A stretch of 64,000 nt of DNA, taken from Actinomycetota bacterium. Its GTDB lineage: Bacteria; Actinomycetota; Actinomycetes; JBDIAW01. Below the pieces are notes generated by a model. The model did not search any database. It saw only the letters and a list, made by a program, of their open reading frames with translations, and had not been told where the DNA came from. Positions 1 to 64,000 of the stretch are shown one piece after another. The translations under genes and the position numbers were made by a program. The stretch lies in contig JBDIAW010000001.1 in assembly GCA_039812585.1 (NCBI GenBank), positions 15,547 through 79,546 on the forward strand, in the 5' to 3' direction. Each line of letters starts with the position of its first letter. Within the stretch, counting starts at the first letter, position 1.

Positions 1-172
1 ATCCGCACCCGCCTGGACTACCTGTGGGCCACTGCCGGGTTAGCCTCCCGCGCCACGCATTACCACGTGCTTCGCACCCCCGACACCGACCAGGCCAGCG
101 ACCACTACCCTCTGGTGGTCGACTTCACTGGGTGAGCAACGACAGGCTTGCCCTGGCGTCTGTCACACCTGG

Positions 173-481
173 TCAGTCCGCATCAGGTTCGGCCAGAAGA
201 TCGACGTAAGGCGGGTGTCGTTTGATCCACATCGCAACGAAGGGGCAGATGGGGTTGACTCGATAGCGACCATGCTTCCGGACGTCATCCAGAGCGTGAC
301 GCACCAGGGTTGAGCCCACGCCCTGGCCTTCAAACTCCGGCAGGACCACAGTGTGCGTGAAGTTGATCACCCTCTCCAGCACTTCATAGTCCAGCCGTCC
401 CACCACCTGCGAACCCTGGTGAGCTTCGTAGCGCAACTGGTAAGGATCGTGGGTCACCACAGGCTCAGTCATAGCAATCAC
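173..481 (-). CDS. Small GNAT-fold N-acetyltransferase (GNAT_acetyltran_2-like, ~100 aa)
   Basis: The 102-aa ORF has the characteristic '...GQGVGSTLVRHALDDVRKHGRYRVNPICPFV' acetyl-CoA-binding core of the mini-GNAT family. Its start overlaps the stop of the downstream ORF by 4 nt (ATGA). Confidence 0.55.
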   Translation of the reverse strand: MIAMTEPVVTHDPYQLRYEAHQGSQVVGRLDYEVLERVINFTHTVVLPEFEGQGVGSTLVRHALDDVRKHGRYRVNPICPFVAMWIKRHPPYVDLLAEPDAD

Positions 482-1548
482 CCTTCCGAGCGGGAGGTGA
501 GGTTGGTGACAGCTGCGGTGGCAGAGCTGGCCAACGCACCAGCTGCCGCAACGAACGAGGCCAAACCGCCGCCCTGACCCCCGGCCCAGTCCGGGTCATG
601 CGGGAGGGGGCCCATAGGGTCACGTTGCTGCGCCGGCGCCTGCTCGTCGGCAGGGGCTAAAGCCCGGCGTATCGATTCCTCCACCCCCAGCAGGTGATAC
701 CCCTCAGGCAGTAGTTCGGTGGTGAAGTCCATGGAGGTCGCCACCATGTCGTGGTGCAGGCTCTCGATCAACGCCTGCACGGTGGCGGAGGGAACATCGG
801 TCAGCGCCCCGGCCAACCACCCCACCACATCGGTGGAAAGCCCCGGCACCACCACCTGGGGGCGGGTCAAATTGGCCACCGTGGCATAGAGCTCCAACAG
901 CTGGGCGTAGGGCAGGCGATCCGGCCCTGCTACATCGGCGTAACTGCTGACCGCCGGTGCCTGCAGAGCACCCACCAAGGCGGCCACCATGTCCACCACA
1001 GCAACCGGCTGCACCTGACTGTTCATCCACCGGGGAATGGTGTGCACCGGCATCCGCTCAGCGATCTGGCGGATGATCTCAAAGCTGGTGGAGCCCGCCC
1101 CCAGGATCACTCCTGCACGCAAGGTGAGCGTGGGCACCCCACTGGAGCTCAACAGACGCTCCACCTCCAACCGGGAGCTCAGGTGAGGGGAGAGATCAGC
1201 CTCCCCCACCGCCGGGATCAGGCCGGAGAGGTACACCAGGCGCCCCACCCCAGCACCCTGGCAAGCTTGGGCCATGATGGAGGCGGCCTGGCGGTCTTTG
1301 GCAGCGAAATCCTGCGAGCTCAGGCTGTGGATCAGGTAGTACACCGCCTCCATGCCGGCCACGGCAGGAGCAACGGTGGGGGCATCCAGCACATCCATGC
1401 CCACCACCTGGCAGCGGGAGGCCCATCCATACCGCGTGGCCCGACTGGGGTCGGTGAAGGCGGCCCGCACCTCGTGTCCGGCGTCGAGCAGTCGGGGGAT
1501 CAGGCGCCCCCCCACATAGCCACTGGCTCCGGTGACCAGAACCCTCAT
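478..1548 (-). CDS. NAD(P)-binding SDR/NmrA-like epimerase/dehydratase family oxidoreductase
   Basis: The N-terminal Rossmann motif 'MRVLVTGASGYVGGRLIPRLL' is present in a 356-aa product with high-GC codon usage. Confidence 0.7.
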   Translation of the reverse strand: MRVLVTGASGYVGGRLIPRLLDAGHEVRAAFTDPSRATRYGWASRCQVVGMDVLDAPTVAPAVAGMEAVYYLIHSLSSQDFAAKDRQAASIMAQACQGAGVGRLVYLSGLIPAVGEADLSPHLSSRLEVERLLSSSGVPTLTLRAGVILGAGSTSFEIIRQIAERMPVHTIPRWMNSQVQPVAVVDMVAALVGALQAPAVSSYADVAGPDRLPYAQLLELYATVANLTRPQVVVPGLSTDVVGWLAGALTDVPSATVQALIESLHHDMVATSMDFTTELLPEGYHLLGVEESIRRALAPADEQAPAQQRDPMGPLPHDPDWAGGQGGGLASFVAAAGALASSATAAVTNLTSRSEG

Positions 1549-2057
1549 CAGCTCAGGTCCAGCTTGGCGTTATCCCCACCGGGGCGCGAGCCGGTCAGCA
1601 ACGACTTGGCTACTCCCAATAGCTGCGCAGGTTTACTGGGGGAATCCCAATACTGGCCGCCGGTCAAGTCCACCCGTAACAAAGCCACGGCGGGGTCTTC
1701 AGGCTCGCACTGGAACCAGGCCTGAGCAAAAGGGTTCCACAACTGCTGTTTTTTGGCCACATCGTGCACAACCTGACCGGTCCCGCTCGCTGAAACCCAG
1801 GTATCTCCATCAACGAAGACCAGATTGACCTGGGGGTATCGGCCTAGCTGATCCAGTTTCGCAGAGTCGGCATAGGTGAGGAACCACACGGTGGAGTCCT
1901 CCCGCTGCTGCACCGCCATCGGCCGGGAGTAGAGGGTGCCCTCATCATCCCTAGTGGTCATCATGCAGGTGCGTTCGCCGTGAACGAGCCGGTGGAAGAT
2001 CTCCACATCATGCTCAGGGCCTTGCGCGGGGTCAGGCTGGCTGCGGTCATCTGTCAT
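1548..2057 (-). CDS. Pyridoxamine 5'-phosphate oxidase-like FMN-binding protein (general stress protein 26 family)
   Basis: The 169-aa ORF has a PNPOx-like split-barrel signature in the region '...WFLTYADSAKLDQLGRYPQVNLVFVD...'. Confidence 0.55.
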   Translation of the reverse strand: MTDDRSQPDPAQGPEHDVEIFHRLVHGERTCMMTTRDDEGTLYSRPMAVQQREDSTVWFLTYADSAKLDQLGRYPQVNLVFVDGDTWVSASGTGQVVHDVAKKQQLWNPFAQAWFQCEPEDPAVALLRVDLTGGQYWDSPSKPAQLLGVAKSLLTGSRPGGDNAKLDLS

Positions 2058-2129
2058 GGGAGCTCCTTGGGGCGAGGGGGCGATCAGGTCAGGGCCAGCC
2101 TAAACCCGGGTGCTGACAAAACCACTGGC

Positions 2130-2771
2130 TCACAGGAGGTGGGGCAGAACATGCAGCATGATCATGCTCCAGGTGAGGTGGGTGAGGATCGGGGCCATAA
2201 CTGTTCCCCGGGTCTGACGTTGCCAGCTCGCCACAGCACCCACTGCTGCCGCAGCGAGGGTCAACATGAGGTTGCCGGTCAGCAGGGTGACCATCAGGTA
2301 CAGCGCGGTTGAGCCTGCCACCTGGTAGCGCTGTGGCAACGCGTTATACAGGGAGCCGCGAAAGAAAAGTTCCTCCGCGATACCCGAAAGCAGGGTGGTA
2401 GCGCTGAGCTGGAGCAACGAGCCGGATTGGGTGAAGCCCAACACGTCGTGCACCTGAGCGGCCCAGGAATCGATGCGCTGGGCCAGGAGTGCCCCAGCGA
2501 GAAAGGGCAACGCCAGCAGCACACCGGCAAGCATGGGGCAGGCAACCTGGCGGCTCCAGCACGTGACCGCCGCTTTGCAGCCCAGACCCGGCCAGCCCGA
2601 CCACCACGCTCCCACGGCCCAGATCAACGCCACTCCCAACGCGGCCAGGGGAAACCACGACGAGCTGTGGTCGAGGCGCAGGCTGGCGTTAAGCCCCGCC
2701 GCACCGGCTGCCACCACCAGCGCGCAGCGCGCCAGGACCTTGCGGGGTGCCTGCTGCGCAGTGGGGTGCAT
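2130..2771 (-). CDS. CPBP (CAAX protease/Abi) family intramembrane metalloprotease
   Basis: A polytopic membrane protein with the EExxxR motif ('AEELFFRGSLYNAL') and downstream His-containing helices typical of the CPBP family. Confidence 0.6.
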   Translation of the reverse strand: MHPTAQQAPRKVLARCALVVAAGAAGLNASLRLDHSSSWFPLAALGVALIWAVGAWWSGWPGLGCKAAVTCWSRQVACPMLAGVLLALPFLAGALLAQRIDSWAAQVHDVLGFTQSGSLLQLSATTLLSGIAEELFFRGSLYNALPQRYQVAGSTALYLMVTLLTGNLMLTLAAAAVGAVASWQRQTRGTVMAPILTHLTWSMIMLHVLPHLL

Positions 2772-2824
2772 CCCCCCACGCTAATGCCTTGCTGATGACC
2801 ACCGGCATAGGAGCGAAGCGAGGG

Positions 2825-3538
2825 TTAGACCTGCTCCAACTTCTCCTTCTCACGGGCCGCTAGCCGGGCGCGGGCATCGGCCAACGCGGCCAGGCTCTCG
2901 TGGATCTGCTGGAAAGGCTTACGGTGACACTGCTGATCGAACAGCTCCCCCTCGGCCTCCATCACGCGCAAGCGCGCGTAGTACAACGTGTCCTCGGCCA
3001 AGTGCGCCATGACCACCATGCCCGTCATTAACGGGTGGTTCATGGTGATGTTTTGCCCCCGCTCGCGCCCATGCTCCAACTCGACCGCCAGGGCATAGGC
3101 GAATTCGTCCACATGTCCCAGAGTGGGCTCTCCTTGGAACTGCTTGGGCGTTTGCAGAAAGTCATTAAGCACCTCTGGCGCCGGCTTGCCATGGTTCTTC
3201 GGCTTGAGATGGCCATCGCGGATCAGCGCGGCTAGCAACCCCAGCACCTTGTCAGCCTCACCAGTGGGCACCACGTTAATCCCGAAGGAATCAGCGGGAG
3301 CAATCTCGTCCAATGTCAGTTTTCCCCAGTTGCGGCGAATCCCCAGCGAAGTGCAAAACCTGCCCACTGCTTCCAGGCTCAGGAAGTCGAATTGCACGGC
3401 TTGACCTTTGGTGAACGCGGAGATGGTACGGACCACAGAGTGAGCCAGCACATCAGCATCTGCTGCCTGCTCCACTGCCCGCTGCAGGGATAGCTCCTTG
3501 CGGGTACCGGTGGGTTTTTTCGGAGTGCTGGTTGCCAT
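2825..3538 (-). CDS. Conserved hypothetical protein (237 aa, basic N-terminus, coiled-coil C-terminus)
   Basis: A long ORF with good codon bias on the same strand as its neighbours. I recognised no domain. Confidence 0.45.
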   Translation of the reverse strand: MATSTPKKPTGTRKELSLQRAVEQAADADVLAHSVVRTISAFTKGQAVQFDFLSLEAVGRFCTSLGIRRNWGKLTLDEIAPADSFGINVVPTGEADKVLGLLAALIRDGHLKPKNHGKPAPEVLNDFLQTPKQFQGEPTLGHVDEFAYALAVELEHGRERGQNITMNHPLMTGMVVMAHLAEDTLYYARLRVMEAEGELFDQQCHRKPFQQIHESLAALADARARLAAREKEKLEQV

Positions 3539-3742
3539 GACTCCCCCTTAAGGGTGCTTGTAGGTATCTCTTAGTGTGACAGTCTTATTCTGCGGGTGAT
3601 GCAAGGCTCCAGCAGTCACGAGGTCATACTCCCCTTCTCTTGACCCCTGCTTGTCCTTTTCCTTGGCGAAAGGCCTCAGCGTGGAAACTATGACCTGCCC
3701 TCACCAGAGCAACACGACGACCTTCGCCAGCTTGCCGCAACC

Positions 3743-4957
3743 GTGAAATCCTCACCCTCCAGGTGGTCACCGTGGCGTGTGGTGGCGATGTTCGGCCTCA
3801 CCAGCCTGGCCGCCGACCTGGTCTACGAGGGAGCCCGTTCGGTGTACGGGCCGCTGCTGGCCAGCGTGGGAGCCTCCGCTGTGGCGGTAGGAGCAGTGAC
3901 CGGCCTAGGTGAAGCTGCCGCCTTGGCGCTGCGCCTGCTGTTCGGCCCTTGGGCCGACCGCACTGGGCGTTACTGGGCGCTGACCATCGCCGGCTACACC
4001 CTGACCGTGGTGTCGGTGCCGCTGCTGGCGCTCACCCCTTTCCTCGGTGCGGCGGGGTTGACGGTCGCGGCCGGGCTCATCCTGCTCGAGCGCACGGGCA
4101 AGGCAATACGCTCCCCAGCTAAGTCGGCGTTGTTGGCGCAGGTGGCCCAGCAGGTGGGCCGGGGTCGCGGCTTTGGTGTGCACAAAGCGTTGGACCAGCT
4201 GGGAGCCTTCGCCGGTCCTCTGCTGGTTGCTGCCGTTGTCGCCCTCACCGGAGCGCTGTGGACCGGGCTGGCCGTGCTTGCCCTACCCGGCATGGTCGCC
4301 GTGGTGGTGCTGTTGGCCACCCGCGCCCACGCTCCGGCCCCTCCCGCCGCCGCTGGGCCGGGCCGCTCCTGGTGGGCGCAGGTGGCTGGGGCTGACCTGC
4401 CCCGGGCGTTCTTCTGGTTCGCGGCTGCGGCAGGATTGATGACCGGTGCTCTGGTGACCTTCGGGCTGATCGGCTACCACCTGGTGGTGGCCGGATTAGC
4501 CTCCCCGGCGGTGGTGCCCGTGGTGTACTCCGCCGGGATGTTGGCCGAAGCAGTGGCCGCCCTGGCCGTAGGGTGGCTCTACGACCGGATAGGCCCGCGC
4601 GTGCTTTTTGTGGTGCCCGTGTTGGTGGCCCTGGTCCCCGGCCTGGCTTTGGGCGGTGCGCTGTGGGTGGTGCTGCTGGGGGTCTTGGTGTGGGGTTTGG
4701 CGTTCGGGTTGCAAGACTCCACCATCAAAGCCTTAGTTGCCGACCTGGTGGTGGCACAGCGGCGCGCCACCGCCTACGGAGTCTTCGCCGCCATCCAGGC
4801 AGCTGCGGCCCTCACCGGAGGGATCCTCGCCGGCTGGCTCTACGCACGCTGGCTGCCCGCGCTGGTGATCACCGTCGCCATCAGCCAAGTGGTTGCCGCT
4901 GCTCTGCTGGCCAAGGCCCTGCGAGAGGGCAGCCAATCTGCGGATCGTGGGAATTGA
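3743..4957 (+). CDS. MFS transporter
   Basis: The 404-aa product has ~12 predicted TM helices and an MFS-like loop 'GRGRGFGVHKALDQLGAFAGP'. It uses a GTG start. Confidence 0.7.
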   Translation: MKSSPSRWSPWRVVAMFGLTSLAADLVYEGARSVYGPLLASVGASAVAVGAVTGLGEAAALALRLLFGPWADRTGRYWALTIAGYTLTVVSVPLLALTPFLGAAGLTVAAGLILLERTGKAIRSPAKSALLAQVAQQVGRGRGFGVHKALDQLGAFAGPLLVAAVVALTGALWTGLAVLALPGMVAVVVLLATRAHAPAPPAAAGPGRSWWAQVAGADLPRAFFWFAAAAGLMTGALVTFGLIGYHLVVAGLASPAVVPVVYSAGMLAEAVAALAVGWLYDRIGPRVLFVVPVLVALVPGLALGGALWVVLLGVLVWGLAFGLQDSTIKALVADLVVAQRRATAYGVFAAIQAAAALTGGILAGWLYARWLPALVITVAISQVVAAALLAKALREGSQSADRGN

Positions 4958-5018
4958 GTTTCCACATTCCCTGCCTTTTTGGGAGTTGCAGGATCGATCA
5001 TCTTACCTATGGTTAAAA

Positions 5019-6146
5019 TTAAAGCGAAAAGTAGGGAGATTCCATATAGTCATCCAAGCATTTCATCCATAAAACACTTGCTTTACGTCCCCACATTGCC
5101 TCGACTCTACTCGTGACTTTTTGGTCTGGATTAACTATAATCATTTCTTTTCTAAACTTCGAGAATTCGATTACTTCATCCATAAAAACTTTAAAATGCT
5201 GGTCACCACTAGGAAATGAGTACCCTATAAATACAATGCGATCGGATTGCTCAAGTGCAACTTTTGCCTTCCCCCAAATCGTTGCAAATGGCTGGTCATT
5301 AAATTTTTTAATCTGAGATGGTGCGATAAGTAAGGGGAGATATCTCGAGCATCTTTTGTAGGTAGTGGTTAAACTCCCGCCAACTAGTCTTCGATACCCG
5401 GTGTCATCGATAAGCAAGCCACGTGAACCATCTTCCCATTCAACATTAAACCAAGTAATACAGCCATGCAACTTTAATACCTCTACTGTAGTTTCGTCAT
5501 TGCAAAAATATGAGTAATAATCTTTGCGGCTAAAGTACGGAAGGGGTCCAGAGCATTCAATCAGAGCAATGTCATCGAACTCAAATCCATAACAACACTG
5601 CCTTTTCCAGCGATAAATTGCAGGAGGTAGTGTCAGTCTGAACTTGTCAGGATGGTGCTTGTATAAATCAATATAGGGTTCTTCGTAGCATTTTATCCGA
5701 GTAGACAGCTGGGACTCTATGAGCCTTTCAAGTACGGTATCGTAATTGAAAGTAATCACTGGTTCATTCGAACGAATGATAGACTGGGCTAAACGACTCG
5801 CATTACTATCTTCGGTGATGTTTATTCTCCCAACCAATTGTCCTAAAAGATGGACTGCTTGGAGAAAGATCTGATATTCTTCTGGATTATAACCGAAGCT
5901 TGTGGGATCAGATGGCATATCTAGCCCAGTAAAAAATTTTTCTAGGTTTAAAGTTTTCCCTTTAAGTAGATCTCTATAACTAATGTTCCATTTATTGCTA
6001 ATATACTGATCGAGTCCAGATCCTTCAAATTCTGGGTTTTCTTTGACCACATAATTGAAAAAATTGTCCGAAACGAATGCTTCGATGTACTGCTCATGAG
6101 GGTGTTTACGAAATGCCTTATTAAAACCAGCGCCCAGTACGTACAT
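5019..6146 (-). CDS. SIR2_2-family (ThsA/DSR-like sirtuin) NADase-domain protein, stand-alone, ~375 aa
   Basis: Three SIR2_2 motifs occur in order: 'YVLGAGFNKAF' (GAG nucleotide-binding loop), 'VITFNYDTVLE' (TNYD motif) and 'KLHGCITWF' (catalytic HG), plus 'RIVFIGYSFPSGDQHF' (the VGFSF motif of ThsA). The gene is ~37% GC in a ~67% GC genome. The ATG at 6146 lies 2 nt after the dnaB stop. The longer tracked ORF (to 6470) overlaps dnaB and is not believed. Confidence 0.6.
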   Translation of the reverse strand: MYVLGAGFNKAFRKHPHEQYIEAFVSDNFFNYVVKENPEFEGSGLDQYISNKWNISYRDLLKGKTLNLEKFFTGLDMPSDPTSFGYNPEEYQIFLQAVHLLGQLVGRINITEDSNASRLAQSIIRSNEPVITFNYDTVLERLIESQLSTRIKCYEEPYIDLYKHHPDKFRLTLPPAIYRWKRQCCYGFEFDDIALIECSGPLPYFSRKDYYSYFCNDETTVEVLKLHGCITWFNVEWEDGSRGLLIDDTGYRRLVGGSLTTTYKRCSRYLPLLIAPSQIKKFNDQPFATIWGKAKVALEQSDRIVFIGYSFPSGDQHFKVFMDEVIEFSKFRKEMIIVNPDQKVTSRVEAMWGRKASVLWMKCLDDYMESPYFSL

Positions 6147-6147
6147 C

Positions 6148-7560
6148 TTACATCCCTGCGGCCATATCGACGAAGCGGGAGTAGTGGCCTTGGAAAGCAA
6201 CGGTGATGGTGTCGGTGGGGCCGTTGCGTTGCTTGGCAACGATGAAGTCCGCCTCCCCGGCCCGGGGTGATTCTCGGTCGTAAACATCTTCGCGGTGCAG
6301 CAGAATGACCACGTCAGAGTCCTGCTCGATACTGCCCGATTCGCGCAGGTCAGAAAGCATAGGTTTCTTATCGGCGCGCTGTTCGCTGGAGCGGTTGAGT
6401 TGGGAGAGCGCCACGACGGGGACGTCAAGCTCCTTAGCCAGCAGCTTGAGCGAACGGGAGAACTCGGCAACCTCTTGTTGGCGTGATTCCACCCGCTTTC
6501 CGCTGCTCATCAACTGCAGGTAGTCGATAATCACCAGCTTGAGGTCGTGGCGCTGCTTGAGCCTGCGGCATTTGGCGCGAATCTCCATCAGCGACATGTT
6601 GGGGGAGTCGTCGATGAACAGCGGCGCGTTGGATACCTCCCCCATGCGCTTGGCCAGCTTGTTCCAGTCTTCATCGGTCATCGTGCCCGCACGCATGTGT
6701 TGCAGCGGCACTTTGGCCTCAGCCGACAGCAAACGCATAGTGATCTCATTGCGGCCCATTTCCAAGCTGAACACACAGGTAGGCAAGTTGTTTTTCACCG
6801 CAGCGCATCGGGCAATATCCAAGGCCAGGGTGGATTTACCCATCGATGGGCGGGCGGCTATAACGACCATCTGGCCCGGATGCAAACCGTTGGTCAGCTT
6901 GTCTAAGTCGGCAAAACCGGTAGGCACTCCGGTCATCGCCCCACCCCGGGAGCCGATGGCCTCCAGCTCGTCGAGCGCACCTTCCATGATGGCTGACAGG
7001 GGCTGGTAGTCCTCGCTGTTGCGTTGCTCAGTGACCGCATACATCACCGACTGGGCGGCATCCACCAGGTCGGTAGCCTCCGCCCCATCGGCGGAGTACC
7101 CCATCTGCACGATGCGGGTGCCAGCGTCCACCAGTCGGCGCAGCAGAGCCCTCTCACTGACAATGCGGGCGTAGTACTCCGCGTTGGCCGCTGTGGGCAC
7201 CATGGAGATCAACGTGTGCAGATAAGCTGCGCCGCCGATGCGGTTGAGTTCTCCACGCTTGGTCAGCTCGGCACTGACGGTGATGGGGTCCGCCGGTTGG
7301 CCTCGAGCGTAAAGATCAGTGATGATCTCGAAGATCAGCTCGTGGGCTGGGATGTAAAAGTCGCTGGAGTGCGTGACCTGCACGACGTCGGCGATGGCGT
7401 CCTTACTCATCAGCATGCCACCCAGCGCGGACTGCTCCGCGCCCACATCTTGGGGCGGAGTGCGGTCATAGGAGGGGCCCTGCTGACTGGAGGTGCCACT
7501 GTCGTTGGAGTGTTGCGGCCGTTGCGGCAAAGAAGTGACCGACATGGGCTGCCTTTCCAC
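6148..7560 (-). CDS. dnaB: Replicative DNA helicase DnaB
   Basis: A full-length 470-aa product with Walker A 'GARPSMGKST', the DnaB N-terminal domain and conserved rplI-dnaB synteny. No intein is present. Confidence 0.95.
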   Translation of the reverse strand: MERQPMSVTSLPQRPQHSNDSGTSSQQGPSYDRTPPQDVGAEQSALGGMLMSKDAIADVVQVTHSSDFYIPAHELIFEIITDLYARGQPADPITVSAELTKRGELNRIGGAAYLHTLISMVPTAANAEYYARIVSERALLRRLVDAGTRIVQMGYSADGAEATDLVDAAQSVMYAVTEQRNSEDYQPLSAIMEGALDELEAIGSRGGAMTGVPTGFADLDKLTNGLHPGQMVVIAARPSMGKSTLALDIARCAAVKNNLPTCVFSLEMGRNEITMRLLSAEAKVPLQHMRAGTMTDEDWNKLAKRMGEVSNAPLFIDDSPNMSLMEIRAKCRRLKQRHDLKLVIIDYLQLMSSGKRVESRQQEVAEFSRSLKLLAKELDVPVVALSQLNRSSEQRADKKPMLSDLRESGSIEQDSDVVILLHREDVYDRESPRAGEADFIVAKQRNGPTDTITVAFQGHYSRFVDMAAGM

Positions 7561-7924
7561 AGGAGGTGTTGTACTGGCAGCACCACCGCAGACATGGTGC
7601 CCCTACTGCTGAGTTTTAACACCTGCCACTGACAATGGTGCTGCCCGGTGCATGGGTGAGGGCGTCACCGTAAAGGGTGGCAGCCTCTCCGACAATTCAG
7701 CCTGTGGACAAGCTGGGGGTAACGGTGGATAACCGGTGGAAAAACTACGGCGTGTTGTGCACAGCCTGGGGAAAACCCTGGGGACAGCAACGGTAAGTTT
7801 GCCAATTTTCTTTAAGCAGCAAGAGGTATTTATACACAGCCTGATGAGAAAAAATGGCTTCACCCCTGCGTGCCAATGTCAGCTATTAAGGCTTAAATAC
7901 ACCTGACACTGCCCGGTGAGGAGC

Positions 7925-7970
7925 CCTTAAAAGCCACTGGCCTGCAGAGCAGGAGCTCCACAGGCCAGTG
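7925..7970 (-). terminator. Putative intrinsic terminator/attenuator hairpin downstream of rplI
   Basis: A 10-bp inverted repeat (cactggcctg ... caggccagtg) with a 16-nt loop is followed on the minus strand by a U-rich 'cuuuuaag'. It lies between the rplI stop and the dnaB promoter region. Confidence 0.4.
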
Positions 7971-7987
7971 ATCCAACACTTACGCAG

Positions 7988-8443
7988 TTAGACCTTTTTT
8001 GCCGCACTCACCTCGATCACCAGCGAGGTGGTCACCTCGGGGTGCAGGCGCACACTCACCTCGTGGCGCCCGAGCGTTTTAATGTGATCTGGCAGTATGA
8101 CTTGGCGTTTGTCGATGGCGGCCCCCAAGGTGTCATTGATGGCCTGAGCCACATCGGCTCCAGTAACCGAGCCAAACAGCCGCCCTTCACCACCAGCGCG
8201 CATGGTGATAGTCACCGTGCGGCCCTGCAGTTGGCTGGCCATCTCAGTAGCCTGCTCGCGGTTACGAATCTGGCGAGCCTTACGGGAACGGTGCAGATCC
8301 GCGACCTGCTTTTCCGCACCACGGGTCCAGCGCATCGCCAACCCGCGCGGCACGAGATAGTTACGAGCGTAACCGTCTTTGACGGTCACCACTTCGCCCG
8401 AGTCGCCCAGGCGCTCCACATCGTGGGTAAGAATTAGTTTCAT
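7988..8443 (-). CDS. rplI: 50S ribosomal protein L9
   Basis: 'MKLILTHDVERLGDSGEVVTVKDGYARNYL' is the canonical L9 N-terminus. Confidence 0.95.
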   Translation of the reverse strand: MKLILTHDVERLGDSGEVVTVKDGYARNYLVPRGLAMRWTRGAEKQVADLHRSRKARQIRNREQATEMASQLQGRTVTITMRAGGEGRLFGSVTGADVAQAINDTLGAAIDKRQVILPDHIKTLGRHEVSVRLHPEVTTSLVIEVSAAKKV

Positions 8444-8477
8444 CGTTACTCTCCTTGACCTACGTCGGCGGGCCGGG

Positions 8478-8720
8478 TTAGTGGGCGGACCCGGTGTAGG
8501 ACAGCAGCGCCATTTCGCGGCTGTTCTTCACGGCTTGAGCAATGTCTTTCTGATGCTGCGTGCAGTTGCCCGTCACCCGGCGAGCGCGAATCTTGCCCCG
8601 ATCGGAGATGAATTTGCGCAGCAGCCCAGTGTTTTTGTAGTCGATCGGTTCGCCGGACTTGCAGAACTGACACGGCTTGGTGCTGCGCACCAAGGGTTTG
8701 GGGGGTTGTTTGTTAGCCAT
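8478..8720 (-). CDS. rpsR: 30S ribosomal protein S18
   Basis: The 80-aa product has the S18 signature '...CQFCK...IDYKN...LRKFIS'. Confidence 0.95.
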
Positions 8721-8749
8721 GGAAATCCTCGTTTCAGATCAGTTGCTCA

Positions 8750-9244
8750 TTAAAAGGGGGGTTCATCGTAGGAGGGTGAGGCAGCGGCACCCACTCCAGC
8801 TCCAGCCGGGCTAGGAGCAGGAGTAGCGCTAGCCCAAGGGTCGTCCATCGCGCGGTTCCCCTCGCCGGCACTGCTGCGGCCAGTCTTATTGACCTTGGCG
8901 GTGGCGTTGCGCAGGCTGGGGCCGACATCGTCGACTTCCATCTCGAAAACGGTGCGTTTCTCGCCTTCCTTCGTTTCGTAGGAGCGCTGCTTGAGTCGAC
9001 CGGTCACGATGACGCGAGTACCACGTTGCAGCGATTCAGCCACATTTTCGGCGGATTGGCGCCACACGTTACAGGTGAGAAACAGGCTGTCGCCGTCTTT
9101 CCACTCGTTGGTCTGGCGGTCCAGGTAGCGCGGGGTGGAAGCCACGCGGAACTTGGCCACTGCCTGACCAGTGGAGGTGAAACGCAGTTCGGGATCGTCG
9201 ACCAGATTGCCGACCAGAGTGAGGGAGGTGTCACCGGCTGCCAT
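8750..9244 (-). CDS. ssb: Single-stranded DNA-binding protein
   Basis: An OB-fold N-terminus '[27 protein letters not shown]', a Gly/Ala-rich linker and an acidic C-terminal tip '...DEPPF'. Confidence 0.95.
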
Positions 9245-9283
9245 AGTGATGTCCTTTGGTGAGAGGGGCGGGCATGACCAGCA

Positions 9284-9574
9284 TCAGCGCTGGTCGGGAC
9301 GCAGAAGCTTGGTACGCATCACAGCCTCGTTCAGACCTAATTGGCGGTCCAGCTCAAGCACGACTTCTGGTTGAGCAGTGAGGTTGACGACGGCATAGAT
9401 TCCTTCAGACTTCTTGTTGATGTCGTAGGCCAGCCGACGCCGACCCCACACATCCACCGAGTCCACCGTGCCGCCGCCTTTGCGGACAACATTGAGGAAG
9501 GTATCCAACGACGGGTTCACCGAACGGTCATCCACATCGGGATCAAGGATGATCATTAATTCGTACTGACGCAT
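9284..9574 (-). CDS. rpsF: 30S ribosomal protein S6
   Basis: The internal start '[13 protein letters not shown]' is the canonical S6 N-terminus and is preceded by an AGGAGG Shine-Dalgarno. The tracked ORF extends to 9688 but that upstream part is not S6-like. Confidence 0.9.
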
Positions 9575-9885
9575 GAGGATGCGTCCTCCTTCGGACTGAT
9601 GGTCGCAGGTTGATCCAGCGACAGGAGGGACAACGAAGGTGTCGCCACCGTTACCGATACCGACACTAGAGCCCAATCTAGTCGCCACCAGCGCCTCCAG
9701 CGAAATGGTGGATAACTTTCCCCACCCACGTGCTGCTGGGGATAACCGTGAAAGGAAGGGGGAAAGTGTTGTTCCGCAACGGATAATTCGTTCTGCTCTG
9801 CCTCACTCGACCTCCGGGTGGGCAGGAAAACCGTTGCCCTGTGGATACCGCCAACGCCAATGACCAACGGTTAGTGTGTCCATGT

Positions 9886-10779
9886 ATGAGTCTTCTCCGT
9901 ATCGGGGCCCATGGGGAATCCGACGACCCGGTTACCGCAGCAAAAGCCAGGGACGCCAACGCAGCACAGTTTTTCGTGGGTGATCCGCAGGGATGGAAAG
10001 GCCCCCGGCTGGACTACCCCGCCGGGGCGGCGGCGCTCCGTCAAGCAGCTGAAAAAGCCGACGTGGCTCTCATCGTGCACGCGCCCTATGTGATCAATGT
10101 GGCTACCACCAACAACCGCATCCGCATCCCCAGCCGCAAACTGCTCCAGCAGTATGTCAATGCTGCCGCCGAGGTGGGAGCCAAAGGGTTGGTAGTCCAT
10201 GGTGGACATGTGAATAAAGGCGAGGAACCTCGCGAGGGCATCGCCAACTGGGTCAAAGCGCTGCAGCGCACCGACACCCCCATTCCCCTGTTGTTGGAGA
10301 ACACGGCTGGCGGAGACTATGCCATGGCACGCCACTTCGATCGACTGGCCCAACTATGGGAGGCAGCCAGCAACGCAGCGGATCAATCGGGCGCTCAACT
10401 GGGGTTTTGCCTCGACACCTGCCACGCCCACGCGGCGGGAGAAAACCTCTCCGACCTCGTGAACCGACTGATGGCTATCACCGGACGTCTGGACGTGGTC
10501 CATGTCAACGACAGCCGTGACGCGTTCGGCTCCGGGGCCGACCGACACGCCAACCTGGGAACCGGTCACATTGACCCGGCGGCCCTGTTCGCGGTGGTCC
10601 ACCGAGCGGTGGAGGTTGCCAACCCCATCCTCATCGTCGAAACCGCTGCCGCAGGTCAAGCCGCCGATATTGCCTGGCTGCGTAACAGCCTGGCTGCAGG
10701 TGCCCCTCTGCCCCACGCTCAAACCGCCGCCCATCCGTCTGGGGTCGCGACTGGCCAGGGCGTACTTGACCTGGAGTAG
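9886..10779 (+). CDS. nfo: Endonuclease IV (AP endonuclease family 2, TIM barrel)
   Basis: 'MSLLRIGAH...HAPYVINVAT...VVHGGHV' shows the conserved Zn-ligand histidines of Nfo. The start is taken at an internal Met; the tracked ORF begins at 9841. Confidence 0.8.
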   Translation: MSLLRIGAHGESDDPVTAAKARDANAAQFFVGDPQGWKGPRLDYPAGAAALRQAAEKADVALIVHAPYVINVATTNNRIRIPSRKLLQQYVNAAAEVGAKGLVVHGGHVNKGEEPREGIANWVKALQRTDTPIPLLLENTAGGDYAMARHFDRLAQLWEAASNAADQSGAQLGFCLDTCHAHAAGENLSDLVNRLMAITGRLDVVHVNDSRDAFGSGADRHANLGTGHIDPAALFAVVHRAVEVANPILIVETAAAGQAADIAWLRNSLAAGAPLPHAQTAAHPSGVATGQGVLDLE

Positions 10780-10804
10780 CACTGGGCGACACTGCAAGCG
10801 CGGC

Positions 10805-13489
10805 CTATCGCGGCATCAACTGCACCGTCGTGTCGGTGACGGCAACAGCAAACGAGTACGTGGCGTAGGTCGTGCCCTGGGGATAGGGCGTGGGCGCCGA
10901 CGAAGTCGGTGACGAGGTTGCAGTAGTTGTCGACCGTGGGGTAAGGGTGGGCAACACAATGGTCTGCTCATTGGAAGGGCGGTAGTACTGCAGTACCACC
11001 TGACCGGAAACCTGGATGTGGTTCTGGCTATCCAGATCGACCTTGGCCTCCTGTGAGGGCTGGCGGTACACCCACCAGGTGACGGGATCAGTCGGCGCGG
11101 CGCTGTACAGATTCTCGCCCATAAAAGGACAGGCCGGGGGCTTAGCCACTCCACTGGCGGTGCAGCGACCGATATAGGCATCCAGCTCCAGCAGAATCCG
11201 CTGCCGCGTTTGCTCATCGATGCTCACAACGGGATTGACCGTGGCTGAGCGTTGCCCTACCACGACGCTTTCACTGGGGGTCTGCACTCCCGGCCCGCCT
11301 GGATCGGCAGCCTTCACTTCATAACGTCCAGGTAGAGCGTGCAGGGTGCCCGTCTGGGCCTGATCCACCCCGGTGATCTTGTAGGACGTGGAGCCATTAC
11401 CAGTGAGGGAACTCACCAGGCCAGAGACCTTCCACTGTTGGAACACTCCCCAGCGCTTGGCGTTCGCACGAGTCAGAGTCAGGTGCTCCGTTTGGGTTTG
11501 GCCCGCCACCCGGTAGGTGACAGTGGCGCTGCGGTTCTTGTCTTCTCCGTTGAGTTCGGTGACCTCCACATCGGTCAGCGCCGCCTCTCCTTGGTGGGTG
11601 GCCTTCAAGACCTGCTCGTTGAGCAAGGGTCCAGGATCATCCGGCCAATCTGACATCAGGGAGGACAGGGTGCTCACATCGCCATCATTGATGGCGGAAA
11701 AGACCTTCTCTACGGACTTTTCCGGAGAGTAGGCCATGCGGTTGACCAACGCTACGCCGACTACGGCGGCAACCAGCGCAAGCAGTACCGCGCCAACAGC
11801 AATCAAGGTCAGGAGTACCCGCTTGTTCAGCCGTGCCGGTGCAGCCGAGGCAGGAGCCTCCCCTTCGGGTGCCGGCGGAGCCTGGGGGTCCGACGGCACA
11901 CGTGCAGAGGTAGCCAAAGCCTGCTGCCATTGGGGGGATATCCCTTTGCCCGCCAAGGCTCGAGACCACCGGGGGAGCAAGGCGACGAAGACCTCCGTGA
12001 GCCACGTTTGCGCCACCAACAGCAATAACCCCCACAGCAAAGCCATGAGCAGGAGGGAGCCAGGGCTGAGGTAGTACGAATCGGAGAACACCGCCCACCC
12101 ATTGAGGGATTGGTAATAATCCCGGCCGGATGGGCTGGAGTACACCCGGCTGGACTCAATGGCAACCCGAGTGAGGATCCCTATCCCGATCCAGGTCAGC
12201 ATCATGAGCAGCAACAGTTTCCACCAGTCGCCAGGCCATCGACCTCGGGTGCCCTGCCGCAGCCCGGCGCGCACCCCTACCACCACCGTCAGCAGCAGAG
12301 CGATCAGAAGCAATACCAGCATCCACGCCGGGCGATCCCCATGCAGCAAGCCATAGTTAGTCTCGAGATCACGATGATGCACCGAGGGGTTCATGCCTAG
12401 CAGGAATGCCCACGCATAGGCCAGCACTGTGGGGATAGCGATCAATGCGACAGCCAGAGAGGAGAGCTTGTCATCGTCGAGCACCAACCAGCACACCAGC
12501 AGCACCAACAGCCCCGCCACTAAACCGACTGCTAACCACACCACAACTGTGCCCAGCTGGGCACGCCAACTGCGCCAGTGGCGTAACCACCCCGGCTCTG
12601 CTTGGGTGGATGATTCTGCTCCTTGTCTGGTGGTCTTCTCGTGCAGCCACCACCACACCGGCCCCACCATGCCCGCAGCGGTGAGCAGCAGCGAGCCCAC
12701 CAGCAACGTCCACACGAAGGTAGAGAAATGGGACGTAGTGGTCAAACGCACGGTGGTATCGACGCCCAAGCCAAACGTCAACGACTCCTCAGCAGAGGAT
12801 CGCTCGGTCAGTGGCAAGCTCGATAGGGCTGCGGCAATGCACACCACCAGCGCTGCACCGACCCCGGCGATTGCGGCTGCTCCTAAACGGGCCCACACAG
12901 GCAGGGCAGCAGCGGTGGTCTTGGCAGCAAGACGCGCACGCCACCACGCCCACCCAGCTGTGACGCCTAGCAGGATCGCGCTGACCGTGGTGGGCCAAAG
13001 GGTGAGGTGGGCCACATAGCCGTAGTCGTCGTTGCGACCCGCTGGGGCATCGACGTTCAACGCCCCACCCAGCGCTGCACTGACCGTTAAGATCATGGCG
13101 CGGAACCAGTCGACGACCGACCAGCCCATGTCGTCCATCGCCACCCACCAGATCCCCATGATCAGCCCGGAGATCAGGGTGGCAGCAGCCAGACCCAATG
13201 CAACAGGTTGCAGAGCTGCTAACAGCACCGGGCCCACCGGCACCCCGGCCAATACGCTGGGCTTGCGCGGTGCACCCCACGCTGGATCTGGCGCTGCTGG
13301 AGAAGGTGGGGGCGCTGCCCCCGGAGGGGTAGCAGGGGGCGGGAAGGCAGGGGGCTGCTCGGCGGGGCCAGGAGGCGGGGACGCAGGAGCTTGCTCAGCC
13401 GATTCTTCCCCTCCAGCAGTCGCCGCTCCACAGGAGGAACAAAAACGCGCCTGAGCCTCAATCTGTGCACCACACGCTGAGCAGTACAT
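10805..13489 (-). CDS. Large polytopic membrane protein with an N-terminal zinc-ribbon and a C-terminal extracytoplasmic domain
   Basis: The N-terminus 'MYCSACGAQIEAQARFCSSCGAA' has two CxxC pairs, followed by a Pro-rich linker, at least 14 hydrophobic segments and a ~300-aa C-terminal soluble domain. The tracked ORF extends to 13717; the start is taken at the zinc-ribbon Met. Confidence 0.6.
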   Translation of the reverse strand: MYCSACGAQIEAQARFCSSCGAATAGGEESAEQAPASPPPGPAEQPPAFPPPATPPGAAPPPSPAAPDPAWGAPRKPSVLAGVPVGPVLLAALQPVALGLAAATLISGLIMGIWWVAMDDMGWSVVDWFRAMILTVSAALGGALNVDAPAGRNDDYGYVAHLTLWPTTVSAILLGVTAGWAWWRARLAAKTTAAALPVWARLGAAAIAGVGAALVVCIAAALSSLPLTERSSAEESLTFGLGVDTTVRLTTTSHFSTFVWTLLVGSLLLTAAGMVGPVWWWLHEKTTRQGAESSTQAEPGWLRHWRSWRAQLGTVVVWLAVGLVAGLLVLLVCWLVLDDDKLSSLAVALIAIPTVLAYAWAFLLGMNPSVHHRDLETNYGLLHGDRPAWMLVLLLIALLLTVVVGVRAGLRQGTRGRWPGDWWKLLLLMMLTWIGIGILTRVAIESSRVYSSPSGRDYYQSLNGWAVFSDSYYLSPGSLLLMALLWGLLLLVAQTWLTEVFVALLPRWSRALAGKGISPQWQQALATSARVPSDPQAPPAPEGEAPASAAPARLNKRVLLTLIAVGAVLLALVAAVVGVALVNRMAYSPEKSVEKVFSAINDGDVSTLSSLMSDWPDDPGPLLNEQVLKATHQGEAALTDVEVTELNGEDKNRSATVTYRVAGQTQTEHLTLTRANAKRWGVFQQWKVSGLVSSLTGNGSTSYKITGVDQAQTGTLHALPGRYEVKAADPGGPGVQTPSESVVVGQRSATVNPVVSIDEQTRQRILLELDAYIGRCTASGVAKPPACPFMGENLYSAAPTDPVTWWVYRQPSQEAKVDLDSQNHIQVSGQVVLQYYRPSNEQTIVLPTLTPRSTTTATSSPTSSAPTPYPQGTTYATYSFAVAVTDTTVQLMPR

Positions 13490-13663
13490 CAGCACCACCT
13501 TTCGCCGCACTTGACCAACTGGGCCTGAGCATAGCCATTGTTGTTCACCAGGATGTCCACCATGGCAGGAATGCCCCCAAAAACTCTTATCCGACAGGCG
13601 TTTATGCCGATATACAGGGGAGGTCTGCCGACCCCACACCCATGCAGCAGGAGAGGCGGCGAC

Positions 13664-14812
13664 ATGCAGTGGCAGGTGCGGGCGATCAGCACAGACCAGC
13701 ACCTGGGCTATATCCACACCCTGCCCAGCGCCAGTTTTCTGCAGTGCCCCTCCTGGGGGAGGGTAAAAACGGAATGGCAGACCGAAAGCCTAGGCTGGTT
13801 TAGCCCCCCTGACACCACCATGCATGCAGCAGGGTTAGTTCTTTATCGGCCCATCCCCCGACTGGGCAGACATCTGGCCTACCTACCCGAGGGCCCTTTG
13901 ATCGCTTGGGAGCAGCCTGAGCTGATGCAGGCCCAGGTGAAAGCCCTGGTGACCTACCTCAGGCAGCGGCAGGTGTTTGCGGTGAGGCTAGGACCTCCCG
14001 TCATCGCCCGCACCTGGAGTGCTGCGACCATCAAAACCGCACTGGCCAGCGACAGGTTCGCCCTGTTGGATCAGATTCCCGCCGACACCTCCACGGCCAG
14101 CGCTGAACAGGTCAGGCAAGGCCTGCGCGACCTGGGCTGGCATCCCTGCCAAGCAGAAAGCCACGCAGGTTTTCATACCGGCCAGCCCCGCTACGGCTTC
14201 CAACTGCCCCTCGCTGGGCGCAGTGAGCAGGAGTTACTGGCCGGTTTCAGTCAGCAGTGGCGGCGCAACATCACCCGGGCGCAGCGCAGCGAGGTCGAGG
14301 TGGCACGGGTGGGAGCCGACCAGCTCCCAATCTTTCATCATCTCTACCGGCACACCGCCCAGCGAGATCGGTTCACTCCCCGCCCCCTGAGCTACTTCCA
14401 GCGTATGGCCACACACCTGGGTGGGGAGGATTCGCACCGCTGGCAGCTTTACCTGGCCAGCCGTGCGGGACAACCCCTGGCCGCAGCGATCTGCGTGCGG
14501 GTGGGCTTGCACTGGTGGTACTCCTACGGCGCCTCAGATTCCGCCGGCTTCATCTGGCGAGCCAGCAACGCCCTGCAATGGCAGATGATTCGCGAGGCCA
14601 GGCAGGCCGGCGCCGATGTCTACGATTTGCGCGGTATCACCGCGACCCTGGCCGCCACCGACCCACTGCGGGGTTTATTGCAGTTCAAGCTAGGGACCGG
14701 CGGGCAGGCCGTGGAGTACCTCGGGGAGTGGGATTTACCTCTCAACCGGATGCTCTACCAGGGGTTCATCACGCTGATGAAACTGCGGGCTCGACGAAGG
14801 TCCACCCCATGA
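13664..14812 (+). CDS. FemAB/FemX-family peptidoglycan interpeptide-bridge aminoacyltransferase (GNAT fold)
   Basis: The C-terminal 'LRGITATLAATDPLRGLLQFKLGTGGQAVEYLGEWD' is the FemABX signature. The start is taken at the 'MQWQVRAIS' Met, preceded by GAGAGG. Confidence 0.7.
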   Translation: MQWQVRAISTDQHLGYIHTLPSASFLQCPSWGRVKTEWQTESLGWFSPPDTTMHAAGLVLYRPIPRLGRHLAYLPEGPLIAWEQPELMQAQVKALVTYLRQRQVFAVRLGPPVIARTWSAATIKTALASDRFALLDQIPADTSTASAEQVRQGLRDLGWHPCQAESHAGFHTGQPRYGFQLPLAGRSEQELLAGFSQQWRRNITRAQRSEVEVARVGADQLPIFHHLYRHTAQRDRFTPRPLSYFQRMATHLGGEDSHRWQLYLASRAGQPLAAAICVRVGLHWWYSYGASDSAGFIWRASNALQWQMIREARQAGADVYDLRGITATLAATDPLRGLLQFKLGTGGQAVEYLGEWDLPLNRMLYQGFITLMKLRARRRSTP

Positions 14813-15864
14813 GCCTGGACCTCTACGTTGACGCCCCAACATGGCAGGCCGGGATGTCAAACGTCCTCGCCGAGGTACCCAACCTGGTGCCGGTGATCAA
14901 GGGCAATGGGTACGGTTTCGGTCCTCTAGCGCTAGCCCGCCAGGTGCGCCTGTGGGGGGGTAACAGCGTGGCTGTCTACGACAGCGCTGACGCCGCCATG
15001 ATTAGGCCCTGGGTGAACGGGCAAATCATCGTCATGCAACCGTGGTTGGCCCCGCACATCAGTGCAGCCCAGTTGCCGGCCGATCCCGTGGTGCGCACTC
15101 TCAGCCATGTCGATGCCGTGCAGGCTTTGGCCCGCAGAAGTCTGCGTCATCACACCCCAGTCATCGTGGAGGGCCTGACCCGCCTGCAACGCCACGGGAT
15201 CGAGCTGGCGGATCTGCGGGAGTTACGCTCCAGCCTGCACGCCTTGAGCCTGGAGGGTTTCTCCGTTCACCTACCCATGCCGCAGTACTCTGCCCACGGC
15301 AACGAACAGGAGGCCACCGGGCTGCTTGACCAGCTGGCGCAGCAGGGCTACCCCACCGCCCAGGTGTGGCTCAGCCACCTCTCCGGGCCTCAGATGCACC
15401 GGCTGCAACAACGCTTCCCCTCCATGACCCTGCGTGTGCGTGTGGGCACCGGACTCTGGCTGAACCACCCCGGCGCGTACCAACCCCTGGCCAGTGTGTT
15501 GGACGTGCACCACCTGCCCGGCGGCACACCCATGGGCTACCGCCAGCACAGCACCCTGCGAGCACGCACCATCCTCATCGTCAGCGGAGGCACCACCCAC
15601 GGGATTGGGCTAGCTCCTGCCGGCCCCGACCCAGGGGTTGTGCCGCAGGGGGTAGCGCTGCTCAAGGCCCTAAGCAGCTGCCTGCTGGCCCCCTCCCCGT
15701 TCTACATCGGCGGGCATCAGGCCAGTTTCGCCGAACCGGCCCATCTGCACGTCAGTGCCATCGTGTTGCCCCGCAGGGCTAACCCTCCTGCGGTAGGGCA
15801 GCAGATCCCCGTACGGGTCCGCATGACACTGACCCGCTTTGACCAGGTCCACGGGCTGGAGTGA
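14809..15864 (+). CDS. Alanine racemase N-terminal-domain-like PLP enzyme (YhfX/amino-acid racemase-like)
   Basis: 'LVPVIKGNGYGFG' matches the racemase PLP-lysine region (VxKANAYGHG). The ATG overlaps the upstream femAB-like TGA (ATGA), which indicates translational coupling. Confidence 0.55.
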   Translation: MSLDLYVDAPTWQAGMSNVLAEVPNLVPVIKGNGYGFGPLALARQVRLWGGNSVAVYDSADAAMIRPWVNGQIIVMQPWLAPHISAAQLPADPVVRTLSHVDAVQALARRSLRHHTPVIVEGLTRLQRHGIELADLRELRSSLHALSLEGFSVHLPMPQYSAHGNEQEATGLLDQLAQQGYPTAQVWLSHLSGPQMHRLQQRFPSMTLRVRVGTGLWLNHPGAYQPLASVLDVHHLPGGTPMGYRQHSTLRARTILIVSGGTTHGIGLAPAGPDPGVVPQGVALLKALSSCLLAPSPFYIGGHQASFAEPAHLHVSAIVLPRRANPPAVGQQIPVRVRMTLTRFDQVHGLE

Positions 15865-15878
15865 ACTCCCAGGCTGCG

Positions 15879-17423
15879 TTAAACCGGCGCTGCCGCGCGG
15901 GAAGCTGTCGAGGGTGGGATGTTCAACTCCTCCCGCTGCGCCCGATCCGGGGCCTGGTCGAATACCCCTCCGCAGGGATCATCCAGACCAACGCGACGCA
16001 CCGGGTCGGCAGCCGGCACCCACACATCGCGGATCACCACCCCCATCAACCACAGCAATCCGAGCAGATGCAGCCCTATGGCCAGGCTGTAAGCATCTGC
16101 ACCTAGCGCCCGATTAGAGCCATCAGGAGAGACCGTAGCCAGTAAGAACAACCACGTAGCCGCAAAGTAAAGCACCTCTCCCAGTTGCCAAAGCAGCAGG
16201 TCACGCCAGCGAGGCCGGGCCAGCACCGCCAAAGGCACCAGCCACACCACGTGCTGCACGGAGTAGGTCTTGCTCGTGAGCACCAGAACCGCCACCGCCA
16301 GGAAGGCCACCTGAGCCAGGCGGGGCCGGCGAGGAGCCAGCAACACCAGCAGGCCCACCAGGGCGATCCCGGCCACCATCATTCCGGTCGACAGGATGGT
16401 CAACCGCTGCCCATCAGCAACGTCGAGCCAGGGCCATTGCTGCAGATGCGCGGCGTACCACAAGGAGCCCAACCCTGCAGAACCGTCGCGCCACTGGTGG
16501 AAGTATTGCGACCAGCTCACGGGAGACAGCAGCAGTGCGGGGGTGTAGATCACCAGCACAGTTAACGCTGTGGATGCCAGCGTCATCGCTGAGGCAGTCA
16601 ACTGACCGGCCCGCAAACCCAGGATTAATAACGGCACCAGCAGCACCACCGGGTATGGGGTGAAGCAGATCGCCACCCCGAGCAAGATTCCAGAGAGCAC
16701 AGGCTTTTTCCGTGACCACGCCCATAAGCCCAGGGTGGTGGCCATGACCGCCCACAGGTCAAAACTGACCAGGCCAGCCAGGATCACACTGGGCGCTAGG
16801 GCCACCAGACTGGCGTCCCAGCGACGGCGCCCAGATATCCGTGCTACAGCCACCACCACGATGAGCAGGCATCCCAACAGCAGGACCGCGTTAATGGCGA
16901 AGTAAAGCTGCTTGTTCTCGGCCACACTGCGCGTTTTGGGTATGACCCGGGCAGTGGCGTCCTTGAGCAGACTGGTCAACACCGAGGCATCTGCCACCAC
17001 CTGTTGGCCCTGGGCGTCGCGCGTGAAAAACCACCCTGGGCTGGCCACCGCAGCGGCCCCTAGCCAAGGTACATCGCTATAGCATTGGCGCACGTACTGG
17101 TAACGCAGGTCGTCTTTGCTGGCCGTCGAGTCCAAGGTGTTGCCCCATCCCTGCTGATAGCAGGGAGCTTTCACCCCCACCGCTAGCGCACTTCCTACCA
17201 GCCAGAGCAGCACCAGCAAACGTAACGGGGTCCACCAACGTTTCTTCCACCGAGTGCGCTGGCCCAGGGGGCCGCCAATGAGGGGACTAGCACTTCGTGC
17301 CACAGGGTCATCCCAGGTGGGGGCCACCACCCCATTGGGGGCCAAGCGAGCCAGGCGCAGGGTGGCCGGGTCATCACTGTCGATCAAATCGCGCACCGGG
17401 CGCACAGAGGAGCTCACGGTCAT
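15879..17423 (-). CDS. Polytopic membrane glycosyltransferase-like protein (GT87/DUF2029-like)
   Basis: The 514-aa product has a cytoplasmic N-terminus, then ~10 TM helices with a large loop, in the architecture of GT-C family lipid-linked sugar transferases. Confidence 0.45.
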   Translation of the reverse strand: MTVSSSVRPVRDLIDSDDPATLRLARLAPNGVVAPTWDDPVARSASPLIGGPLGQRTRWKKRWWTPLRLLVLLWLVGSALAVGVKAPCYQQGWGNTLDSTASKDDLRYQYVRQCYSDVPWLGAAAVASPGWFFTRDAQGQQVVADASVLTSLLKDATARVIPKTRSVAENKQLYFAINAVLLLGCLLIVVVAVARISGRRRWDASLVALAPSVILAGLVSFDLWAVMATTLGLWAWSRKKPVLSGILLGVAICFTPYPVVLLVPLLILGLRAGQLTASAMTLASTALTVLVIYTPALLLSPVSWSQYFHQWRDGSAGLGSLWYAAHLQQWPWLDVADGQRLTILSTGMMVAGIALVGLLVLLAPRRPRLAQVAFLAVAVLVLTSKTYSVQHVVWLVPLAVLARPRWRDLLLWQLGEVLYFAATWLFLLATVSPDGSNRALGADAYSLAIGLHLLGLLWLMGVVIRDVWVPAADPVRRVGLDDPCGGVFDQAPDRAQREELNIPPSTASRAAAPV

Positions 17424-17463
17424 GAGGGAAGGCTAGCTGGTCACTCCCACCATTCCTCTTCTG

Positions 17464-19983
17464 CTACCCACCCCCAGCCTGTTGACCTGGTTTGGGCTTA
17501 GTACTGCTGGTCGTGGTAGTCGGCAGGGTGGGTAGTGAGGAGCTTGAAGTAGAGCTGGTGGGGGTGGTCGGCTCGGTGGTGGGATCCGTCGATGTGGGGG
17601 TGGTCGGCAAAGTGGGAAGGGTGGGTTCCCCGGTTGGCAACGTGGATGCTGTGGGGGTATTGGTGGCGTTAGGATCGCTGGGATCGGTGGGCTGTCCACT
17701 GGGCGGTGCTGGGGGGGCAGTGACCGGAGGAACGGTCAATCCATCTGTGGAGCGGGCAAACTCCACTTTAGGGATGAGGTTTTTGTTGAATACTTGCAAC
17801 ATGTAGTTATACCAAATCTTTCCCGGCAATCCCCCACCGTAAAAATTGGCATAACCTCCCACTCCATTGAGGGATCGCAAGGTTGCATTACCTTGTGCAT
17901 CAACGCTCTCTCCATAGAAATTCACTGCCGTTGCTATCTTGGGAGTAACCCCCACATACCAAGCACTCTTATTATCTTGGGCAGTGCCGGTTTTCGCCGC
18001 TATCTGCAAGGTGCCTGGATCGTTTAAGGAGGCAGCTACTCTGCCAGTGGCGTACGGTTGGGTGGCTACCCGGTTCATGACGAACAGAACATCGGCGCAA
18101 AGATTACCTGCGTTCTCTTTACTGAGATCGCTAAATACTGGCTTTGCCGAGTCAGGTCCACGGTAAACCACCGTTCCATTGGGGGTTTGCGCCTCGCGGA
18201 TGAGATGGGGCTTGGCGCGTTGGCAACCCGCAGCAATAGAGGCATAAGCATTGGCCAAATCTATAGGCCGCACGGCTGCCGACCCTAAAGTCATGGTAGC
18301 TTCGGCGTTGAGCCCTCTGGCCAGATTTCGGGTAATACCAAGGTCTTCTATCGTTTTTCTAATTTGATCGAATCCAACGTGCTGAGCGATATCGACATAG
18401 GCAGTGTTAATCGAGCGTTCAGTCGCCTCGACGATATCCACGATTCCATATTTACTTGCTGGCCCATCGGTGGCATTGTTTACAGTACGCTCGGGATCTT
18501 TAGGATTGCCTGTTTTAATGGTCAACGGTGCATTGCCATTCCATCTCTTATCCCAGACGTTGTATTGCTTATCTTTCAATCCGGTCAGCATGGTAAAAGG
18601 TTTGAAAGTCGACCCCGCCTGGAGATGACCATCCATAGCCGAGTTGAATTGCACCTGCTTGTAATCAGAGCCCCCATACATGGCCAATACAGCCCCGCTG
18701 CCGGGCTGTATGGAAACCAATGAGGCGTGAACCTTGGGGTCCTTTTTTTGAATGGGCTCATAGAGATTTTCCATGGCTCGATTGGCTTCTTCTTGTAACT
18801 TCTTATCGAAGGTGGTGTAGATCCTCAGACCCCCACCATCAATGAGCTGTTCAGATACTCCACTATCAGCCAGCTCCTTACGTATAGCAGCATATAAGTA
18901 CCCATTAGGTCCACTAAAGTCTTGCATGGTAGAGCGATACGGCTCAAACTTCGGTAGTTTTTGCTTCGCGCGATCAGCAGGAGTGAGCCATCCATGCTCC
19001 ACCATCTTATTCAGAACATCATTCCATGCGAACTCGGCGCGTACCATGCGCTCTTTATGAGCGATAGACGTTTCTCCTTCTTTAATATCTTGAGTGTAAA
19101 GACCTGGGGATCGAATCAGCACCGCCAGATAAGCTCCTTGAGCCACAGTTAATTTACTGGCTGGGCATTTGAAATAAGCCTGAGCAGCTGCTTCGATACC
19201 CCATGTGCCTCTCCCCCAGTAGATAGCATTAAGATATCGCTCGAGAATTTGCTCTTTTTTGAGCTTACGGTTCACTTTCAATGCTAACAAAAACTCTTTA
19301 GACTTTCTTTTCAATGTTTGCTCAGACCCCACATAGACGTTTTTAACGTATTGTTGAGTGATGGTAGAACCACCCTGCTGATCCCCGCCTCGAAGGTTAT
19401 TGATCACAGCTCGGGTTATTCCTCGAGGGGACACTCCGCTATTGTCCCAGAACGTAGTATCTTCTGCAGCAATGACTGCGTTTTGTACATGCTTGGGAAC
19501 CTGATCAAGGGTAATACTGAAGCGGGTTTTAGTTCCCAAAATACCCATTTCCGAGTTATCGCCCCAAAAAACTTTGGTCGCCTGTGCTTCAGAATCTTGA
19601 TCAGGCTTAGGCAAGGGAGTGCGCGCGTAAGCGACGGCAAAAGCAACGACCCCAAAAATAATCAAAGCGCTAACAGCCAACGTGCCGTATTTAACGAAAA
19701 GACGTAAAACATCTTTCCAGGTCTTGTGGGGACGACCTGGGCGTCGAGCCGAAGTACCTGATGCAACTCGGGCCCCATAGACCGTCCCCGGGCCACTCCC
19801 GGTAGAAACGCCGGGACGCGGGGGGGGAGTTGGGGTGACGGGTCGACCCATGCCCCCGGGGCGTGCCGGTGCGCCACTGCCAGGAAGAGAGGGCCACTGA
19901 GGTTGCCTGGCGCCGCCATCACCCCCCGAACCTCCCGCACCGGGGGGAGGGCCTGGTGTTCCCATCGAGTTATCCACGCACAA
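17464..19983 (-). CDS. ponA: Class A penicillin-binding protein (transglycosylase + transpeptidase) with a Pro/Thr-rich C-terminal tail
   Basis: GT51 motifs 'EDTTFWDNSGV' and 'RGGSTITQQYVKN' are present, with the transpeptidase 'STFKPF' (SxxK), 'SIN' and 'KTGT' motifs. The last ~100 aa are a P/T/S-rich low-complexity region. Confidence 0.9.
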   Translation of the reverse strand: MCVDNSMGTPGPPPGAGGSGGDGGARQPQWPSLPGSGAPARPGGMGRPVTPTPPPRPGVSTGSGPGTVYGARVASGTSARRPGRPHKTWKDVLRLFVKYGTLAVSALIIFGVVAFAVAYARTPLPKPDQDSEAQATKVFWGDNSEMGILGTKTRFSITLDQVPKHVQNAVIAAEDTTFWDNSGVSPRGITRAVINNLRGGDQQGGSTITQQYVKNVYVGSEQTLKRKSKEFLLALKVNRKLKKEQILERYLNAIYWGRGTWGIEAAAQAYFKCPASKLTVAQGAYLAVLIRSPGLYTQDIKEGETSIAHKERMVRAEFAWNDVLNKMVEHGWLTPADRAKQKLPKFEPYRSTMQDFSGPNGYLYAAIRKELADSGVSEQLIDGGGLRIYTTFDKKLQEEANRAMENLYEPIQKKDPKVHASLVSIQPGSGAVLAMYGGSDYKQVQFNSAMDGHLQAGSTFKPFTMLTGLKDKQYNVWDKRWNGNAPLTIKTGNPKDPERTVNNATDGPASKYGIVDIVEATERSINTAYVDIAQHVGFDQIRKTIEDLGITRNLARGLNAEATMTLGSAAVRPIDLANAYASIAAGCQRAKPHLIREAQTPNGTVVYRGPDSAKPVFSDLSKENAGNLCADVLFVMNRVATQPYATGRVAASLNDPGTLQIAAKTGTAQDNKSAWYVGVTPKIATAVNFYGESVDAQGNATLRSLNGVGGYANFYGGGLPGKIWYNYMLQVFNKNLIPKVEFARSTDGLTVPPVTAPPAPPSGQPTDPSDPNATNTPTASTLPTGEPTLPTLPTTPTSTDPTTEPTTPTSSTSSSSLPTLPTTTTSSTKPKPGQQAGGG

Positions 19984-20359
19984 CCTCGCTTGCTCATGTC
20001 GGGTAGGCCCGACTCTGGCTCGGCCTCATGCCTCACGCGAAGGCACGTTTACAGCCACCGTAGCGACCAAGGCTGTGAAGAAAACCTACTTCACCAGAGA
20101 TTTACTCCCTTGAGCCACCACGGGCACCTTCGTCCCCTTGCGGAGATCCCTGCCAAGGGGCCAACCGCAGCCCCGCCTTCTCTTCTTTCGTCCACGCTGC
20201 CTTCAGGTTCACCACTCCATCATCCTCAGTCCACTGGGTATCGCCCCTCATGACCGGGGTGACTCTGGCTTTTACCCTCTTTTTCTCTCTTCGATGTATC
20301 GAGGCGATATATTGGTGCGGTACGTTAGCTGCCTACCCCCGTCAAAGGAGTCCACCTGT

Positions 20360-20938
20360 ATGGGTACCCGTTCCTCGGTCTACATGTTGGCCATCTTGGG
20401 GCTGCTCACCGACGGACCCATGCATGGCTACGAGCTGCGCAAACGCCTCAACGTGTTGCTGGGAACCTTGCGAGCCTTTAGTTACGGCTCGTTATACCCA
20501 TGCCTGCGTGATTTGCTCGCACAGGGTCTGATCGAGGAGGCGGGACCTGCTGATGCTGGAGCTCCCGCCCTTTCCGGCAAGCGCGCCAAGATCGTCTACC
20601 GGATCACTGCGGAGGGCAAGGAACACTTCGCTCAGCTCCTAGGTAACGCCGGCCCCTCCAGCTGGGAGGACGCTGAGTTTGGCGTTCACTTCGCCTTCTT
20701 TCGCCACCTGGACTCCGACGTGCGCCTGCGCATCCTGGAGGGCCGCCGCTCTCGTCTGGAGGAGCGACGCGAAGGGGTGCGCAGTCAACTCGCCCGCACC
20801 CGGGAGCGCCTTGATCGTTACACCCAGGAAATGCAGCGTTACGGACTGGAGTCGGCGGAGCGAGAGGTGCGCTGGATCAGCGAGTTGATCCACGACGAGC
20901 GCTCCGGTAACAAACCCCGGCATGCCCCTCATAACTGA
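20360..20938 (+). CDS. PadR-family transcriptional regulator
   Basis: The winged-helix N-terminus 'YMLAILGLLTDGPMHGYELRKRL...GSLYPCLRDLLAQGLIEE' is present, with an AAGGAG RBS upstream. It is adjacent to ino1, as in mycobacteria. Confidence 0.8.
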   Translation: MGTRSSVYMLAILGLLTDGPMHGYELRKRLNVLLGTLRAFSYGSLYPCLRDLLAQGLIEEAGPADAGAPALSGKRAKIVYRITAEGKEHFAQLLGNAGPSSWEDAEFGVHFAFFRHLDSDVRLRILEGRRSRLEERREGVRSQLARTRERLDRYTQEMQRYGLESAEREVRWISELIHDERSGNKPRHAPHN

Positions 20939-20990
20939 AGATCACAATCACATATCTGCGCCCCCATCCCCAACCTAAGGAGTCACCATC

Positions 20991-22070
20991 GTGGGAACCG
21001 TTCGTATCGCCATCATCGGGGTCGGCAACTGCGCCACCTCCCTGATCCAGGGCGTCGAGTACTACCGCAATACCCCCTCTGAAGCCCGGGTACCCGGCCT
21101 CATGCACGTACAGCTGGGTGATTACCACGTGAGCGACCTGGAGTTTGTGGCCGCCTTCGACGTGGACGCCAAAAAGGTCGGCCAGGACCTCTCGGCTGCC
21201 ACCCAGGCCAGCGAGAACAACACCATCAAGATCGCCGACGTGCCTCCCACTGGAGTGATCGTGCAGCGTGGTCACACTCTGGACGGGCTAGGCAAGTACT
21301 ACCGCGAGACGATCATCGAGTCCGACGACGAGCCGGTAGATGTGGTCGCCACTCTGCGTGAGGCCCGTGCTGACGTCGTGGTGTGCTACCTGCCGGTTGG
21401 CTCGGAGGACGCGGCACGCTTTTATGCCCAGTGCGCGATCGACGCCGGATGCGGGTTCGTCAACGCCCTACCGGTGTTCATCGCCGGTACCCCAGAATGG
21501 GCTCAGAAGTTCACCGATGCGGGGCTACCCATCGTCGGTGATGACATCAAGTCCCAGGTCGGGGCCACGATTACCCACCGTGTGCTGGCCAAGCTGTTCG
21601 AGGATCGCGGTGTGGTGCTCGACCGGACGATGCAGCTCAACGTGGGCGGCAACATGGACTTCATGAACATGCTCGAGCGGGAGCGTCTGGAGTCCAAGAA
21701 GATCTCCAAAACCCAAGCTGTTACCTCCCAAGTGCCCCACGAGATGGCCAAGCGTGACGTGCACATCGGCCCCTCGGACTACGTGGCGTGGCTCGATGAC
21801 CGCAAGTGGGCCTTCGTGCGCTTGGAGGGTCGGGCGTTTGGTGACGTGCCGCTGAGCCTGGAGTACAAGCTGGAGGTGTGGGACTCCCCCAACTCCGCTG
21901 GAGTGATCATCGATGCGGTGCGCTGCGCCAAAATCGCTTTGGACCGGGGTATCGGAGGTCCGCTGCTCTCCCCGGCCGCCTACTTCATGAAGTCCCCGCC
22001 GGAGCAGCGCGCTGACGACCAGGCCCGTGAGGACGTGGAGGCCTTCATCCGGGGCGAGAAGGAACGCTAA
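20991..22070 (+). CDS. ino1: myo-Inositol-1-phosphate synthase
   Basis: '[24 protein letters not shown]' is the Ino1 Rossmann N-terminus. The product is 359 aa with a GTG start and AAGGAG RBS. Confidence 0.9.
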
Positions 22071-22162
22071 CCACCGACTGCCCTGGTAAAAAGTCTGGGG
22101 GAATACCGCCGAACGGTATTCCCCCAGACTTTTTCATTGAACTACTCAGCGTGGGGCGGGCC

Positions 22163-22498
22163 CTATTCCATCACGTGGTCGTCCACTTTGAAGTCCAAGT
22201 GAGTGGTTCCGTCTGTCACCGAACTCACTGTCGCTGTCATACCCAGCTTGACTTCAGATTCCCCTGGCTCCACCCTGGGATAAATCACGCAGCGTAGCGA
22301 GGCTCCGACTTTGGCATCGATTCCCTCAGGGCAATCGACCCTGTCTAGAGGTTTGCCGACCTGTGCTTCTAGCGCGGATTTGGCTTTTTCTTCCACGGTT
22401 TTTTCCGAAAGACCTCTATTGGCATCTACGGAAACCGAACAGCCACTCAGCAGCGCTATCGCGCATAGCGCCCCAGCAGCAACAACTTTTGAACTCAC
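22163..22498 (-). CDS. Small lipoprotein (DUF4333-like)
   Basis: A signal peptide with lipobox 'LLSGCSV' precedes a ~90-aa mature domain. Confidence 0.5.
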   Translation of the reverse strand: MSSKVVAAGALCAIALLSGCSVSVDANRGLSEKTVEEKAKSALEAQVGKPLDRVDCPEGIDAKVGASLRCVIYPRVEPGESEVKLGMTATVSSVTDGTTHLDFKVDDHVME

Positions 22499-22648
22499 AG
22501 GTTGCCCCTTTCGTCAAATGTGATCCACAGGGGCCAGTGTGACGCTGTAGGGTGAAACTCGGTTGTCTTTGCAGGAAAACCACCATTAGGCCTAACAAGT
22601 CCCCAGTGGGTTGCCTCGTCGCCCTTCCTGCTGATCGGGACGTACAGT

Positions 22649-23243
22649 TTGCCTGTGGATTACCGGGTGGTGTTGGGTGCGCTGGCAACTGCTGTGGCTG
22701 TCATCGGCTACCTCCCGTATTGGCGCAACATGGCGCTGGGGCCGCACCAAGCCTCATGTTTTCAGCTGGTTAGTGTGGGCTGTTCTCACGACCGTGGCGT
22801 GTGCTGGGCAGATCACCGAGGGGGGTGGTCCTGGTGCATGGGTCACCGGTTTCACCGCTCTGGTGAGTTATGGCATTTTTTTCTTTGCATTGTTTCGTGG
22901 CGAAAAGAACATTACGGTGACCGATTGGCTGTGTTTACTTGGCGCAGCTGGGTCAATGGTGGCATGGTGGGCTACTCATGGCCCCTTACTAGCTGTCATT
23001 CTTATTACTATTATCGACGCGCTTGGGTTTGCTCCAACATTTCGGAAATCTTTTTACTCTCCTGACGAAGAAACGGCTTTAACTTATGCCCTCAGTGCGT
23101 TGAAGTTTATTCTGGCCATTATAGCCTTGCGGAACTTTACCGTTGTGACATGGCTTTATCCCGCATCTTTAGTAGTGATGAACGCTGGGTTCGTGGGAAT
23201 GGTTATGCTTAGGCGACGACAACTCCAAGGACACTCACCATGA
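22649..23243 (+). pseudogene. Small polytopic membrane protein, apparently frameshifted (frames starting at 22649 and 22677 join near 22740)
   Basis: Frame A gives a TM-like 'MPVDYRVVLGALATAVAVIGYLPYW' then nonsense. Frame B gives nonsense then four TM-like segments. A +1 shift at a G4 run near 22746 would yield one ~200-aa membrane protein. The 3' half is low-GC. Confidence 0.35.
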
Positions 23244-23480
23244 AACCTTTGCACCTGCCCTACTCGGTTGTTCTCATTGCCTGAGATGGCACACTCACCG
23301 ATACTCTTCCGGTATGGATCGAAGGCATCCAATCAACCTTGGCTCGATTGGGTGTATCCGCTAGTCAGCAACACATAGCTGGTCAATTTGGAAACATTGT
23401 CGGAGAAATAAACCTTGGCCTACCCAAAGAAGCCTTTCCTGCCTACCGCGACGCGCTCATGATTGGCGACACGGACAAGG
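23240..23480 (+). pseudogene. HAD-superfamily hydrolase remnant (motif I fused to motif IV, in-frame stop, internal deletion)
   Basis: It translates as 'MKPLHLPYSVVLIA*DGTLTDTLPVWIEGIQSTLARLGVS...AYRDALMIGDTDKA', which parallels the N-terminus and C-terminus of the intact HAD gene at 23576 ('LPYRAALIDWDGTLAQTLQAW...', 'AVMIGDSDKD'). A TGA replaces the first Asp of DxDGTL and the central ~100 residues are missing. GC is ~48%. Confidence 0.5.
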
Positions 23481-23484
23481 CGTC

Positions 23485-23559
23485 AGGTTTTGGGTTGATG
23501 TTTGTGCGGTTTTAGCGCGCGCAAGCGCCGCTAAAACCGCACAAACATCAACCCAAAAC
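23485..23559. repeat. Perfect 32-bp inverted repeat (hairpin) with 11-nt loop
   Basis: ggttttgggttgatgtttgtgcggttttagcg (23485-23516) is the exact reverse complement of 23528-23559. It is AT-rich for this genome and lies between the HAD pseudogene and the intact HAD gene. Confidence 0.85.
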
Positions 23560-23575
23560 CGGTGGAGGGTCAGAG

Positions 23576-24283
23576 GTGGCAGAATGGGGGGGCATGACCC
23601 TGACTGCGCCCGCCCAGGCCGACCCGCTGGAGTTGCCTTACCGGGCTGCGTTAATCGACTGGGACGGGACGTTGGCGCAGACCCTGCAGGCGTGGATGCG
23701 CTGCTACCTGCAGGCCTGCCAAGAGTGGGGCTGCCCGGCCACTCCCGAGCAGGTGGCCGCTCAGTTCGGCAGCTGGCAAGGGGTGCTGGACCTCGGGGTG
23801 GCACAGGAGTCATTCCAGGCGTACTGGGACCGGATGGACGTCCTCTTAGCACATCACCTCCCTAGCGTGGATCTCTACCCGCACGCCGTGGCTACCTTGC
23901 AGGCAGTACGCAATGCGGGGGTCTCCACGGCTCTGGTCACCACCGGGCGGCGGGCGGTATGGGGACCCAGCTTCACCAAACATGCGTTGGAGCCTCTGTT
24001 CGATGTCGTGGTCAGCGGCGATGAGGTGACTCAGCACAAACCTCACCCCGAGCCACTGTTGCTAGCGCTGCAGCGACTGGGCATCCCCGACCCTGGCCAG
24101 GCGGTGATGATCGGAGACAGCGATAAGGACCTGGGTGCGGCCAACGCCGCAGGGATGGATTCGGTGCTGTTCTATCCACCCGATCACCAGCAGTTCTACA
24201 ACAAGCCAATATTGCTTGAGCAGTACCAGCCGCGCCATCAGTGCGCCAGCTGGCGCGGTATCGGCACCGTCCTGCTGCCCTAA
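23576..24283 (+). CDS. HAD-superfamily hydrolase (phosphoglycolate phosphatase-like, subfamily IA)
   Basis: Motif I 'LIDWDGTL', 'VTTGRR' and motif IV 'MIGDSDKDLGAANAAG' are present in a high-GC gene. Confidence 0.75.
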   Translation: MAEWGGMTLTAPAQADPLELPYRAALIDWDGTLAQTLQAWMRCYLQACQEWGCPATPEQVAAQFGSWQGVLDLGVAQESFQAYWDRMDVLLAHHLPSVDLYPHAVATLQAVRNAGVSTALVTTGRRAVWGPSFTKHALEPLFDVVVSGDEVTQHKPHPEPLLLALQRLGIPDPGQAVMIGDSDKDLGAANAAGMDSVLFYPPDHQQFYNKPILLEQYQPRHQCASWRGIGTVLLP

Positions 24284-24359
24284 GGGCCGACCTGTCAACG
24301 TGTTGTGCCCAAGCTTCGCGCCCGCTACGCTCCCCGCATACTGAGCACCACGACTCAGT

Positions 24360-27300
24360 GTGATCATCGGTTCATCAGGAGTTGAGGTGCCGCGGATGTC
24401 GATCTCCCCCTACCCCCCACACCGTTGCAGGGCAAGCCTGATAGTCATGGCCGTGGTTGCCACCCTGCTCACCATCGTCAGCCCTTCCAGTGCCGCCCAG
24501 GCGATGGCAGCACCATCACCACGCTGCATGGGAAAACTCGCCACCATCGTGGGTACTGATGGACCCGACACGCTGCGGGGCACCCCCGGCCCGGACGTCA
24601 TGGTGGGGCTGGGTGGTGATGACGACATCGACGGTCTTGAGGGTGAGGACGTGCTGTGTGGTGGTCCCGGAGATGACCTGCTGCGTGGAGGCACGGGCAA
24701 AGACCGACTATTCGGCGAGGAGGGCAACGATGTGCTGGCCGGAAGCACTGCCCCTGACATGGTCGATGGTGGACCAGGCCGGGATGTATGCGCCGCTGGG
24801 CCGCAATGGCAGTGGGATTGCATCGCTGTAGCGCCAGGGCGGTTGCACGGTGTAGCGGCTCACAGCACCCGAAAGACCGAGGTGCGAATCATCGGCATTG
24901 GCCCGGTAGGTGCCAGCGTGCAAGTGTTTGGGGCCGGCGCACCTGCTAGCGCCACCATCGACAGCCAGGCAGTGTTCAGCATGACGGTGGTCTTGCGCCC
25001 AGGAGTGCGCAACCGGCTGCGCCTGGAGATTATTGGCCCTCGTCGAGACCAGGCGCAGCCGTTTTGGCTGTCAGTGCGCCAGTTGGCTCCCACCGGTACC
25101 CGCACCGTCACCGGGGAGGTACTTAACCCTGATGCCCAACCGGTGGCTGGGGCGCGAGTGGCCTACGGAAACCGGGTCAGCTTCACCTCGCCGGCCGGGA
25201 AGTACACCCTGACCGGGCTGCCCAGCGGAGCGCTGGCGTTGCAGGTCAGTAAACCGGGCTACTTAGGCAGCTTAGGAATGGTGCAGGCCGATCATCGCGG
25301 CCCTCAGTCGGTGCTGCTGCAACCTCTCGCCCCAGCGCTCACCCTCACCAGCGCGGGCACCACCGTGAGGGGGCTGGGTTACACGGTGCGCATCCCCGCT
25401 GGGGCTGTGAGCCGACCTACCCAGCTGCACGTCACGCCCGGAATCGCCACAGGAGGAACTGACGCCTACGGCTCACCGATCGTGGACCTGTCCCCCAACG
25501 GCCTGCGTTTCTCTCGACCTGTCACCGTGAGCCTGAATCCCAGCGTGTTGGGGACTACCGCCGAGCATGTGCAGGCGGTGGGGTTGAACCCTGAGACCAG
25601 CCAGGCTCGGGTATTGGACTCTCACATTGTCCAGGGCGAGGTGCAGGTCCGCGTCAGCACGTTGCAGGGGATGAAGTTCCTACTCAAACCCACCATTCAG
25701 CCCGAGGTGGAGTGTCAGCCTTACGCTGCGCTCAGCGATGCTTACCTGGCGCGTCTGTATTTACGCCAAGTCATGATTCCCCTCGTCCATGCACTGGTGG
25801 GGTATGAGGCAGCTCAACTGTGGTTTGACTATCTCGGTGGAGGGGTGGCTACACCCACCCCGGTGAACATTAGCTCCAGCAACGCCAAAGAGTTCGTGGA
25901 CGACCCCGATGCCGACCTAGCCATCTTCGAGGTCATGCACACCCTCAAAGCACACCTGACCGGCGCAGGGCCGGTACCAGCCCTGCGCCACCCCAGTAGC
26001 CCCGCCCAACGGCGTATCCGGGATTACGGGGTGGGTCACGAGGTGGCCATCACCTATCGAAACCCGTTCAACTACCCCGGCAACCTAGCCGGGGGGTTGA
26101 GCCCCGCCTCACCCTTATTGGGTGTACGCCACGACACCCGCACCATTGACGGGCCGGTGCAGTTCATCCCTTACGCCACCCAGCAAGGTGTGCTGACCGC
26201 CGTCAAAGCGATCGCCAAACCGACGTTAACCGTGGATGACAGTATGGATTTTTGCCCCGGAGATCTCACCCAAGGTCCCGAATACCACTTCACTTTGCCC
26301 ATGAGCCGTCTTGAGTCCACTGTTGATCCGCAAGATGGCAGATTCGCCCGGCCCATAGCCTTCCAGGCCCGAGCTGAGGCCAAGCAAGCCACCTACGACG
26401 TGACCCAGCGCTATCCCACCAACGACGCCGACCGTGACGGTTTTCCCGAACGTCAGCCCTGGTTGGACGGCGATTTCGTGCTGGATAACTGCCCCTCCAC
26501 GGCTAACCCAGACCAGGCCGATCGTGACGGTGACCATGTGGGAGATGCCTGCGACGATGAGGACAACCCACCCGACCCACCCGACCCTGGACCACAACCC
26601 CCCTCACTGGCGGGTTCTTTCGGTGACCCCCATTTGATCACCTACGACGGGTTGAGTTATGACTTCCAGGCCGCCGGGGATTATGTCGTCGCCACCGACG
26701 ATCGCGCGGATTTCCTGGTGCAGTTCCGTTACGCCCGCCGCGAGGCAGGGGCGCCCACGGTTTCCTATAACCGGGGGGTGGCTGCGAAGGTGGGGCCTTC
26801 GGTGATTGCCTTCGGCGATGACTCCTCAACCGACTTCCGAGCACCGCTCAACGCAACCCTCGATGGGCAGCCCCTCAACATCACTCCCACCCCCACACCC
26901 CTACCCGGTGGGGCCAGCGTGGTGCTACGAGGCAAGTACCGGGAGGTGAGCTGGGCTGATGGAACCACGTTAAGTGTTGGGCTGCGAGCGGCTGTGACCA
27001 CTCACACCCTCACCCTGGCACCCACGCGGCATGGTCGGGTGCGGGGGCTGTTCGGCAACGCCAACAGCCAACCCGGCGATGACTTGACCTCCCGCGAGGG
27101 CAGGACAGTGCAAGACGCCCGCCAGGCAGAGCAACTCTACGGTGCTTTTGGGGCCAGTTGGCGAGTCTCCGAAGGCCAGTCTCTATTCCGCACTCCCCTG
27201 CCTGCGGCCATTGGTGTGCCACTCAACCCCACGAACAACGCCACCATAGCCAACCTGACCCCCTCTCAACGCCACACCGCCGAGACCATATGCCGCTCCC

Positions 27301-28400
27301 GGGGCGTGCAAGCTGGGCAAGGCTGGCAGCAGTGCGTGCTCGATGTGGGAATGACTGGGGACTCCGCGTTTGCTGATCAAACCGCCGCCCAGGCCACTGC
27401 CCTGCGGGGCAGCGTGCCGGCTACCAGCTTGGCCAATGCGGTGGAATCCACCACTGCGCTCACCTTGGGGCAGCACGCCCGTGGCAGCCTAGATACTCCC
27501 CTAGCGGTTGATGTGTTCAACGTGGAGTTGACAGCCGGTGACTCGGTACGTGTGCAGCCCAGCGGTACTTGCCCCTCCTCGGGAACCTTCGCCCTCACCT
27601 TGGTGGCTCCCGACGGACGTCCTGTTGCGACTAGCCACGGCAGCGGATGCGGGCGTCTAGGGGTCAGCAACCTGCGCACCTCGGGGCGCTACCAGCTACG
27701 TGTGCAGGACGTGGGCGGGTTTACCGGCACCTACGATGTGCAGGTCACCGGCACAAGCCTGGGAGCTACCTGCCAGGCGAATGCGGTGGGGCCCAATGAC
27801 GACGACTCGGTGCAGGTGCGCGCTTTACCCTTCCCGATACGCCTTGGTGGGCAGACCTATCAGTCACTGTGGGTTAACACCAACGGAAACGTGAGCTTCG
27901 ACGGGCCGCTGTCCACTTTCACTCCCCGCGATTTGTCCACCTATCCCCGACCGATAGTGGCCGCGTGGTGGGCCGATGTGCTGACCAGCGGCTCCGGGAT
28001 GGGTCAGGTGCGTTACGGCACGGGTCAGGTTGGCGGGCGGCAGGCGTTTTGCGTGGACTACCACCAGGTTGGCTACTACGGAGGTCGCAATGATCCCAAG
28101 CGCAACACCTTCCAGTTGTATCTGGTAGAACGTTCCGACTCCGCCCCGGGGGCGATCGACATTGTTTACCGCTACCAACAGCTGCAGTGGGAGACCGGCG
28201 GGGCCTCTGGGGGGACTCAGGGTTTAGGAGGCACCTCCGCTACCGTCGGTTACACCGATGGCTCTGGTAACCCCGGTGGGTGGCATGAGGTGACCGGATC
28301 ACGAGTGCCTGGCTCGTTTCTCGACGGGGCACCGAACAGCCTGGTGTCCACCGCTACGGGCAGCGACCAGCCTGGTACTCACGTGTTCCCCGTCCGATAG
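24360..28400 (+). CDS. Giant secreted multidomain protein: RTX Ca-binding repeats, CarboxypepD_reg-like, thrombospondin type-3 repeats, von Willebrand factor D domain, PPC domain and a NIDO-like domain
   Basis: A signal peptide '...LLTIVSPSSAAQA' precedes 'GGDDDIDGLEGEDVLCGGPGDDLLRGGTGKD' (RTX GGxGxD repeats). It is followed by 'NDADRDGFPE...DNCPSTANPDQADRDGDHVGDACDDED' (TSP3), 'FGDPHLITYDGLSYDFQAAGDYVV' (VWD start), 'ELTAGDSVRVQPSG...YQLRVQD' (PPC-like) and 'LGGQTYQSLWVNTNGNVSFDG...IVAAWWADV' (NIDO-like). Confidence 0.8.
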   Translation: MIIGSSGVEVPRMSISPYPPHRCRASLIVMAVVATLLTIVSPSSAAQAMAAPSPRCMGKLATIVGTDGPDTLRGTPGPDVMVGLGGDDDIDGLEGEDVLCGGPGDDLLRGGTGKDRLFGEEGNDVLAGSTAPDMVDGGPGRDVCAAGPQWQWDCIAVAPGRLHGVAAHSTRKTEVRIIGIGPVGASVQVFGAGAPASATIDSQAVFSMTVVLRPGVRNRLRLEIIGPRRDQAQPFWLSVRQLAPTGTRTVTGEVLNPDAQPVAGARVAYGNRVSFTSPAGKYTLTGLPSGALALQVSKPGYLGSLGMVQADHRGPQSVLLQPLAPALTLTSAGTTVRGLGYTVRIPAGAVSRPTQLHVTPGIATGGTDAYGSPIVDLSPNGLRFSRPVTVSLNPSVLGTTAEHVQAVGLNPETSQARVLDSHIVQGEVQVRVSTLQGMKFLLKPTIQPEVECQPYAALSDAYLARLYLRQVMIPLVHALVGYEAAQLWFDYLGGGVATPTPVNISSSNAKEFVDDPDADLAIFEVMHTLKAHLTGAGPVPALRHPSSPAQRRIRDYGVGHEVAITYRNPFNYPGNLAGGLSPASPLLGVRHDTRTIDGPVQFIPYATQQGVLTAVKAIAKPTLTVDDSMDFCPGDLTQGPEYHFTLPMSRLESTVDPQDGRFARPIAFQARAEAKQATYDVTQRYPTNDADRDGFPERQPWLDGDFVLDNCPSTANPDQADRDGDHVGDACDDEDNPPDPPDPGPQPPSLAGSFGDPHLITYDGLSYDFQAAGDYVVATDDRADFLVQFRYARREAGAPTVSYNRGVAAKVGPSVIAFGDDSSTDFRAPLNATLDGQPLNITPTPTPLPGGASVVLRGKYREVSWADGTTLSVGLRAAVTTHTLTLAPTRHGRVRGLFGNANSQPGDDLTSREGRTVQDARQAEQLYGAFGASWRVSEGQSLFRTPLPAAIGVPLNPTNNATIANLTPSQRHTAETICRSRGVQAGQGWQQCVLDVGMTGDSAFADQTAAQATALRGSVPATSLANAVESTTALTLGQHARGSLDTPLAVDVFNVELTAGDSVRVQPSGTCPSSGTFALTLVAPDGRPVATSHGSGCGRLGVSNLRTSGRYQLRVQDVGGFTGTYDVQVTGTSLGATCQANAVGPNDDDSVQVRALPFPIRLGGQTYQSLWVNTNGNVSFDGPLSTFTPRDLSTYPRPIVAAWWADVLTSGSGMGQVRYGTGQVGGRQAFCVDYHQVGYYGGRNDPKRNTFQLYLVERSDSAPGAIDIVYRYQQLQWETGGASGGTQGLGGTSATVGYTDGSGNPGGWHEVTGSRVPGSFLDGAPNSLVSTATGSDQPGTHVFPVR

Positions 28401-28417
28401 GCGGTCTCCACCCAGGG

Positions 28418-29833
28418 GTGGGTGATTGGGCTAGGGTGGCGGGCATGATGGATGGCCTGCGGTCACACCCGGCCCGGTGGGTGGGAGCTGGGGTGGTTCT
28501 AGCCGTCTGCCTGGGAGGCGGTTGGTGGGTCACCCGCCATGACCCTCCATCAGCACCGCACACAGTGGAGCTGACCACCTCCTCACCTCAGGTTTCCTCC
28601 CCTACAGCCCCTGACTCCCTTGAGCCCACCATCCCGACGCTCACCAGTGGGGACTCCACTACTGCTTCTGCTAACCCCACGTCTGCCCTGGAGCCCTCCA
28701 CCTCAGGGGGGCGAAAGGGTGTCTCTGACTCAACTGCCTCCACTCAACCCGCATCGAGCTCCTCCAGCATCGCGATACCGGCCGCCACTGCCGTACTGAC
28801 CCCCGAGCAGTTTGGAGCCCGGGGGGACGGCCTCACCGATGACACAGCGGCGATTCGGCGCGCTATGAATGCGCTGAAACCGGGCAACCACCTGGTGTTC
28901 GCGGCGGGAAAAACTTACCGTCACAACGATGTGCTGCGCGTACTGAACGGCGATGTGGTTCTGCGCGGCAAGGGGACCCTCCTCGGCGGGGCAGAGGCAC
29001 AGTCGGGGCTGATCATCCAGGCCCCTCGTGTGCGGGTGGATGGGCTGCGCTTGACCACCACCTCGACCACCAAGCGCTGGGATGCTCCGGAGCAGACGGG
29101 GATCACGTTGTGGAACCAGCCTGGCATTGTGATCACCAATGTGACGGTTACCAAATCGGCTTCGGCGGGGATTCTGGTCTATGGCAGTTGGGATTTCACG
29201 ATTGCCGACGTGATCGTGCAGGACACCCGGGCTGATGCGATCCATATGACGGGAGCCAGCCACAATGGCCGCGTGCTGCGCCCGGTCATTCGCCGCCCTG
29301 GAGACGATGGTGTGGCAGTGGTCTCTTACGGCACCGAACAGGCCACGCATCACATTGAGGTGCTCTCCCCTCGCCTTGATGGGCAAGTGTGGGGCCGTGG
29401 TTTTACCGTGGTGGGTGGGCACGATGTGACCTACCGCGATGTGTATGCCCAAGGGTCTGCCGGGGCTGGAATCTACGTGGCAGCCGAAAGTTCCTATCAA
29501 ACCTTGGGAGTTTCTCGCGTTCAATTCCTGGGCGGAACCCTCATACGCTCCAATACGGTGCAATCGGTGCAGCAAGGAGCAATTCTGGTGCACTCTGACA
29601 AAGCCGCAGCAGTGGTGGAGGACGTCCACATCAGTGGTGTCACCATCCGTGACACGGCTAACCCTGTCAACCGCGAGGTGGGGGCCCTCATCGCCGGCGG
29701 AGGTGTTGTGCGCAATATCAGCTTCACTGGTATTGCCATTCACGGAGGCACCCGCATGCCCTTTTACGCCTCCCCCGGAATTGGCCCCATCACCCGTACT
29801 GGCTGGACTAAAGACGGAAAACCCCTCAGGTAA
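28418..29833 (+). CDS. Membrane-anchored right-handed beta-helix protein (Pectate_lyase_3 / GH28-like)
   Basis: An N-terminal TM segment 'WVGAGVVLAVCLGGGWWV' and an S/T/P-rich linker precede 'FGARGDGLTDDTAAIRRAMNAL', the hallmark start of PF12708 beta-helix enzymes, and then periodic beta-helix coils. It starts 18 nt after the upstream giant gene. Confidence 0.7.
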   Translation: MGDWARVAGMMDGLRSHPARWVGAGVVLAVCLGGGWWVTRHDPPSAPHTVELTTSSPQVSSPTAPDSLEPTIPTLTSGDSTTASANPTSALEPSTSGGRKGVSDSTASTQPASSSSSIAIPAATAVLTPEQFGARGDGLTDDTAAIRRAMNALKPGNHLVFAAGKTYRHNDVLRVLNGDVVLRGKGTLLGGAEAQSGLIIQAPRVRVDGLRLTTTSTTKRWDAPEQTGITLWNQPGIVITNVTVTKSASAGILVYGSWDFTIADVIVQDTRADAIHMTGASHNGRVLRPVIRRPGDDGVAVVSYGTEQATHHIEVLSPRLDGQVWGRGFTVVGGHDVTYRDVYAQGSAGAGIYVAAESSYQTLGVSRVQFLGGTLIRSNTVQSVQQGAILVHSDKAAAVVEDVHISGVTIRDTANPVNREVGALIAGGGVVRNISFTGIAIHGGTRMPFYASPGIGPITRTGWTKDGKPLR

Positions 29834-29866
29834 CCAACGCACGAGGCTGTGGGGCAGACCCTCGGC

Positions 29867-31372
29867 CTAACGCTGTTGCCCCTCCCACCACTGGCGCAGC
29901 GCCGCTTCGGCCTGCTCGGGGGTCATGGGGCCGTGGTCCAGGCGCAGCTCCAACAGGTATTTATAGGCTTGGCCTACGGCAGGGCCGGGTGGTAAGCCCA
30001 AGATCGTCATGATCTGATTGCCGTCGAGGTCGGGGCGCACCGCGGCCATCTCCTCTTGTTGCTCCAACTGCGCGATGCGGAGCTCCAGGCTGTCGTAGGT
30101 GCGTTGCAGAGCCTCCGCTTTACGCCGGTTACGGGTGGTGCAGTCGGCGCGGGTCAAGATGTGCAGCCGCTCCAGCAGAGGCCCAGCATCGCGCACGTAG
30201 CGGCGTACCGCCGAGTCGGTCCACTCCCCCCCGCCGTAGCCGTGGAAGCGCAGGTGCAACTCCACCAGCGTGGCCACCTCCTCTACCACCTCGTTGGGGT
30301 AGCGCAACCCCCGCAGACGCTTGCGCGCCAGCTTGGCCCCCACCACATCGTGGTGGTGGAAGGAGACCCCACCGCCAGGTTCGAAGCGGCGTGTACGGGG
30401 CTTGCCAATGTCGTGCAGCAGCGCAGCTAGGCGGAGCACCAGGTCCGGCTCCGGCTCGCGCGCTGCCTCCCGCTGGGCCTGCGTAGCGTCTGGCGGGAGC
30501 TGCGGGAAGGCGCCCGGCAGGCGGTGCTCCATGGCGATGGCCTGCTCGAGCACCGTGAGGGAGTGTTCGTAAACATCTTTATGACGGTGATGCTCGTCGA
30601 TCTCCAGACGCAGAGCGGGCAACTCGGGCAGCACCAACTCGGCCAGCCCAGTCTCCACCAACAGCGTTAACCCCGGGCGAGGATCACGCGCCAGCAGGAG
30701 TTTGCTCAGCTCATCGCGGATCCGTTCCGCCGAGACGATCTGCAGGCGTTGGCTCATGTCCCGCATCGCCTGCAGCACCTCGTCGGCGACGGCGAAACCC
30801 AGTTGTGAGGCGAAGCGAGCCGCGCGCAGCATCCGCAGCGGGTCGTCACCGAAGGACTGCTGTGGCGTTCCGGGGGTGCGCAGGATGTGCCCGGCCAGGT
30901 CGGCCATACCGGTGCCAGGGTCGACAAACTCCAAGCTGGGCAGACGCAACGCCAAGGCGTTGATCGTGAAGTCGCGCCGGGCCAGATCTCCCGCCAGGGT
31001 GTGACCATAGCTGACCTGAGGTTTGCGACTGGCAGCGTCGTAGCTCTCCGCGCGGTACGTGGTGATCTCCACGGTCAGGCCATGTTTCTGCGCCCCGATC
31101 GTGCCAAAATCGCGCCCGATCTCCCACACCGCATCCGCCCAGGGCCCGACCAGGGGCAACACCTGCTCGGGTGTGGCGTTGGTGGTGAAGTCCAGGTCAT
31201 GGCTGGGCCGCCCCAGCAACGCATCGCGCACCGTGCCCCCCACCAGAGCCAGTTCGTAGCCTGCCTGGGCGAACATGTGCCCTAACTCCACCGCTGGCCC
31301 AGCCACCGGCGCCAGGTTGGCCACCGCTTGTCTTTGCAGCTGGGATAGTGACGTGGAGGGCGTGGAGGTCAT
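29867..31372 (-). CDS. cca: CCA-adding tRNA nucleotidyltransferase / poly(A) polymerase family with HD domain
   Basis: 'GGTVRDALLGRPSHDLDFTT' is the nucleotidyltransferase GGxVRD...DxD motif, and 'LLHDIGKP' is the HD domain. Its position next to a NUDIX gene and murJ matches the mycobacterial pcnA-mutT4-Rv3909-mviN arrangement. Confidence 0.85.
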   Translation of the reverse strand: MTSTPSTSLSQLQRQAVANLAPVAGPAVELGHMFAQAGYELALVGGTVRDALLGRPSHDLDFTTNATPEQVLPLVGPWADAVWEIGRDFGTIGAQKHGLTVEITTYRAESYDAASRKPQVSYGHTLAGDLARRDFTINALALRLPSLEFVDPGTGMADLAGHILRTPGTPQQSFGDDPLRMLRAARFASQLGFAVADEVLQAMRDMSQRLQIVSAERIRDELSKLLLARDPRPGLTLLVETGLAELVLPELPALRLEIDEHHRHKDVYEHSLTVLEQAIAMEHRLPGAFPQLPPDATQAQREAAREPEPDLVLRLAALLHDIGKPRTRRFEPGGGVSFHHHDVVGAKLARKRLRGLRYPNEVVEEVATLVELHLRFHGYGGGEWTDSAVRRYVRDAGPLLERLHILTRADCTTRNRRKAEALQRTYDSLELRIAQLEQQEEMAAVRPDLDGNQIMTILGLPPGPAVGQAYKYLLELRLDHGPMTPEQAEAALRQWWEGQQR

Positions 31373-31604
31373 CCCCTGAGCTTATGAGGCATTGTCCTGC
31401 TGATTTTTGGTTCAAGAGGCACTCCCCAGCACCCTTCGACTCATGATCCACGAGGTTACTTCTGCAACCATTCCCCACCCCACGTATCCGGTGATCACCA
31501 GGGCAGGGCCATCGCACCTCAGTTGCTCATCGTTATGCCTCCGTGGCCGCCAGTGGTGGGTTTCATGGTGGCAGCAGGCAACCAGCCTGGCCATTCCTCA
31601 GCAG

Positions 31605-32060
31605 TAAGGAGACGTCATGCGTGGCTTCCGTCGTTACTAATCCACAACCATCTTCACGTAGGGCGGTCCTCTCACTCACCGAGGGACCGCCCTATGGCTT
31701 GAGCGGGTAGTTAACAGTCGCCGGCTCCACAAAGAGCAGCCACATTCGTGACAAATCCTCCATAGCTCCTTCACAAACAGTTACCACTCGCTACAAGGCG
31801 TTTCGGAATATCACCAAGTAGTGGGCGTGTCGCCAGACCAAGGTCTAACTTCCCTAGGCACACCGGCCCCGCTAACGGTTAGATGGAGGAGGCAGGCAAC
31901 CGCCTGACTTCCAGTACATCTCCCAAGGAGTGCATCATGCGTGGCATCAAGCTCCGTGGCATCAAGCTCCGCTAACCCCGACGCGTTTAACTCGTTCGGC
32001 TTAACAGTTTGGCTGGTCCCCTACCGATGAAGTAGGAGGCCAGCCAAACTGTTAAGGGGG
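31605..32060 (+). promoter_or_regulatory. Leader region of the GGDEF/EAL gene: two SD-preceded mini-ORFs (MRGFRRY*, 31617-31640; MRGIKLRGIKLR*, 31937-31975) plus strong hairpins (about 31659-31694 and 32001-32055)
   Basis: Both mini-ORFs begin ATGCGTGGC and sit 5-6 nt after AAGGAG. The second contains a 15-nt tandem repeat 'cgtggcatcaagctc' x2. A 16-bp perfect inverted repeat 'ttaacagtttggctgg...ccagccaaactgttaa' ends 11 nt before the GTG start of the downstream gene. Confidence 0.3.
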
Positions 32061-32066
32061 GTACAC

Positions 32067-34166
32067 GTGCGTCGTTCTACCCTCACAGCTTTTTGGACAA
32101 TCGTTGCCGCCGGTACGATATCTGGCATTTGGCATTTCGTTTCTGTAGATCTCAAGCAACATTACGATCCTCTGGTTGTCATATGTTTAACGTTAGTTCT
32201 CATACTCTCGGAGCTATTTCCAGTAGAACTTAAGCGTGGAAGCAAAAAGGTCAGCGCACTTACGCTATCTAATGCGTTTATCGTCGTGCTTATTATTATG
32301 GGGCCGATTTGGCTATGCGCTTTCGCACAATTAATTTCCGAGATGATCAACCAAGTTAAAGAGAAATACAGACTAACAGCTAGCTTGTACAACGTTGCCC
32401 ATGTAATACTGGCGGCCGTCATCGCTTCGAATTGTTACCGGTGGGGTGAGGAAAACATTGTCCAGCTTCAAGGTGGAAATGTTTCCTGGGCGTTAATCTG
32501 GCTTATGCTTGTGGGCACATTCTACACAGCGTTTAGTTCAATGCTTTCAATTGTAGTAGGTGTGCTGGACTCCAAGATGAACTTAAAGGGTAGTTTTATT
32601 ATGGCGAAACAAGCCTACGGATACAGTCAGGCTATTGAAATATTGCTGATCCCGATAATTGTTGCCCTTGTAAATTACTGGCCTCCTACTTTGGTTTTCG
32701 TAGTTGTACCTTTGGCATTTGCGTCGCGGTATAATAAACTTTCAGCACAATTGACCACTTCCTCCATGCATGACCAAACCACTGGACTTCCTAATCGCCA
32801 TACGGTCGAAGAACAGTTTCATGAGACTGTTCAAAGTGGTACTCAAAGGTTAGCTGTTATTGTCGTGCAAATTGACAACTTGGGAGATATGACCCGAGCA
32901 ATGGGGCACCAAGCGGGAGATCAATTAATGTGCGATATTGCTGCTCGCTTGAATTCGGTGACGCGGCAAGGCACGGACATTGTCGGGCGCCTAGGGAGCA
33001 GCCGATTTGTCGTTTTAGCCCCTTTAGAAGAAGGGGTGGAAAATCCTCCAGATGTGAAATCAATTGGCGATCGTCTGTTGACCTCCCTGCGGGATGACTT
33101 TCGCTTGCAAGGGGTGCGCGTCAGTGTGTTGGCGACCGCCGGTGCCAGCCTCTACCCTGACCACGGCCAAACTGCAAGAGAACTGCTCCCCAAGGCGGAG
33201 GCAGCCATTCTCGACGCACCCCGCGGCCAGACCAGCCTGCACGACCCAGCCAACGAGATTTCCTCTCCCGAACGCCTGTCGGTGCTGGGGCAGCTACGCC
33301 ACGCCATCGACAACGGGCAGCTGGAGGTGCACTACCAACCCAAAGTCGACGCCAGCACTGAGATCGTGATGGGGGCAGAGGCCTTGGTGCGCTGGAGGCA
33401 CCCCGAACGCGGCTTGATTCCACCCATGGACTTCATCCCACTGGCGGAAAGTACCGGGCTGGTCAACCCCATGACCTGGGTAGTACTCGATCATGCATTA
33501 TCGCAGGTGAAACGGTGGACCAACCACCATTGGGGTCTGAAGGTGTCGGTGAACTTCGCCGCCGACTTGCTGATTGACAGCGAAACTCCTGCTCTGGTGG
33601 CCCGGGCGCTGCAACACAACCAGGTCAGCGCAGACCTGCTCATCATCGAGGTGACTGAATCCAGCTTGATCAAAGACGCCGCCCTAGCTATGCAGACGAT
33701 CACTGCCATCCGCCACCTGGGGGTGCAGGTGAGCGTCGATGACTACGGAACGGGGTACTCCTCGCTGGCTTACCTGCAAAAACTGGATGCCGACGAGCTC
33801 AAAATTGACCGGGCGTTCGTGAAAAACCTTGGTGCGCCTGACAACCAGCATGATCTGGCCATCGTGGAGACCACCGTCGCGTTGGGTCACCGGTTAGGAA
33901 TGGCCATTGTGGCCGAGGGGGTGGAAACTGCAGTGGAGCGCCAAATCCTGGAGGATGCTGGCTGCGACATGATTCAGGGCTTCTTCTACAGCAAACCGCT
34001 CCCGGGACCTGAGTTAACCGCGTGGTTAGCTCAGCGCCAGGTGCGGCCCCATCTGCCCAGTACCCTGCCCACTGCGCACCAACTCCACCAGATGATCCCC
34101 CAGCAAAATATTGGGCAACATACGGGCGAATGTGAGTCCGCCCCGCTGGGTTTCACGCTGGAATAG
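32067..34166 (+). CDS. Membrane-bound c-di-GMP phosphodiesterase: N-terminal polytopic sensor domain, degenerate GGDEF, active EAL
   Basis: About 8 TM helices occupy the first 230 aa. The GGDEF position reads 'RLGSSRF' (degenerate). The EAL domain has 'GAEALVRWRHP', 'LIIEVTES', 'DDYGTGYSSLAYL' and 'KIDRAFV'. Confidence 0.8.
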   Translation: MRRSTLTAFWTIVAAGTISGIWHFVSVDLKQHYDPLVVICLTLVLILSELFPVELKRGSKKVSALTLSNAFIVVLIIMGPIWLCAFAQLISEMINQVKEKYRLTASLYNVAHVILAAVIASNCYRWGEENIVQLQGGNVSWALIWLMLVGTFYTAFSSMLSIVVGVLDSKMNLKGSFIMAKQAYGYSQAIEILLIPIIVALVNYWPPTLVFVVVPLAFASRYNKLSAQLTTSSMHDQTTGLPNRHTVEEQFHETVQSGTQRLAVIVVQIDNLGDMTRAMGHQAGDQLMCDIAARLNSVTRQGTDIVGRLGSSRFVVLAPLEEGVENPPDVKSIGDRLLTSLRDDFRLQGVRVSVLATAGASLYPDHGQTARELLPKAEAAILDAPRGQTSLHDPANEISSPERLSVLGQLRHAIDNGQLEVHYQPKVDASTEIVMGAEALVRWRHPERGLIPPMDFIPLAESTGLVNPMTWVVLDHALSQVKRWTNHHWGLKVSVNFAADLLIDSETPALVARALQHNQVSADLLIIEVTESSLIKDAALAMQTITAIRHLGVQVSVDDYGTGYSSLAYLQKLDADELKIDRAFVKNLGAPDNQHDLAIVETTVALGHRLGMAIVAEGVETAVERQILEDAGCDMIQGFFYSKPLPGPELTAWLAQRQVRPHLPSTLPTAHQLHQMIPQQNIGQHTGECESAPLGFTLE

Positions 34167-34256
34167 AACCATCTGAGGGTCATTGCAACCCAGGTGCGAC
34201 TCAGCCAGACCGCCAGTAACCGACACTCCCGTGACGTGACGATTAGTCTTGGGTCA

Positions 34257-34895
34257 ATGACCATACCGCCCAAACCCAGTGACCCCGGCGCCTCCGGGCG
34301 CAAGCGGGGTAAACGTGGCGGTGGCAAAAGGTTTTCCAGACGTCCCGCGCCACCCACCACCACCCGTGAACATTTGCCGACTGTAGAGGAAACCTCCGCC
34401 GGCGGTTTGGTGGTGGACTTTGCCGCTCGCCCTCGGTGCGCTGCGCTGATCGGCAGGCTGGACCGCCGCAACAACCTGCGTTGGTCACTACCCAAAGGCC
34501 ACCTGGAAGAAGGCGAGACCTCCGAACAGGCCGCCGTGCGCGAGGTACACGAGGAAACTGGCATTATGGGCACCATCCTGGCGCCTATCGGGCCGGTGGA
34601 TTATTGGTTCATTGCCGATGGTCGCCGTGTCCACAAGACGGTGCACCACTTTTTGCTGGAAGCTATTGGCGGGGAGCTTTCCGACGAGGACGTGGAAGTG
34701 ACCAGCGTGGCCTGGGTCCCACTGGATCAAGTGCGAGGGCAACTGGCCTACGAGGGTGAACGTCGTGTGTTGGACACAGCCTTGAGTTTGTTGCCTGCCG
34801 AAGGAGAGGGGCCTGATGCGCTGCGCAAAACCGCTACCCCTGCGCCGGCACTGCCCCATCACCCGCCGCAGCCTGACCCTTCCTCCTGGCTCTGA
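34257..34895 (+). CDS. NUDIX hydrolase (MutT4-like)
   Basis: The NUDIX box '[22 protein letters not shown]' is present. The start is taken at 'MTIPPKPSD'; the tracked ORF begins at 34194. Confidence 0.75.
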
Positions 34896-37161
34896 GCGCA
34901 GGGCAGACAATCGTGGGCGCTGGGTCGGTGCAGCGCTGAGGCCGGTACAGGCCTCGCTACTGTGCGCGCTGACGCTGTTCTCGCTGCTCATAGCCCTGCC
35001 CTGGAGTTCCTCATGGGGGGCAGTTGGAGCTCCTGGAGCACTGCCTCTACAGGCGCGACTACTCCCCCAGCATGGAGCTGCCCAGCCCAGCCTGAGCCTC
35101 CTGCTGGACTCGGTGACCCCTAGCCCAGCCCGCCCAGGGCAACCACTTGTTCTGGCCGGCAGGGTACGCCTGGCGCCCTCCCCTGCCCCGTCTGCAGCAC
35201 CCCTGCGTTTGAGCGTGCTGACCCGTAGCTCCCCGCTGGTCGCGCGGGAGAGCGTCGCGCAGATCCTCACCCATCCACCGCAAGGTTTGAATGCGTTGCC
35301 TCTTGACGCCAACGCTAGCCAAATCCCTACCACGGTGCAGGCGGGCACCACAACCTTCAGGCTGAGCATTGCTGCCGAGGAGCTGCCCTACTCCGCTTTC
35401 GGCGTCTATCCGCTGAGCGTTACTGCGACAGTGGGAGAACAAACCATCACGCTGGCCACCGTGATGGTTTGGCAGCCAGACACGTTAGCTGCCCAGCCCA
35501 CCCGGCTGGGTTGGTTATGGCCAATCGCTGATGATCCTCTGTCCAGCGGAATTGACACTCTCGGTGGAAGCACCCTGCAACCTCAAGAGGACCCCAAGCG
35601 CAGCCAGGTCTTGACCAGCACCTTGGCTCCTACCGGGCGTCTAGGCCACCTCCTTGAGGCCTTACGCCGAGCTAACAACCCCGGCGGGGTCAGCGCTGTG
35701 GTGGACCCTGCATTGCTACAAGACGTGCGCCAACTCGCCGATTCCTCACCACCCGACACCGCCACCGCCCCAACGGAGGTACCCCCGCAGGCCGCCGCCG
35801 ACCTGAGCGCATCTCAACAGTCCGCCCTAGCTCGACGCTGGTTGGATGGGCTGGACACCCTGTCTCCCGCCGGATCCCGCCTTCTTCTGCCCTACGCAGA
35901 TGCCGATCTTAACGCCTTGGCGGGGGCCGCCCGCCAAGATCTGATCAGCCTGGCCCTATCTGCTCCTCAGCTCTCCCAGAACGAGCCCGGCCTGTCCACC
36001 CAGAGCCACAGCTGGTTGGGATGGACAGATAGTGGCTACCTCAGCTCGCCAACAGTGAACGCTTTACTCCGCTCCAACGCTACTGCTCCCGCCGGATCGG
36101 TCCCTCTCGGAGGGTTGGTGCTCTCCGATGATGCCCTTCCCTCCGCCGAGCCGGCTACATCCACCTTGACTGCTCCGGGCAAAGTTAAGGTCGGCAACCA
36201 GTTGGTCCCCACCTTGCGCTACGACAGCCAGCTGTCCGCTTTAGTCGCTACCCGCGTCGACGAACAGAACCCAGCTGCGACCTCGGCTGTATTAAGGCAA
36301 CAGTTCCTCGCCCAAACTGCGATGATCACCGCAGAACGTCCTGCTGAGTCGCGCGCCATCATCATCGCTCCCCCCCACCGGTGGGAACCCAATCTTGAGC
36401 TAGTGAGTCAGTTACTCAGCCTGAGCAAAGAGGTGAGTTGGCTACGGCCTATGACTGCCCTACAGGGGTTCCAACTGCCTTCCACCCAGACCTGGAGCAG
36501 CCTGCACTACCCCAAAACCGCTGCCGCTGGACAACTGTCCTCCACCTATGTCAAGCAGGTGGAGCAGTTCCGCAATTCCGCAGAGACCTTCGTCTCTCTA
36601 CTTAGCGTGCCGCAAGTAGTGCGTGCCCGGGTTGACCACATCAGTCTGCGCCTTGCCACCAGCACCCACCGCTCCACCCAAGCCCGCATCCGCCTCTTAG
36701 CCGACCAAGTGGCTGCACTGGAGGCCTGGCAAAGCAAGGTGAGCATCAAGCCCTCAGGCGCAACCTTGGCTGCACGTACCGGGCCTATCCCCATCACGGT
36801 GATCAATGGTCTGGATCAGCCGATACGCGTACGAGTAGCCCTGCGACCGACCCTGCCGCGGGTCATTGTGACCGAAACCCCCTTGATCACCGCTGCTGCA
36901 GGGCGTCGCACCCAGGTCAATGTCCGGCTGCACGCGATCGCCAATGGCCCGGTGGAACTACAGGCCCAGGTGCAAACTCCGCAGGGAGAAGATGTCGGAT
37001 TACCGGCCACCATTACCGTCAGAGTGAGCACCCTGGGTCCCCTAGGGGTCCTGCTGACAGTGGGAGCTGGCGCGCTGTTCGTAGTAGCAGTTTTCACGCG
37101 AACGATTCGGCGGCGCTGGCGCACTCGACGAACTGGGGTGGTGGCTACGCTGGGGCCGTGA
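34816..37161 (+). CDS. Large conserved secreted/C-terminally membrane-anchored protein (Rv3909-like, positioned between NUDIX and murJ)
   Basis: The 781-aa product has an N-terminal signal-like hydrophobic stretch and a C-terminal TM '[18 protein letters not shown]' followed by Arg-rich residues. Synteny is conserved. The true start is probably downstream of 34816, because the tracked ORF overlaps the NUDIX gene by 80 nt. Confidence 0.55.
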
Positions 37162-38852
37162 TTCCCCCAGTTGAGGCCTCCACTCAGCTTGCACCTGACC
37201 CCGATGAGCAGCGCCAGCTCCTCCGTTCGAGCACCATCATGGCCACTGGCACCGTCATCTCCCGAATAACCGGCTTTGTCCGAGACACTCTGATCATCGT
37301 GGCAGCTCTGGGTAATGACAAACTCAGCGATGCTTTTCGCATCGCGCAAACCCTGCCGACCATGTTCTACATCCTCATGGTGGGCGGAGTCATCAACGCC
37401 GTGTTCGTCCCTCAAATCGTGCGGGCTTTGAAAACCCACCCCGACGGAGGAAGCGCCTACCTCGACCACCTCCTCAGTCTCACCGGAGGTGTGTTGCTCC
37501 TGCTCACCGTCGGAGTTACCCTCGCTGCCCCCGTGCTGGTGCCCTTGTGGACCGACTGGCAGGTCCAGTCCGATATTCATGTGGCGGTCGTCTTAGCCTA
37601 TTGGAGCCTGCCGCAGATTTTTTTCTACGGCTACACCTCAGTGCTCAGTCAGGTTCTCAATGCCCGCAGGCTGTTCGGCCCGATGACGTGGGCTCCCATT
37701 GCCAGCAACCTCATGGTGATTGCCACCGGCACAATCTTCATGGCCACCGTGGGTTCCATCGACAAGTCTCAACCCACTAGCGTACCCTCACACGGCATTC
37801 TCATTCTCGGGGCAGGCACCCTACTGGCAGCGGTAGTACAAACCTTGGTGCTCCTGCCACCGCTGTACCGCAGCGGTTACCGCTACCGCCCTCGTTGGAA
37901 TCGGCATACCACCGAGGACGGCAAAATCCTGGAGTTGGCGCGGTGGACCATCCTGTTCGTGCTGAGCAATCAGCTGTGTTACTTGGTCATCACTCGAGTG
38001 GGTACCCGGGTAACGGAACTGGGTCAGACCCTCAACGGTGGGGCTTTTGGTTACGGATTTTCCGCCTACACCAACGCCAGCATGATGATGATCGTGCCGC
38101 ACTCCATCGTCACCGTTTCTCTGGTCACTGCCCTACTTCCCCGTATGAGCAGCGCTGCCCTCGAGGGCGACCGTAATCATCTGCGCGAGCACCTCAGTCA
38201 GGGACTGCGCTGGTCTGCAGTATTGCTCATCCCCACCTCGATTGTTTTCCTCACGCTGGGACCCACGATAGGGCGGGCACTCTACGGGCATTTCATCGGC
38301 TTGGAAGGCTCCACTTACGTGGGATACATCCTGTCCATGATGAGCCTGGGCCTGGTGGCTTTCTCGGCACAGTATCTGCTCCTGCGGGGTTTCTACGCGC
38401 AAGAGGACACCCGTACTCCTTTTTTTATTAACCTGGTCATCACCGGACTTAACAGCGCCGGCGTAATGATTGCCTACCTCTGCCTGCCGCTGCAGTGGGT
38501 GAGCGTGGGCATGGCTGCCGCGTTTTGTGTGGCGTACGGTGTCGGGGTGGTAGTCAGTTTTCTGGTGCTACGTCAGCGTCTCGAGCATCTCCAGGGTCGG
38601 CGCATCCTCAACTCGTACACCCGCCTGTTCGCGGCCAGCCTCACGGCGGGGGGGGTAGCGGTGGGTGTTGCGCAGGTGATGCGTCACTGGTGGGGAGTGA
38701 GCGTGGCGGCCTCGTTTGCCACTTTATTGGTGAGCGGAGGCTTAACCCTGGTTCTTTCCCTCATGGGGGCCTCGCTACTCCACGTTCCCGAGGTGAACCA
38801 GTTTTCCCGCGCTATGCGCCTTGGCCTGCCAAGTCGCACCCTTTCTGACTGA
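37158..38852 (+). CDS. murJ: Lipid II flippase MurJ (MviN)
   Basis: The 564-aa product has 14 TM helices and the N-terminal 'TGTVISRITGFVRDTLI' MurJ motif. Its ATG overlaps the upstream stop (ATGA). Confidence 0.9.
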   Translation: MIPPVEASTQLAPDPDEQRQLLRSSTIMATGTVISRITGFVRDTLIIVAALGNDKLSDAFRIAQTLPTMFYILMVGGVINAVFVPQIVRALKTHPDGGSAYLDHLLSLTGGVLLLLTVGVTLAAPVLVPLWTDWQVQSDIHVAVVLAYWSLPQIFFYGYTSVLSQVLNARRLFGPMTWAPIASNLMVIATGTIFMATVGSIDKSQPTSVPSHGILILGAGTLLAAVVQTLVLLPPLYRSGYRYRPRWNRHTTEDGKILELARWTILFVLSNQLCYLVITRVGTRVTELGQTLNGGAFGYGFSAYTNASMMMIVPHSIVTVSLVTALLPRMSSAALEGDRNHLREHLSQGLRWSAVLLIPTSIVFLTLGPTIGRALYGHFIGLEGSTYVGYILSMMSLGLVAFSAQYLLLRGFYAQEDTRTPFFINLVITGLNSAGVMIAYLCLPLQWVSVGMAAAFCVAYGVGVVVSFLVLRQRLEHLQGRRILNSYTRLFAASLTAGGVAVGVAQVMRHWWGVSVAASFATLLVSGGLTLVLSLMGASLLHVPEVNQFSRAMRLGLPSRTLSD

Positions 38853-38945
38853 GCTGTCACTCATGAACGGAAGGGAATCTTCGGTTCATCGGCTAGGTTG
38901 AACGGCGAGACAGACCCTCCCCTCTTGTCCTTCTCTAGGAGCCTC

Positions 38946-39869
38946 ATGACCATCCATCCCGTAGCCATCATTGGTTCAGGGCCGGCGGGATACACCGCAG
39001 GTCTCTACACCGCCCGCGCCAACCTTTCCCCCGTGGTGATCGAAGGGTCGGTTACCTCAGGTGGGGCGTTGATGAACACCACCGAAGTGGAAAACTTTCC
39101 CGGTTTTCGGGAACCCATCATGGGACCTGAACTCATGCAGGCTATGAGGGACCAGGCTGAACGGTTTGGAGCGCAATTGCTCAGCGACGATGTAGTCAGC
39201 ACCGACCTCACCGGCCCAACGAAAACTCTCACTATGGGAAGCGGCCAAACTCTCCAAGCCGCCAGCATCATCCTCGCCATGGGGTCGAGCTACCGTGAGC
39301 TCGGATTGCCGCGTGAAAAGGAGTTCTCCGGACGCGGTGTGTCCTGGTGTGCCACATGCGATGGCTTTTTCTTCCGCGATCAAGACATCGCCGTAGTCGG
39401 CGGCGGGGATTCAGCTATGGAGGAAGCTACCTTCCTCACCAAGTTTGCCCGCAGCGTCACCGTCATCGTCCGAAGAGACCAGCTACGCGCCAGCCACATT
39501 ATGCAGCAGCGAGCCCAGTCCAACCCGAAGATACGTTTCACGTGGAACGCTCAAGTCACCGCCTTACAGGGTGATGATCGCCTCAGTGGTATTACGGTTA
39601 CCACCACCTCTGGGGAAGTAACACAAATACCGGTAACAGGATTGTTCATCGCCATCGGCCATGATCCCAGGAGTGCAATCGTTGCGGGGCAGGTGGACCG
39701 AGACTCAGAGGGATACATTCTGGTGGAGGGTCGCAGTACCCGCACCAACGTATCAGGGGTATTTGCCTGCGGTGATGTGGTCGATCACACTTATCGCCAG
39801 GCCATCACCGCGGCCGGCAGTGGGTGCAGTGCTGCCCTCGACGCCCAGAGGTATCTCGAGCAGCTGTAG
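38946..39869 (+). CDS. trxB: Thioredoxin reductase
   Basis: '[16 protein letters not shown]' is the FAD-binding motif, 'WCATCDGF' the redox CxxC and '[13 protein letters not shown]' the NADPH site. Confidence 0.9.
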
Positions 39870-39949
39870 CACTCATGGATCACCGCTTATCGCGAGTACA
39901 TTGGCAGTACGCCCAACTCTGCTCATGCTGCTTGTGAAAGGATTTCTCC

Positions 39950-40282
39950 ATGGCAACCCTGACCATTACTGACTCCACTTTTTCCACAGAAGTACTCACG
40001 AGTTCTACCTCAGTCTTGGTGGATTTTTGGGCGCAGTGGTGCGGGCCCTGTCGCCAGATTGCTCCGGCATTAGAGGAGATTTCTACCGAAATGGCCGATT
40101 CGCTGGTGGTGGCCAAACTCAATATCGACGAAAACCCTCAGACAGCCGCCCAATTCGGGATTACTTCCATACCTACTATGATCCTTTTCCGTCAGGGTAG
40201 CCCTGTGCATACCATCGTTGGGGCTCAACCCAAACATGCAATCGTGCAGCAGCTTCAAACTCACCTGCTCAGTGCACATTGA
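39950..40282 (+). CDS. trxA: Thioredoxin
   Basis: 'VDFWAQWCGPCRQIAP' contains the WCGPC active site in a 110-aa product. Confidence 0.9.
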   Translation: MATLTITDSTFSTEVLTSSTSVLVDFWAQWCGPCRQIAPALEEISTEMADSLVVAKLNIDENPQTAAQFGITSIPTMILFRQGSPVHTIVGAQPKHAIVQQLQTHLLSAH

Positions 40283-40489
40283 GACGTCTGTAGTCAGTGT
40301 GGGTGGCATGATGAGCCCTTAACTACTGCTTAGGCCGCAAAAGTTCCTCCTGCCGTTAGACACAATGAGACAATTCCTTCTGGCTGATGCTCCTGAATGC
40401 CAGATTCCCGTGTGCTTAGGTAGGTGTTGTGGAATGACTCTGACTAATGCCGCAAAAACTTTGTTGTTGGACACGAAGAAAGGCTCTCG

Positions 40490-41608
40490 GTGAATTCCAC
40501 CTCCTACATGCTGGGCGACCATGGCCAAGCGGTGACAGAAATCCGTGACCGCCTCGTGGTGTTGGGCCTGTTAACGCCTCACCCCGAATCAGGCGATACT
40601 TTTGACGAGACTGTTGACACTGCAGTGCGTATTTTTCAACAGCAACGCAGTCTTACCGTGGATGGGGTTGTAGGGCCTGTCACCTTCCGCACACTTGAAG
40701 AAGCACGTTGGCGCTTGGGTGACCGGATCCTGCACAACCAAATCCACAACCCCTTGGCTGGCGACGATGTGGCGCAGTTGCAGCAACGTCTTTCTTCTAT
40801 GGGCTTCGACAGTGGACGGGTAGACGGCATCTTTGGGCCCCACACTGAGGCCGCTTTAAGAGACTTCCAAAAAAATGTCGGGATGCCCGTAGACGGCACC
40901 TGTGGTCCCACCACTTTCAAGGCGTTACAGCGTCTCTCCCGAACTGTTGTGGGAGGAAGCCCCTTAGCACTGCGAGCAGAAGAACAGTTCCATGCCTCTG
41001 GCTTAACCCCTTTAGGGAAAGTGGTCGTCCTAGACCCTGGGCATGGTGCGGATGATGCCGGCATTCTCATGGGGACGCTGGCAGAGGCCGATATCGTTTC
41101 TGATTTAGCGGCACGTATTGAGGGTCGATTGGTAGCCACAGGGATGCTGGTCTTCTTAACGAGAGGTAAGGACGGGAATCATCTAACCGACCAGCAACGT
41201 GCCCACTTTGCCAACTCTGCTGGTGCCCAATTATGTGTGTCACTCCACGTCGATCAAGATGACAACACCGTAGCTAATGGAGTGGCTACGTATTACTACG
41301 GAAACGAGAGATACTCCACCGTTTCCCCATTAGGGCAACGATTTGCAGAGCTGGTTCAACGCCACATCGTGACAGCGACCGACCTGTCCAACTGTCGAAG
41401 CCATGCCAAGACCTGGGACTTGTTGCGACTCACCACTATGCCGACGGTCCTCATTGAGGTTGGCTATCTCACCAATTCAGGTGATGCTGAGCGTTTAGCT
41501 AATCCAGCCTTTCGCGACACGGTCGCTGAAGCAATCAGCAACGCGATCGTGGCGATGTTTAACCCCTCCACTCCATCCTTCGCCGACGACGCTGTGCCAG
41601 TTGGATAA
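40490..41608 (+). CDS. cwlM: N-acetylmuramoyl-L-alanine amidase (Amidase_3) with two N-terminal peptidoglycan-binding (PG_binding_1) domains; CwlM-like
   Basis: Two repeats ('AVTEIRDRLVVLGLL...', 'DVAQLQQRLSSMGFDSGRVDGIFGPHTEAALRDFQ') precede the amidase_3 'VVVLDPGHGADDAG'. Position after trxA is conserved. Confidence 0.85.
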   Translation: MNSTSYMLGDHGQAVTEIRDRLVVLGLLTPHPESGDTFDETVDTAVRIFQQQRSLTVDGVVGPVTFRTLEEARWRLGDRILHNQIHNPLAGDDVAQLQQRLSSMGFDSGRVDGIFGPHTEAALRDFQKNVGMPVDGTCGPTTFKALQRLSRTVVGGSPLALRAEEQFHASGLTPLGKVVVLDPGHGADDAGILMGTLAEADIVSDLAARIEGRLVATGMLVFLTRGKDGNHLTDQQRAHFANSAGAQLCVSLHVDQDDNTVANGVATYYYGNERYSTVSPLGQRFAELVQRHIVTATDLSNCRSHAKTWDLLRLTTMPTVLIEVGYLTNSGDAERLANPAFRDTVAEAISNAIVAMFNPSTPSFADDAVPVG

Positions 41609-41620
41609 GGAATGCCTGCC

Positions 41621-41634
41621 GTTTCACGTGAAAC
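41621..41634. promoter_or_regulatory. parS site 1 (GTTTCACGTGAAAC), overlapping the stop codon and last 3 codons of ddl
   Basis: An exact 14-bp actinobacterial parS consensus, extended to the 18-bp palindrome ccGTTTCACGTGAAACgg. The ddl C-terminal residues RFT* are encoded by it. Confidence 0.8.
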
Positions 41635-42595
41635 GGGCCCCATTAGTGCGCTGGTAAGCGTGTTCGACCAGCGCGGAGCAGAAGTCAGTTAGGGTTCGGC
41701 CCGTAGCATGAACTGCTTGCGGAAGCAGGCTGTTAATGGTCATCCCCGGAGAAACATTGACCTCCAGAAACCAGTGTTGCCCTTGAGGGTCAACGATGAA
41801 GTCGGCGCGAGAATAATCACGTAAACCCAATGCTTGATGAATGCTTTCCGCTGCCTCGGTCAAAGCAGACAGAACGTCAGGGCCAACACCGGCTGGGATG
41901 ACAAATTGACTCTCCCCCACCGTGTATCTGGCCGTGTAGTCATAGCCTTGCTGGCCAGTTTTGATTTCTACGGCCGGTAAGCTACCCCAACCAGGAACTG
42001 CGTCGATAACTGTTAATGCCACCTCTGTCCCCACGATGAACTTCTCCAAGAGCACTGCAGAGTCATAGGCAAAAGCATGGACCAGAGCACTAGTGAGTTC
42101 ATCGGCCTGCTGAACCACACTCAACCCCAGCGAAGAACCCCCCCGGTTTGGCTTTACTACTAGCGGGAATCCTAAGGACTCCACCATGGGCGTTAAGAGG
42201 TGAGCTGCTCCTAACAATTTGATGGTATCTGTTGTGATAATAAAAGCGGGGGGGGTGATCAATCCTTGAGCCTGAGCAATACTCTTGGCAGCGAACTTAT
42301 CAAAAGCTAGATGGGCGGCACCCGCAGTGCTACCCACATAGGCCAATCCCAGTGCTTCGCATAAGGTTTGGATGGCTCCATCTTCCCCCAAGCTCCCATG
42401 CAACATTGAAAAGGCAAGATTGGTTTCGAGTTCTCGGAGTTTGGGTACCAAGGAAGTATCGATATCACAGACACTCACTGTGTAACCAGCGCTTCCTAAG
42501 GCCTCGGCAACTTGGAGCCCAGATTGTAGGGAAATCTCCCGCTCGTGAGACAAACCACCAGCGAGTACTGCAATTTTTAGGTTGGAGGTGGTCAT
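41624..42595 (-). CDS. ddl: D-alanine--D-alanine ligase
   Basis: The N-terminus 'KIAVLAGGLSHEREISLQSG' and an ATP-grasp C-terminal region 'ADFIVDPQGQHWFLEVNVSPGMT' are present. Confidence 0.85.
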   Translation of the reverse strand: MTTSNLKIAVLAGGLSHEREISLQSGLQVAEALGSAGYTVSVCDIDTSLVPKLRELETNLAFSMLHGSLGEDGAIQTLCEALGLAYVGSTAGAAHLAFDKFAAKSIAQAQGLITPPAFIITTDTIKLLGAAHLLTPMVESLGFPLVVKPNRGGSSLGLSVVQQADELTSALVHAFAYDSAVLLEKFIVGTEVALTVIDAVPGWGSLPAVEIKTGQQGYDYTARYTVGESQFVIPAGVGPDVLSALTEAAESIHQALGLRDYSRADFIVDPQGQHWFLEVNVSPGMTINSLLPQAVHATGRTLTDFCSALVEHAYQRTNGARFT

Positions 42596-43914
42596 GGCAT
42601 GCTCACATTAGGGTTGTCGGACTGGCGCCATTGAGGTTTGCTTTGGGTAGGTCCAAGGATATGTCGAAGCTCTAATTCCTCATTGACCACACCAGCTAAC
42701 CTTCGCACTCCTTCGCGTAATTGATCCACTGGAGGGAAGCAGTAAGAGAGACGCAAACTGCTTTCACCCAACACTCGCCCTGCGCCGGAGTAGAAAGCGC
42801 TGCCCGGAACATAAGCAACCCTTGCATTCAATGCGCGAGGCAGCATTAATGCTGAATCGATCCCCATGGGAAGGTTAACCCACACATAAAACCCGCCCTG
42901 AGGAACTGTCCAGTGCACTCCTTCAGGCATGGCTGCCGTCAGGGTTTCAATCACCGCATCACGCCGCTCCCGATAAATATTGCGATACGAGGTGATCTGT
43001 TGCTGCCAATCAAACTCCTGTAAATAGGTGCAGACAACTGTCTGGGCCAAAGCCGAAGGACACAACATAGTCGCTTCGGCTGCCAAAATCAGCTTGTCCC
43101 TAATCACCCGAGGTGCCACGACCCATCCGACCCGAGTGCCAGGAGCAAAGGTTTTAGAAAATGATCCCAGATAGATGACGTCTTCGTTGATGGAGCGCAG
43201 AGCTGGCAAAGTTTGGTGATCAAATCCGAGCAAGCCATAAGGGTTGTCCTCAACTAATGGCACTTTAGACTGAGCGCAAAGGCTCACAATCCGCTGGCGA
43301 CGCTCCAATGTTTGAGTCACTCCGGCTGGATTGTGAAACGTGGGAATGGTGTAAACAAACTTGGGAGCTTTTCCTTGGGCTTGACATCCTGCAATAGCTG
43401 ACGACAGCGCCTCGGGATGCAGTCCTTGCTCATCCATGTCGACATGAACAACTTCTGCTTCGTATGATCTAAATGCTTGAAGGGCACCCACATACGATGG
43501 GGCTTCAGCGAGGATGACATCGCCCGGATTAATGAACACCCTCGTCAATAGATCCAAGGCCTGCTGGGACCCAGTTGTGACCACTACGTCATCTGGGTGT
43601 GCTGCTATACCCTCTACAGCCATCACGGAGACGATTTCTTCACGTAGCTGAGGGTCGCCTTGGGCCGATCCGTACTGCAAGGCATAGGTACCTCGGGTTT
43701 TAATCAGCTCGGCAATCTTGTTCCCGATCTCAGCGAGAGGGAGAGCAGAGACGTAGGGCATGCCGCCCGCTAAGGAAACAATTTCCGGCCGTGAAGCGAC
43801 GGCAAATAGGGCGCGGATCTCCGAGGCGGTCATACTTGCGGTTCGCTCAGCCAGTAGTGGGATGGTTTCACGTGAAACCATCCCACTACTGGGGTTCTCC
43901 CCCTCAACACTCAT
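42592..43914 (-). CDS. PLP-dependent aminotransferase, class I/II fold (2-aminoadipate/MocR-C-terminal-like, no HTH)
   Basis: 'TASEIRALFAV' near the N-terminus, the fold-type I core 'VVVTTGSQQALDL' and a PLP Lys region 'YLGSFSKTFAPGTRVGW' are present. The stop overlaps the ddl start (ATGA). The start is uncertain (43914 or 43881), and the 5' end contains a parS site. Confidence 0.7.
   Translation of the reverse strand: MSVEGENPSSGMVSRETIPLLAERTASMTASEIRALFAVASRPEIVSLAGGMPYVSALPLAEIGNKIAELIKTRGTYALQYGSAQGDPQLREEIVSVMAVEGIAAHPDDVVVTTGSQQALDLLTRVFINPGDVILAEAPSYVGALQAFRSYEAEVVHVDMDEQGLHPEALSSAIAGCQAQGKAPKFVYTIPTFHNPAGVTQTLERRQRIVSLCAQSKVPLVEDNPYGLLGFDHQTLPALRSINEDVIYLGSFSKTFAPGTRVGWVVAPRVIRDKLILAAEATMLCPSALAQTVVCTYLQEFDWQQQITSYRNIYRERRDAVIETLTAAMPEGVHWTVPQGGFYVWVNLPMGIDSALMLPRALNARVAYVPGSAFYSGAGRVLGESSLRLSYCFPPVDQLREGVRRLAGVVNEELELRHILGPTQSKPQWRQSDNPNVSMP
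43865..43878. promoter_or_regulatory. parS site 2 (GTTTCACGTGAAAC) inside the 5' end of the aminotransferase CDS
   Basis: An exact consensus within the 20-bp palindrome atGGTTTCACGTGAAACCat. It encodes 'MVSRET' in the ORF. Confidence 0.8.
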
Positions 43915-44045
43915 CGAGGCTCACCTTCATCTTCGCTTCGCAGCGCATCCCACCGAACGGTCGCCAGCCTACTCATCGACGAGCCGACACCCTCTTAGCA
44001 GTGCTTTTAGTACGGACGCTGCCTTTTTATCAAACAGGAGGGGGC

Positions 44046-44059
44046 GTTTCACGTGAAAC
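44046..44059. promoter_or_regulatory. parS site 3 (GTTTCACGTGAAAC), intergenic between parB and the aminotransferase
   Basis: An exact consensus within the 24-bp palindrome ggggcGTTTCACGTGAAACgcccc. Confidence 0.85.
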
Positions 44060-44086
44060 GCCCCCTCCTGTTTGATAAAAAGTGTC

Positions 44087-45145
44087 CTAAAACACCGCTG
44101 GTGATCTTGTTTCTTCAGAAGTGCCTTGGCGAAGATCGACAACCTCGGGCGAGGATCGCTCCATACGACGTCCAGGCAGCGAAGCCACTAATTGGGGGTC
44201 TAAGATACCTAAGATTCGTTCGAGATCATCTAGGGTGGCAAACTCAATGGCTACTTTTCCTTTGTGTCGACCTAAATCAACTTTCACACGGGTCTCTAGG
44301 TGGGTGGAGAGTCGCTCAGCAATTTCCACCAAGCGGGGCGATACTGGACGATGAGTCCTGTTCGATGAAGGGTGCTCGACTTCCTCCTCATGAGAAAGGG
44401 TAGCTAACTCCTCCACGGCTCGAACGGATAAACCCTCCGCTACAATGCGATCAGCAACCTCTTCTTGGCGCTTTTCGCCGTCAAAGGCCAACAACGCCCG
44501 GGCATGTCCTGCCGTGAGGACACCAGCAGCAACTTTTCGCTGGACCGAGGGAGGGAGCTTGAGTAATCGAAGTGTATTACTGATTTGCGGGCGGGATCGG
44601 CCAATACGCTGAGCGAGTTCCTCGAGGGAACAGGAAAAATCATTAAGCATTTGATCGTAAGCTGCGGCCTCCTCTAATGGGTTCAGGGGACTGCGATGCA
44701 AGTTCTCAAGCAATGCGTCGCGTAGCATGCTGTGATCTTCAGTATCCCTCACAATTGCGGGCAAATGGGTAAAGCCGGCTTGTTGAGCAGCCCGCCAACG
44801 CCTCTCTCCCATCACCAGCTCATATTGGCCATCCTCGACCCGGCGTACCACTACCGGCTGGAGCAGACCTACTTCTTTCAATGAGTGCACCAACTCTGCT
44901 AAGTCATCTTCATTGAAAACCTGCCTAGGTTGCCTAGCATTGGGCCGCACACTTTTAATGGGCAATTCTGCGAAATGCCCACCCACGGGCTCATCCAGGA
45001 CAGGTTCTAACCGGGGAGGTTTTTCCGGAATCAACATGTCGACGGGGCTCGACTCGTTAGTCCGATTGGTGGTTTCATGAGTGGGTGGCACCACCGGTAT
45101 GAGGGCGCCCAGGCCTCGGCCTAACCCTCTGCGTCGTTCGGTCAC
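44087..45145 (-). CDS. parB: Chromosome partitioning protein ParB
   Basis: The ParB box 'GERRWRAA' is present, with an HTH region and the N-terminus '...RGLGRGLGALIP'. Confidence 0.9.
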   Translation of the reverse strand: MTERRRGLGRGLGALIPVVPPTHETTNRTNESSPVDMLIPEKPPRLEPVLDEPVGGHFAELPIKSVRPNARQPRQVFNEDDLAELVHSLKEVGLLQPVVVRRVEDGQYELVMGERRWRAAQQAGFTHLPAIVRDTEDHSMLRDALLENLHRSPLNPLEEAAAYDQMLNDFSCSLEELAQRIGRSRPQISNTLRLLKLPPSVQRKVAAGVLTAGHARALLAFDGEKRQEEVADRIVAEGLSVRAVEELATLSHEEEVEHPSSNRTHRPVSPRLVEIAERLSTHLETRVKVDLGRHKGKVAIEFATLDDLERILGILDPQLVASLPGRRMERSSPEVVDLRQGTSEETRSPAVF

Positions 45146-46443
45146 TAGTTTTCCTCTCGGGTTGTCGGAGAAAGTGCATGGCTAAATTCGTTGGCAGCTT
45201 GCATGTAACACCATGTGCCTGTTGATGTGGGGTCGTAGGTCAAGACTGTTTGCCCGTGACTGGGTGCTTCGGAGATACGTACCGAACGAGGAATAACTGT
45301 TTTAAGCACTGAATCATTGAAGTGTCCTCGCACCTCATCGGTCACCTGGGCGGCTAGACGGGTGCGGCTATCAAACATTGTCAACAAAATGGCGGAAATC
45401 TCCAATTGTGGATTGAGATGCTTCTGGATCATGTCGATATTTTGCAGCAATTGCCCCAAACCTTCTAGCGCGTAATATTCGCACTGAATAGGTATGAATA
45501 CTTCAGTAGCTGCCACGAGTGCATTGATGGTGAGCAGGCCCAGGCTGGGTGGGCAGTCAATAAACACATAGTCAGGTAAGGTTTCCCCCAACTTTCGCTG
45601 CTCGGCGAGATAGTCATCCAAAGCCTTGCGAAGTCGTAGCTCCCGAGCTACCACGGGAACCAATTCGATCTCAGCCCCTGCCAAGTCAATAGTCGCGGGT
45701 ACCACACGCATCGAGGGGAAGAATGGAACTGGATGCACCACCTCACTCAGGGGCTTCCCACCAATGAGTACCTCATAAATGCCCTCTGTACCCGGCGCAT
45801 GGTCAACCCCCAATGCGGTGGAGGCATTTCCTTGCGGGTCAAGATCGATAACGAGCACCTGGGCTCCCTGAGCGGCTAAGCCCGCTGCAACATTGACCGT
45901 ACTGGTGGTTTTCCCTACTCCACCTTTTTGATTGGCAACAGAAACCCTTCGCACGTGAGAGTGGCGAGCCAGAGGTGGCATGTGGGGTAAAAGTTCGATC
46001 GGGCTCGTGGATTCTTCCGGAGCAGCCACTCCTGGATACTCCACGGGATCAGATTCTTGGGGTTGAGGTGAAAGTTCTACAGCGATGGGTTGCTCAAGGA
46101 TCGATGATGGCTCGGTGATTGCCTCCGCCTCGTCTCTGAGTAATTCGCCCTCCCTCATCAGGGATGCTGGCTCGGGCAAATCGGCTGGAGTCGCTGAGTA
46201 GGAGTCATCACGTAAATCGAGCACCAAGTTGGTTTGGCTCGCAGTAGGCCAACCCAGCCCGGATACCTGCTGAATCAATGGCCAAGACGATCCTGCGTGA
46301 TCATGTGTGGCCCAACCGACCGAGCAAAAGCTAGGTGTCATGTACTGGCCAGACGAGATGACGGATAAAGAAGATTTTGTTTCTGTGCTGACGTGGTTCA
46401 TCGCTACCTTCCTGATAGTCCTACAGTCCGCACCTTGTGTCAC
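45145..46443 (-). CDS. parA: Chromosome partitioning ATPase ParA (Soj) with a long N-terminal extension
   Basis: The deviant Walker A 'KGGVGKTTSTVN' is at about residue 175 of 432. The core after that is a typical ParA. The start codon is uncertain. Confidence 0.85.
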   Translation of the reverse strand: MTQGADCRTIRKVAMNHVSTETKSSLSVISSGQYMTPSFCSVGWATHDHAGSSWPLIQQVSGLGWPTASQTNLVLDLRDDSYSATPADLPEPASLMREGELLRDEAEAITEPSSILEQPIAVELSPQPQESDPVEYPGVAAPEESTSPIELLPHMPPLARHSHVRRVSVANQKGGVGKTTSTVNVAAGLAAQGAQVLVIDLDPQGNASTALGVDHAPGTEGIYEVLIGGKPLSEVVHPVPFFPSMRVVPATIDLAGAEIELVPVVARELRLRKALDDYLAEQRKLGETLPDYVFIDCPPSLGLLTINALVAATEVFIPIQCEYYALEGLGQLLQNIDMIQKHLNPQLEISAILLTMFDSRTRLAAQVTDEVRGHFNDSVLKTVIPRSVRISEAPSHGQTVLTYDPTSTGTWCYMQAANEFSHALSPTTREEN

Positions 46444-46452
46444 GGTCGTCTC

Positions 46453-47073
46453 TTAATGGGCATGACGCTGATAAACAACCACATTAACCGGTTGATCGTA
46501 AATATCCTTCGCCACTTGTAATCTACATGCACCGCTGGCAGATAGAGCTTTATCCACCAGTACCGCTTCAATTTCTTGCTCGGCACTTGATCCTTTAAGA
46601 GCTAGGAGGTGGCCGTTGGGCTTGAGGAGGTGGGCTGTGTGACGAATCAGAACCGGCATTGGAGCTACGGCCCTGGCGGTTACATAGTCAAAACGTTGAT
46701 GGTGCACATTTTCGCTCCGGGCGTTGACCACCTGTGCACGTGAAAGAGCGAGCTCATCAATCACCTCGCGAAGGAATAAACAACGCTTCGCAATGGAATC
46801 TATACACGTCACTGACACATCGGGACGAATAATGGCGATCACCAAGCCAGGAAGTCCCGCGCCTGAGCCTACGTCAGCAATGATTGAATGAGTCGGTAGT
46901 AGGGGGGCCAAAGCAGCGCAGTTGGCAATGTGACGCGGCCACAATCTGTCCAGTTCGCTAGGCCCGATAAAGCCTCGCCGCTGGGCTACGTCGGCGAGCA
47001 ATTGGGCATAGCGCCTCAGTAGTTCTGCCCTAGGCCCCGGGCAGATGAGGTCAGAGGGGTCGCTATCTTTCAT
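46453..47073 (-). CDS. rsmG: 16S rRNA (guanine527-N7)-methyltransferase RsmG (GidB)
   Basis: The SAM motif 'DVGSGAGLPGLVIAI' is present, and synteny is conserved. Confidence 0.9.
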   Translation of the reverse strand: MKDSDPSDLICPGPRAELLRRYAQLLADVAQRRGFIGPSELDRLWPRHIANCAALAPLLPTHSIIADVGSGAGLPGLVIAIIRPDVSVTCIDSIAKRCLFLREVIDELALSRAQVVNARSENVHHQRFDYVTARAVAPMPVLIRHTAHLLKPNGHLLALKGSSAEQEIEAVLVDKALSASGACRLQVAKDIYDQPVNVVVYQRHAH

Positions 47074-47107
47074 CGATGGTTCGGAGCTACCGAAGTAGGG
47101 ATAACGC

Positions 47108-47121
47108 GTTTCACGTGAAAC
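47108..47121. promoter_or_regulatory. parS site 4 (GTTTCACGTGAAAC), intergenic between jag and rsmG
   Basis: An exact consensus within the 18-bp palindrome gcGTTTCACGTGAAACgc. Confidence 0.85.
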
Positions 47122-47124
47122 GCT

Positions 47125-47718
47125 CTAGGAGTTCGCTGGCAAGATAACAACGTAGCGATCTGGCTCCGTACCTTCAGATTCACTCACCAACCCCGAAGCA
47201 GCCACTACATCATGGACGACTTTGCGCTCAAAGGGAGTCATGGGATCAAGGCGATACTTAGTGGCACTGGATTGGACCGAGGCAATCGCTTCGTGCGTCA
47301 CCCGGGTGATTTCCTCGCGCCGGTCTTTGCGATAGTCGGCGATATCAAGCATTAACCCTGATCGATGGCCTGTTTTAACATGGACAGCTAAGCGAGTGAG
47401 TTCTTGGAGAGCCTCTAATCCTTTGCCGTCCTCGCCTACCAAATCATCTAATCCCTCCCCCACAATGGCTACTGATGAGCGCTCCCCTTCGACATCCATA
47501 TCAATATCACCATCAAGGTCAGCAATATCTAGTAGGCCTTCGAGGTAGTCAGCGGCAATTTCTCCCTCACGCTCCAACAAGGCTAGGTTTGGACCGTTCT
47601 GATCATCACCTGTGACTGTTTGTAATGTTGCCTCGTTGTCTTTTGTCTCCCCCATGGAAGGGTCGCTTTCTACTCGGCTAGATGAGGCAAGATCGGCGGG
47701 TGGAAGTGATTGGTCCAT
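47125..47718 (-). CDS. jag: Jag/SpoIIIJ-associated RNA-binding protein (KH + R3H domains)
   Basis: An acidic N-terminus precedes the C-terminal R3H 'LDPMTPFERKVVHDVVAASG'. Confidence 0.85.
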   Translation of the reverse strand: MDQSLPPADLASSSRVESDPSMGETKDNEATLQTVTGDDQNGPNLALLEREGEIAADYLEGLLDIADLDGDIDMDVEGERSSVAIVGEGLDDLVGEDGKGLEALQELTRLAVHVKTGHRSGLMLDIADYRKDRREEITRVTHEAIASVQSSATKYRLDPMTPFERKVVHDVVAASGLVSESEGTEPDRYVVILPANS

Positions 47719-47774
47719 GAAAAGCCCTTTCCTTGGTTGCGAAGTCGGGGTGAGGCTAGATGTATGAGTTGAGG

Positions 47775-48767
47775 TTAACGACGTTTGCTGCGTGTCTTCT
47801 TTTTTGGTTGCTGCCGTGAGGGAGAGTCCTTCTCCTGCGGTGTGGAAGTTTCCTCAGGGCTTACTTCGGAAGACTCCTTCTCATCGCGTTGAGCTCGCTG
47901 CTGAGACGTTACCCGCGAAAGGCTAAAACGACGGATACCGGAGGACGAAGACTGGGCGCTCTTAGTCGCTTGCCGTTCAAGATAAAGTTTTTCTGCCTTA
48001 GAACCAGGTGCGGGTAGACGGTGAATCACCACCATTTGCTGTCCCAATGACCACAGGTTGGTGGTCAACCAGTAAACGAGAACACCAATAGGAAAAACAA
48101 AGCCGGAAAGACCGAAAATAATCGGCATCACATACATCATTATTTTTTGCTGTTGAGCAAACGATCCCGTTAAAGCAGCTTCAGGCATATTCTTCATGAT
48201 GAGTTGCCGCTGCTGGAAGAACGTAGAAGCCGTCATAGTAACGATCAGAGTGGCGGCTACAATCTTGGCTGATAAAGAGTGAGTTTGAGTAAAAGTATCA
48301 AAAAGTTTAGCCCCAAAAAGGTGCGCATCTAAAGCCTGAGTTACTTTTTCGTGAGTCATGAAACCACGTGGATGGTTTTGTGATATACCCTTCAACACCA
48401 TAAATAAAGCAAAGAAGAACGGAGACTGAGCTAAAAGTGGTAGGCAGCTCGTGAAGGGGTTTGCTTTCCTTTCCTTATAGAGTTCCATTAATTTTTGACT
48501 TTGTAGCTGCCGATCATGTTTATATTTTTGTTGGATTTTTTTCACCTCAGGCTGAATAAGCTGCATAGCTCGTTGAGCCTTAATTTGTTTAACATAAAGG
48601 GGTATCAAAAAGGTCCGGACAACGAGCACTAGGCCAATAATGCTCAGGACCCACGTGACCCCCCCATTGTTAGGTAAACCAATTGAAGTAAAAATCCAAT
48701 GGAAGGATAACATGATAAAGGAAACCAATTTATACAATGGCTCCATGAGAAAATGAAGATTATCCAT
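47775..48767 (-). CDS. yidC: Membrane protein insertase YidC
   Basis: TM helices, the conserved 'PFTSCLPLLAQSPFFFALF' region and a basic C-terminal tail are present. GC is lower than the genome average. Confidence 0.9.
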   Translation of the reverse strand: MDNLHFLMEPLYKLVSFIMLSFHWIFTSIGLPNNGGVTWVLSIIGLVLVVRTFLIPLYVKQIKAQRAMQLIQPEVKKIQQKYKHDRQLQSQKLMELYKERKANPFTSCLPLLAQSPFFFALFMVLKGISQNHPRGFMTHEKVTQALDAHLFGAKLFDTFTQTHSLSAKIVAATLIVTMTASTFFQQRQLIMKNMPEAALTGSFAQQQKIMMYVMPIIFGLSGFVFPIGVLVYWLTTNLWSLGQQMVVIHRLPAPGSKAEKLYLERQATKSAQSSSSGIRRFSLSRVTSQQRAQRDEKESSEVSPEETSTPQEKDSPSRQQPKKKTRSKRR

Positions 48768-48773
48768 GTTTTC

Positions 48774-49103
48774 CTAACTAACAGTGTTGGCTGTGGTTGT
48801 CTTGCCTGGACGAGATTTTACAGGATCGAATCCACCATCGGAAAAAGGGTTACACCGTACTAATCTCCACGCAGTACGGACTCCCCCACTCCACAACCCG
48901 TATTCCACGAAAGACTGGCGCGCATAGGAAGAGCAGGAGGGGTAGTACTTACAACGAGGCCCCAAAAGGGGTGAAATCAGACGTTGATAAACAACAATCA
49001 CACCGACCACCCAGTAATGAGGCCTCATGAGCTTCCAGCCATTCCTAGGAGGGGAAATCTCCTGGGAATGGCTAGGCACGTCACTCTCTTTACGGTGTTC
49101 CAT
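48774..49103 (-). CDS. yidD: Membrane protein insertion efficiency factor YidD
   Basis: 'YQRLISPLLGPRCKYYPSCSSYARQ' is the YidD signature. The true start is probably an internal Met, so the product is shorter than the tracked ORF. Confidence 0.8.
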   Translation of the reverse strand: MEHRKESDVPSHSQEISPPRNGWKLMRPHYWVVGVIVVYQRLISPLLGPRCKYYPSCSSYARQSFVEYGLWSGGVRTAWRLVRCNPFSDGGFDPVKSRPGKTTTANTVS

Positions 49104-49494
49104 GACGTGTCCGAAGAGAACTGGTGGTCACCAGCTTGCGCATGGTGGCTTCGAGAGCGGTGCTGAGTTGAAGGTAACTGGCCTGTGCCGCCGCTGGGTT
49201 GGCGCGTATCACGAGTAGGTGAACAGGTGGCAACAGGGGCCTAGACTGCCTCACCCACGACCGGAGACGCCTCTTCACCCGATTGCGTACTACTGCGTTG
49301 CCTACCGACTTACTGACGATAAACCCCACGTGGACGGATTCGAAGGACTCATCCGACTGGCTGGGTGTTGAGCAGGAAGCGCCAGAAGGGTGAGCAAACA
49401 CACTGATATAGCGATGGTGGGCCGACCAGCGTTTTTCACGAAACACCAGGCTGAAGTCTGAGGACTTAGTCAGGCGGTGCACACGAGGCAACAT
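49090..49494 (-). CDS. rnpA: Ribonuclease P protein component
   Basis: 'MLPRVHRLTKSSDFSLVFR' has the RnpA-like basic RNR motif region 'VVRNRVKRRLR'. Confidence 0.85.
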   Translation of the reverse strand: MLPRVHRLTKSSDFSLVFREKRWSAHHRYISVFAHPSGASCSTPSQSDESFESVHVGFIVSKSVGNAVVRNRVKRRLRSWVRQSRPLLPPVHLLVIRANPAAAQASYLQLSTALEATMRKLVTTSSLRTRHGTP

Positions 49495-49544
49495 AGTCCC
49501 ACTATTCCTACCGGAAAGATCTCCATAAAAGCTGGCAGGAGTTG

Positions 49545-49682
49545 TTAGGCAGAAAGCTTTTTACGCCCTTTACTGCGTCGCAGAGCCAAAATCGCCCTGC
49601 CTGCTCGGGTGGCCATCCGTTGGCGGAAGCCGTGAGTCTTCGCGCGACGACGGTTGTTGGGTTGAAAGGTCCGCTTGGACAC
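49545..49682 (-). CDS. rpmH: 50S ribosomal protein L34
   Basis: '(V/M)[44 protein letters not shown]' uses a GTG start preceded by AAGGAG. The tracked ORF extends to 49739. Confidence 0.9.
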
Positions 49683-49874
49683 GGTGGTCTCCTTAGGACA
49701 AGCAGGGGTGGTGTCGACCCGGTTGTCTCGACTCATCACACGATGCGAGGCAACTGGACCATTAAGCAGGCAAAAATGACACAGCTCACCATGAGCTTAT
49801 CGGACGCTGTCTACTAAGAAGGGGCATCGCCGGCCGGTCCACTCCCCCGTGCCCACTGCCACTTTCCCCACCCT

Positions 49875-50086
49875 GTGGACAACCACTTGCCTGATTGCTG
49901 CGGATTAGCTACGTTCACACCTGTCTGCAACGTGGTGACCGATACCTTCCTGTCGGGTAGTTTTGGTTGATCTGTAGGAAAAACCAGCGGTACGACACCT
50001 AGGCACGCAGGGTGACGAGAAATTCTTCCCAGCCCTGAAGTCCTCAGGGTCATTGTCCCCAACTTGTGGATAACCTTGTGGACAAC
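49875..50086. promoter_or_regulatory. DnaA-box cluster in the dnaA promoter region (rpmH-dnaA intergenic)
   Basis: tgtggacaa (49875-49883), tgtggataa (50066-50074) and tgtggacaa (50078-50086) are reverse complements of TTGTCCACA/TTATCCACA. A weaker box ttgtcccca lies near 50053. Confidence 0.6.
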
Positions 50087-50126
50087 CGGCGTGTGAGTGA
50101 GCCTCCGATCTGAAGGGAAGGGCCCA

Positions 50127-51584
50127 ATGACTCAAGGTTCTGAAGCCACTCAAGTGTCGTTTTCTCAAGCGTGGGATGCAACCATCGAAGCGTTGGCAGG
50201 TGATAACTTCCCTGCGCAATACCGAGCTTTTTTACGACTAGCCCAACCCATGGGGCTCATTGACGACACTGCACTGATCCGTGTGCCAGACAATTTCACT
50301 AAAAACAAACTGGAAACAGATCTAAGGGAGTACCTTACTTCTGCATTGGCCAAGACACTGGGCCATCCCGTGCGCTTGGCTGTCACAGTCGATGACTCCC
50401 CTACGCGATTCTCGCCTGTTTTAGAGGTTTGTCAGTCAGATGGACTAACAGACAAGCCCCTACCGACTCCCCTACCTAGTGACGATGATGATCCACCTAC
50501 TTTGCCTTTCACCACTCTCGATAGCGTTCCCACCCCTGACCCTGGTGACTCATCCCAACTGAACCCGCGCTACATCTTCGACACCTTTGTGATCGGCGCC
50601 AGTAATCGTTTCGCTCACGCTGCTGCTATTGCTGTTTCGGAGGCGCCTGCTAAAGCCTATAATCCATTGTTTATTTATGGTGATTCTGGTTTAGGTAAAA
50701 CCCACCTTTTACACGCTATCGGATACTACGCACAAAGCCTCTATCCAGGGATACAGGTGAGATACGTTAGTTCTGAAGAGTTCACTAATGACTTTATTAA
50801 CTCTATTCGTGATGACCGAGCTTCGGTTTTCCAACGACGCTATCGTGATTTAGACATTCTTTTAGTGGATGATATTCAGTTCTTAGAGAATAAAGAACGA
50901 ACCCAGGAAGAATTCTTCCATACCTTTAATACTTTGTACAATGCCAACAAACAAATAGTGATCTCTAGTGATCGGGCTCCCAAACAGCTCGTCACGTTGG
51001 AGGATCGGCTCCGTAGTCGATTTGAGTGGGGACTGATCACTGATGTCCAACCACCAGATTTGGAGACACGTATAGCTATCCTGCGCAAAAAGGCCGTTCA
51101 GGAACAGTTAAACGTCCCTGCTGAAGTCCTAGAATATATTGCCTCTAAAATCAGTACAAATATAAGAGAGTTAGAGGGTGCTCTTATTAGAGTGACGGCT
51201 TTCGCTAACCTCAATCAGCAAGGGGTGGATTTATCGCTAGCGGAGATCGTCCTCAAGGATCTCATTCCCGACGAGGATGGCCCCGAGATCACCGTAGCGA
51301 CTATCATTGCTCAGACTGCTGCTTATTACGCTCTATCCATGGATGATTTATGTGGAGCCTCACGCTCCAGAACCTTGGTTCAAGCCCGACAAATTGCTAT
51401 GTATCTGTGTCGAGAATTGACCTCACTTTCACTACCAAAAATAGGGCAGCAATTTGGAGGTCGTGACCACACCACTGTCATGCACGCAGACCGTAAAGTA
51501 CGTCAAGAAATGAGTGAAAAACGCTCGGTTTACAATCAAGTCACTGAGCTAACCAATCGCATTAAATCCCAGGCGCGCCAATAA
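50127..51584 (+). CDS. dnaA: Chromosomal replication initiator protein DnaA
   Basis: The AAA+ Walker A '[15 protein letters not shown]', sensor motifs and the C-terminal DNA-binding '[11 protein letters not shown]' are present. An alternative GTG start lies at 50097. Confidence 0.95.
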
Positions 51585-51909
51585 TGACTAGGCATCTTCC
51601 TCCCCACCAACTCCCCTACAGGCCAGCTTGTGCACAGTCTGTGGATAAGGTTGTGGATGACTGGGGAAAACTGGGGGTCATCTGTGAGCAAAACACAACA
51701 CCAGCAGTGAAAGGCAGAAGAAATCCCCAGGTCGACACGGTTTTTCCACACCGTCCACGCAGCAGCGTCCACACCCGAATCGGGTCTTTACCAGGGAAAA
51801 TGCAGGTTTTCCCCAGAATCCACACCCCCTACTGCGACGAAGACATTTTTATCATGATGGGATTTAAGGTCATAGAAGCCACAGCGGCCCAAACGGTGAG
51901 GAGCCGACC
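51585..51909. promoter_or_regulatory. Putative oriC core (dnaA-dnaN intergenic) with DnaA boxes and an AT-rich unwinding element
   Basis: Boxes tgtggataa (51640-51648), tgtggatga (51653-51661), ttttccaca (51742-51750) and cgtccaca (~51767-51775) are present. An AT-rich stretch 'gaagacatttttatcatgatgggatttaaggtcatag' lies at ~51838-51877. Confidence 0.6.
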
Positions 51910-53133
51910 ATGAAAGTCAGAGTGAATCAAGCCACGCTCAACGAGGCAGTTGCATGGGCGGTCCGCAGCGTCCCACTGCGTCCTTCACTGCCAGTACTGG
52001 CAGGCCTGCATTTACAGGCAGTAGACGAGCAATTGATCATCAGTGCAGTGGATTACGAGTCCTCCACGCGTGCGATGATCGACGCTGAGGTCATGGAACC
52101 AGGCACGGTGGTGGTCAGCGGGCGACTTTTGGCCGACATTGTTCGCAGCCTTCCCGGGGATAGCGCTGACATCACGTGCGAGGACACCAGGGTGACGATC
52201 ACCTCGCAACGCTCGCGATTTGTCATGCTCACCCTTCCGGTGCAGGACTACCTTGAAGCTCCCACCCTGCCTCCGGTGTGTGGGCAGGTCTCCGGAGCCG
52301 TGCTGGCCAAGACGATCAGTCAGGTCAGCGTGGCAGCTAGTCGTGATGACTCCCTGCTGGTGCTGACCGGGATTCGCCTGGAGCTCGAGGGGGAGGAGCT
52401 GACTGCGGTTGCCACAGACCGCTACCGGCTGGCGATGAAGCAAGTCGACTGGCAGCCGGCCAGCCCCCAGACCAGCACCCAAGTGCTGATCCCAGCCAAG
52501 ATGGCCACCGATGCGGCTAAAGCTTTCGCCGGAGTGAGCCAGGTCAGCGTGGCTTTATCCACCGACGGTCAGGAGGCGGTGCTCGGGCTCGAGGGGGAGG
52601 GACGGCGTATGACCACCCGGTTGTTGGGAGGGCAGTTCCCCGCCTCCTACCGCTCGCTGTTCCCCTCGCAAACCTCCAGCAGGTTGGTGGTCCGCACAGA
52701 GGTGCTGCTGGAGGCCACCCGTCGGGTGGCGTTGGTCGCGCAACGCACCAGCCCCTTGCGTCTGACGGTGACCGCCGACTCGGTGGTGCTGGAGGCTGGG
52801 CGCGGCGATGACGCCCAAGCAGTGGAGTCAATCAGCGCGTTGTTGGAGGGTGAGCCGATCCAGATGGCGTTCAACCACACCTACCTGGTGGATGGTTTGG
52901 TGGCACTGGGGACTCCATTTGCCCAAATCACCTTCGCAGATCCGAGTAAGCCCGCTGTGTTGATGGGGTGCCAGGCGGCGGATGGTCAACCGGGGGAGCC
53001 TGCCAACCCCCAACCGGAAAGCGAGTCTTTCGCAGCTCAGGCTCATGTGGTGGACCAACCAGTGCAGGCGCAGCAGGTGGGGCCGGCGCAAGAATCGTTT
53101 CGCTACCTGCTGATGCCAATCCGGTTGAGTTAG
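51910..53133 (+). CDS. dnaN: DNA polymerase III beta sliding clamp
   Basis: A three-domain beta clamp ending with the conserved '...YLLMPIRLS'. A ~40-aa low-complexity Q/P-rich insertion precedes the C-terminus. Confidence 0.95.
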   Translation: MKVRVNQATLNEAVAWAVRSVPLRPSLPVLAGLHLQAVDEQLIISAVDYESSTRAMIDAEVMEPGTVVVSGRLLADIVRSLPGDSADITCEDTRVTITSQRSRFVMLTLPVQDYLEAPTLPPVCGQVSGAVLAKTISQVSVAASRDDSLLVLTGIRLELEGEELTAVATDRYRLAMKQVDWQPASPQTSTQVLIPAKMATDAAKAFAGVSQVSVALSTDGQEAVLGLEGEGRRMTTRLLGGQFPASYRSLFPSQTSSRLVVRTEVLLEATRRVALVAQRTSPLRLTVTADSVVLEAGRGDDAQAVESISALLEGEPIQMAFNHTYLVDGLVALGTPFAQITFADPSKPAVLMGCQAADGQPGEPANPQPESESFAAQAHVVDQPVQAQQVGPAQESFRYLLMPIRLS

Positions 53134-53192
53134 GTCGAGCTGGGGCTGCCACACTGGGTGCATCAAGGCTGGGTTACTGAGGAAGGATCACC

Positions 53193-54122
53193 ATGCAGCT
53201 AGGACTGGTGGGGCTGGGCAAGATGGGCGCGAACATGCGGCAACGGCTGCGTGAGGGCGGTCATGAGGTGATTGGGTACTCACGGGAGTCGGGTGTGCGC
53301 GATGTGGAGAGCCTGCCCGCGTTGGTGCAAGCGTTGCACGCTCCGCGCGCGGTGTGGGTGATGGTTCCGGCAGGAGAGGCTACGCGAGCGGTCATTGATG
53401 AGCTGGCCGGGTTGCTCCAGCCTGGGGATGTGATCGTCGAGGGTGGTAATTCCCGTTGGAGTGACGACCAACGCCATGCCGCACAGCTGCAGGGCTTGGG
53501 GATCGACTACCTCGATGTGGGGGTGTCTGGGGGAGTGTGGGGCCTGGCCAACGGATATGCCCTGATGGTGGGAGGCCACGCAGAGACCGTGGCCCGACTC
53601 CAGCCGATCTTTGACACGCTTAAGCCCGCCCAGGGAGGTTTCGTGCATGCGGGCGAAGTGGGGGCGGGGCACTTCGCCAAAATGGTCCACAACGGCATCG
53701 AGTACGGCTTGATGCAGGCCTACGCTGAAGGTTTTGAACTGCTGCAGGCTAGCGATCTGGTGCGCGATGTGCCCGGGGTGATCTCCTCATGGACGCAGGG
53801 GACGGTCATTCGCTCGTGGCTGCTGGATTTGCTGGTGCGGGCTTTGGAGGATGACCCGCAGTTGAGCCAGCTCGCCGGCTATGCCACCGATTCGGGGGAG
53901 GGGCGCTGGACTGTGGAGGCCGGCATCGACCACGCCGTGCCTTTGCCGGTGATCAGTGCGGCGTTGTTTGCCCGTTTTGCCTCCCGGCAGCAGGATTCTC
54001 CGGCGATGAAGGTGGTGGCGGCGTTACGGCAGCAGTTCGGAGGCCATGCAGTTCAGCGCCACGACCTGCCGGCGCCGCTGCAGTCCACACCCCAAGCGGG
54101 AGCTCCACCTGTGGCAAGCTGA
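53193..54122 (+). CDS. gnd: 6-phosphogluconate dehydrogenase (decarboxylating)-like, short form
   Basis: The Rossmann N-terminus 'MQLGLVGLGKMGANM' is present, and dnaN-gnd-recF synteny is common in Actinobacteria. Confidence 0.8.
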   Translation: MQLGLVGLGKMGANMRQRLREGGHEVIGYSRESGVRDVESLPALVQALHAPRAVWVMVPAGEATRAVIDELAGLLQPGDVIVEGGNSRWSDDQRHAAQLQGLGIDYLDVGVSGGVWGLANGYALMVGGHAETVARLQPIFDTLKPAQGGFVHAGEVGAGHFAKMVHNGIEYGLMQAYAEGFELLQASDLVRDVPGVISSWTQGTVIRSWLLDLLVRALEDDPQLSQLAGYATDSGEGRWTVEAGIDHAVPLPVISAALFARFASRQQDSPAMKVVAALRQQFGGHAVQRHDLPAPLQSTPQAGAPPVAS

Positions 54123-54126
54123 ACAG

Positions 54127-55335
54127 ATGTTTATCAGTGGGGTGCAGGTGCGTGACTTTCGCAGCTATCCCCATGCGCAGCTACAGCTTCAACCTGGAGT
54201 GACGATCTTGCTGGGGCCAAATGGCAGCGGGAAAACCAATCTGGTGGAGGCCATGGCCTACCCAGCCATGATGGGGTCACATCGAGTCTCCAACGATGCC
54301 GCTCTGGTGCGCCAAGGCCAGCCGCACGCCCTGATCCAAGTGGTGGCAGTGCGCGCCGATCGGCAGGTCAGTATCGATGTGCACCTCACCCCGGGGTCTC
54401 GCACCCGGGCTCGGCTCAACCGCAATCCGGTGCCACGGGTGCGGGATGTGGCAGGGGTGCTCCAGGTGGTGATGTTTGCTCCCACCGATGTGGAGCTGGT
54501 GCGCGGGGACCCAGCGGCGCGGCGGCGTTTCCTCGATGATTTGCTGGTCTGCCAAGCCCCCCGTTGGGCAGGGGTACGCGCCGATTACGACAAGGCGGTC
54601 CGCCAGCGCAGTGCCCTGCTCAAGTCGCTGGCGGCCCAACGGGGCAGGGGCAGTGGCATCTCGATGGATGATGACTACACCTTGCACGTATGGGATCAAG
54701 CGTTGGTACGCCACGGGGCGGCGTTAACGCAGGCACGGATTCAGTTGGTCGAGCAGCTCAATCCATTGCTAGCCAAGGCTTATGGGCAGTTGAGTGGCAC
54801 CAGCCAGGCACCCACGCACTGCCAGGCGCACTATCAACCCGCCGCAGGGGAGATCCCGGCTGGGGCCAGCGTGGAGCAGGTCGAGCAGGTGTTGCACCAC
54901 CAGGTGGAGCAGTCCCGCCGCCAGGAGTTGGCCCGTGGGGTGTGTTTGGTGGGGCCGCACCGCGATGAGCTGGTGGTGAGGTTGGGCATCAACCCGGCGC
55001 TTCCAGTGCGCACCCACGCCAGCCATGGGGAGACCTGGTCGGTGGCGTTGGCCCTGCGGGTTGCCTCGGCCTGGTTGTTGCGCGGTGGGCAGCACGATCT
55101 GGCCCAGAGCCCTATCGTCATCCTCGATGATGTGCTGGCTGAGTTGGACCCGGCTCGGCGTCAAGAGTTGGCTCAGATCCTAGGAGATTTCGAGCAGGTG
55201 ATCATCACGGCAGCAGACCCAGCTGATCTGCCTGATCAGCTGGAAGGTCGAGTGGTGCGCGTGCCCGGGGAGGTCAGTGTGCTCGATCTCACCGGATCGA
55301 CTCTGCAGCCCCAAGTGGCCGGAGCTCTCCCATGA
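54127..55335 (+). CDS. recF: DNA replication and repair protein RecF
   Basis: 'MFISGVQVRDFRSY...ILLGPNGSGKTNLVEAM' is the Walker A region, and 'VILDDVLAELDPARRQEL' is the signature/Walker B region. The start is 5 nt after the gnd stop. Confidence 0.9.
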   Translation: MFISGVQVRDFRSYPHAQLQLQPGVTILLGPNGSGKTNLVEAMAYPAMMGSHRVSNDAALVRQGQPHALIQVVAVRADRQVSIDVHLTPGSRTRARLNRNPVPRVRDVAGVLQVVMFAPTDVELVRGDPAARRRFLDDLLVCQAPRWAGVRADYDKAVRQRSALLKSLAAQRGRGSGISMDDDYTLHVWDQALVRHGAALTQARIQLVEQLNPLLAKAYGQLSGTSQAPTHCQAHYQPAAGEIPAGASVEQVEQVLHHQVEQSRRQELARGVCLVGPHRDELVVRLGINPALPVRTHASHGETWSVALALRVASAWLLRGGQHDLAQSPIVILDDVLAELDPARRQELAQILGDFEQVIITAADPADLPDQLEGRVVRVPGEVSVLDLTGSTLQPQVAGALP

Positions 55336-55913
55336 GCTCCTCCAGCCAAGGCCTGCCTCCCCAGGCCTTGGAGCAGGCTTTGGAGCACGCTCAGGCCAAA
55401 GGATGGAAGCCAGTGGGTTTGGCTGCACCCACCGGCGATGAGGTGGAGCTGCTTTCTGCACCACCCCGCCTGCGCAGTAGTCGCACTACTGCAGGGCCGG
55501 TGTTGAGTGGGGCTGGCCCCGACGAGCGCGACCCAATGGTGATCGGTCAGGCCATTCCTGATTTGGCTCGCCAGCGTCAGTGGTATGGGCGCACGGTTCT
55601 TTCCGATGTGCTCTCAGGCTGGCCGCAGATGGTGGGACCGCAAGTAGCGGCGCACTGTCGACCGGAGGCGGTGCACGAGCACACACTGACAGTGCGGGCT
55701 GACTCCACGGCGTGGGCCACGCAGATGCGCCTGTTAGCCGACACTGTTCTGGCTCGTATCAATCAGGCGTTAGCTATGGCAGGGCATGACGTGCCAGGTG
55801 AGCAACCGGTAGCTGCCCTGCAATCGGTGCGGGTGCTGGGCCCTGATGCTCCTTCATGGAGTCACGGGCGTCTGCGTCTACCGGGGCGTGGCCCGCGCGA
55901 TACCTATGGCTGA
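55332..55913 (+). CDS. dciA: DUF721 protein (DciA-like putative helicase loader)
   Basis: It sits in the conserved position between recF and gyrB, and its start overlaps the recF stop. The C-terminal region 'WPQMVGPQVAAHCRPEAVHEHTLTVRADSTAWATQMR' is DUF721-like. Confidence 0.7.
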   Translation: MSSSSQGLPPQALEQALEHAQAKGWKPVGLAAPTGDEVELLSAPPRLRSSRTTAGPVLSGAGPDERDPMVIGQAIPDLARQRQWYGRTVLSDVLSGWPQMVGPQVAAHCRPEAVHEHTLTVRADSTAWATQMRLLADTVLARINQALAMAGHDVPGEQPVAALQSVRVLGPDAPSWSHGRLRLPGRGPRDTYG

Positions 55914-56092
55914 GTAGCCGCCGCTATCGGCTGGTGCACCCCCGCGACTGGTAGGGGGACATGTCCGCTGGGTTTTTAATAGCCGATACCCCCTTTATTT
56001 GGCCTCTCAGCGCCCAATCTGACGCGATTGTGTACCTAGGGCGACTAAGCTGATGAGGTTGTGTAGAACCGGCATCACCCCAGCACGCCTAG

Positions 56093-58192
<2,100 letters not shown>

Positions 58193-58333
58193 AAATGTGC
58201 CGTTTTGTTTTCAGGCAGGCTCGGCGCCGCGCTGGCAAGGCGGATCAGGAGAGCAGAGCAGAGCTTTTCGTGACGACGACAATGCAGTCCAGCGTGGAGG
58301 CCCAGCCCGTCCCACCGAAACCGAAGGAACACC

Positions 58334-60901
58334 ATGACTGAAACCCCCGTTGAGCAAACCCCTGGCGATCGCGTAGAGCCGGTGGATCTGCAGGTGGAGA
58401 TGCAGCGCAGCTACCTGGATTACGCGATGAGCGTCATCGTGGGTCGAGCCTTACCGGTAGTGGAGGATGGGCTCAAGCCGGTGCATCGTCGGGTGCTTTA
58501 TGGCATGTTCGACGGGGGATATCGTCCAGATCGCGGCTACTCCAAGTGCGCCCGCATTGTCGGTGAGGTGATGGGTAACTACCACCCCCACGGTGACTCC
58601 GCGATCTATGACACCTTGGTGCGTCTGGCCCAACCGTGGTCCTTGCGTTATCCGCTGGTCGATGGCAACGGTAACTTCGGCTCCCCGGGTAACGACCCGG
58701 CTGCAGCCATGCGGTACACCGAGTGCCGCTTGACTCCCCTGGCCATGGAGATGATGCGTGACATCGATCAGGACACGGTGGATTTTTCCCCCAACTACGA
58801 CGGTAGAAGCCAAGAGCCTGACGTGCTGCCCAGTCGTTTCCCCAACCTGCTCGTCAACGGTAGCGCCGGTATTGCGGTGGGCATGGCCACCAACATCCCC
58901 CCCCACAACCTGCGGGAGGTTATCTCCGGGGTGCAGTGGGCGTTGGAGAACCCGCAGGCCAGCGAGGAGGAGCTGCTGGAGGCACTGTTGACGCGGATCA
59001 GCGGCCCGGACTTCCCCACCCATGGACTCATCGTGGGCCGGCGCGGCATCGAGCAGGCCTACCGCACCGGCCGGGGCTCCATCACCATGCGCGCCCTGGT
59101 GGAGGTCGAGGAGATCCACAACCGCACGTGTCTGGTCGTCACCCAGCTGCCCTACCAAGTCAACCCCGACAACCTGGCCATCAAGATCGCCGATCTGGTC
59201 AAAGACGGGCGTTTGCAAGGGATCGCCGATGTGCGCGATGAATCCAACGGTCGCACCGGCCAACGTTTGGTCATTGTGTTGCGCCGTGATGCAGTGGCCA
59301 AGGTCGTGCTCAACAACCTCTACAAGCACACCCAACTGCAAGAAACCTTTGGTGCCAACATGCTGGCTCTGGTTGATGGGGTTCCGCGCACGTTGCCGCT
59401 GAATGCATTTGTGCGCCACTATGTCGCCCACCAAATCGAGGTGATCGTACGCCGCACCCGCTACCGGTTGCGTAAAGCCCAAGAACGCGCCCACATTTTG
59501 GAGGGCTACCTTAAGGCGCTGGATGCCCTCGATGCGGTCATCGCCTTGATCCGTGCCAGCGAGTCCGCCGAGGCGGCTCGGGTGGGCCTGATGGAGTTGC
59601 TGGAGGTTGATGACGAGCAGGCCCGGGAAATCCTCAACCTGCAGTTACGCCGCCTGGCCGCTCTGGAGCGCCGAGCAATCATGGATGAGTACGACGCGCT
59701 CATGCGCGATATCACCACGTATCAGGCAATCTTGGCCTCACCGGCTCGGCAGCGCGAGATCGTGGGGGAGGAACTGGGTGAAATCGGCCAACGCTTCGGC
59801 GACGAGCGGCGTACGCGCATCATTGCCGCCGAGGGTGAAGTCAGCGAGGCTGACCTGATTGCCCAAGAGGATGTGGTGGTCTCGATCACCCGTGGAGGCT
59901 ATGCCAAGCGCACCAAGACCGACCTTTACCGCTCCCAGCGCCGTGGTGGCAAAGGAGTGCGGGGAGCGGCGCTACGCAGTGAAGATCTGGTGGATCATTT
60001 CTTCGTGACCAGCACCCACAACTGGATCCTCTTTTTCACCAATAAGGGTCGGGTCTATCGCGCCAAGGCGTATGAGCTACCTGATTCTGGGCGAGACGCT
60101 AAGGGGCAACATGTGGCTAACCTGCTGGCTTTCGAACCCGACGAGCGCATTGCTCAGGTGATGACTCTGCGCGGTTATGATGATGCGCCCTACCTCGTGC
60201 TGGCCACCCGTGGGGGCATGGTAAAAAAGACCAAGCTGAGCGAATATGACTCCAATCGCAGCGGTGGGGTGATCGCCATCAACTTGCGTGAAGACGATGA
60301 GCTGATCTCCGCTGTTCTGGTCGAGGAGGATGCCGACCTGCTTTTAGTCTCCCACAAAGGCCAGTCGGTGCGTTTCACCGCCGATGCCTCCAGCCTGCGC
60401 CCCATGGGTCGAGCTACCAGCGGGGTCACCGGGATGCGCTTCCGGGGAAGCGACCAGTTGCTGTCCATGGAGGTGGTGCGCCCGCAGAGCTACCTGCTCA
60501 CGGTCACCGACGGCGGTTACGCCAAGCGCACCAACCTCCAGGAGTGGACTCCCAAGGGGCGTGGAACCTTGGGGATCAAGGCCATGCGCTTCGATGAAGC
60601 TCGCGGAGCTCTGGCTGGCGCCCTTGTGGTGGGAGAAGGCGAGGAGATCTTCGTCATGACTGCATTGGGAGGGGTCATTCGCACTCCGGTCACTGAGCAG
60701 GCGCTTCGCCCGATGGGTCGCGACACCATGGGCGTGCGCCTGATCAACCTGGGGAAGGGCGATCGTGTGGTAGCACTCGCCCGTAATGCTGAGGGTGATG
60801 AGCAGGAAACTGAGGGTGAGGGGGAACCCATCCCCTCGGAAGAAGGCTTACCAAACCTCACAAACCTTAACGGGCATCCTCAGGTGAACGATCAGGAATA
60901 G
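58334..60901 (+). CDS. gyrA: DNA gyrase subunit A
   Basis: The active-site region 'AAAMRYTE' contains the catalytic Tyr. The QRDR '[10 protein letters not shown]' and C-terminal beta-pinwheel repeats are present, with an acidic tail. Confidence 0.95.
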
Positions 60902-61170
60902 GGGGCAGGCCAAGCCGTTACCTCCAATTTGCTCGTCTAGGTCAGAGCCACGCATCTGCTGCCGATGGGGCATCTGGAGTCATTCAGGCCAGACATCTCA
61001 GTCTGGGCTCGCCAGGTGCGTATCGTAAAGCTGTTCCTGGCGCACCAACTGCGATGTTCATGGTGGCAATCTCCGATACGCTGCGTGAACAGCGGATATC
61101 GGGGATAATCATCCTGGTTTCTGATGGGGTGGTGGGCTAGTGGTGAGGTTCTGATAGTTCTCGACCGAAG

Positions 61171-61680
61171 TTGGGGGTTGGCACGGTGGCGGAAGACACA
61201 AATGCTGTCAGCACGGCAGCGGCAGATGACCAAGCAGCAGCTCCGGTCGCCGATACTCCTAGCTCTACGCGCCGGTCAAGTACGGAATCAACGCGAACTC
61301 CTACGCCCCAGGGTCGTCGGGCGCGCTTGATCCTCATCCGTATCGACCCGTGGTCAGTCATGAAACTCTCGTTTCTCCTTTCTATTGCTGCCGCCCTGGT
61401 CAACGTGGTCGCCACCATGATCGTGTGGGTGGTGCTGAAGGTACTGAACGTTTTCGATGCTCTCAACGACAATGTGGGCTCGTTGCTGTCCAGCGGGACC
61501 AGCAGTGGCAGCACTATTGATCTGGGGGCTTATCTAGCCTTCAGCCGTTGGCTGGGCTTGGCTACGTTGACCGGAGTGCTCAACGTGTTCCTCATCACCG
61601 CCATCGCCACCCTGGCCGCTTTCCTCTACAACATCGCCACTAGCCTGGTCGGTGGTATTCAGGTTACGTTGTCTGATTAA
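61171..61680 (+). CDS. DUF3566 transmembrane protein (conserved downstream of gyrA in Actinobacteria)
   Basis: 'RRARLILIRIDPWSVMKLSFLLSIAAALV' precedes a second TM helix. It is syntenic with mycobacterial Rv0007. The start codon is uncertain. Confidence 0.7.
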   Translation: MGVGTVAEDTNAVSTAAADDQAAAPVADTPSSTRRSSTESTRTPTPQGRRARLILIRIDPWSVMKLSFLLSIAAALVNVVATMIVWVVLKVLNVFDALNDNVGSLLSSGTSSGSTIDLGAYLAFSRWLGLATLTGVLNVFLITAIATLAAFLYNIATSLVGGIQVTLSD

Positions 61681-61748
61681 CCGGCAGAGTTAATCGTTGG
61701 GGTCGCTGGGCATTCTCAGGTAGGCTGGGTCGAAGCCCGCCTGCGCAC

Positions 61749-61822
61749 GGGCCTATAGCTCAGCTGGTTAGAGCGCCGCCCTGATAAGGCGGAGGTCAGT
61801 GGTTCAAGTCCACTTAGGCCCA
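61749..61822 (+). tRNA. tRNA-Ile (anticodon GAT)
   Basis: A cloverleaf is readable: acceptor GGGCCTA/TAGGCCC, D-arm 'agctcagctggttagagc', anticodon loop 'ctGATaa' and T-arm 'ggttcaagtcc'. No CCA is encoded. Confidence 0.85.
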
Positions 61823-62027
61823 CGGTTCACGAAGGGATAGCGGGAATGAACAAGCGCCAAACTTCCTGGGCGGCCCTGAGCACCCTCGCCTTTCTGTTCG
61901 CTGCGGTGGTCGCCACGCGGGTCCAGCACCGTCGTAAACTGAAAAACCTTTGGCATGAGGCCACCACCAGTGTGGGCATCAACGGCAGCACTCCCGCCAC
62001 CGCCCACACTCACTAGGGAGCCCACCC

Positions 62028-62102
62028 ACGGGGACGTAGCTCAATTGGCAGAGCACTGCCTTTGCAAGGCAGGGGTTAGGGGTTCGATTCCCCTCGTCTC
62101 CA
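62028..62102 (+). tRNA. tRNA-Ala (anticodon TGC)
   Basis: Acceptor GGGGACG/CGTCTCC carries the G3:U70 Ala identity pair. The anticodon loop is 'ttTGCaa' and the T-arm 'ggttcgattcc'. No CCA is encoded. Confidence 0.85.
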
Positions 62103-62126
62103 CTCCGGTTAAGGCCACGTACTGCC

Positions 62127-63227
62127 CTACGCTACTGGGCCCCATACGCGCACCCAGTCGATGTCGAGGGGATATCCCTCTCCGCTGCCCAGGATGAGGG
62201 CCTGGCCCTGTGGCTGAGTGTCGAAAAAACTAAAGGTTCCTCGCGGATTGTTGTTGTGATTAGGGATGGGAAACCCCGTAGCCGAATAGCTGACGCTATG
62301 TAAAGGTTTGCCATCAAAAAACCAGGTCACTTTCCCGGGCTGCCATAAGCAGCCATACCGATGCCAGGTACGGAAATCTACTCCGGTGATTGCTGAAATG
62401 GAGGGGGAGTTAGCGTAAGAGCCACCTGAATCACGGGGATTAGGTTTCCCTGTTTCCCAGTGGTGCAGGGTCCCCACGTACTCCTGGGGTGACTGCTGTC
62501 CTGGTGCATGGTATGCCTCGAAGAAATCAATTTCAGCGGCTCGATCAGTAGAAGTGCCGTCGAGGTGCTGTTTTGACCATGACCAAAAAGAGGGCCACCC
62601 GTGTGAGGCAATTGCTGAAGCTTGCGTGGGATCAAAGCGCATCCTGGCTTCAAAGTAGCCCAAGGTGATGTGCGTACCATTTCCGTTTCGCGCACAAATC
62701 GTTGATAAACCCCAGTTGGAATAGGCCTCTTGCTGGTTCAAGGTGAGAACTCCGTGAGAGACGAAAAATTCCTGACGAGATAAAGCTGGCCATCCAAAAG
62801 GCCTGGCCCGGTACCAGGTGAATGCGTGAGAACAAGAATCTTCTAGGTCAATGCTTGCGGTAGAGGAAAAATCATCATTGATAATTAACCGGTGATAACC
62901 TGCCTGGCGAGCTGGCGTCGGGGCCTGAGGTACCTCACTGCCAGAACCAACAGGCTCCGAAGTGCTGACAGCAGTTGTGGGTTCTGTGGTGCCTGGTATT
63001 GGTGGGTTCTTCGGCTGGGTTGGTGAGGATACGGTCATCGTGGTGTTGCTGGTGTTTGTCGTGGGAAAAACGTCAGGGGTCGTGAAGGTGGTTGGTGAGG
63101 TGATAGCAGTAGTGAGTGGACGTCGCTGCTCATGGCGCACATACATGCCGTAGCTCGCGAGCGCCACCAGTATGGTGACCATAACGGCAATGATTATTTT
63201 CCTGCCGTGTGTGAGGGATATCGCCAT
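62127..63227 (-). CDS. Membrane-anchored GH16-like (laminarinase/concanavalin-A-like glucanase fold) protein with S/T/P-rich linker
   Basis: An N-terminal TM 'IIIAVMVTILVALASYGMYV' and a T/P-rich linker precede the catalytic-like 'AAEIDFFEAY' (ExDxxE). GC is ~52%. The gene ends 25 nt from tRNA-Ala. Confidence 0.65.
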   Translation of the reverse strand: MAISLTHGRKIIIAVMVTILVALASYGMYVRHEQRRPLTTAITSPTTFTTPDVFPTTNTSNTTMTVSSPTQPKNPPIPGTTEPTTAVSTSEPVGSGSEVPQAPTPARQAGYHRLIINDDFSSTASIDLEDSCSHAFTWYRARPFGWPALSRQEFFVSHGVLTLNQQEAYSNWGLSTICARNGNGTHITLGYFEARMRFDPTQASAIASHGWPSFWSWSKQHLDGTSTDRAAEIDFFEAYHAPGQQSPQEYVGTLHHWETGKPNPRDSGGSYANSPSISAITGVDFRTWHRYGCLWQPGKVTWFFDGKPLHSVSYSATGFPIPNHNNNPRGTFSFFDTQPQGQALILGSGEGYPLDIDWVRVWGPVA

Positions 63228-63329
63228 GAGGTCCTCCTAGACGGCTCAATCCGAGGTTCTGCATATGCAGATCGTTGATAAGGCTCGCAAGGGCACATCT
63301 GACCGGAGGAGGTCGGTACTGCTCAAGGT

Positions 63330-63953
63330 TTAGCGTCCCCATACGCGCACCCAGTCGACGTCGAGGGGATAGCCTGCTCCGCTGCCTAGCACCACTGTCA
63401 TTCCCTGTGCTTGGGTGTCGAAGGAGCTAAAAGTTCCCACCGGGTTCCCGCGAGGGTTGGGCACAGGATAGCCAGTGGGGGAATATTGCTGACGCAAAAC
63501 CAGGGTGTCGTCGAAATACCAGCTTATTTCTCCCGGCTTCCATAGACATCCGTACGTGTGCCACGATGAGAAATCCACTTCGCCAAGCGATGCAATGTGA
63601 TTCCCATAGGATCCAAAGTCCTCGTTGGGATCAGGCCAGTGGCCGATCCAATCGTGCAGAGTTCCGACGAAATCATGAGGGGAACGTTGCCCCGGCGAGT
63701 GATACGCCTCGAAGAAATCAATTTCAGCCCAGCGGTCATTTTTAGTCCCATCAATGTGCTGTTTTGACATTGACCAAAAACTGGGCCATCCGGTGGAAGC
63801 GATGGCTGACGGTGTGGATGGGTTGAAGCGTAAACGGGCTTCAAAATAGCCAAAGGTGAAATGCTGACCATGACCATTGCGTGCACAGGTAGTAGATAAA
63901 CCCCAATTTGCGTAGTCACGAGATTGTGTGAAGGTCAAGACACCCTGATTCAC
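63330..63953 (-). CDS. GH16-like paralog (C-terminal part; gene continues beyond window end)
   Basis: 'WAEIDFFEAY' and a C-terminal 'YPLDVDWVRVWG' are nearly identical in motif layout to the upstream copy. This is a tandem duplicate and is truncated by the window edge. Confidence 0.6.
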   Translation of the reverse strand: MNQGVLTFTQSRDYANWGLSTTCARNGHGQHFTFGYFEARLRFNPSTPSAIASTGWPSFWSMSKQHIDGTKNDRWAEIDFFEAYHSPGQRSPHDFVGTLHDWIGHWPDPNEDFGSYGNHIASLGEVDFSSWHTYGCLWKPGEISWYFDDTLVLRQQYSPTGYPVPNPRGNPVGTFSSFDTQAQGMTVVLGSGAGYPLDVDWVRVWGR

Positions 63954-64000
63954 GCGAAACTCTGAGGTTCCTAGCGTGGGCCACCCAAAGGGACGTGCTC

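Follow-up and report, generated by a model that had tools for sequence, protein, structure and literature searches.

parS sites beside an actinomycete replication origin, two of them at the centres of long perfect palindromes

We describe five parS sites around the parAB genes of an uncultured actinomycete, two of which form the centres of long perfect palindromes. The longer palindrome follows parB and folds in silico into a strong RNA hairpin, and it occupies a position at which parS sites of other actinomycetes are likewise enriched in long palindromic arms. The explanation that we favor, and that we hold to be reasonably probable as a whole, combines ordinary parS sites, a hairpin at site 3 that would terminate the parAB transcript, and an origin of the long arms by template switching. 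All positions given below refer to the window, i.e. the whole 64-kb stretch of DNA that was analyzed.

The parS sites and their setting

The window includes the replication origin region, with the minimum of the cumulative GC skew at ~50-52 kb and DnaA-box clusters at 49.9-50.1 kb and 51.6-51.75 kb. All five parS sites lie within 39.5-47.1 kb, with parA and parB among them at 44.1-46.4 kb (Table 1); the exact sites are 2.7-8.5 kb away from the DnaA-box clusters. A co-directional gene run, yidC-jag-rsmG-parA-parB, ends at parB. The best solved relatives of the encoded ParB are Spo0J (6SDK) and a ParB-parS complex (6T1F), and its GERRWRA motif was invariant in the ParB comparison.

Table 1 Features of the partition locus in the window (positions in nt)
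Feature	Position	Strand	Description
trxB parS (fifth site)	39535..39548		GTTTCACGTGGAAC, the reverse complement of GTTCCACGTGAAAC; inside trxB; encodes R-F-T-W-N
parS site 1	41619..41636		18-bp perfect palindrome, core 41621-41634; located where the convergent genes ddl and cwlM are 15 nt apart
ddl	41624..42595	-	D-Ala-D-Ala ligase family; stop codon inside parS site 1
Class I/II aminotransferase	42592..43914	-	Start at 43914 supported by comparison; operon with ddl (4-nt overlap)
parS site 2	43851..43892		42-bp perfect palindrome, core 43865-43878; aminotransferase codons 8-21 (PSSGMVSRETIPLL)
parS site 3	44023..44082		60-bp perfect palindrome, core 44046-44059; begins 4 nt past the parB stop
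parB	44087..45145	-	352 aa; Pfam ParB_N, HTH_ParB and ParB_C; GERRWRA motif
parA	45145..46443	-	ParA/Soj-type ATPase; ~160-aa N-terminal extension; start codon uncertain
parS site 4	47106..47123		18-bp perfect palindrome, core 47108-47121; jag-rsmG spacer, 1 nt past the jag stop

The original prediction of four exact copies of GTTTCACGTGAAAC around parAB was confirmed by an exact-match scan, the chance expectation being 0.00 (100 shuffles of the window). Scanning for further parS sites added a fifth, consensus-fitting copy inside trxB, which the prediction had missed. All five match the published 14-bp core GTTNCACGTGAAAC, which is part of the 16-bp consensus TGTTNCACGTGAAACA (PMC7022226), and four of the five are exact GTTTCACGTGAAAC. 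This 14-mer fits TGTTNCACGTGAAACA and is identical to the parS studied experimentally in M. smegmatis (PMC7022226). The positions of the sites, whose presence in relatives had been proposed as a check, are kept in the two nearest lineages, of which L003 (ParB 77% identical) carries sites 2, 3 and 4, and L090 (a 73% relative) carries sites 1, 2 and 3 as well as the trxB site. The consensus match, the clustering about parAB and the DnaA boxes, the canonical ParB encoded between the sites and the conservation of their positions all agree with the predicted identity: judged by these features, the five are the ordinary centromere sites (parS) of a chromosomal ParABS system next to oriC. From the sequence identity with sites that have been studied, ParB dimers would be expected to load on all five.

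Taken by itself, the parS cluster is textbook biology. It shares its core sequence with other actinobacterial clusters (M. smegmatis with 3 sites of GTTTCACGTGAAAC, C. glutamicum with 10 and S. coelicolor with 21), which likewise comprise several copies around parAB, at a few to tens of kb from oriC. Some parS sites in such clusters lie inside coding sequence, for example C. glutamicum parS1 in trpCF (PMC7083940; PMC7022226), and an exact parS between jag and rsmG, where site 4 is located, was present in 50 of 78 actinomycete loci. The window differs from the known clusters in two respects, namely that two of its sites are extended to perfect palindromes of 42 and 60 bp, and that at position ±8 the exact sites have C/G or G/C in place of the preferred T/A.

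Length and authenticity of the palindromes

Palindromes of 18-24 bp had been predicted at all four exact sites, with flank extensions of as little as 2 bp read as selection beyond the core. Neither claim was supported by measurement. The perfect palindromes at sites 1 to 4 span 18, 42, 60 and 18 bp, respectively, those at sites 2 and 3 being the longest zero-spacer perfect palindromes of the window; both of these, as well as their connection with the end of parB, had been overlooked. The short palindromes at sites 1 and 4 are unremarkable. In a survey of 265 exact parS sites from ~170 actinomycete loci, arms of at least 9 nt were found in 47 of the 265, which is about the chance level when position ±8 is taken into account. 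Selection at ±8 acts on the identity of the base (T 45%, A 2%) and not on palindromy.

As misassembly is known to arise at palindromes and the source is a MAG contig, it should be considered whether the long palindromes are fold-back errors of metagenome assembly. This we hold to be exceedingly improbable. Unique syntenic sequence flanks each palindrome on both sides, and the same feature recurs in relatives and in isolate genomes. Moreover, Logan contigs (k=31) of the same organism from four independent read sets (SRR10090775, SRR19427084, SRR10090778 and SRR10090776) break in the middle of site 3 and, at site 2, 9 nt off the centre, exactly where perfect arms of 30 and 21 nt predict breaks in a k=31 de Bruijn graph. 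Both long palindromes are genuine rather than products of assembly. The same behavior means that k-mer assemblies break precisely at parS-centred palindromes, so that actinomycete MAG contigs from near the origin tend to stop at such sites, and long palindromes of this kind are probably under-counted. An origin as a mobile or repeated element was also considered and rejected, as the arms occur nowhere else in the window and those of sites 2 and 3 are unrelated.

The hairpin after parB

Site 3 consists of a GC-rich inner stem (CAGGAGGGGGCG..CGCCCCCTCCTG), TTTGAT and A/T-rich outer arms, and has an RNA minimum free energy of -58.7 kcal/mol (z = -10.8). In the 173-nt spacer downstream of parB there is no other hairpin. 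Site 3 thus presents a stable GC-rich stem-loop after the last gene of a transcription unit. Its tail past the inner stem, TTTGATAA, holds 4 T in 8 positions; our terminator scan requires 5 and did not call it, whereas the L003 orthologue, with tail TTTTTTTAAC, was called. In L003, a 36-bp palindrome with unrelated arms stands in the same place, its 16 pairs being followed by TTTTTTT; this is the sole terminator-like match after the L003 parB and a textbook terminator. A canonical bidirectional terminator of like build occurs in the same window at 22088-22134, and structured 3' ends that lack a U-tract are common in Streptomyces Term-seq data (PMC8269248). With respect to the bidirectional or L-shaped terminators of actinomycetes, site 3 is similar in having a GC-rich stem right after the stop codon and complementary A/T-rich flanks, a build that it also shares with hairpins lacking parS after parB in eight other loci. 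It differs in that a protein-binding centromere site makes up its loop and upper stem, in its stem of 28-30 bp, which clearly exceeds that of common terminators, and in its weak U-tract (UUUGAU). Termination needs far less than the full 30-bp perfect stem. A known RNA family was rejected, as Rfam gave only sub-threshold chance matches (mir-1284 at 25 bits, the gathering score being 80).

Similar palindromes follow parB in other lineages. L090 has a 40-bp parS palindrome with, again, unrelated arms at the position of site 3; as a canonical terminator precedes it, this palindrome is not needed for termination there. In L039 and L082, two unrelated MAGs, the parS palindromes measure 32-38 bp and begin 1-2 nt past parB, with no U-rich tract after them, and in two Kribbella species the palindrome arms differ by two compensatory double changes. 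Culturable carriers of a parS palindrome after parB include Kribbella hippodromi JCM 15572 (L017, 36 bp) as well as Nonomuraea and Actinomadura strains.

In the survey, arms of at least 12 nt were found in 9 of 20 parS sites located within 300 nt after parB and in 6 of 245 elsewhere (p = 4e-8), or in 5 of 15 and 5 of 240, respectively, when the present lineage was left out (p = 7e-5); it should be noted that the survey loci are not phylogenetically independent, and these Fisher p-values are, therefore, optimistic. Furthermore, 1.6 Mb of sequence contained 77 perfect hairpins, 15 of which fall within 150 nt after parB, a region that makes up 0.8% of the total. Seven have parS at their centre and the other eight, from eight other loci, do not, which indicates that the position itself calls for a strong hairpin. 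Taken together with the enrichment of long arms, this leads us to read site 3 as a parAB terminator hairpin built around parS, which would most likely terminate the jag-rsmG-parA-parB transcript, stabilise its 3' end, or both.

parS sites within coding sequence

Site 2 was correctly placed by the original prediction in the first codons of the aminotransferase, where it encodes VSRET in the N-terminal tail. L003 and L090 carry parS at the same VSRET codons, with 14 bp palindromic. The left arm of the longer palindrome in the window creates an in-frame ATG at 43881, and the choice between this codon and 43914 as the start had been considered ambiguous. Comparison of the N-terminus across three lineages settles the matter in favor of 43914: as exactly 12 codons precede VSRET in all three, as a Shine-Dalgarno-like motif (AGGTGA or GGGAG) is found upstream and as the internal M of this genome is replaced by Q or N in the relatives, 43914 appears to be the true start and the ATG at 43881 spurious. 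The extension of site 2, in an unconstrained N-terminal tail, is specific to this lineage. Long parS palindromes are also found inside coding sequence or operons in L011, L065 and L087, and at these places, as at site 2, a terminator would be senseless. In L011 (Jiangella), parS is embedded in a 32-bp palindrome inside parB itself, in the VSRET frame. B. subtilis reportedly carries a parS inside spo0J, its parB gene, likewise a centromere site within partition-locus coding sequence; the partition-locus site of the window lies just outside parB, past the stop codon.

The arrangement of sites 3 and 2 about this start codon raises the possibility of regulation, in which ParB bound at both sites would form a roadblock that controls the cell-wall-related aminotransferase-ddl operon, with the hairpins tuning read-through from parAB. 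Site 3 lies ~130 nt upstream of the start codon and the centre of site 2 lies 43 nt downstream of it, the 12-codon spacing is identical in the three lineages, and ParB is known to repress genes adjoining parS in P. aeruginosa (PMC7022226). The conserved spacing may, however, reflect mere inheritance, a simple promoter scan of the spacer between sites 3 and 2 gave no candidate aminotransferase promoter, and in B. subtilis the loss of ParB leaves parS-adjacent genes unaffected (PMC7022226). We consider such a regulatory role improbable.

As for site 1, it does supply the last codons and the stop of ddl as predicted, CGT TTC ACG TGA reading R-F-T-stop. In L090, the ddl/cwlM junction contains a 26-bp parS palindrome that lies 46 nt past the ddl stop, and the tail residues are not conserved, and the overlap in the window thus appears to be incidental. 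The broader proposal, that protein-coding sequence is constrained by a segregation site, holds in spirit, although its best case is not ddl but the unlisted site in trxB. Among ~100 TrxB proteins that were compared, R-F-T was unique to this lineage, ~95 other actinomycete proteins having E-F-A, E-M-V and similar residues. The TGG of this site can be understood from the fact that a perfect parS in this frame would introduce a TGA stop, TGG being the closest allowed codon, and the same variant is kept in L090.

Together, ddl and the aminotransferase form a module that has parS at both junctions and is inverted relative to ~55 other actinomycete loci. That two ancestral parS copies recombined to invert the module was considered, but it is no more than a remark, since no parS separates the aminotransferase from cwlM in any of the ~55 loci that keep the ancestral order.

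Origin of the arms

The arms contain only Watson-Crick pairs, end abruptly and differ in sequence between lineages. Allowing G:U pairs on either strand lengthens no arm, which leaves selection on the arms at the RNA level alone unsupported, and allowing one mismatch adds nothing to most of the long arms. Such features fit hairpin-templated mutation starting from the parS core, and template switching has been documented to create perfect hairpins (PMC8794818, PMC7202029). We propose that the core palindrome would seed template-switch (quasipalindrome) mutations, and that the resulting palindromes would be kept where a hairpin does no harm or, as behind the last gene of a transcription unit, is useful. 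At site 3, the 14-bp ParB-binding palindrome would have grown into a stem that terminates the ParB-encoding operon itself, and site 2 would represent such an event in the aminotransferase tail. Quasipalindrome mutagenesis at the QP hotspots of E. coli likewise turns imperfect inverted repeats into perfect ones with abrupt ends, resembling site 2 when compared to its orthologues (PMC7202029, PMC8794818), but its seeding by a protein-binding palindrome was not described in the literature that we searched. When the codons of site 2 were compared by hand in the three lineages, both arms differed from the relatives, at a divergence too high for the change to be polarised. Single-protein scans for closer relatives (ParB against genome contigs, the aminotransferase against metagenome contigs) found nothing, alignment-based scans returned only relatives of at most 65% identity, and the ParB proteins of the nearest relatives, at most 77% identical, are too distant to polarise mutations.

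A template-switch origin does not by itself require a function, and the long arms could be neutral, short-lived products of replication errors around functional parS sites, with no role in transcription, that pile up after parB merely because the spacer is unconstrained. Their perfect, sharp-edged pairing that never uses G:U, the lack of similarity of the arms across three sister lineages, the separate upstream terminator in L090, the location of site 2 in coding sequence and the surplus length of the stem in the window would all suit this account. We nonetheless regard it as unlikely, since other intergenic parS sites (mostly in jag-rsmG and rsmG-parA spacers) are almost never extended (3 of 83, compared to 9 of 18 after parB), since strong hairpins unrelated to parS hold the same position in eight other loci and since in L003 the palindrome is followed by a full T7 tail.

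The strict symmetry at the DNA level could alternatively point to a function of the DNA itself, whereby a cruciform or replication hairpin modulates ParB nucleation or SMC loading, or whereby ParB keeps the palindrome in duplex form. Zero-spacer palindromes of 42 and 60 bp are long enough to extrude under supercoiling, and these two exceed all others of their kind in the window. However, ParB recognises the duplex 16-bp parS, which extrusion would destroy, 241 of the 265 surveyed sites have arms of at most 9 nt, the orthologous sites in the relatives work with 14 bp, and the literature searched offered no precedent. We thus find a DNA-level function very improbable, somewhat more so than the regulatory role considered above.

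Implications

Our search of the literature for parS in connection with cruciforms, hairpins, terminators or a location after parB yielded no earlier account of such extension. What may be new, accordingly, is the repeated reuse of a centromere palindrome, with unrelated arms, at the core of a hairpin for the transcript end, right after the gene of its own binding protein. As a generalization, which we offer tentatively although it seems quite possible, the parS that follows parB in actinomycetes would repeatedly have been built or grown into the parAB terminator hairpin, as a dual DNA/RNA element. Its core would seed the template switching from which long perfect palindromes grow, and these may in turn favor local rearrangement. 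In this dual use, parS would serve ParB as duplex DNA, and the same palindrome would serve RNA polymerase as an RNA stem. If true, selection would act on one sequence both as DNA and as RNA, and RNA polymerase termination and ParB loading would take place on the same base pairs, which bears on the interference between ParB clamps and transcription near the origin. The parS sites of these actinomycetes would then also provide a natural system for the growth of short functional palindromes into long perfect ones.

A parS cluster in the origin region

The 14-mer GTTTCACGTGAAAC occurs in the window as four exact copies, at 41621, 43865, 44046 and 47108 (none expected in 100 shuffles). It fits the parS consensus TGTTNCACGTGAAACA and equals the M. 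smegmatis parS (PMC7022226). A mismatch-tolerant scan added two positions. The first, at 39535 (one mismatch), reads GTTCCACGTGAAAC on the opposite strand and thus fits the published core GTTNCACGTGAAAC, so that five consensus-fitting sites lie inside 7.6 kb. The second (63947-63960, GATTCACGCGAAAC, two mismatches, 17 kb off the cluster) is probably a chance match, the chance expectation being about 0.1 per window. At base ±8 of the half-site, 265 parS sites from loci L003-L177 (genomes of 69% GC) showed T in 45%, C in 34%, G in 19% and A in 2%, in agreement with the 16-bp consensus; T/A at ±8 was found at 0/4 exact window sites.

The surrounding block is an actinomycete origin region (see the table), with DnaA-box clusters at 49874-50085 and 51628-51750 and the turn of the cumulative GC skew at about 50-52 kb. 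ParB contains ParB_N, HTH_ParB and ParB_C domains with an invariant GERRWRA motif, and among solved structures it is closest to Spo0J and the Caulobacter ParB-parS complex. The closest ParB proteins are all metagenomic (77%, 73% and 65% identity), and identity to named genera (Nocardioides, Kribbella, Jiangella, Actinopolymorpha) is about 60-64%. ParA has an N-terminal extension of about 160 residues ahead of the P-loop domain. GC content is 49-54% in the cwlM-dnaA block (40000-52000) versus 58-64% on either side. The dnaA-dnaN gap (51584-51913) is filled by a 109-aa ORF that is annotated as a gene on a Logan contig and for which no Pfam match was found; it contains three DnaA-box-like 9-mers (51628-51750) and probably represents oriC, not a gene.

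Features of the origin region and hairpins in the window
Feature	Position	Strand	Remark
terminator	22088-22134		canonical bidirectional intrinsic; AAAAAGTCTGGGGGAATACCG-CCGAA-CGGTATTCCCCCAGACTTTTT, perfect arms 21 nt
murJ	37158-38852	+
trxB	38898-39869	+
trxA	39950-40282	+
cwlM-type amidase	40490-41608	+
parS site 1 palindrome	41619-41636		18 bp
ddl	41624-42595	-
aminotransferase	42592-43914	-
parS site 2 palindrome	43851-43892		42 bp
parS site 3 palindrome	44023-44082		60 bp
parB	44087-45145	-
parA	45145-46443	-
rsmG	46453-47073	-
parS site 4 palindrome	47106-47123		18 bp
jag	47125-47718	-
yidC, yidD, rnpA	between jag and dnaA
dnaA	50097-51584	+
dnaN	51910-53133	+

The 77% relative (L003) carries parS between jag and rsmG, downstream of parB and within the N-terminal part of the aminotransferase; the 73% relative (L004/L005 and L090) has it after parB, in the aminotransferase N-terminus and between ddl and cwlM, together with the same trxB variant. 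Since both keep these positions, the original prediction, which had named absence from relatives as its refutation, withstood its own test. The jag-rsmG interval carries an exact parS in 50/78 actinomycete loci. The rsmG-parA spacer (46444-46452) has none in the window's lineage; a parS is present there in 56/78 other loci. Given the M. smegmatis identity, the consensus fit, the canonical ParB and the conserved positions, the parS identification was right, and the cluster is, as judged from sequence, of a familiar kind: a set of predicted centromere sites close to the origin.

The window, L003 and L090 have the aminotransferase-ddl module in inverted orientation (parB> aminotransferase> ddl> <cwlM) relative to about 55 other actinomycete loci among L010-L089 and L098-L177 (parB> <ddl <aminotransferase <cwlM). 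Both junctions of the inverted segment (41619-44082) carry parS, and no parS was found at the aminotransferase-cwlM junction of the approximately 55 loci with ancestral order.

Palindrome lengths and arms

The palindromes had been given as 18-24 bp; they measure 18, 42, 60 and 18 bp, and their most striking feature was thus missed. The only comparable perfect hairpin elsewhere in the window is the canonical terminator, between convergent ORFs 20991-22070(+) and 22163-22498(-). In a k=31 de Bruijn graph, an incoming contig stops 30 - a bases beyond the centre of a perfect palindrome with arm a, which predicts breaks at 0 for site 3 (a = 30) and 9 for site 2 (a = 21). The organism's own Logan contigs, drawn from four SRA runs, terminate precisely at the middle of site 3, and at site 2 they start 9 nt ahead of the middle; the 73% relative (a = 20) breaks at +10. 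These breaks independently confirm the arm lengths. The same offset was seen at extended parS palindromes in L001, L002, L004-L008, L090 and L094-L096. As k=31 contigs break there, such palindromes are likely under-represented in MAGs; many ParB-bearing contigs are short, ending soon after parB.

Every arm consists of Watson-Crick pairs only and ends abruptly, and allowing G:U extends none on either strand. The arm sequences are lineage-specific. Site 2, in the poorly conserved aminotransferase N-terminal tail, is extended in this genome alone, and not in L003 or the 73% relative. Such arms are what one would expect from template switching at a hairpin (PMC7202029, PMC8794818), which may have been seeded by the 14-bp parS core. 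Searches by ParB and aminotransferase found no close relative for reconstructing the event.

Overlaps with coding sequence

A perfect parS offers, on either strand alike, two open frames (VSRET, FHVK) and one with TGA (F-T-stop). The ddl C-terminus, read in the stop frame (RFT*), had been taken as constrained by parS. This does not hold: in the 73% relative the site lies 46 nt past the ddl stop and the ddl tails differ, and the overlap is the result of a shrunken spacer, with no constrained protein. In the aminotransferase, parS is read in the VSRET frame 12 codons past the start in all three lineages, and farther homologues have GSRLD-type sequence at that position. The start had been called ambiguous (43914 or 43881); the internal Met was created by the palindrome extension at site 2, and 43914 is supported because the 12-codon length is conserved, AGGTGA lies 6 nt upstream, and relatives have Q or N at the internal Met.

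The trxB site (39535-39548) lies in the stop frame, with TGG where a perfect parS would give TGA, and encodes R-F-T-W-N. Among about 100 actinomycete TrxB proteins, R-F-T is found only in the window's lineage, and this site is the clearest case of a protein sequence bent toward parS. In Jiangella anatolica (L011, 10130-10143), a 32-bp perfect parS palindrome lies within the parB N-terminal variable region, read in the VSRET frame like the window's aminotransferase site.

Hairpins after parB

We surveyed 80 parB-anchored loci (named genomes and MAGs) and 80 aminotransferase-anchored metagenomic loci. Arms were 7-9 nt in 241 of 265 exact parS sites and at least 12 nt in 15, where about 0.3-1 are expected by chance. 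The long arms occurred at 9/20 sites lying up to 300 nt past the parB stop versus 6/245 elsewhere (Fisher p = 4e-8), and at 5/15 versus 5/240 with the focal lineage removed (p = 7e-5), and it should be considered for both values that the loci are phylogenetically non-independent. Of the intergenic sites elsewhere, which lie mainly between jag and rsmG or between rsmG and parA, just 3/83 were extended, and intergenic location alone is therefore insufficient for long arms. As a control, we counted perfect hairpins (stem of at least 12 nt, loop of at most 10 nt) in 1.6 Mb: 15/77 fell in the first 150 nt past parB, a zone that makes up 0.8% of the sequence. With seven of these centred on parS and eight not, this position normally holds a strong hairpin, and parS is one recurrent core from which to build it.

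The site 3 palindrome starts 4 nt past the parB stop, and its RNA folds at -58.7 kcal/mol (z = -10.8). Its L003 orthologue has entirely different arms (CCGTGTGGCCC), a 36-bp palindrome followed by TTTTTTT, which is the only terminator-like match after that parB. In two unrelated MAGs (L039, L082) the palindrome begins 1-2 nt past the parB stop, and the arms of two Kribbella species differ by two compensatory double changes. The window's canonical terminator (AAAAAG-stem-loop-stem-CTTTTT) shares the plan of site 3, a GC-rich inner stem between outer arms rich in A/T. The site 3 tail (TTTGAT) fails a simple terminator scan; many structured 3' ends in Streptomyces Term-seq data lack a U-tract (PMC8269248). 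The stem of 30 base pairs exceeds what termination needs, and in the 73% relative a canonical terminator is followed by a 40-bp parS palindrome whose arms differ again, so that both coexist.

We found no prior description of parS as the core of long palindromes or of a terminator hairpin after parB. The arrangement appears to be an unreported variant in which parS sits at the centre of long perfect palindromes that, in the loci compared, are concentrated just past parB, and the post-parB palindrome is most likely the terminator hairpin of the partition operon.
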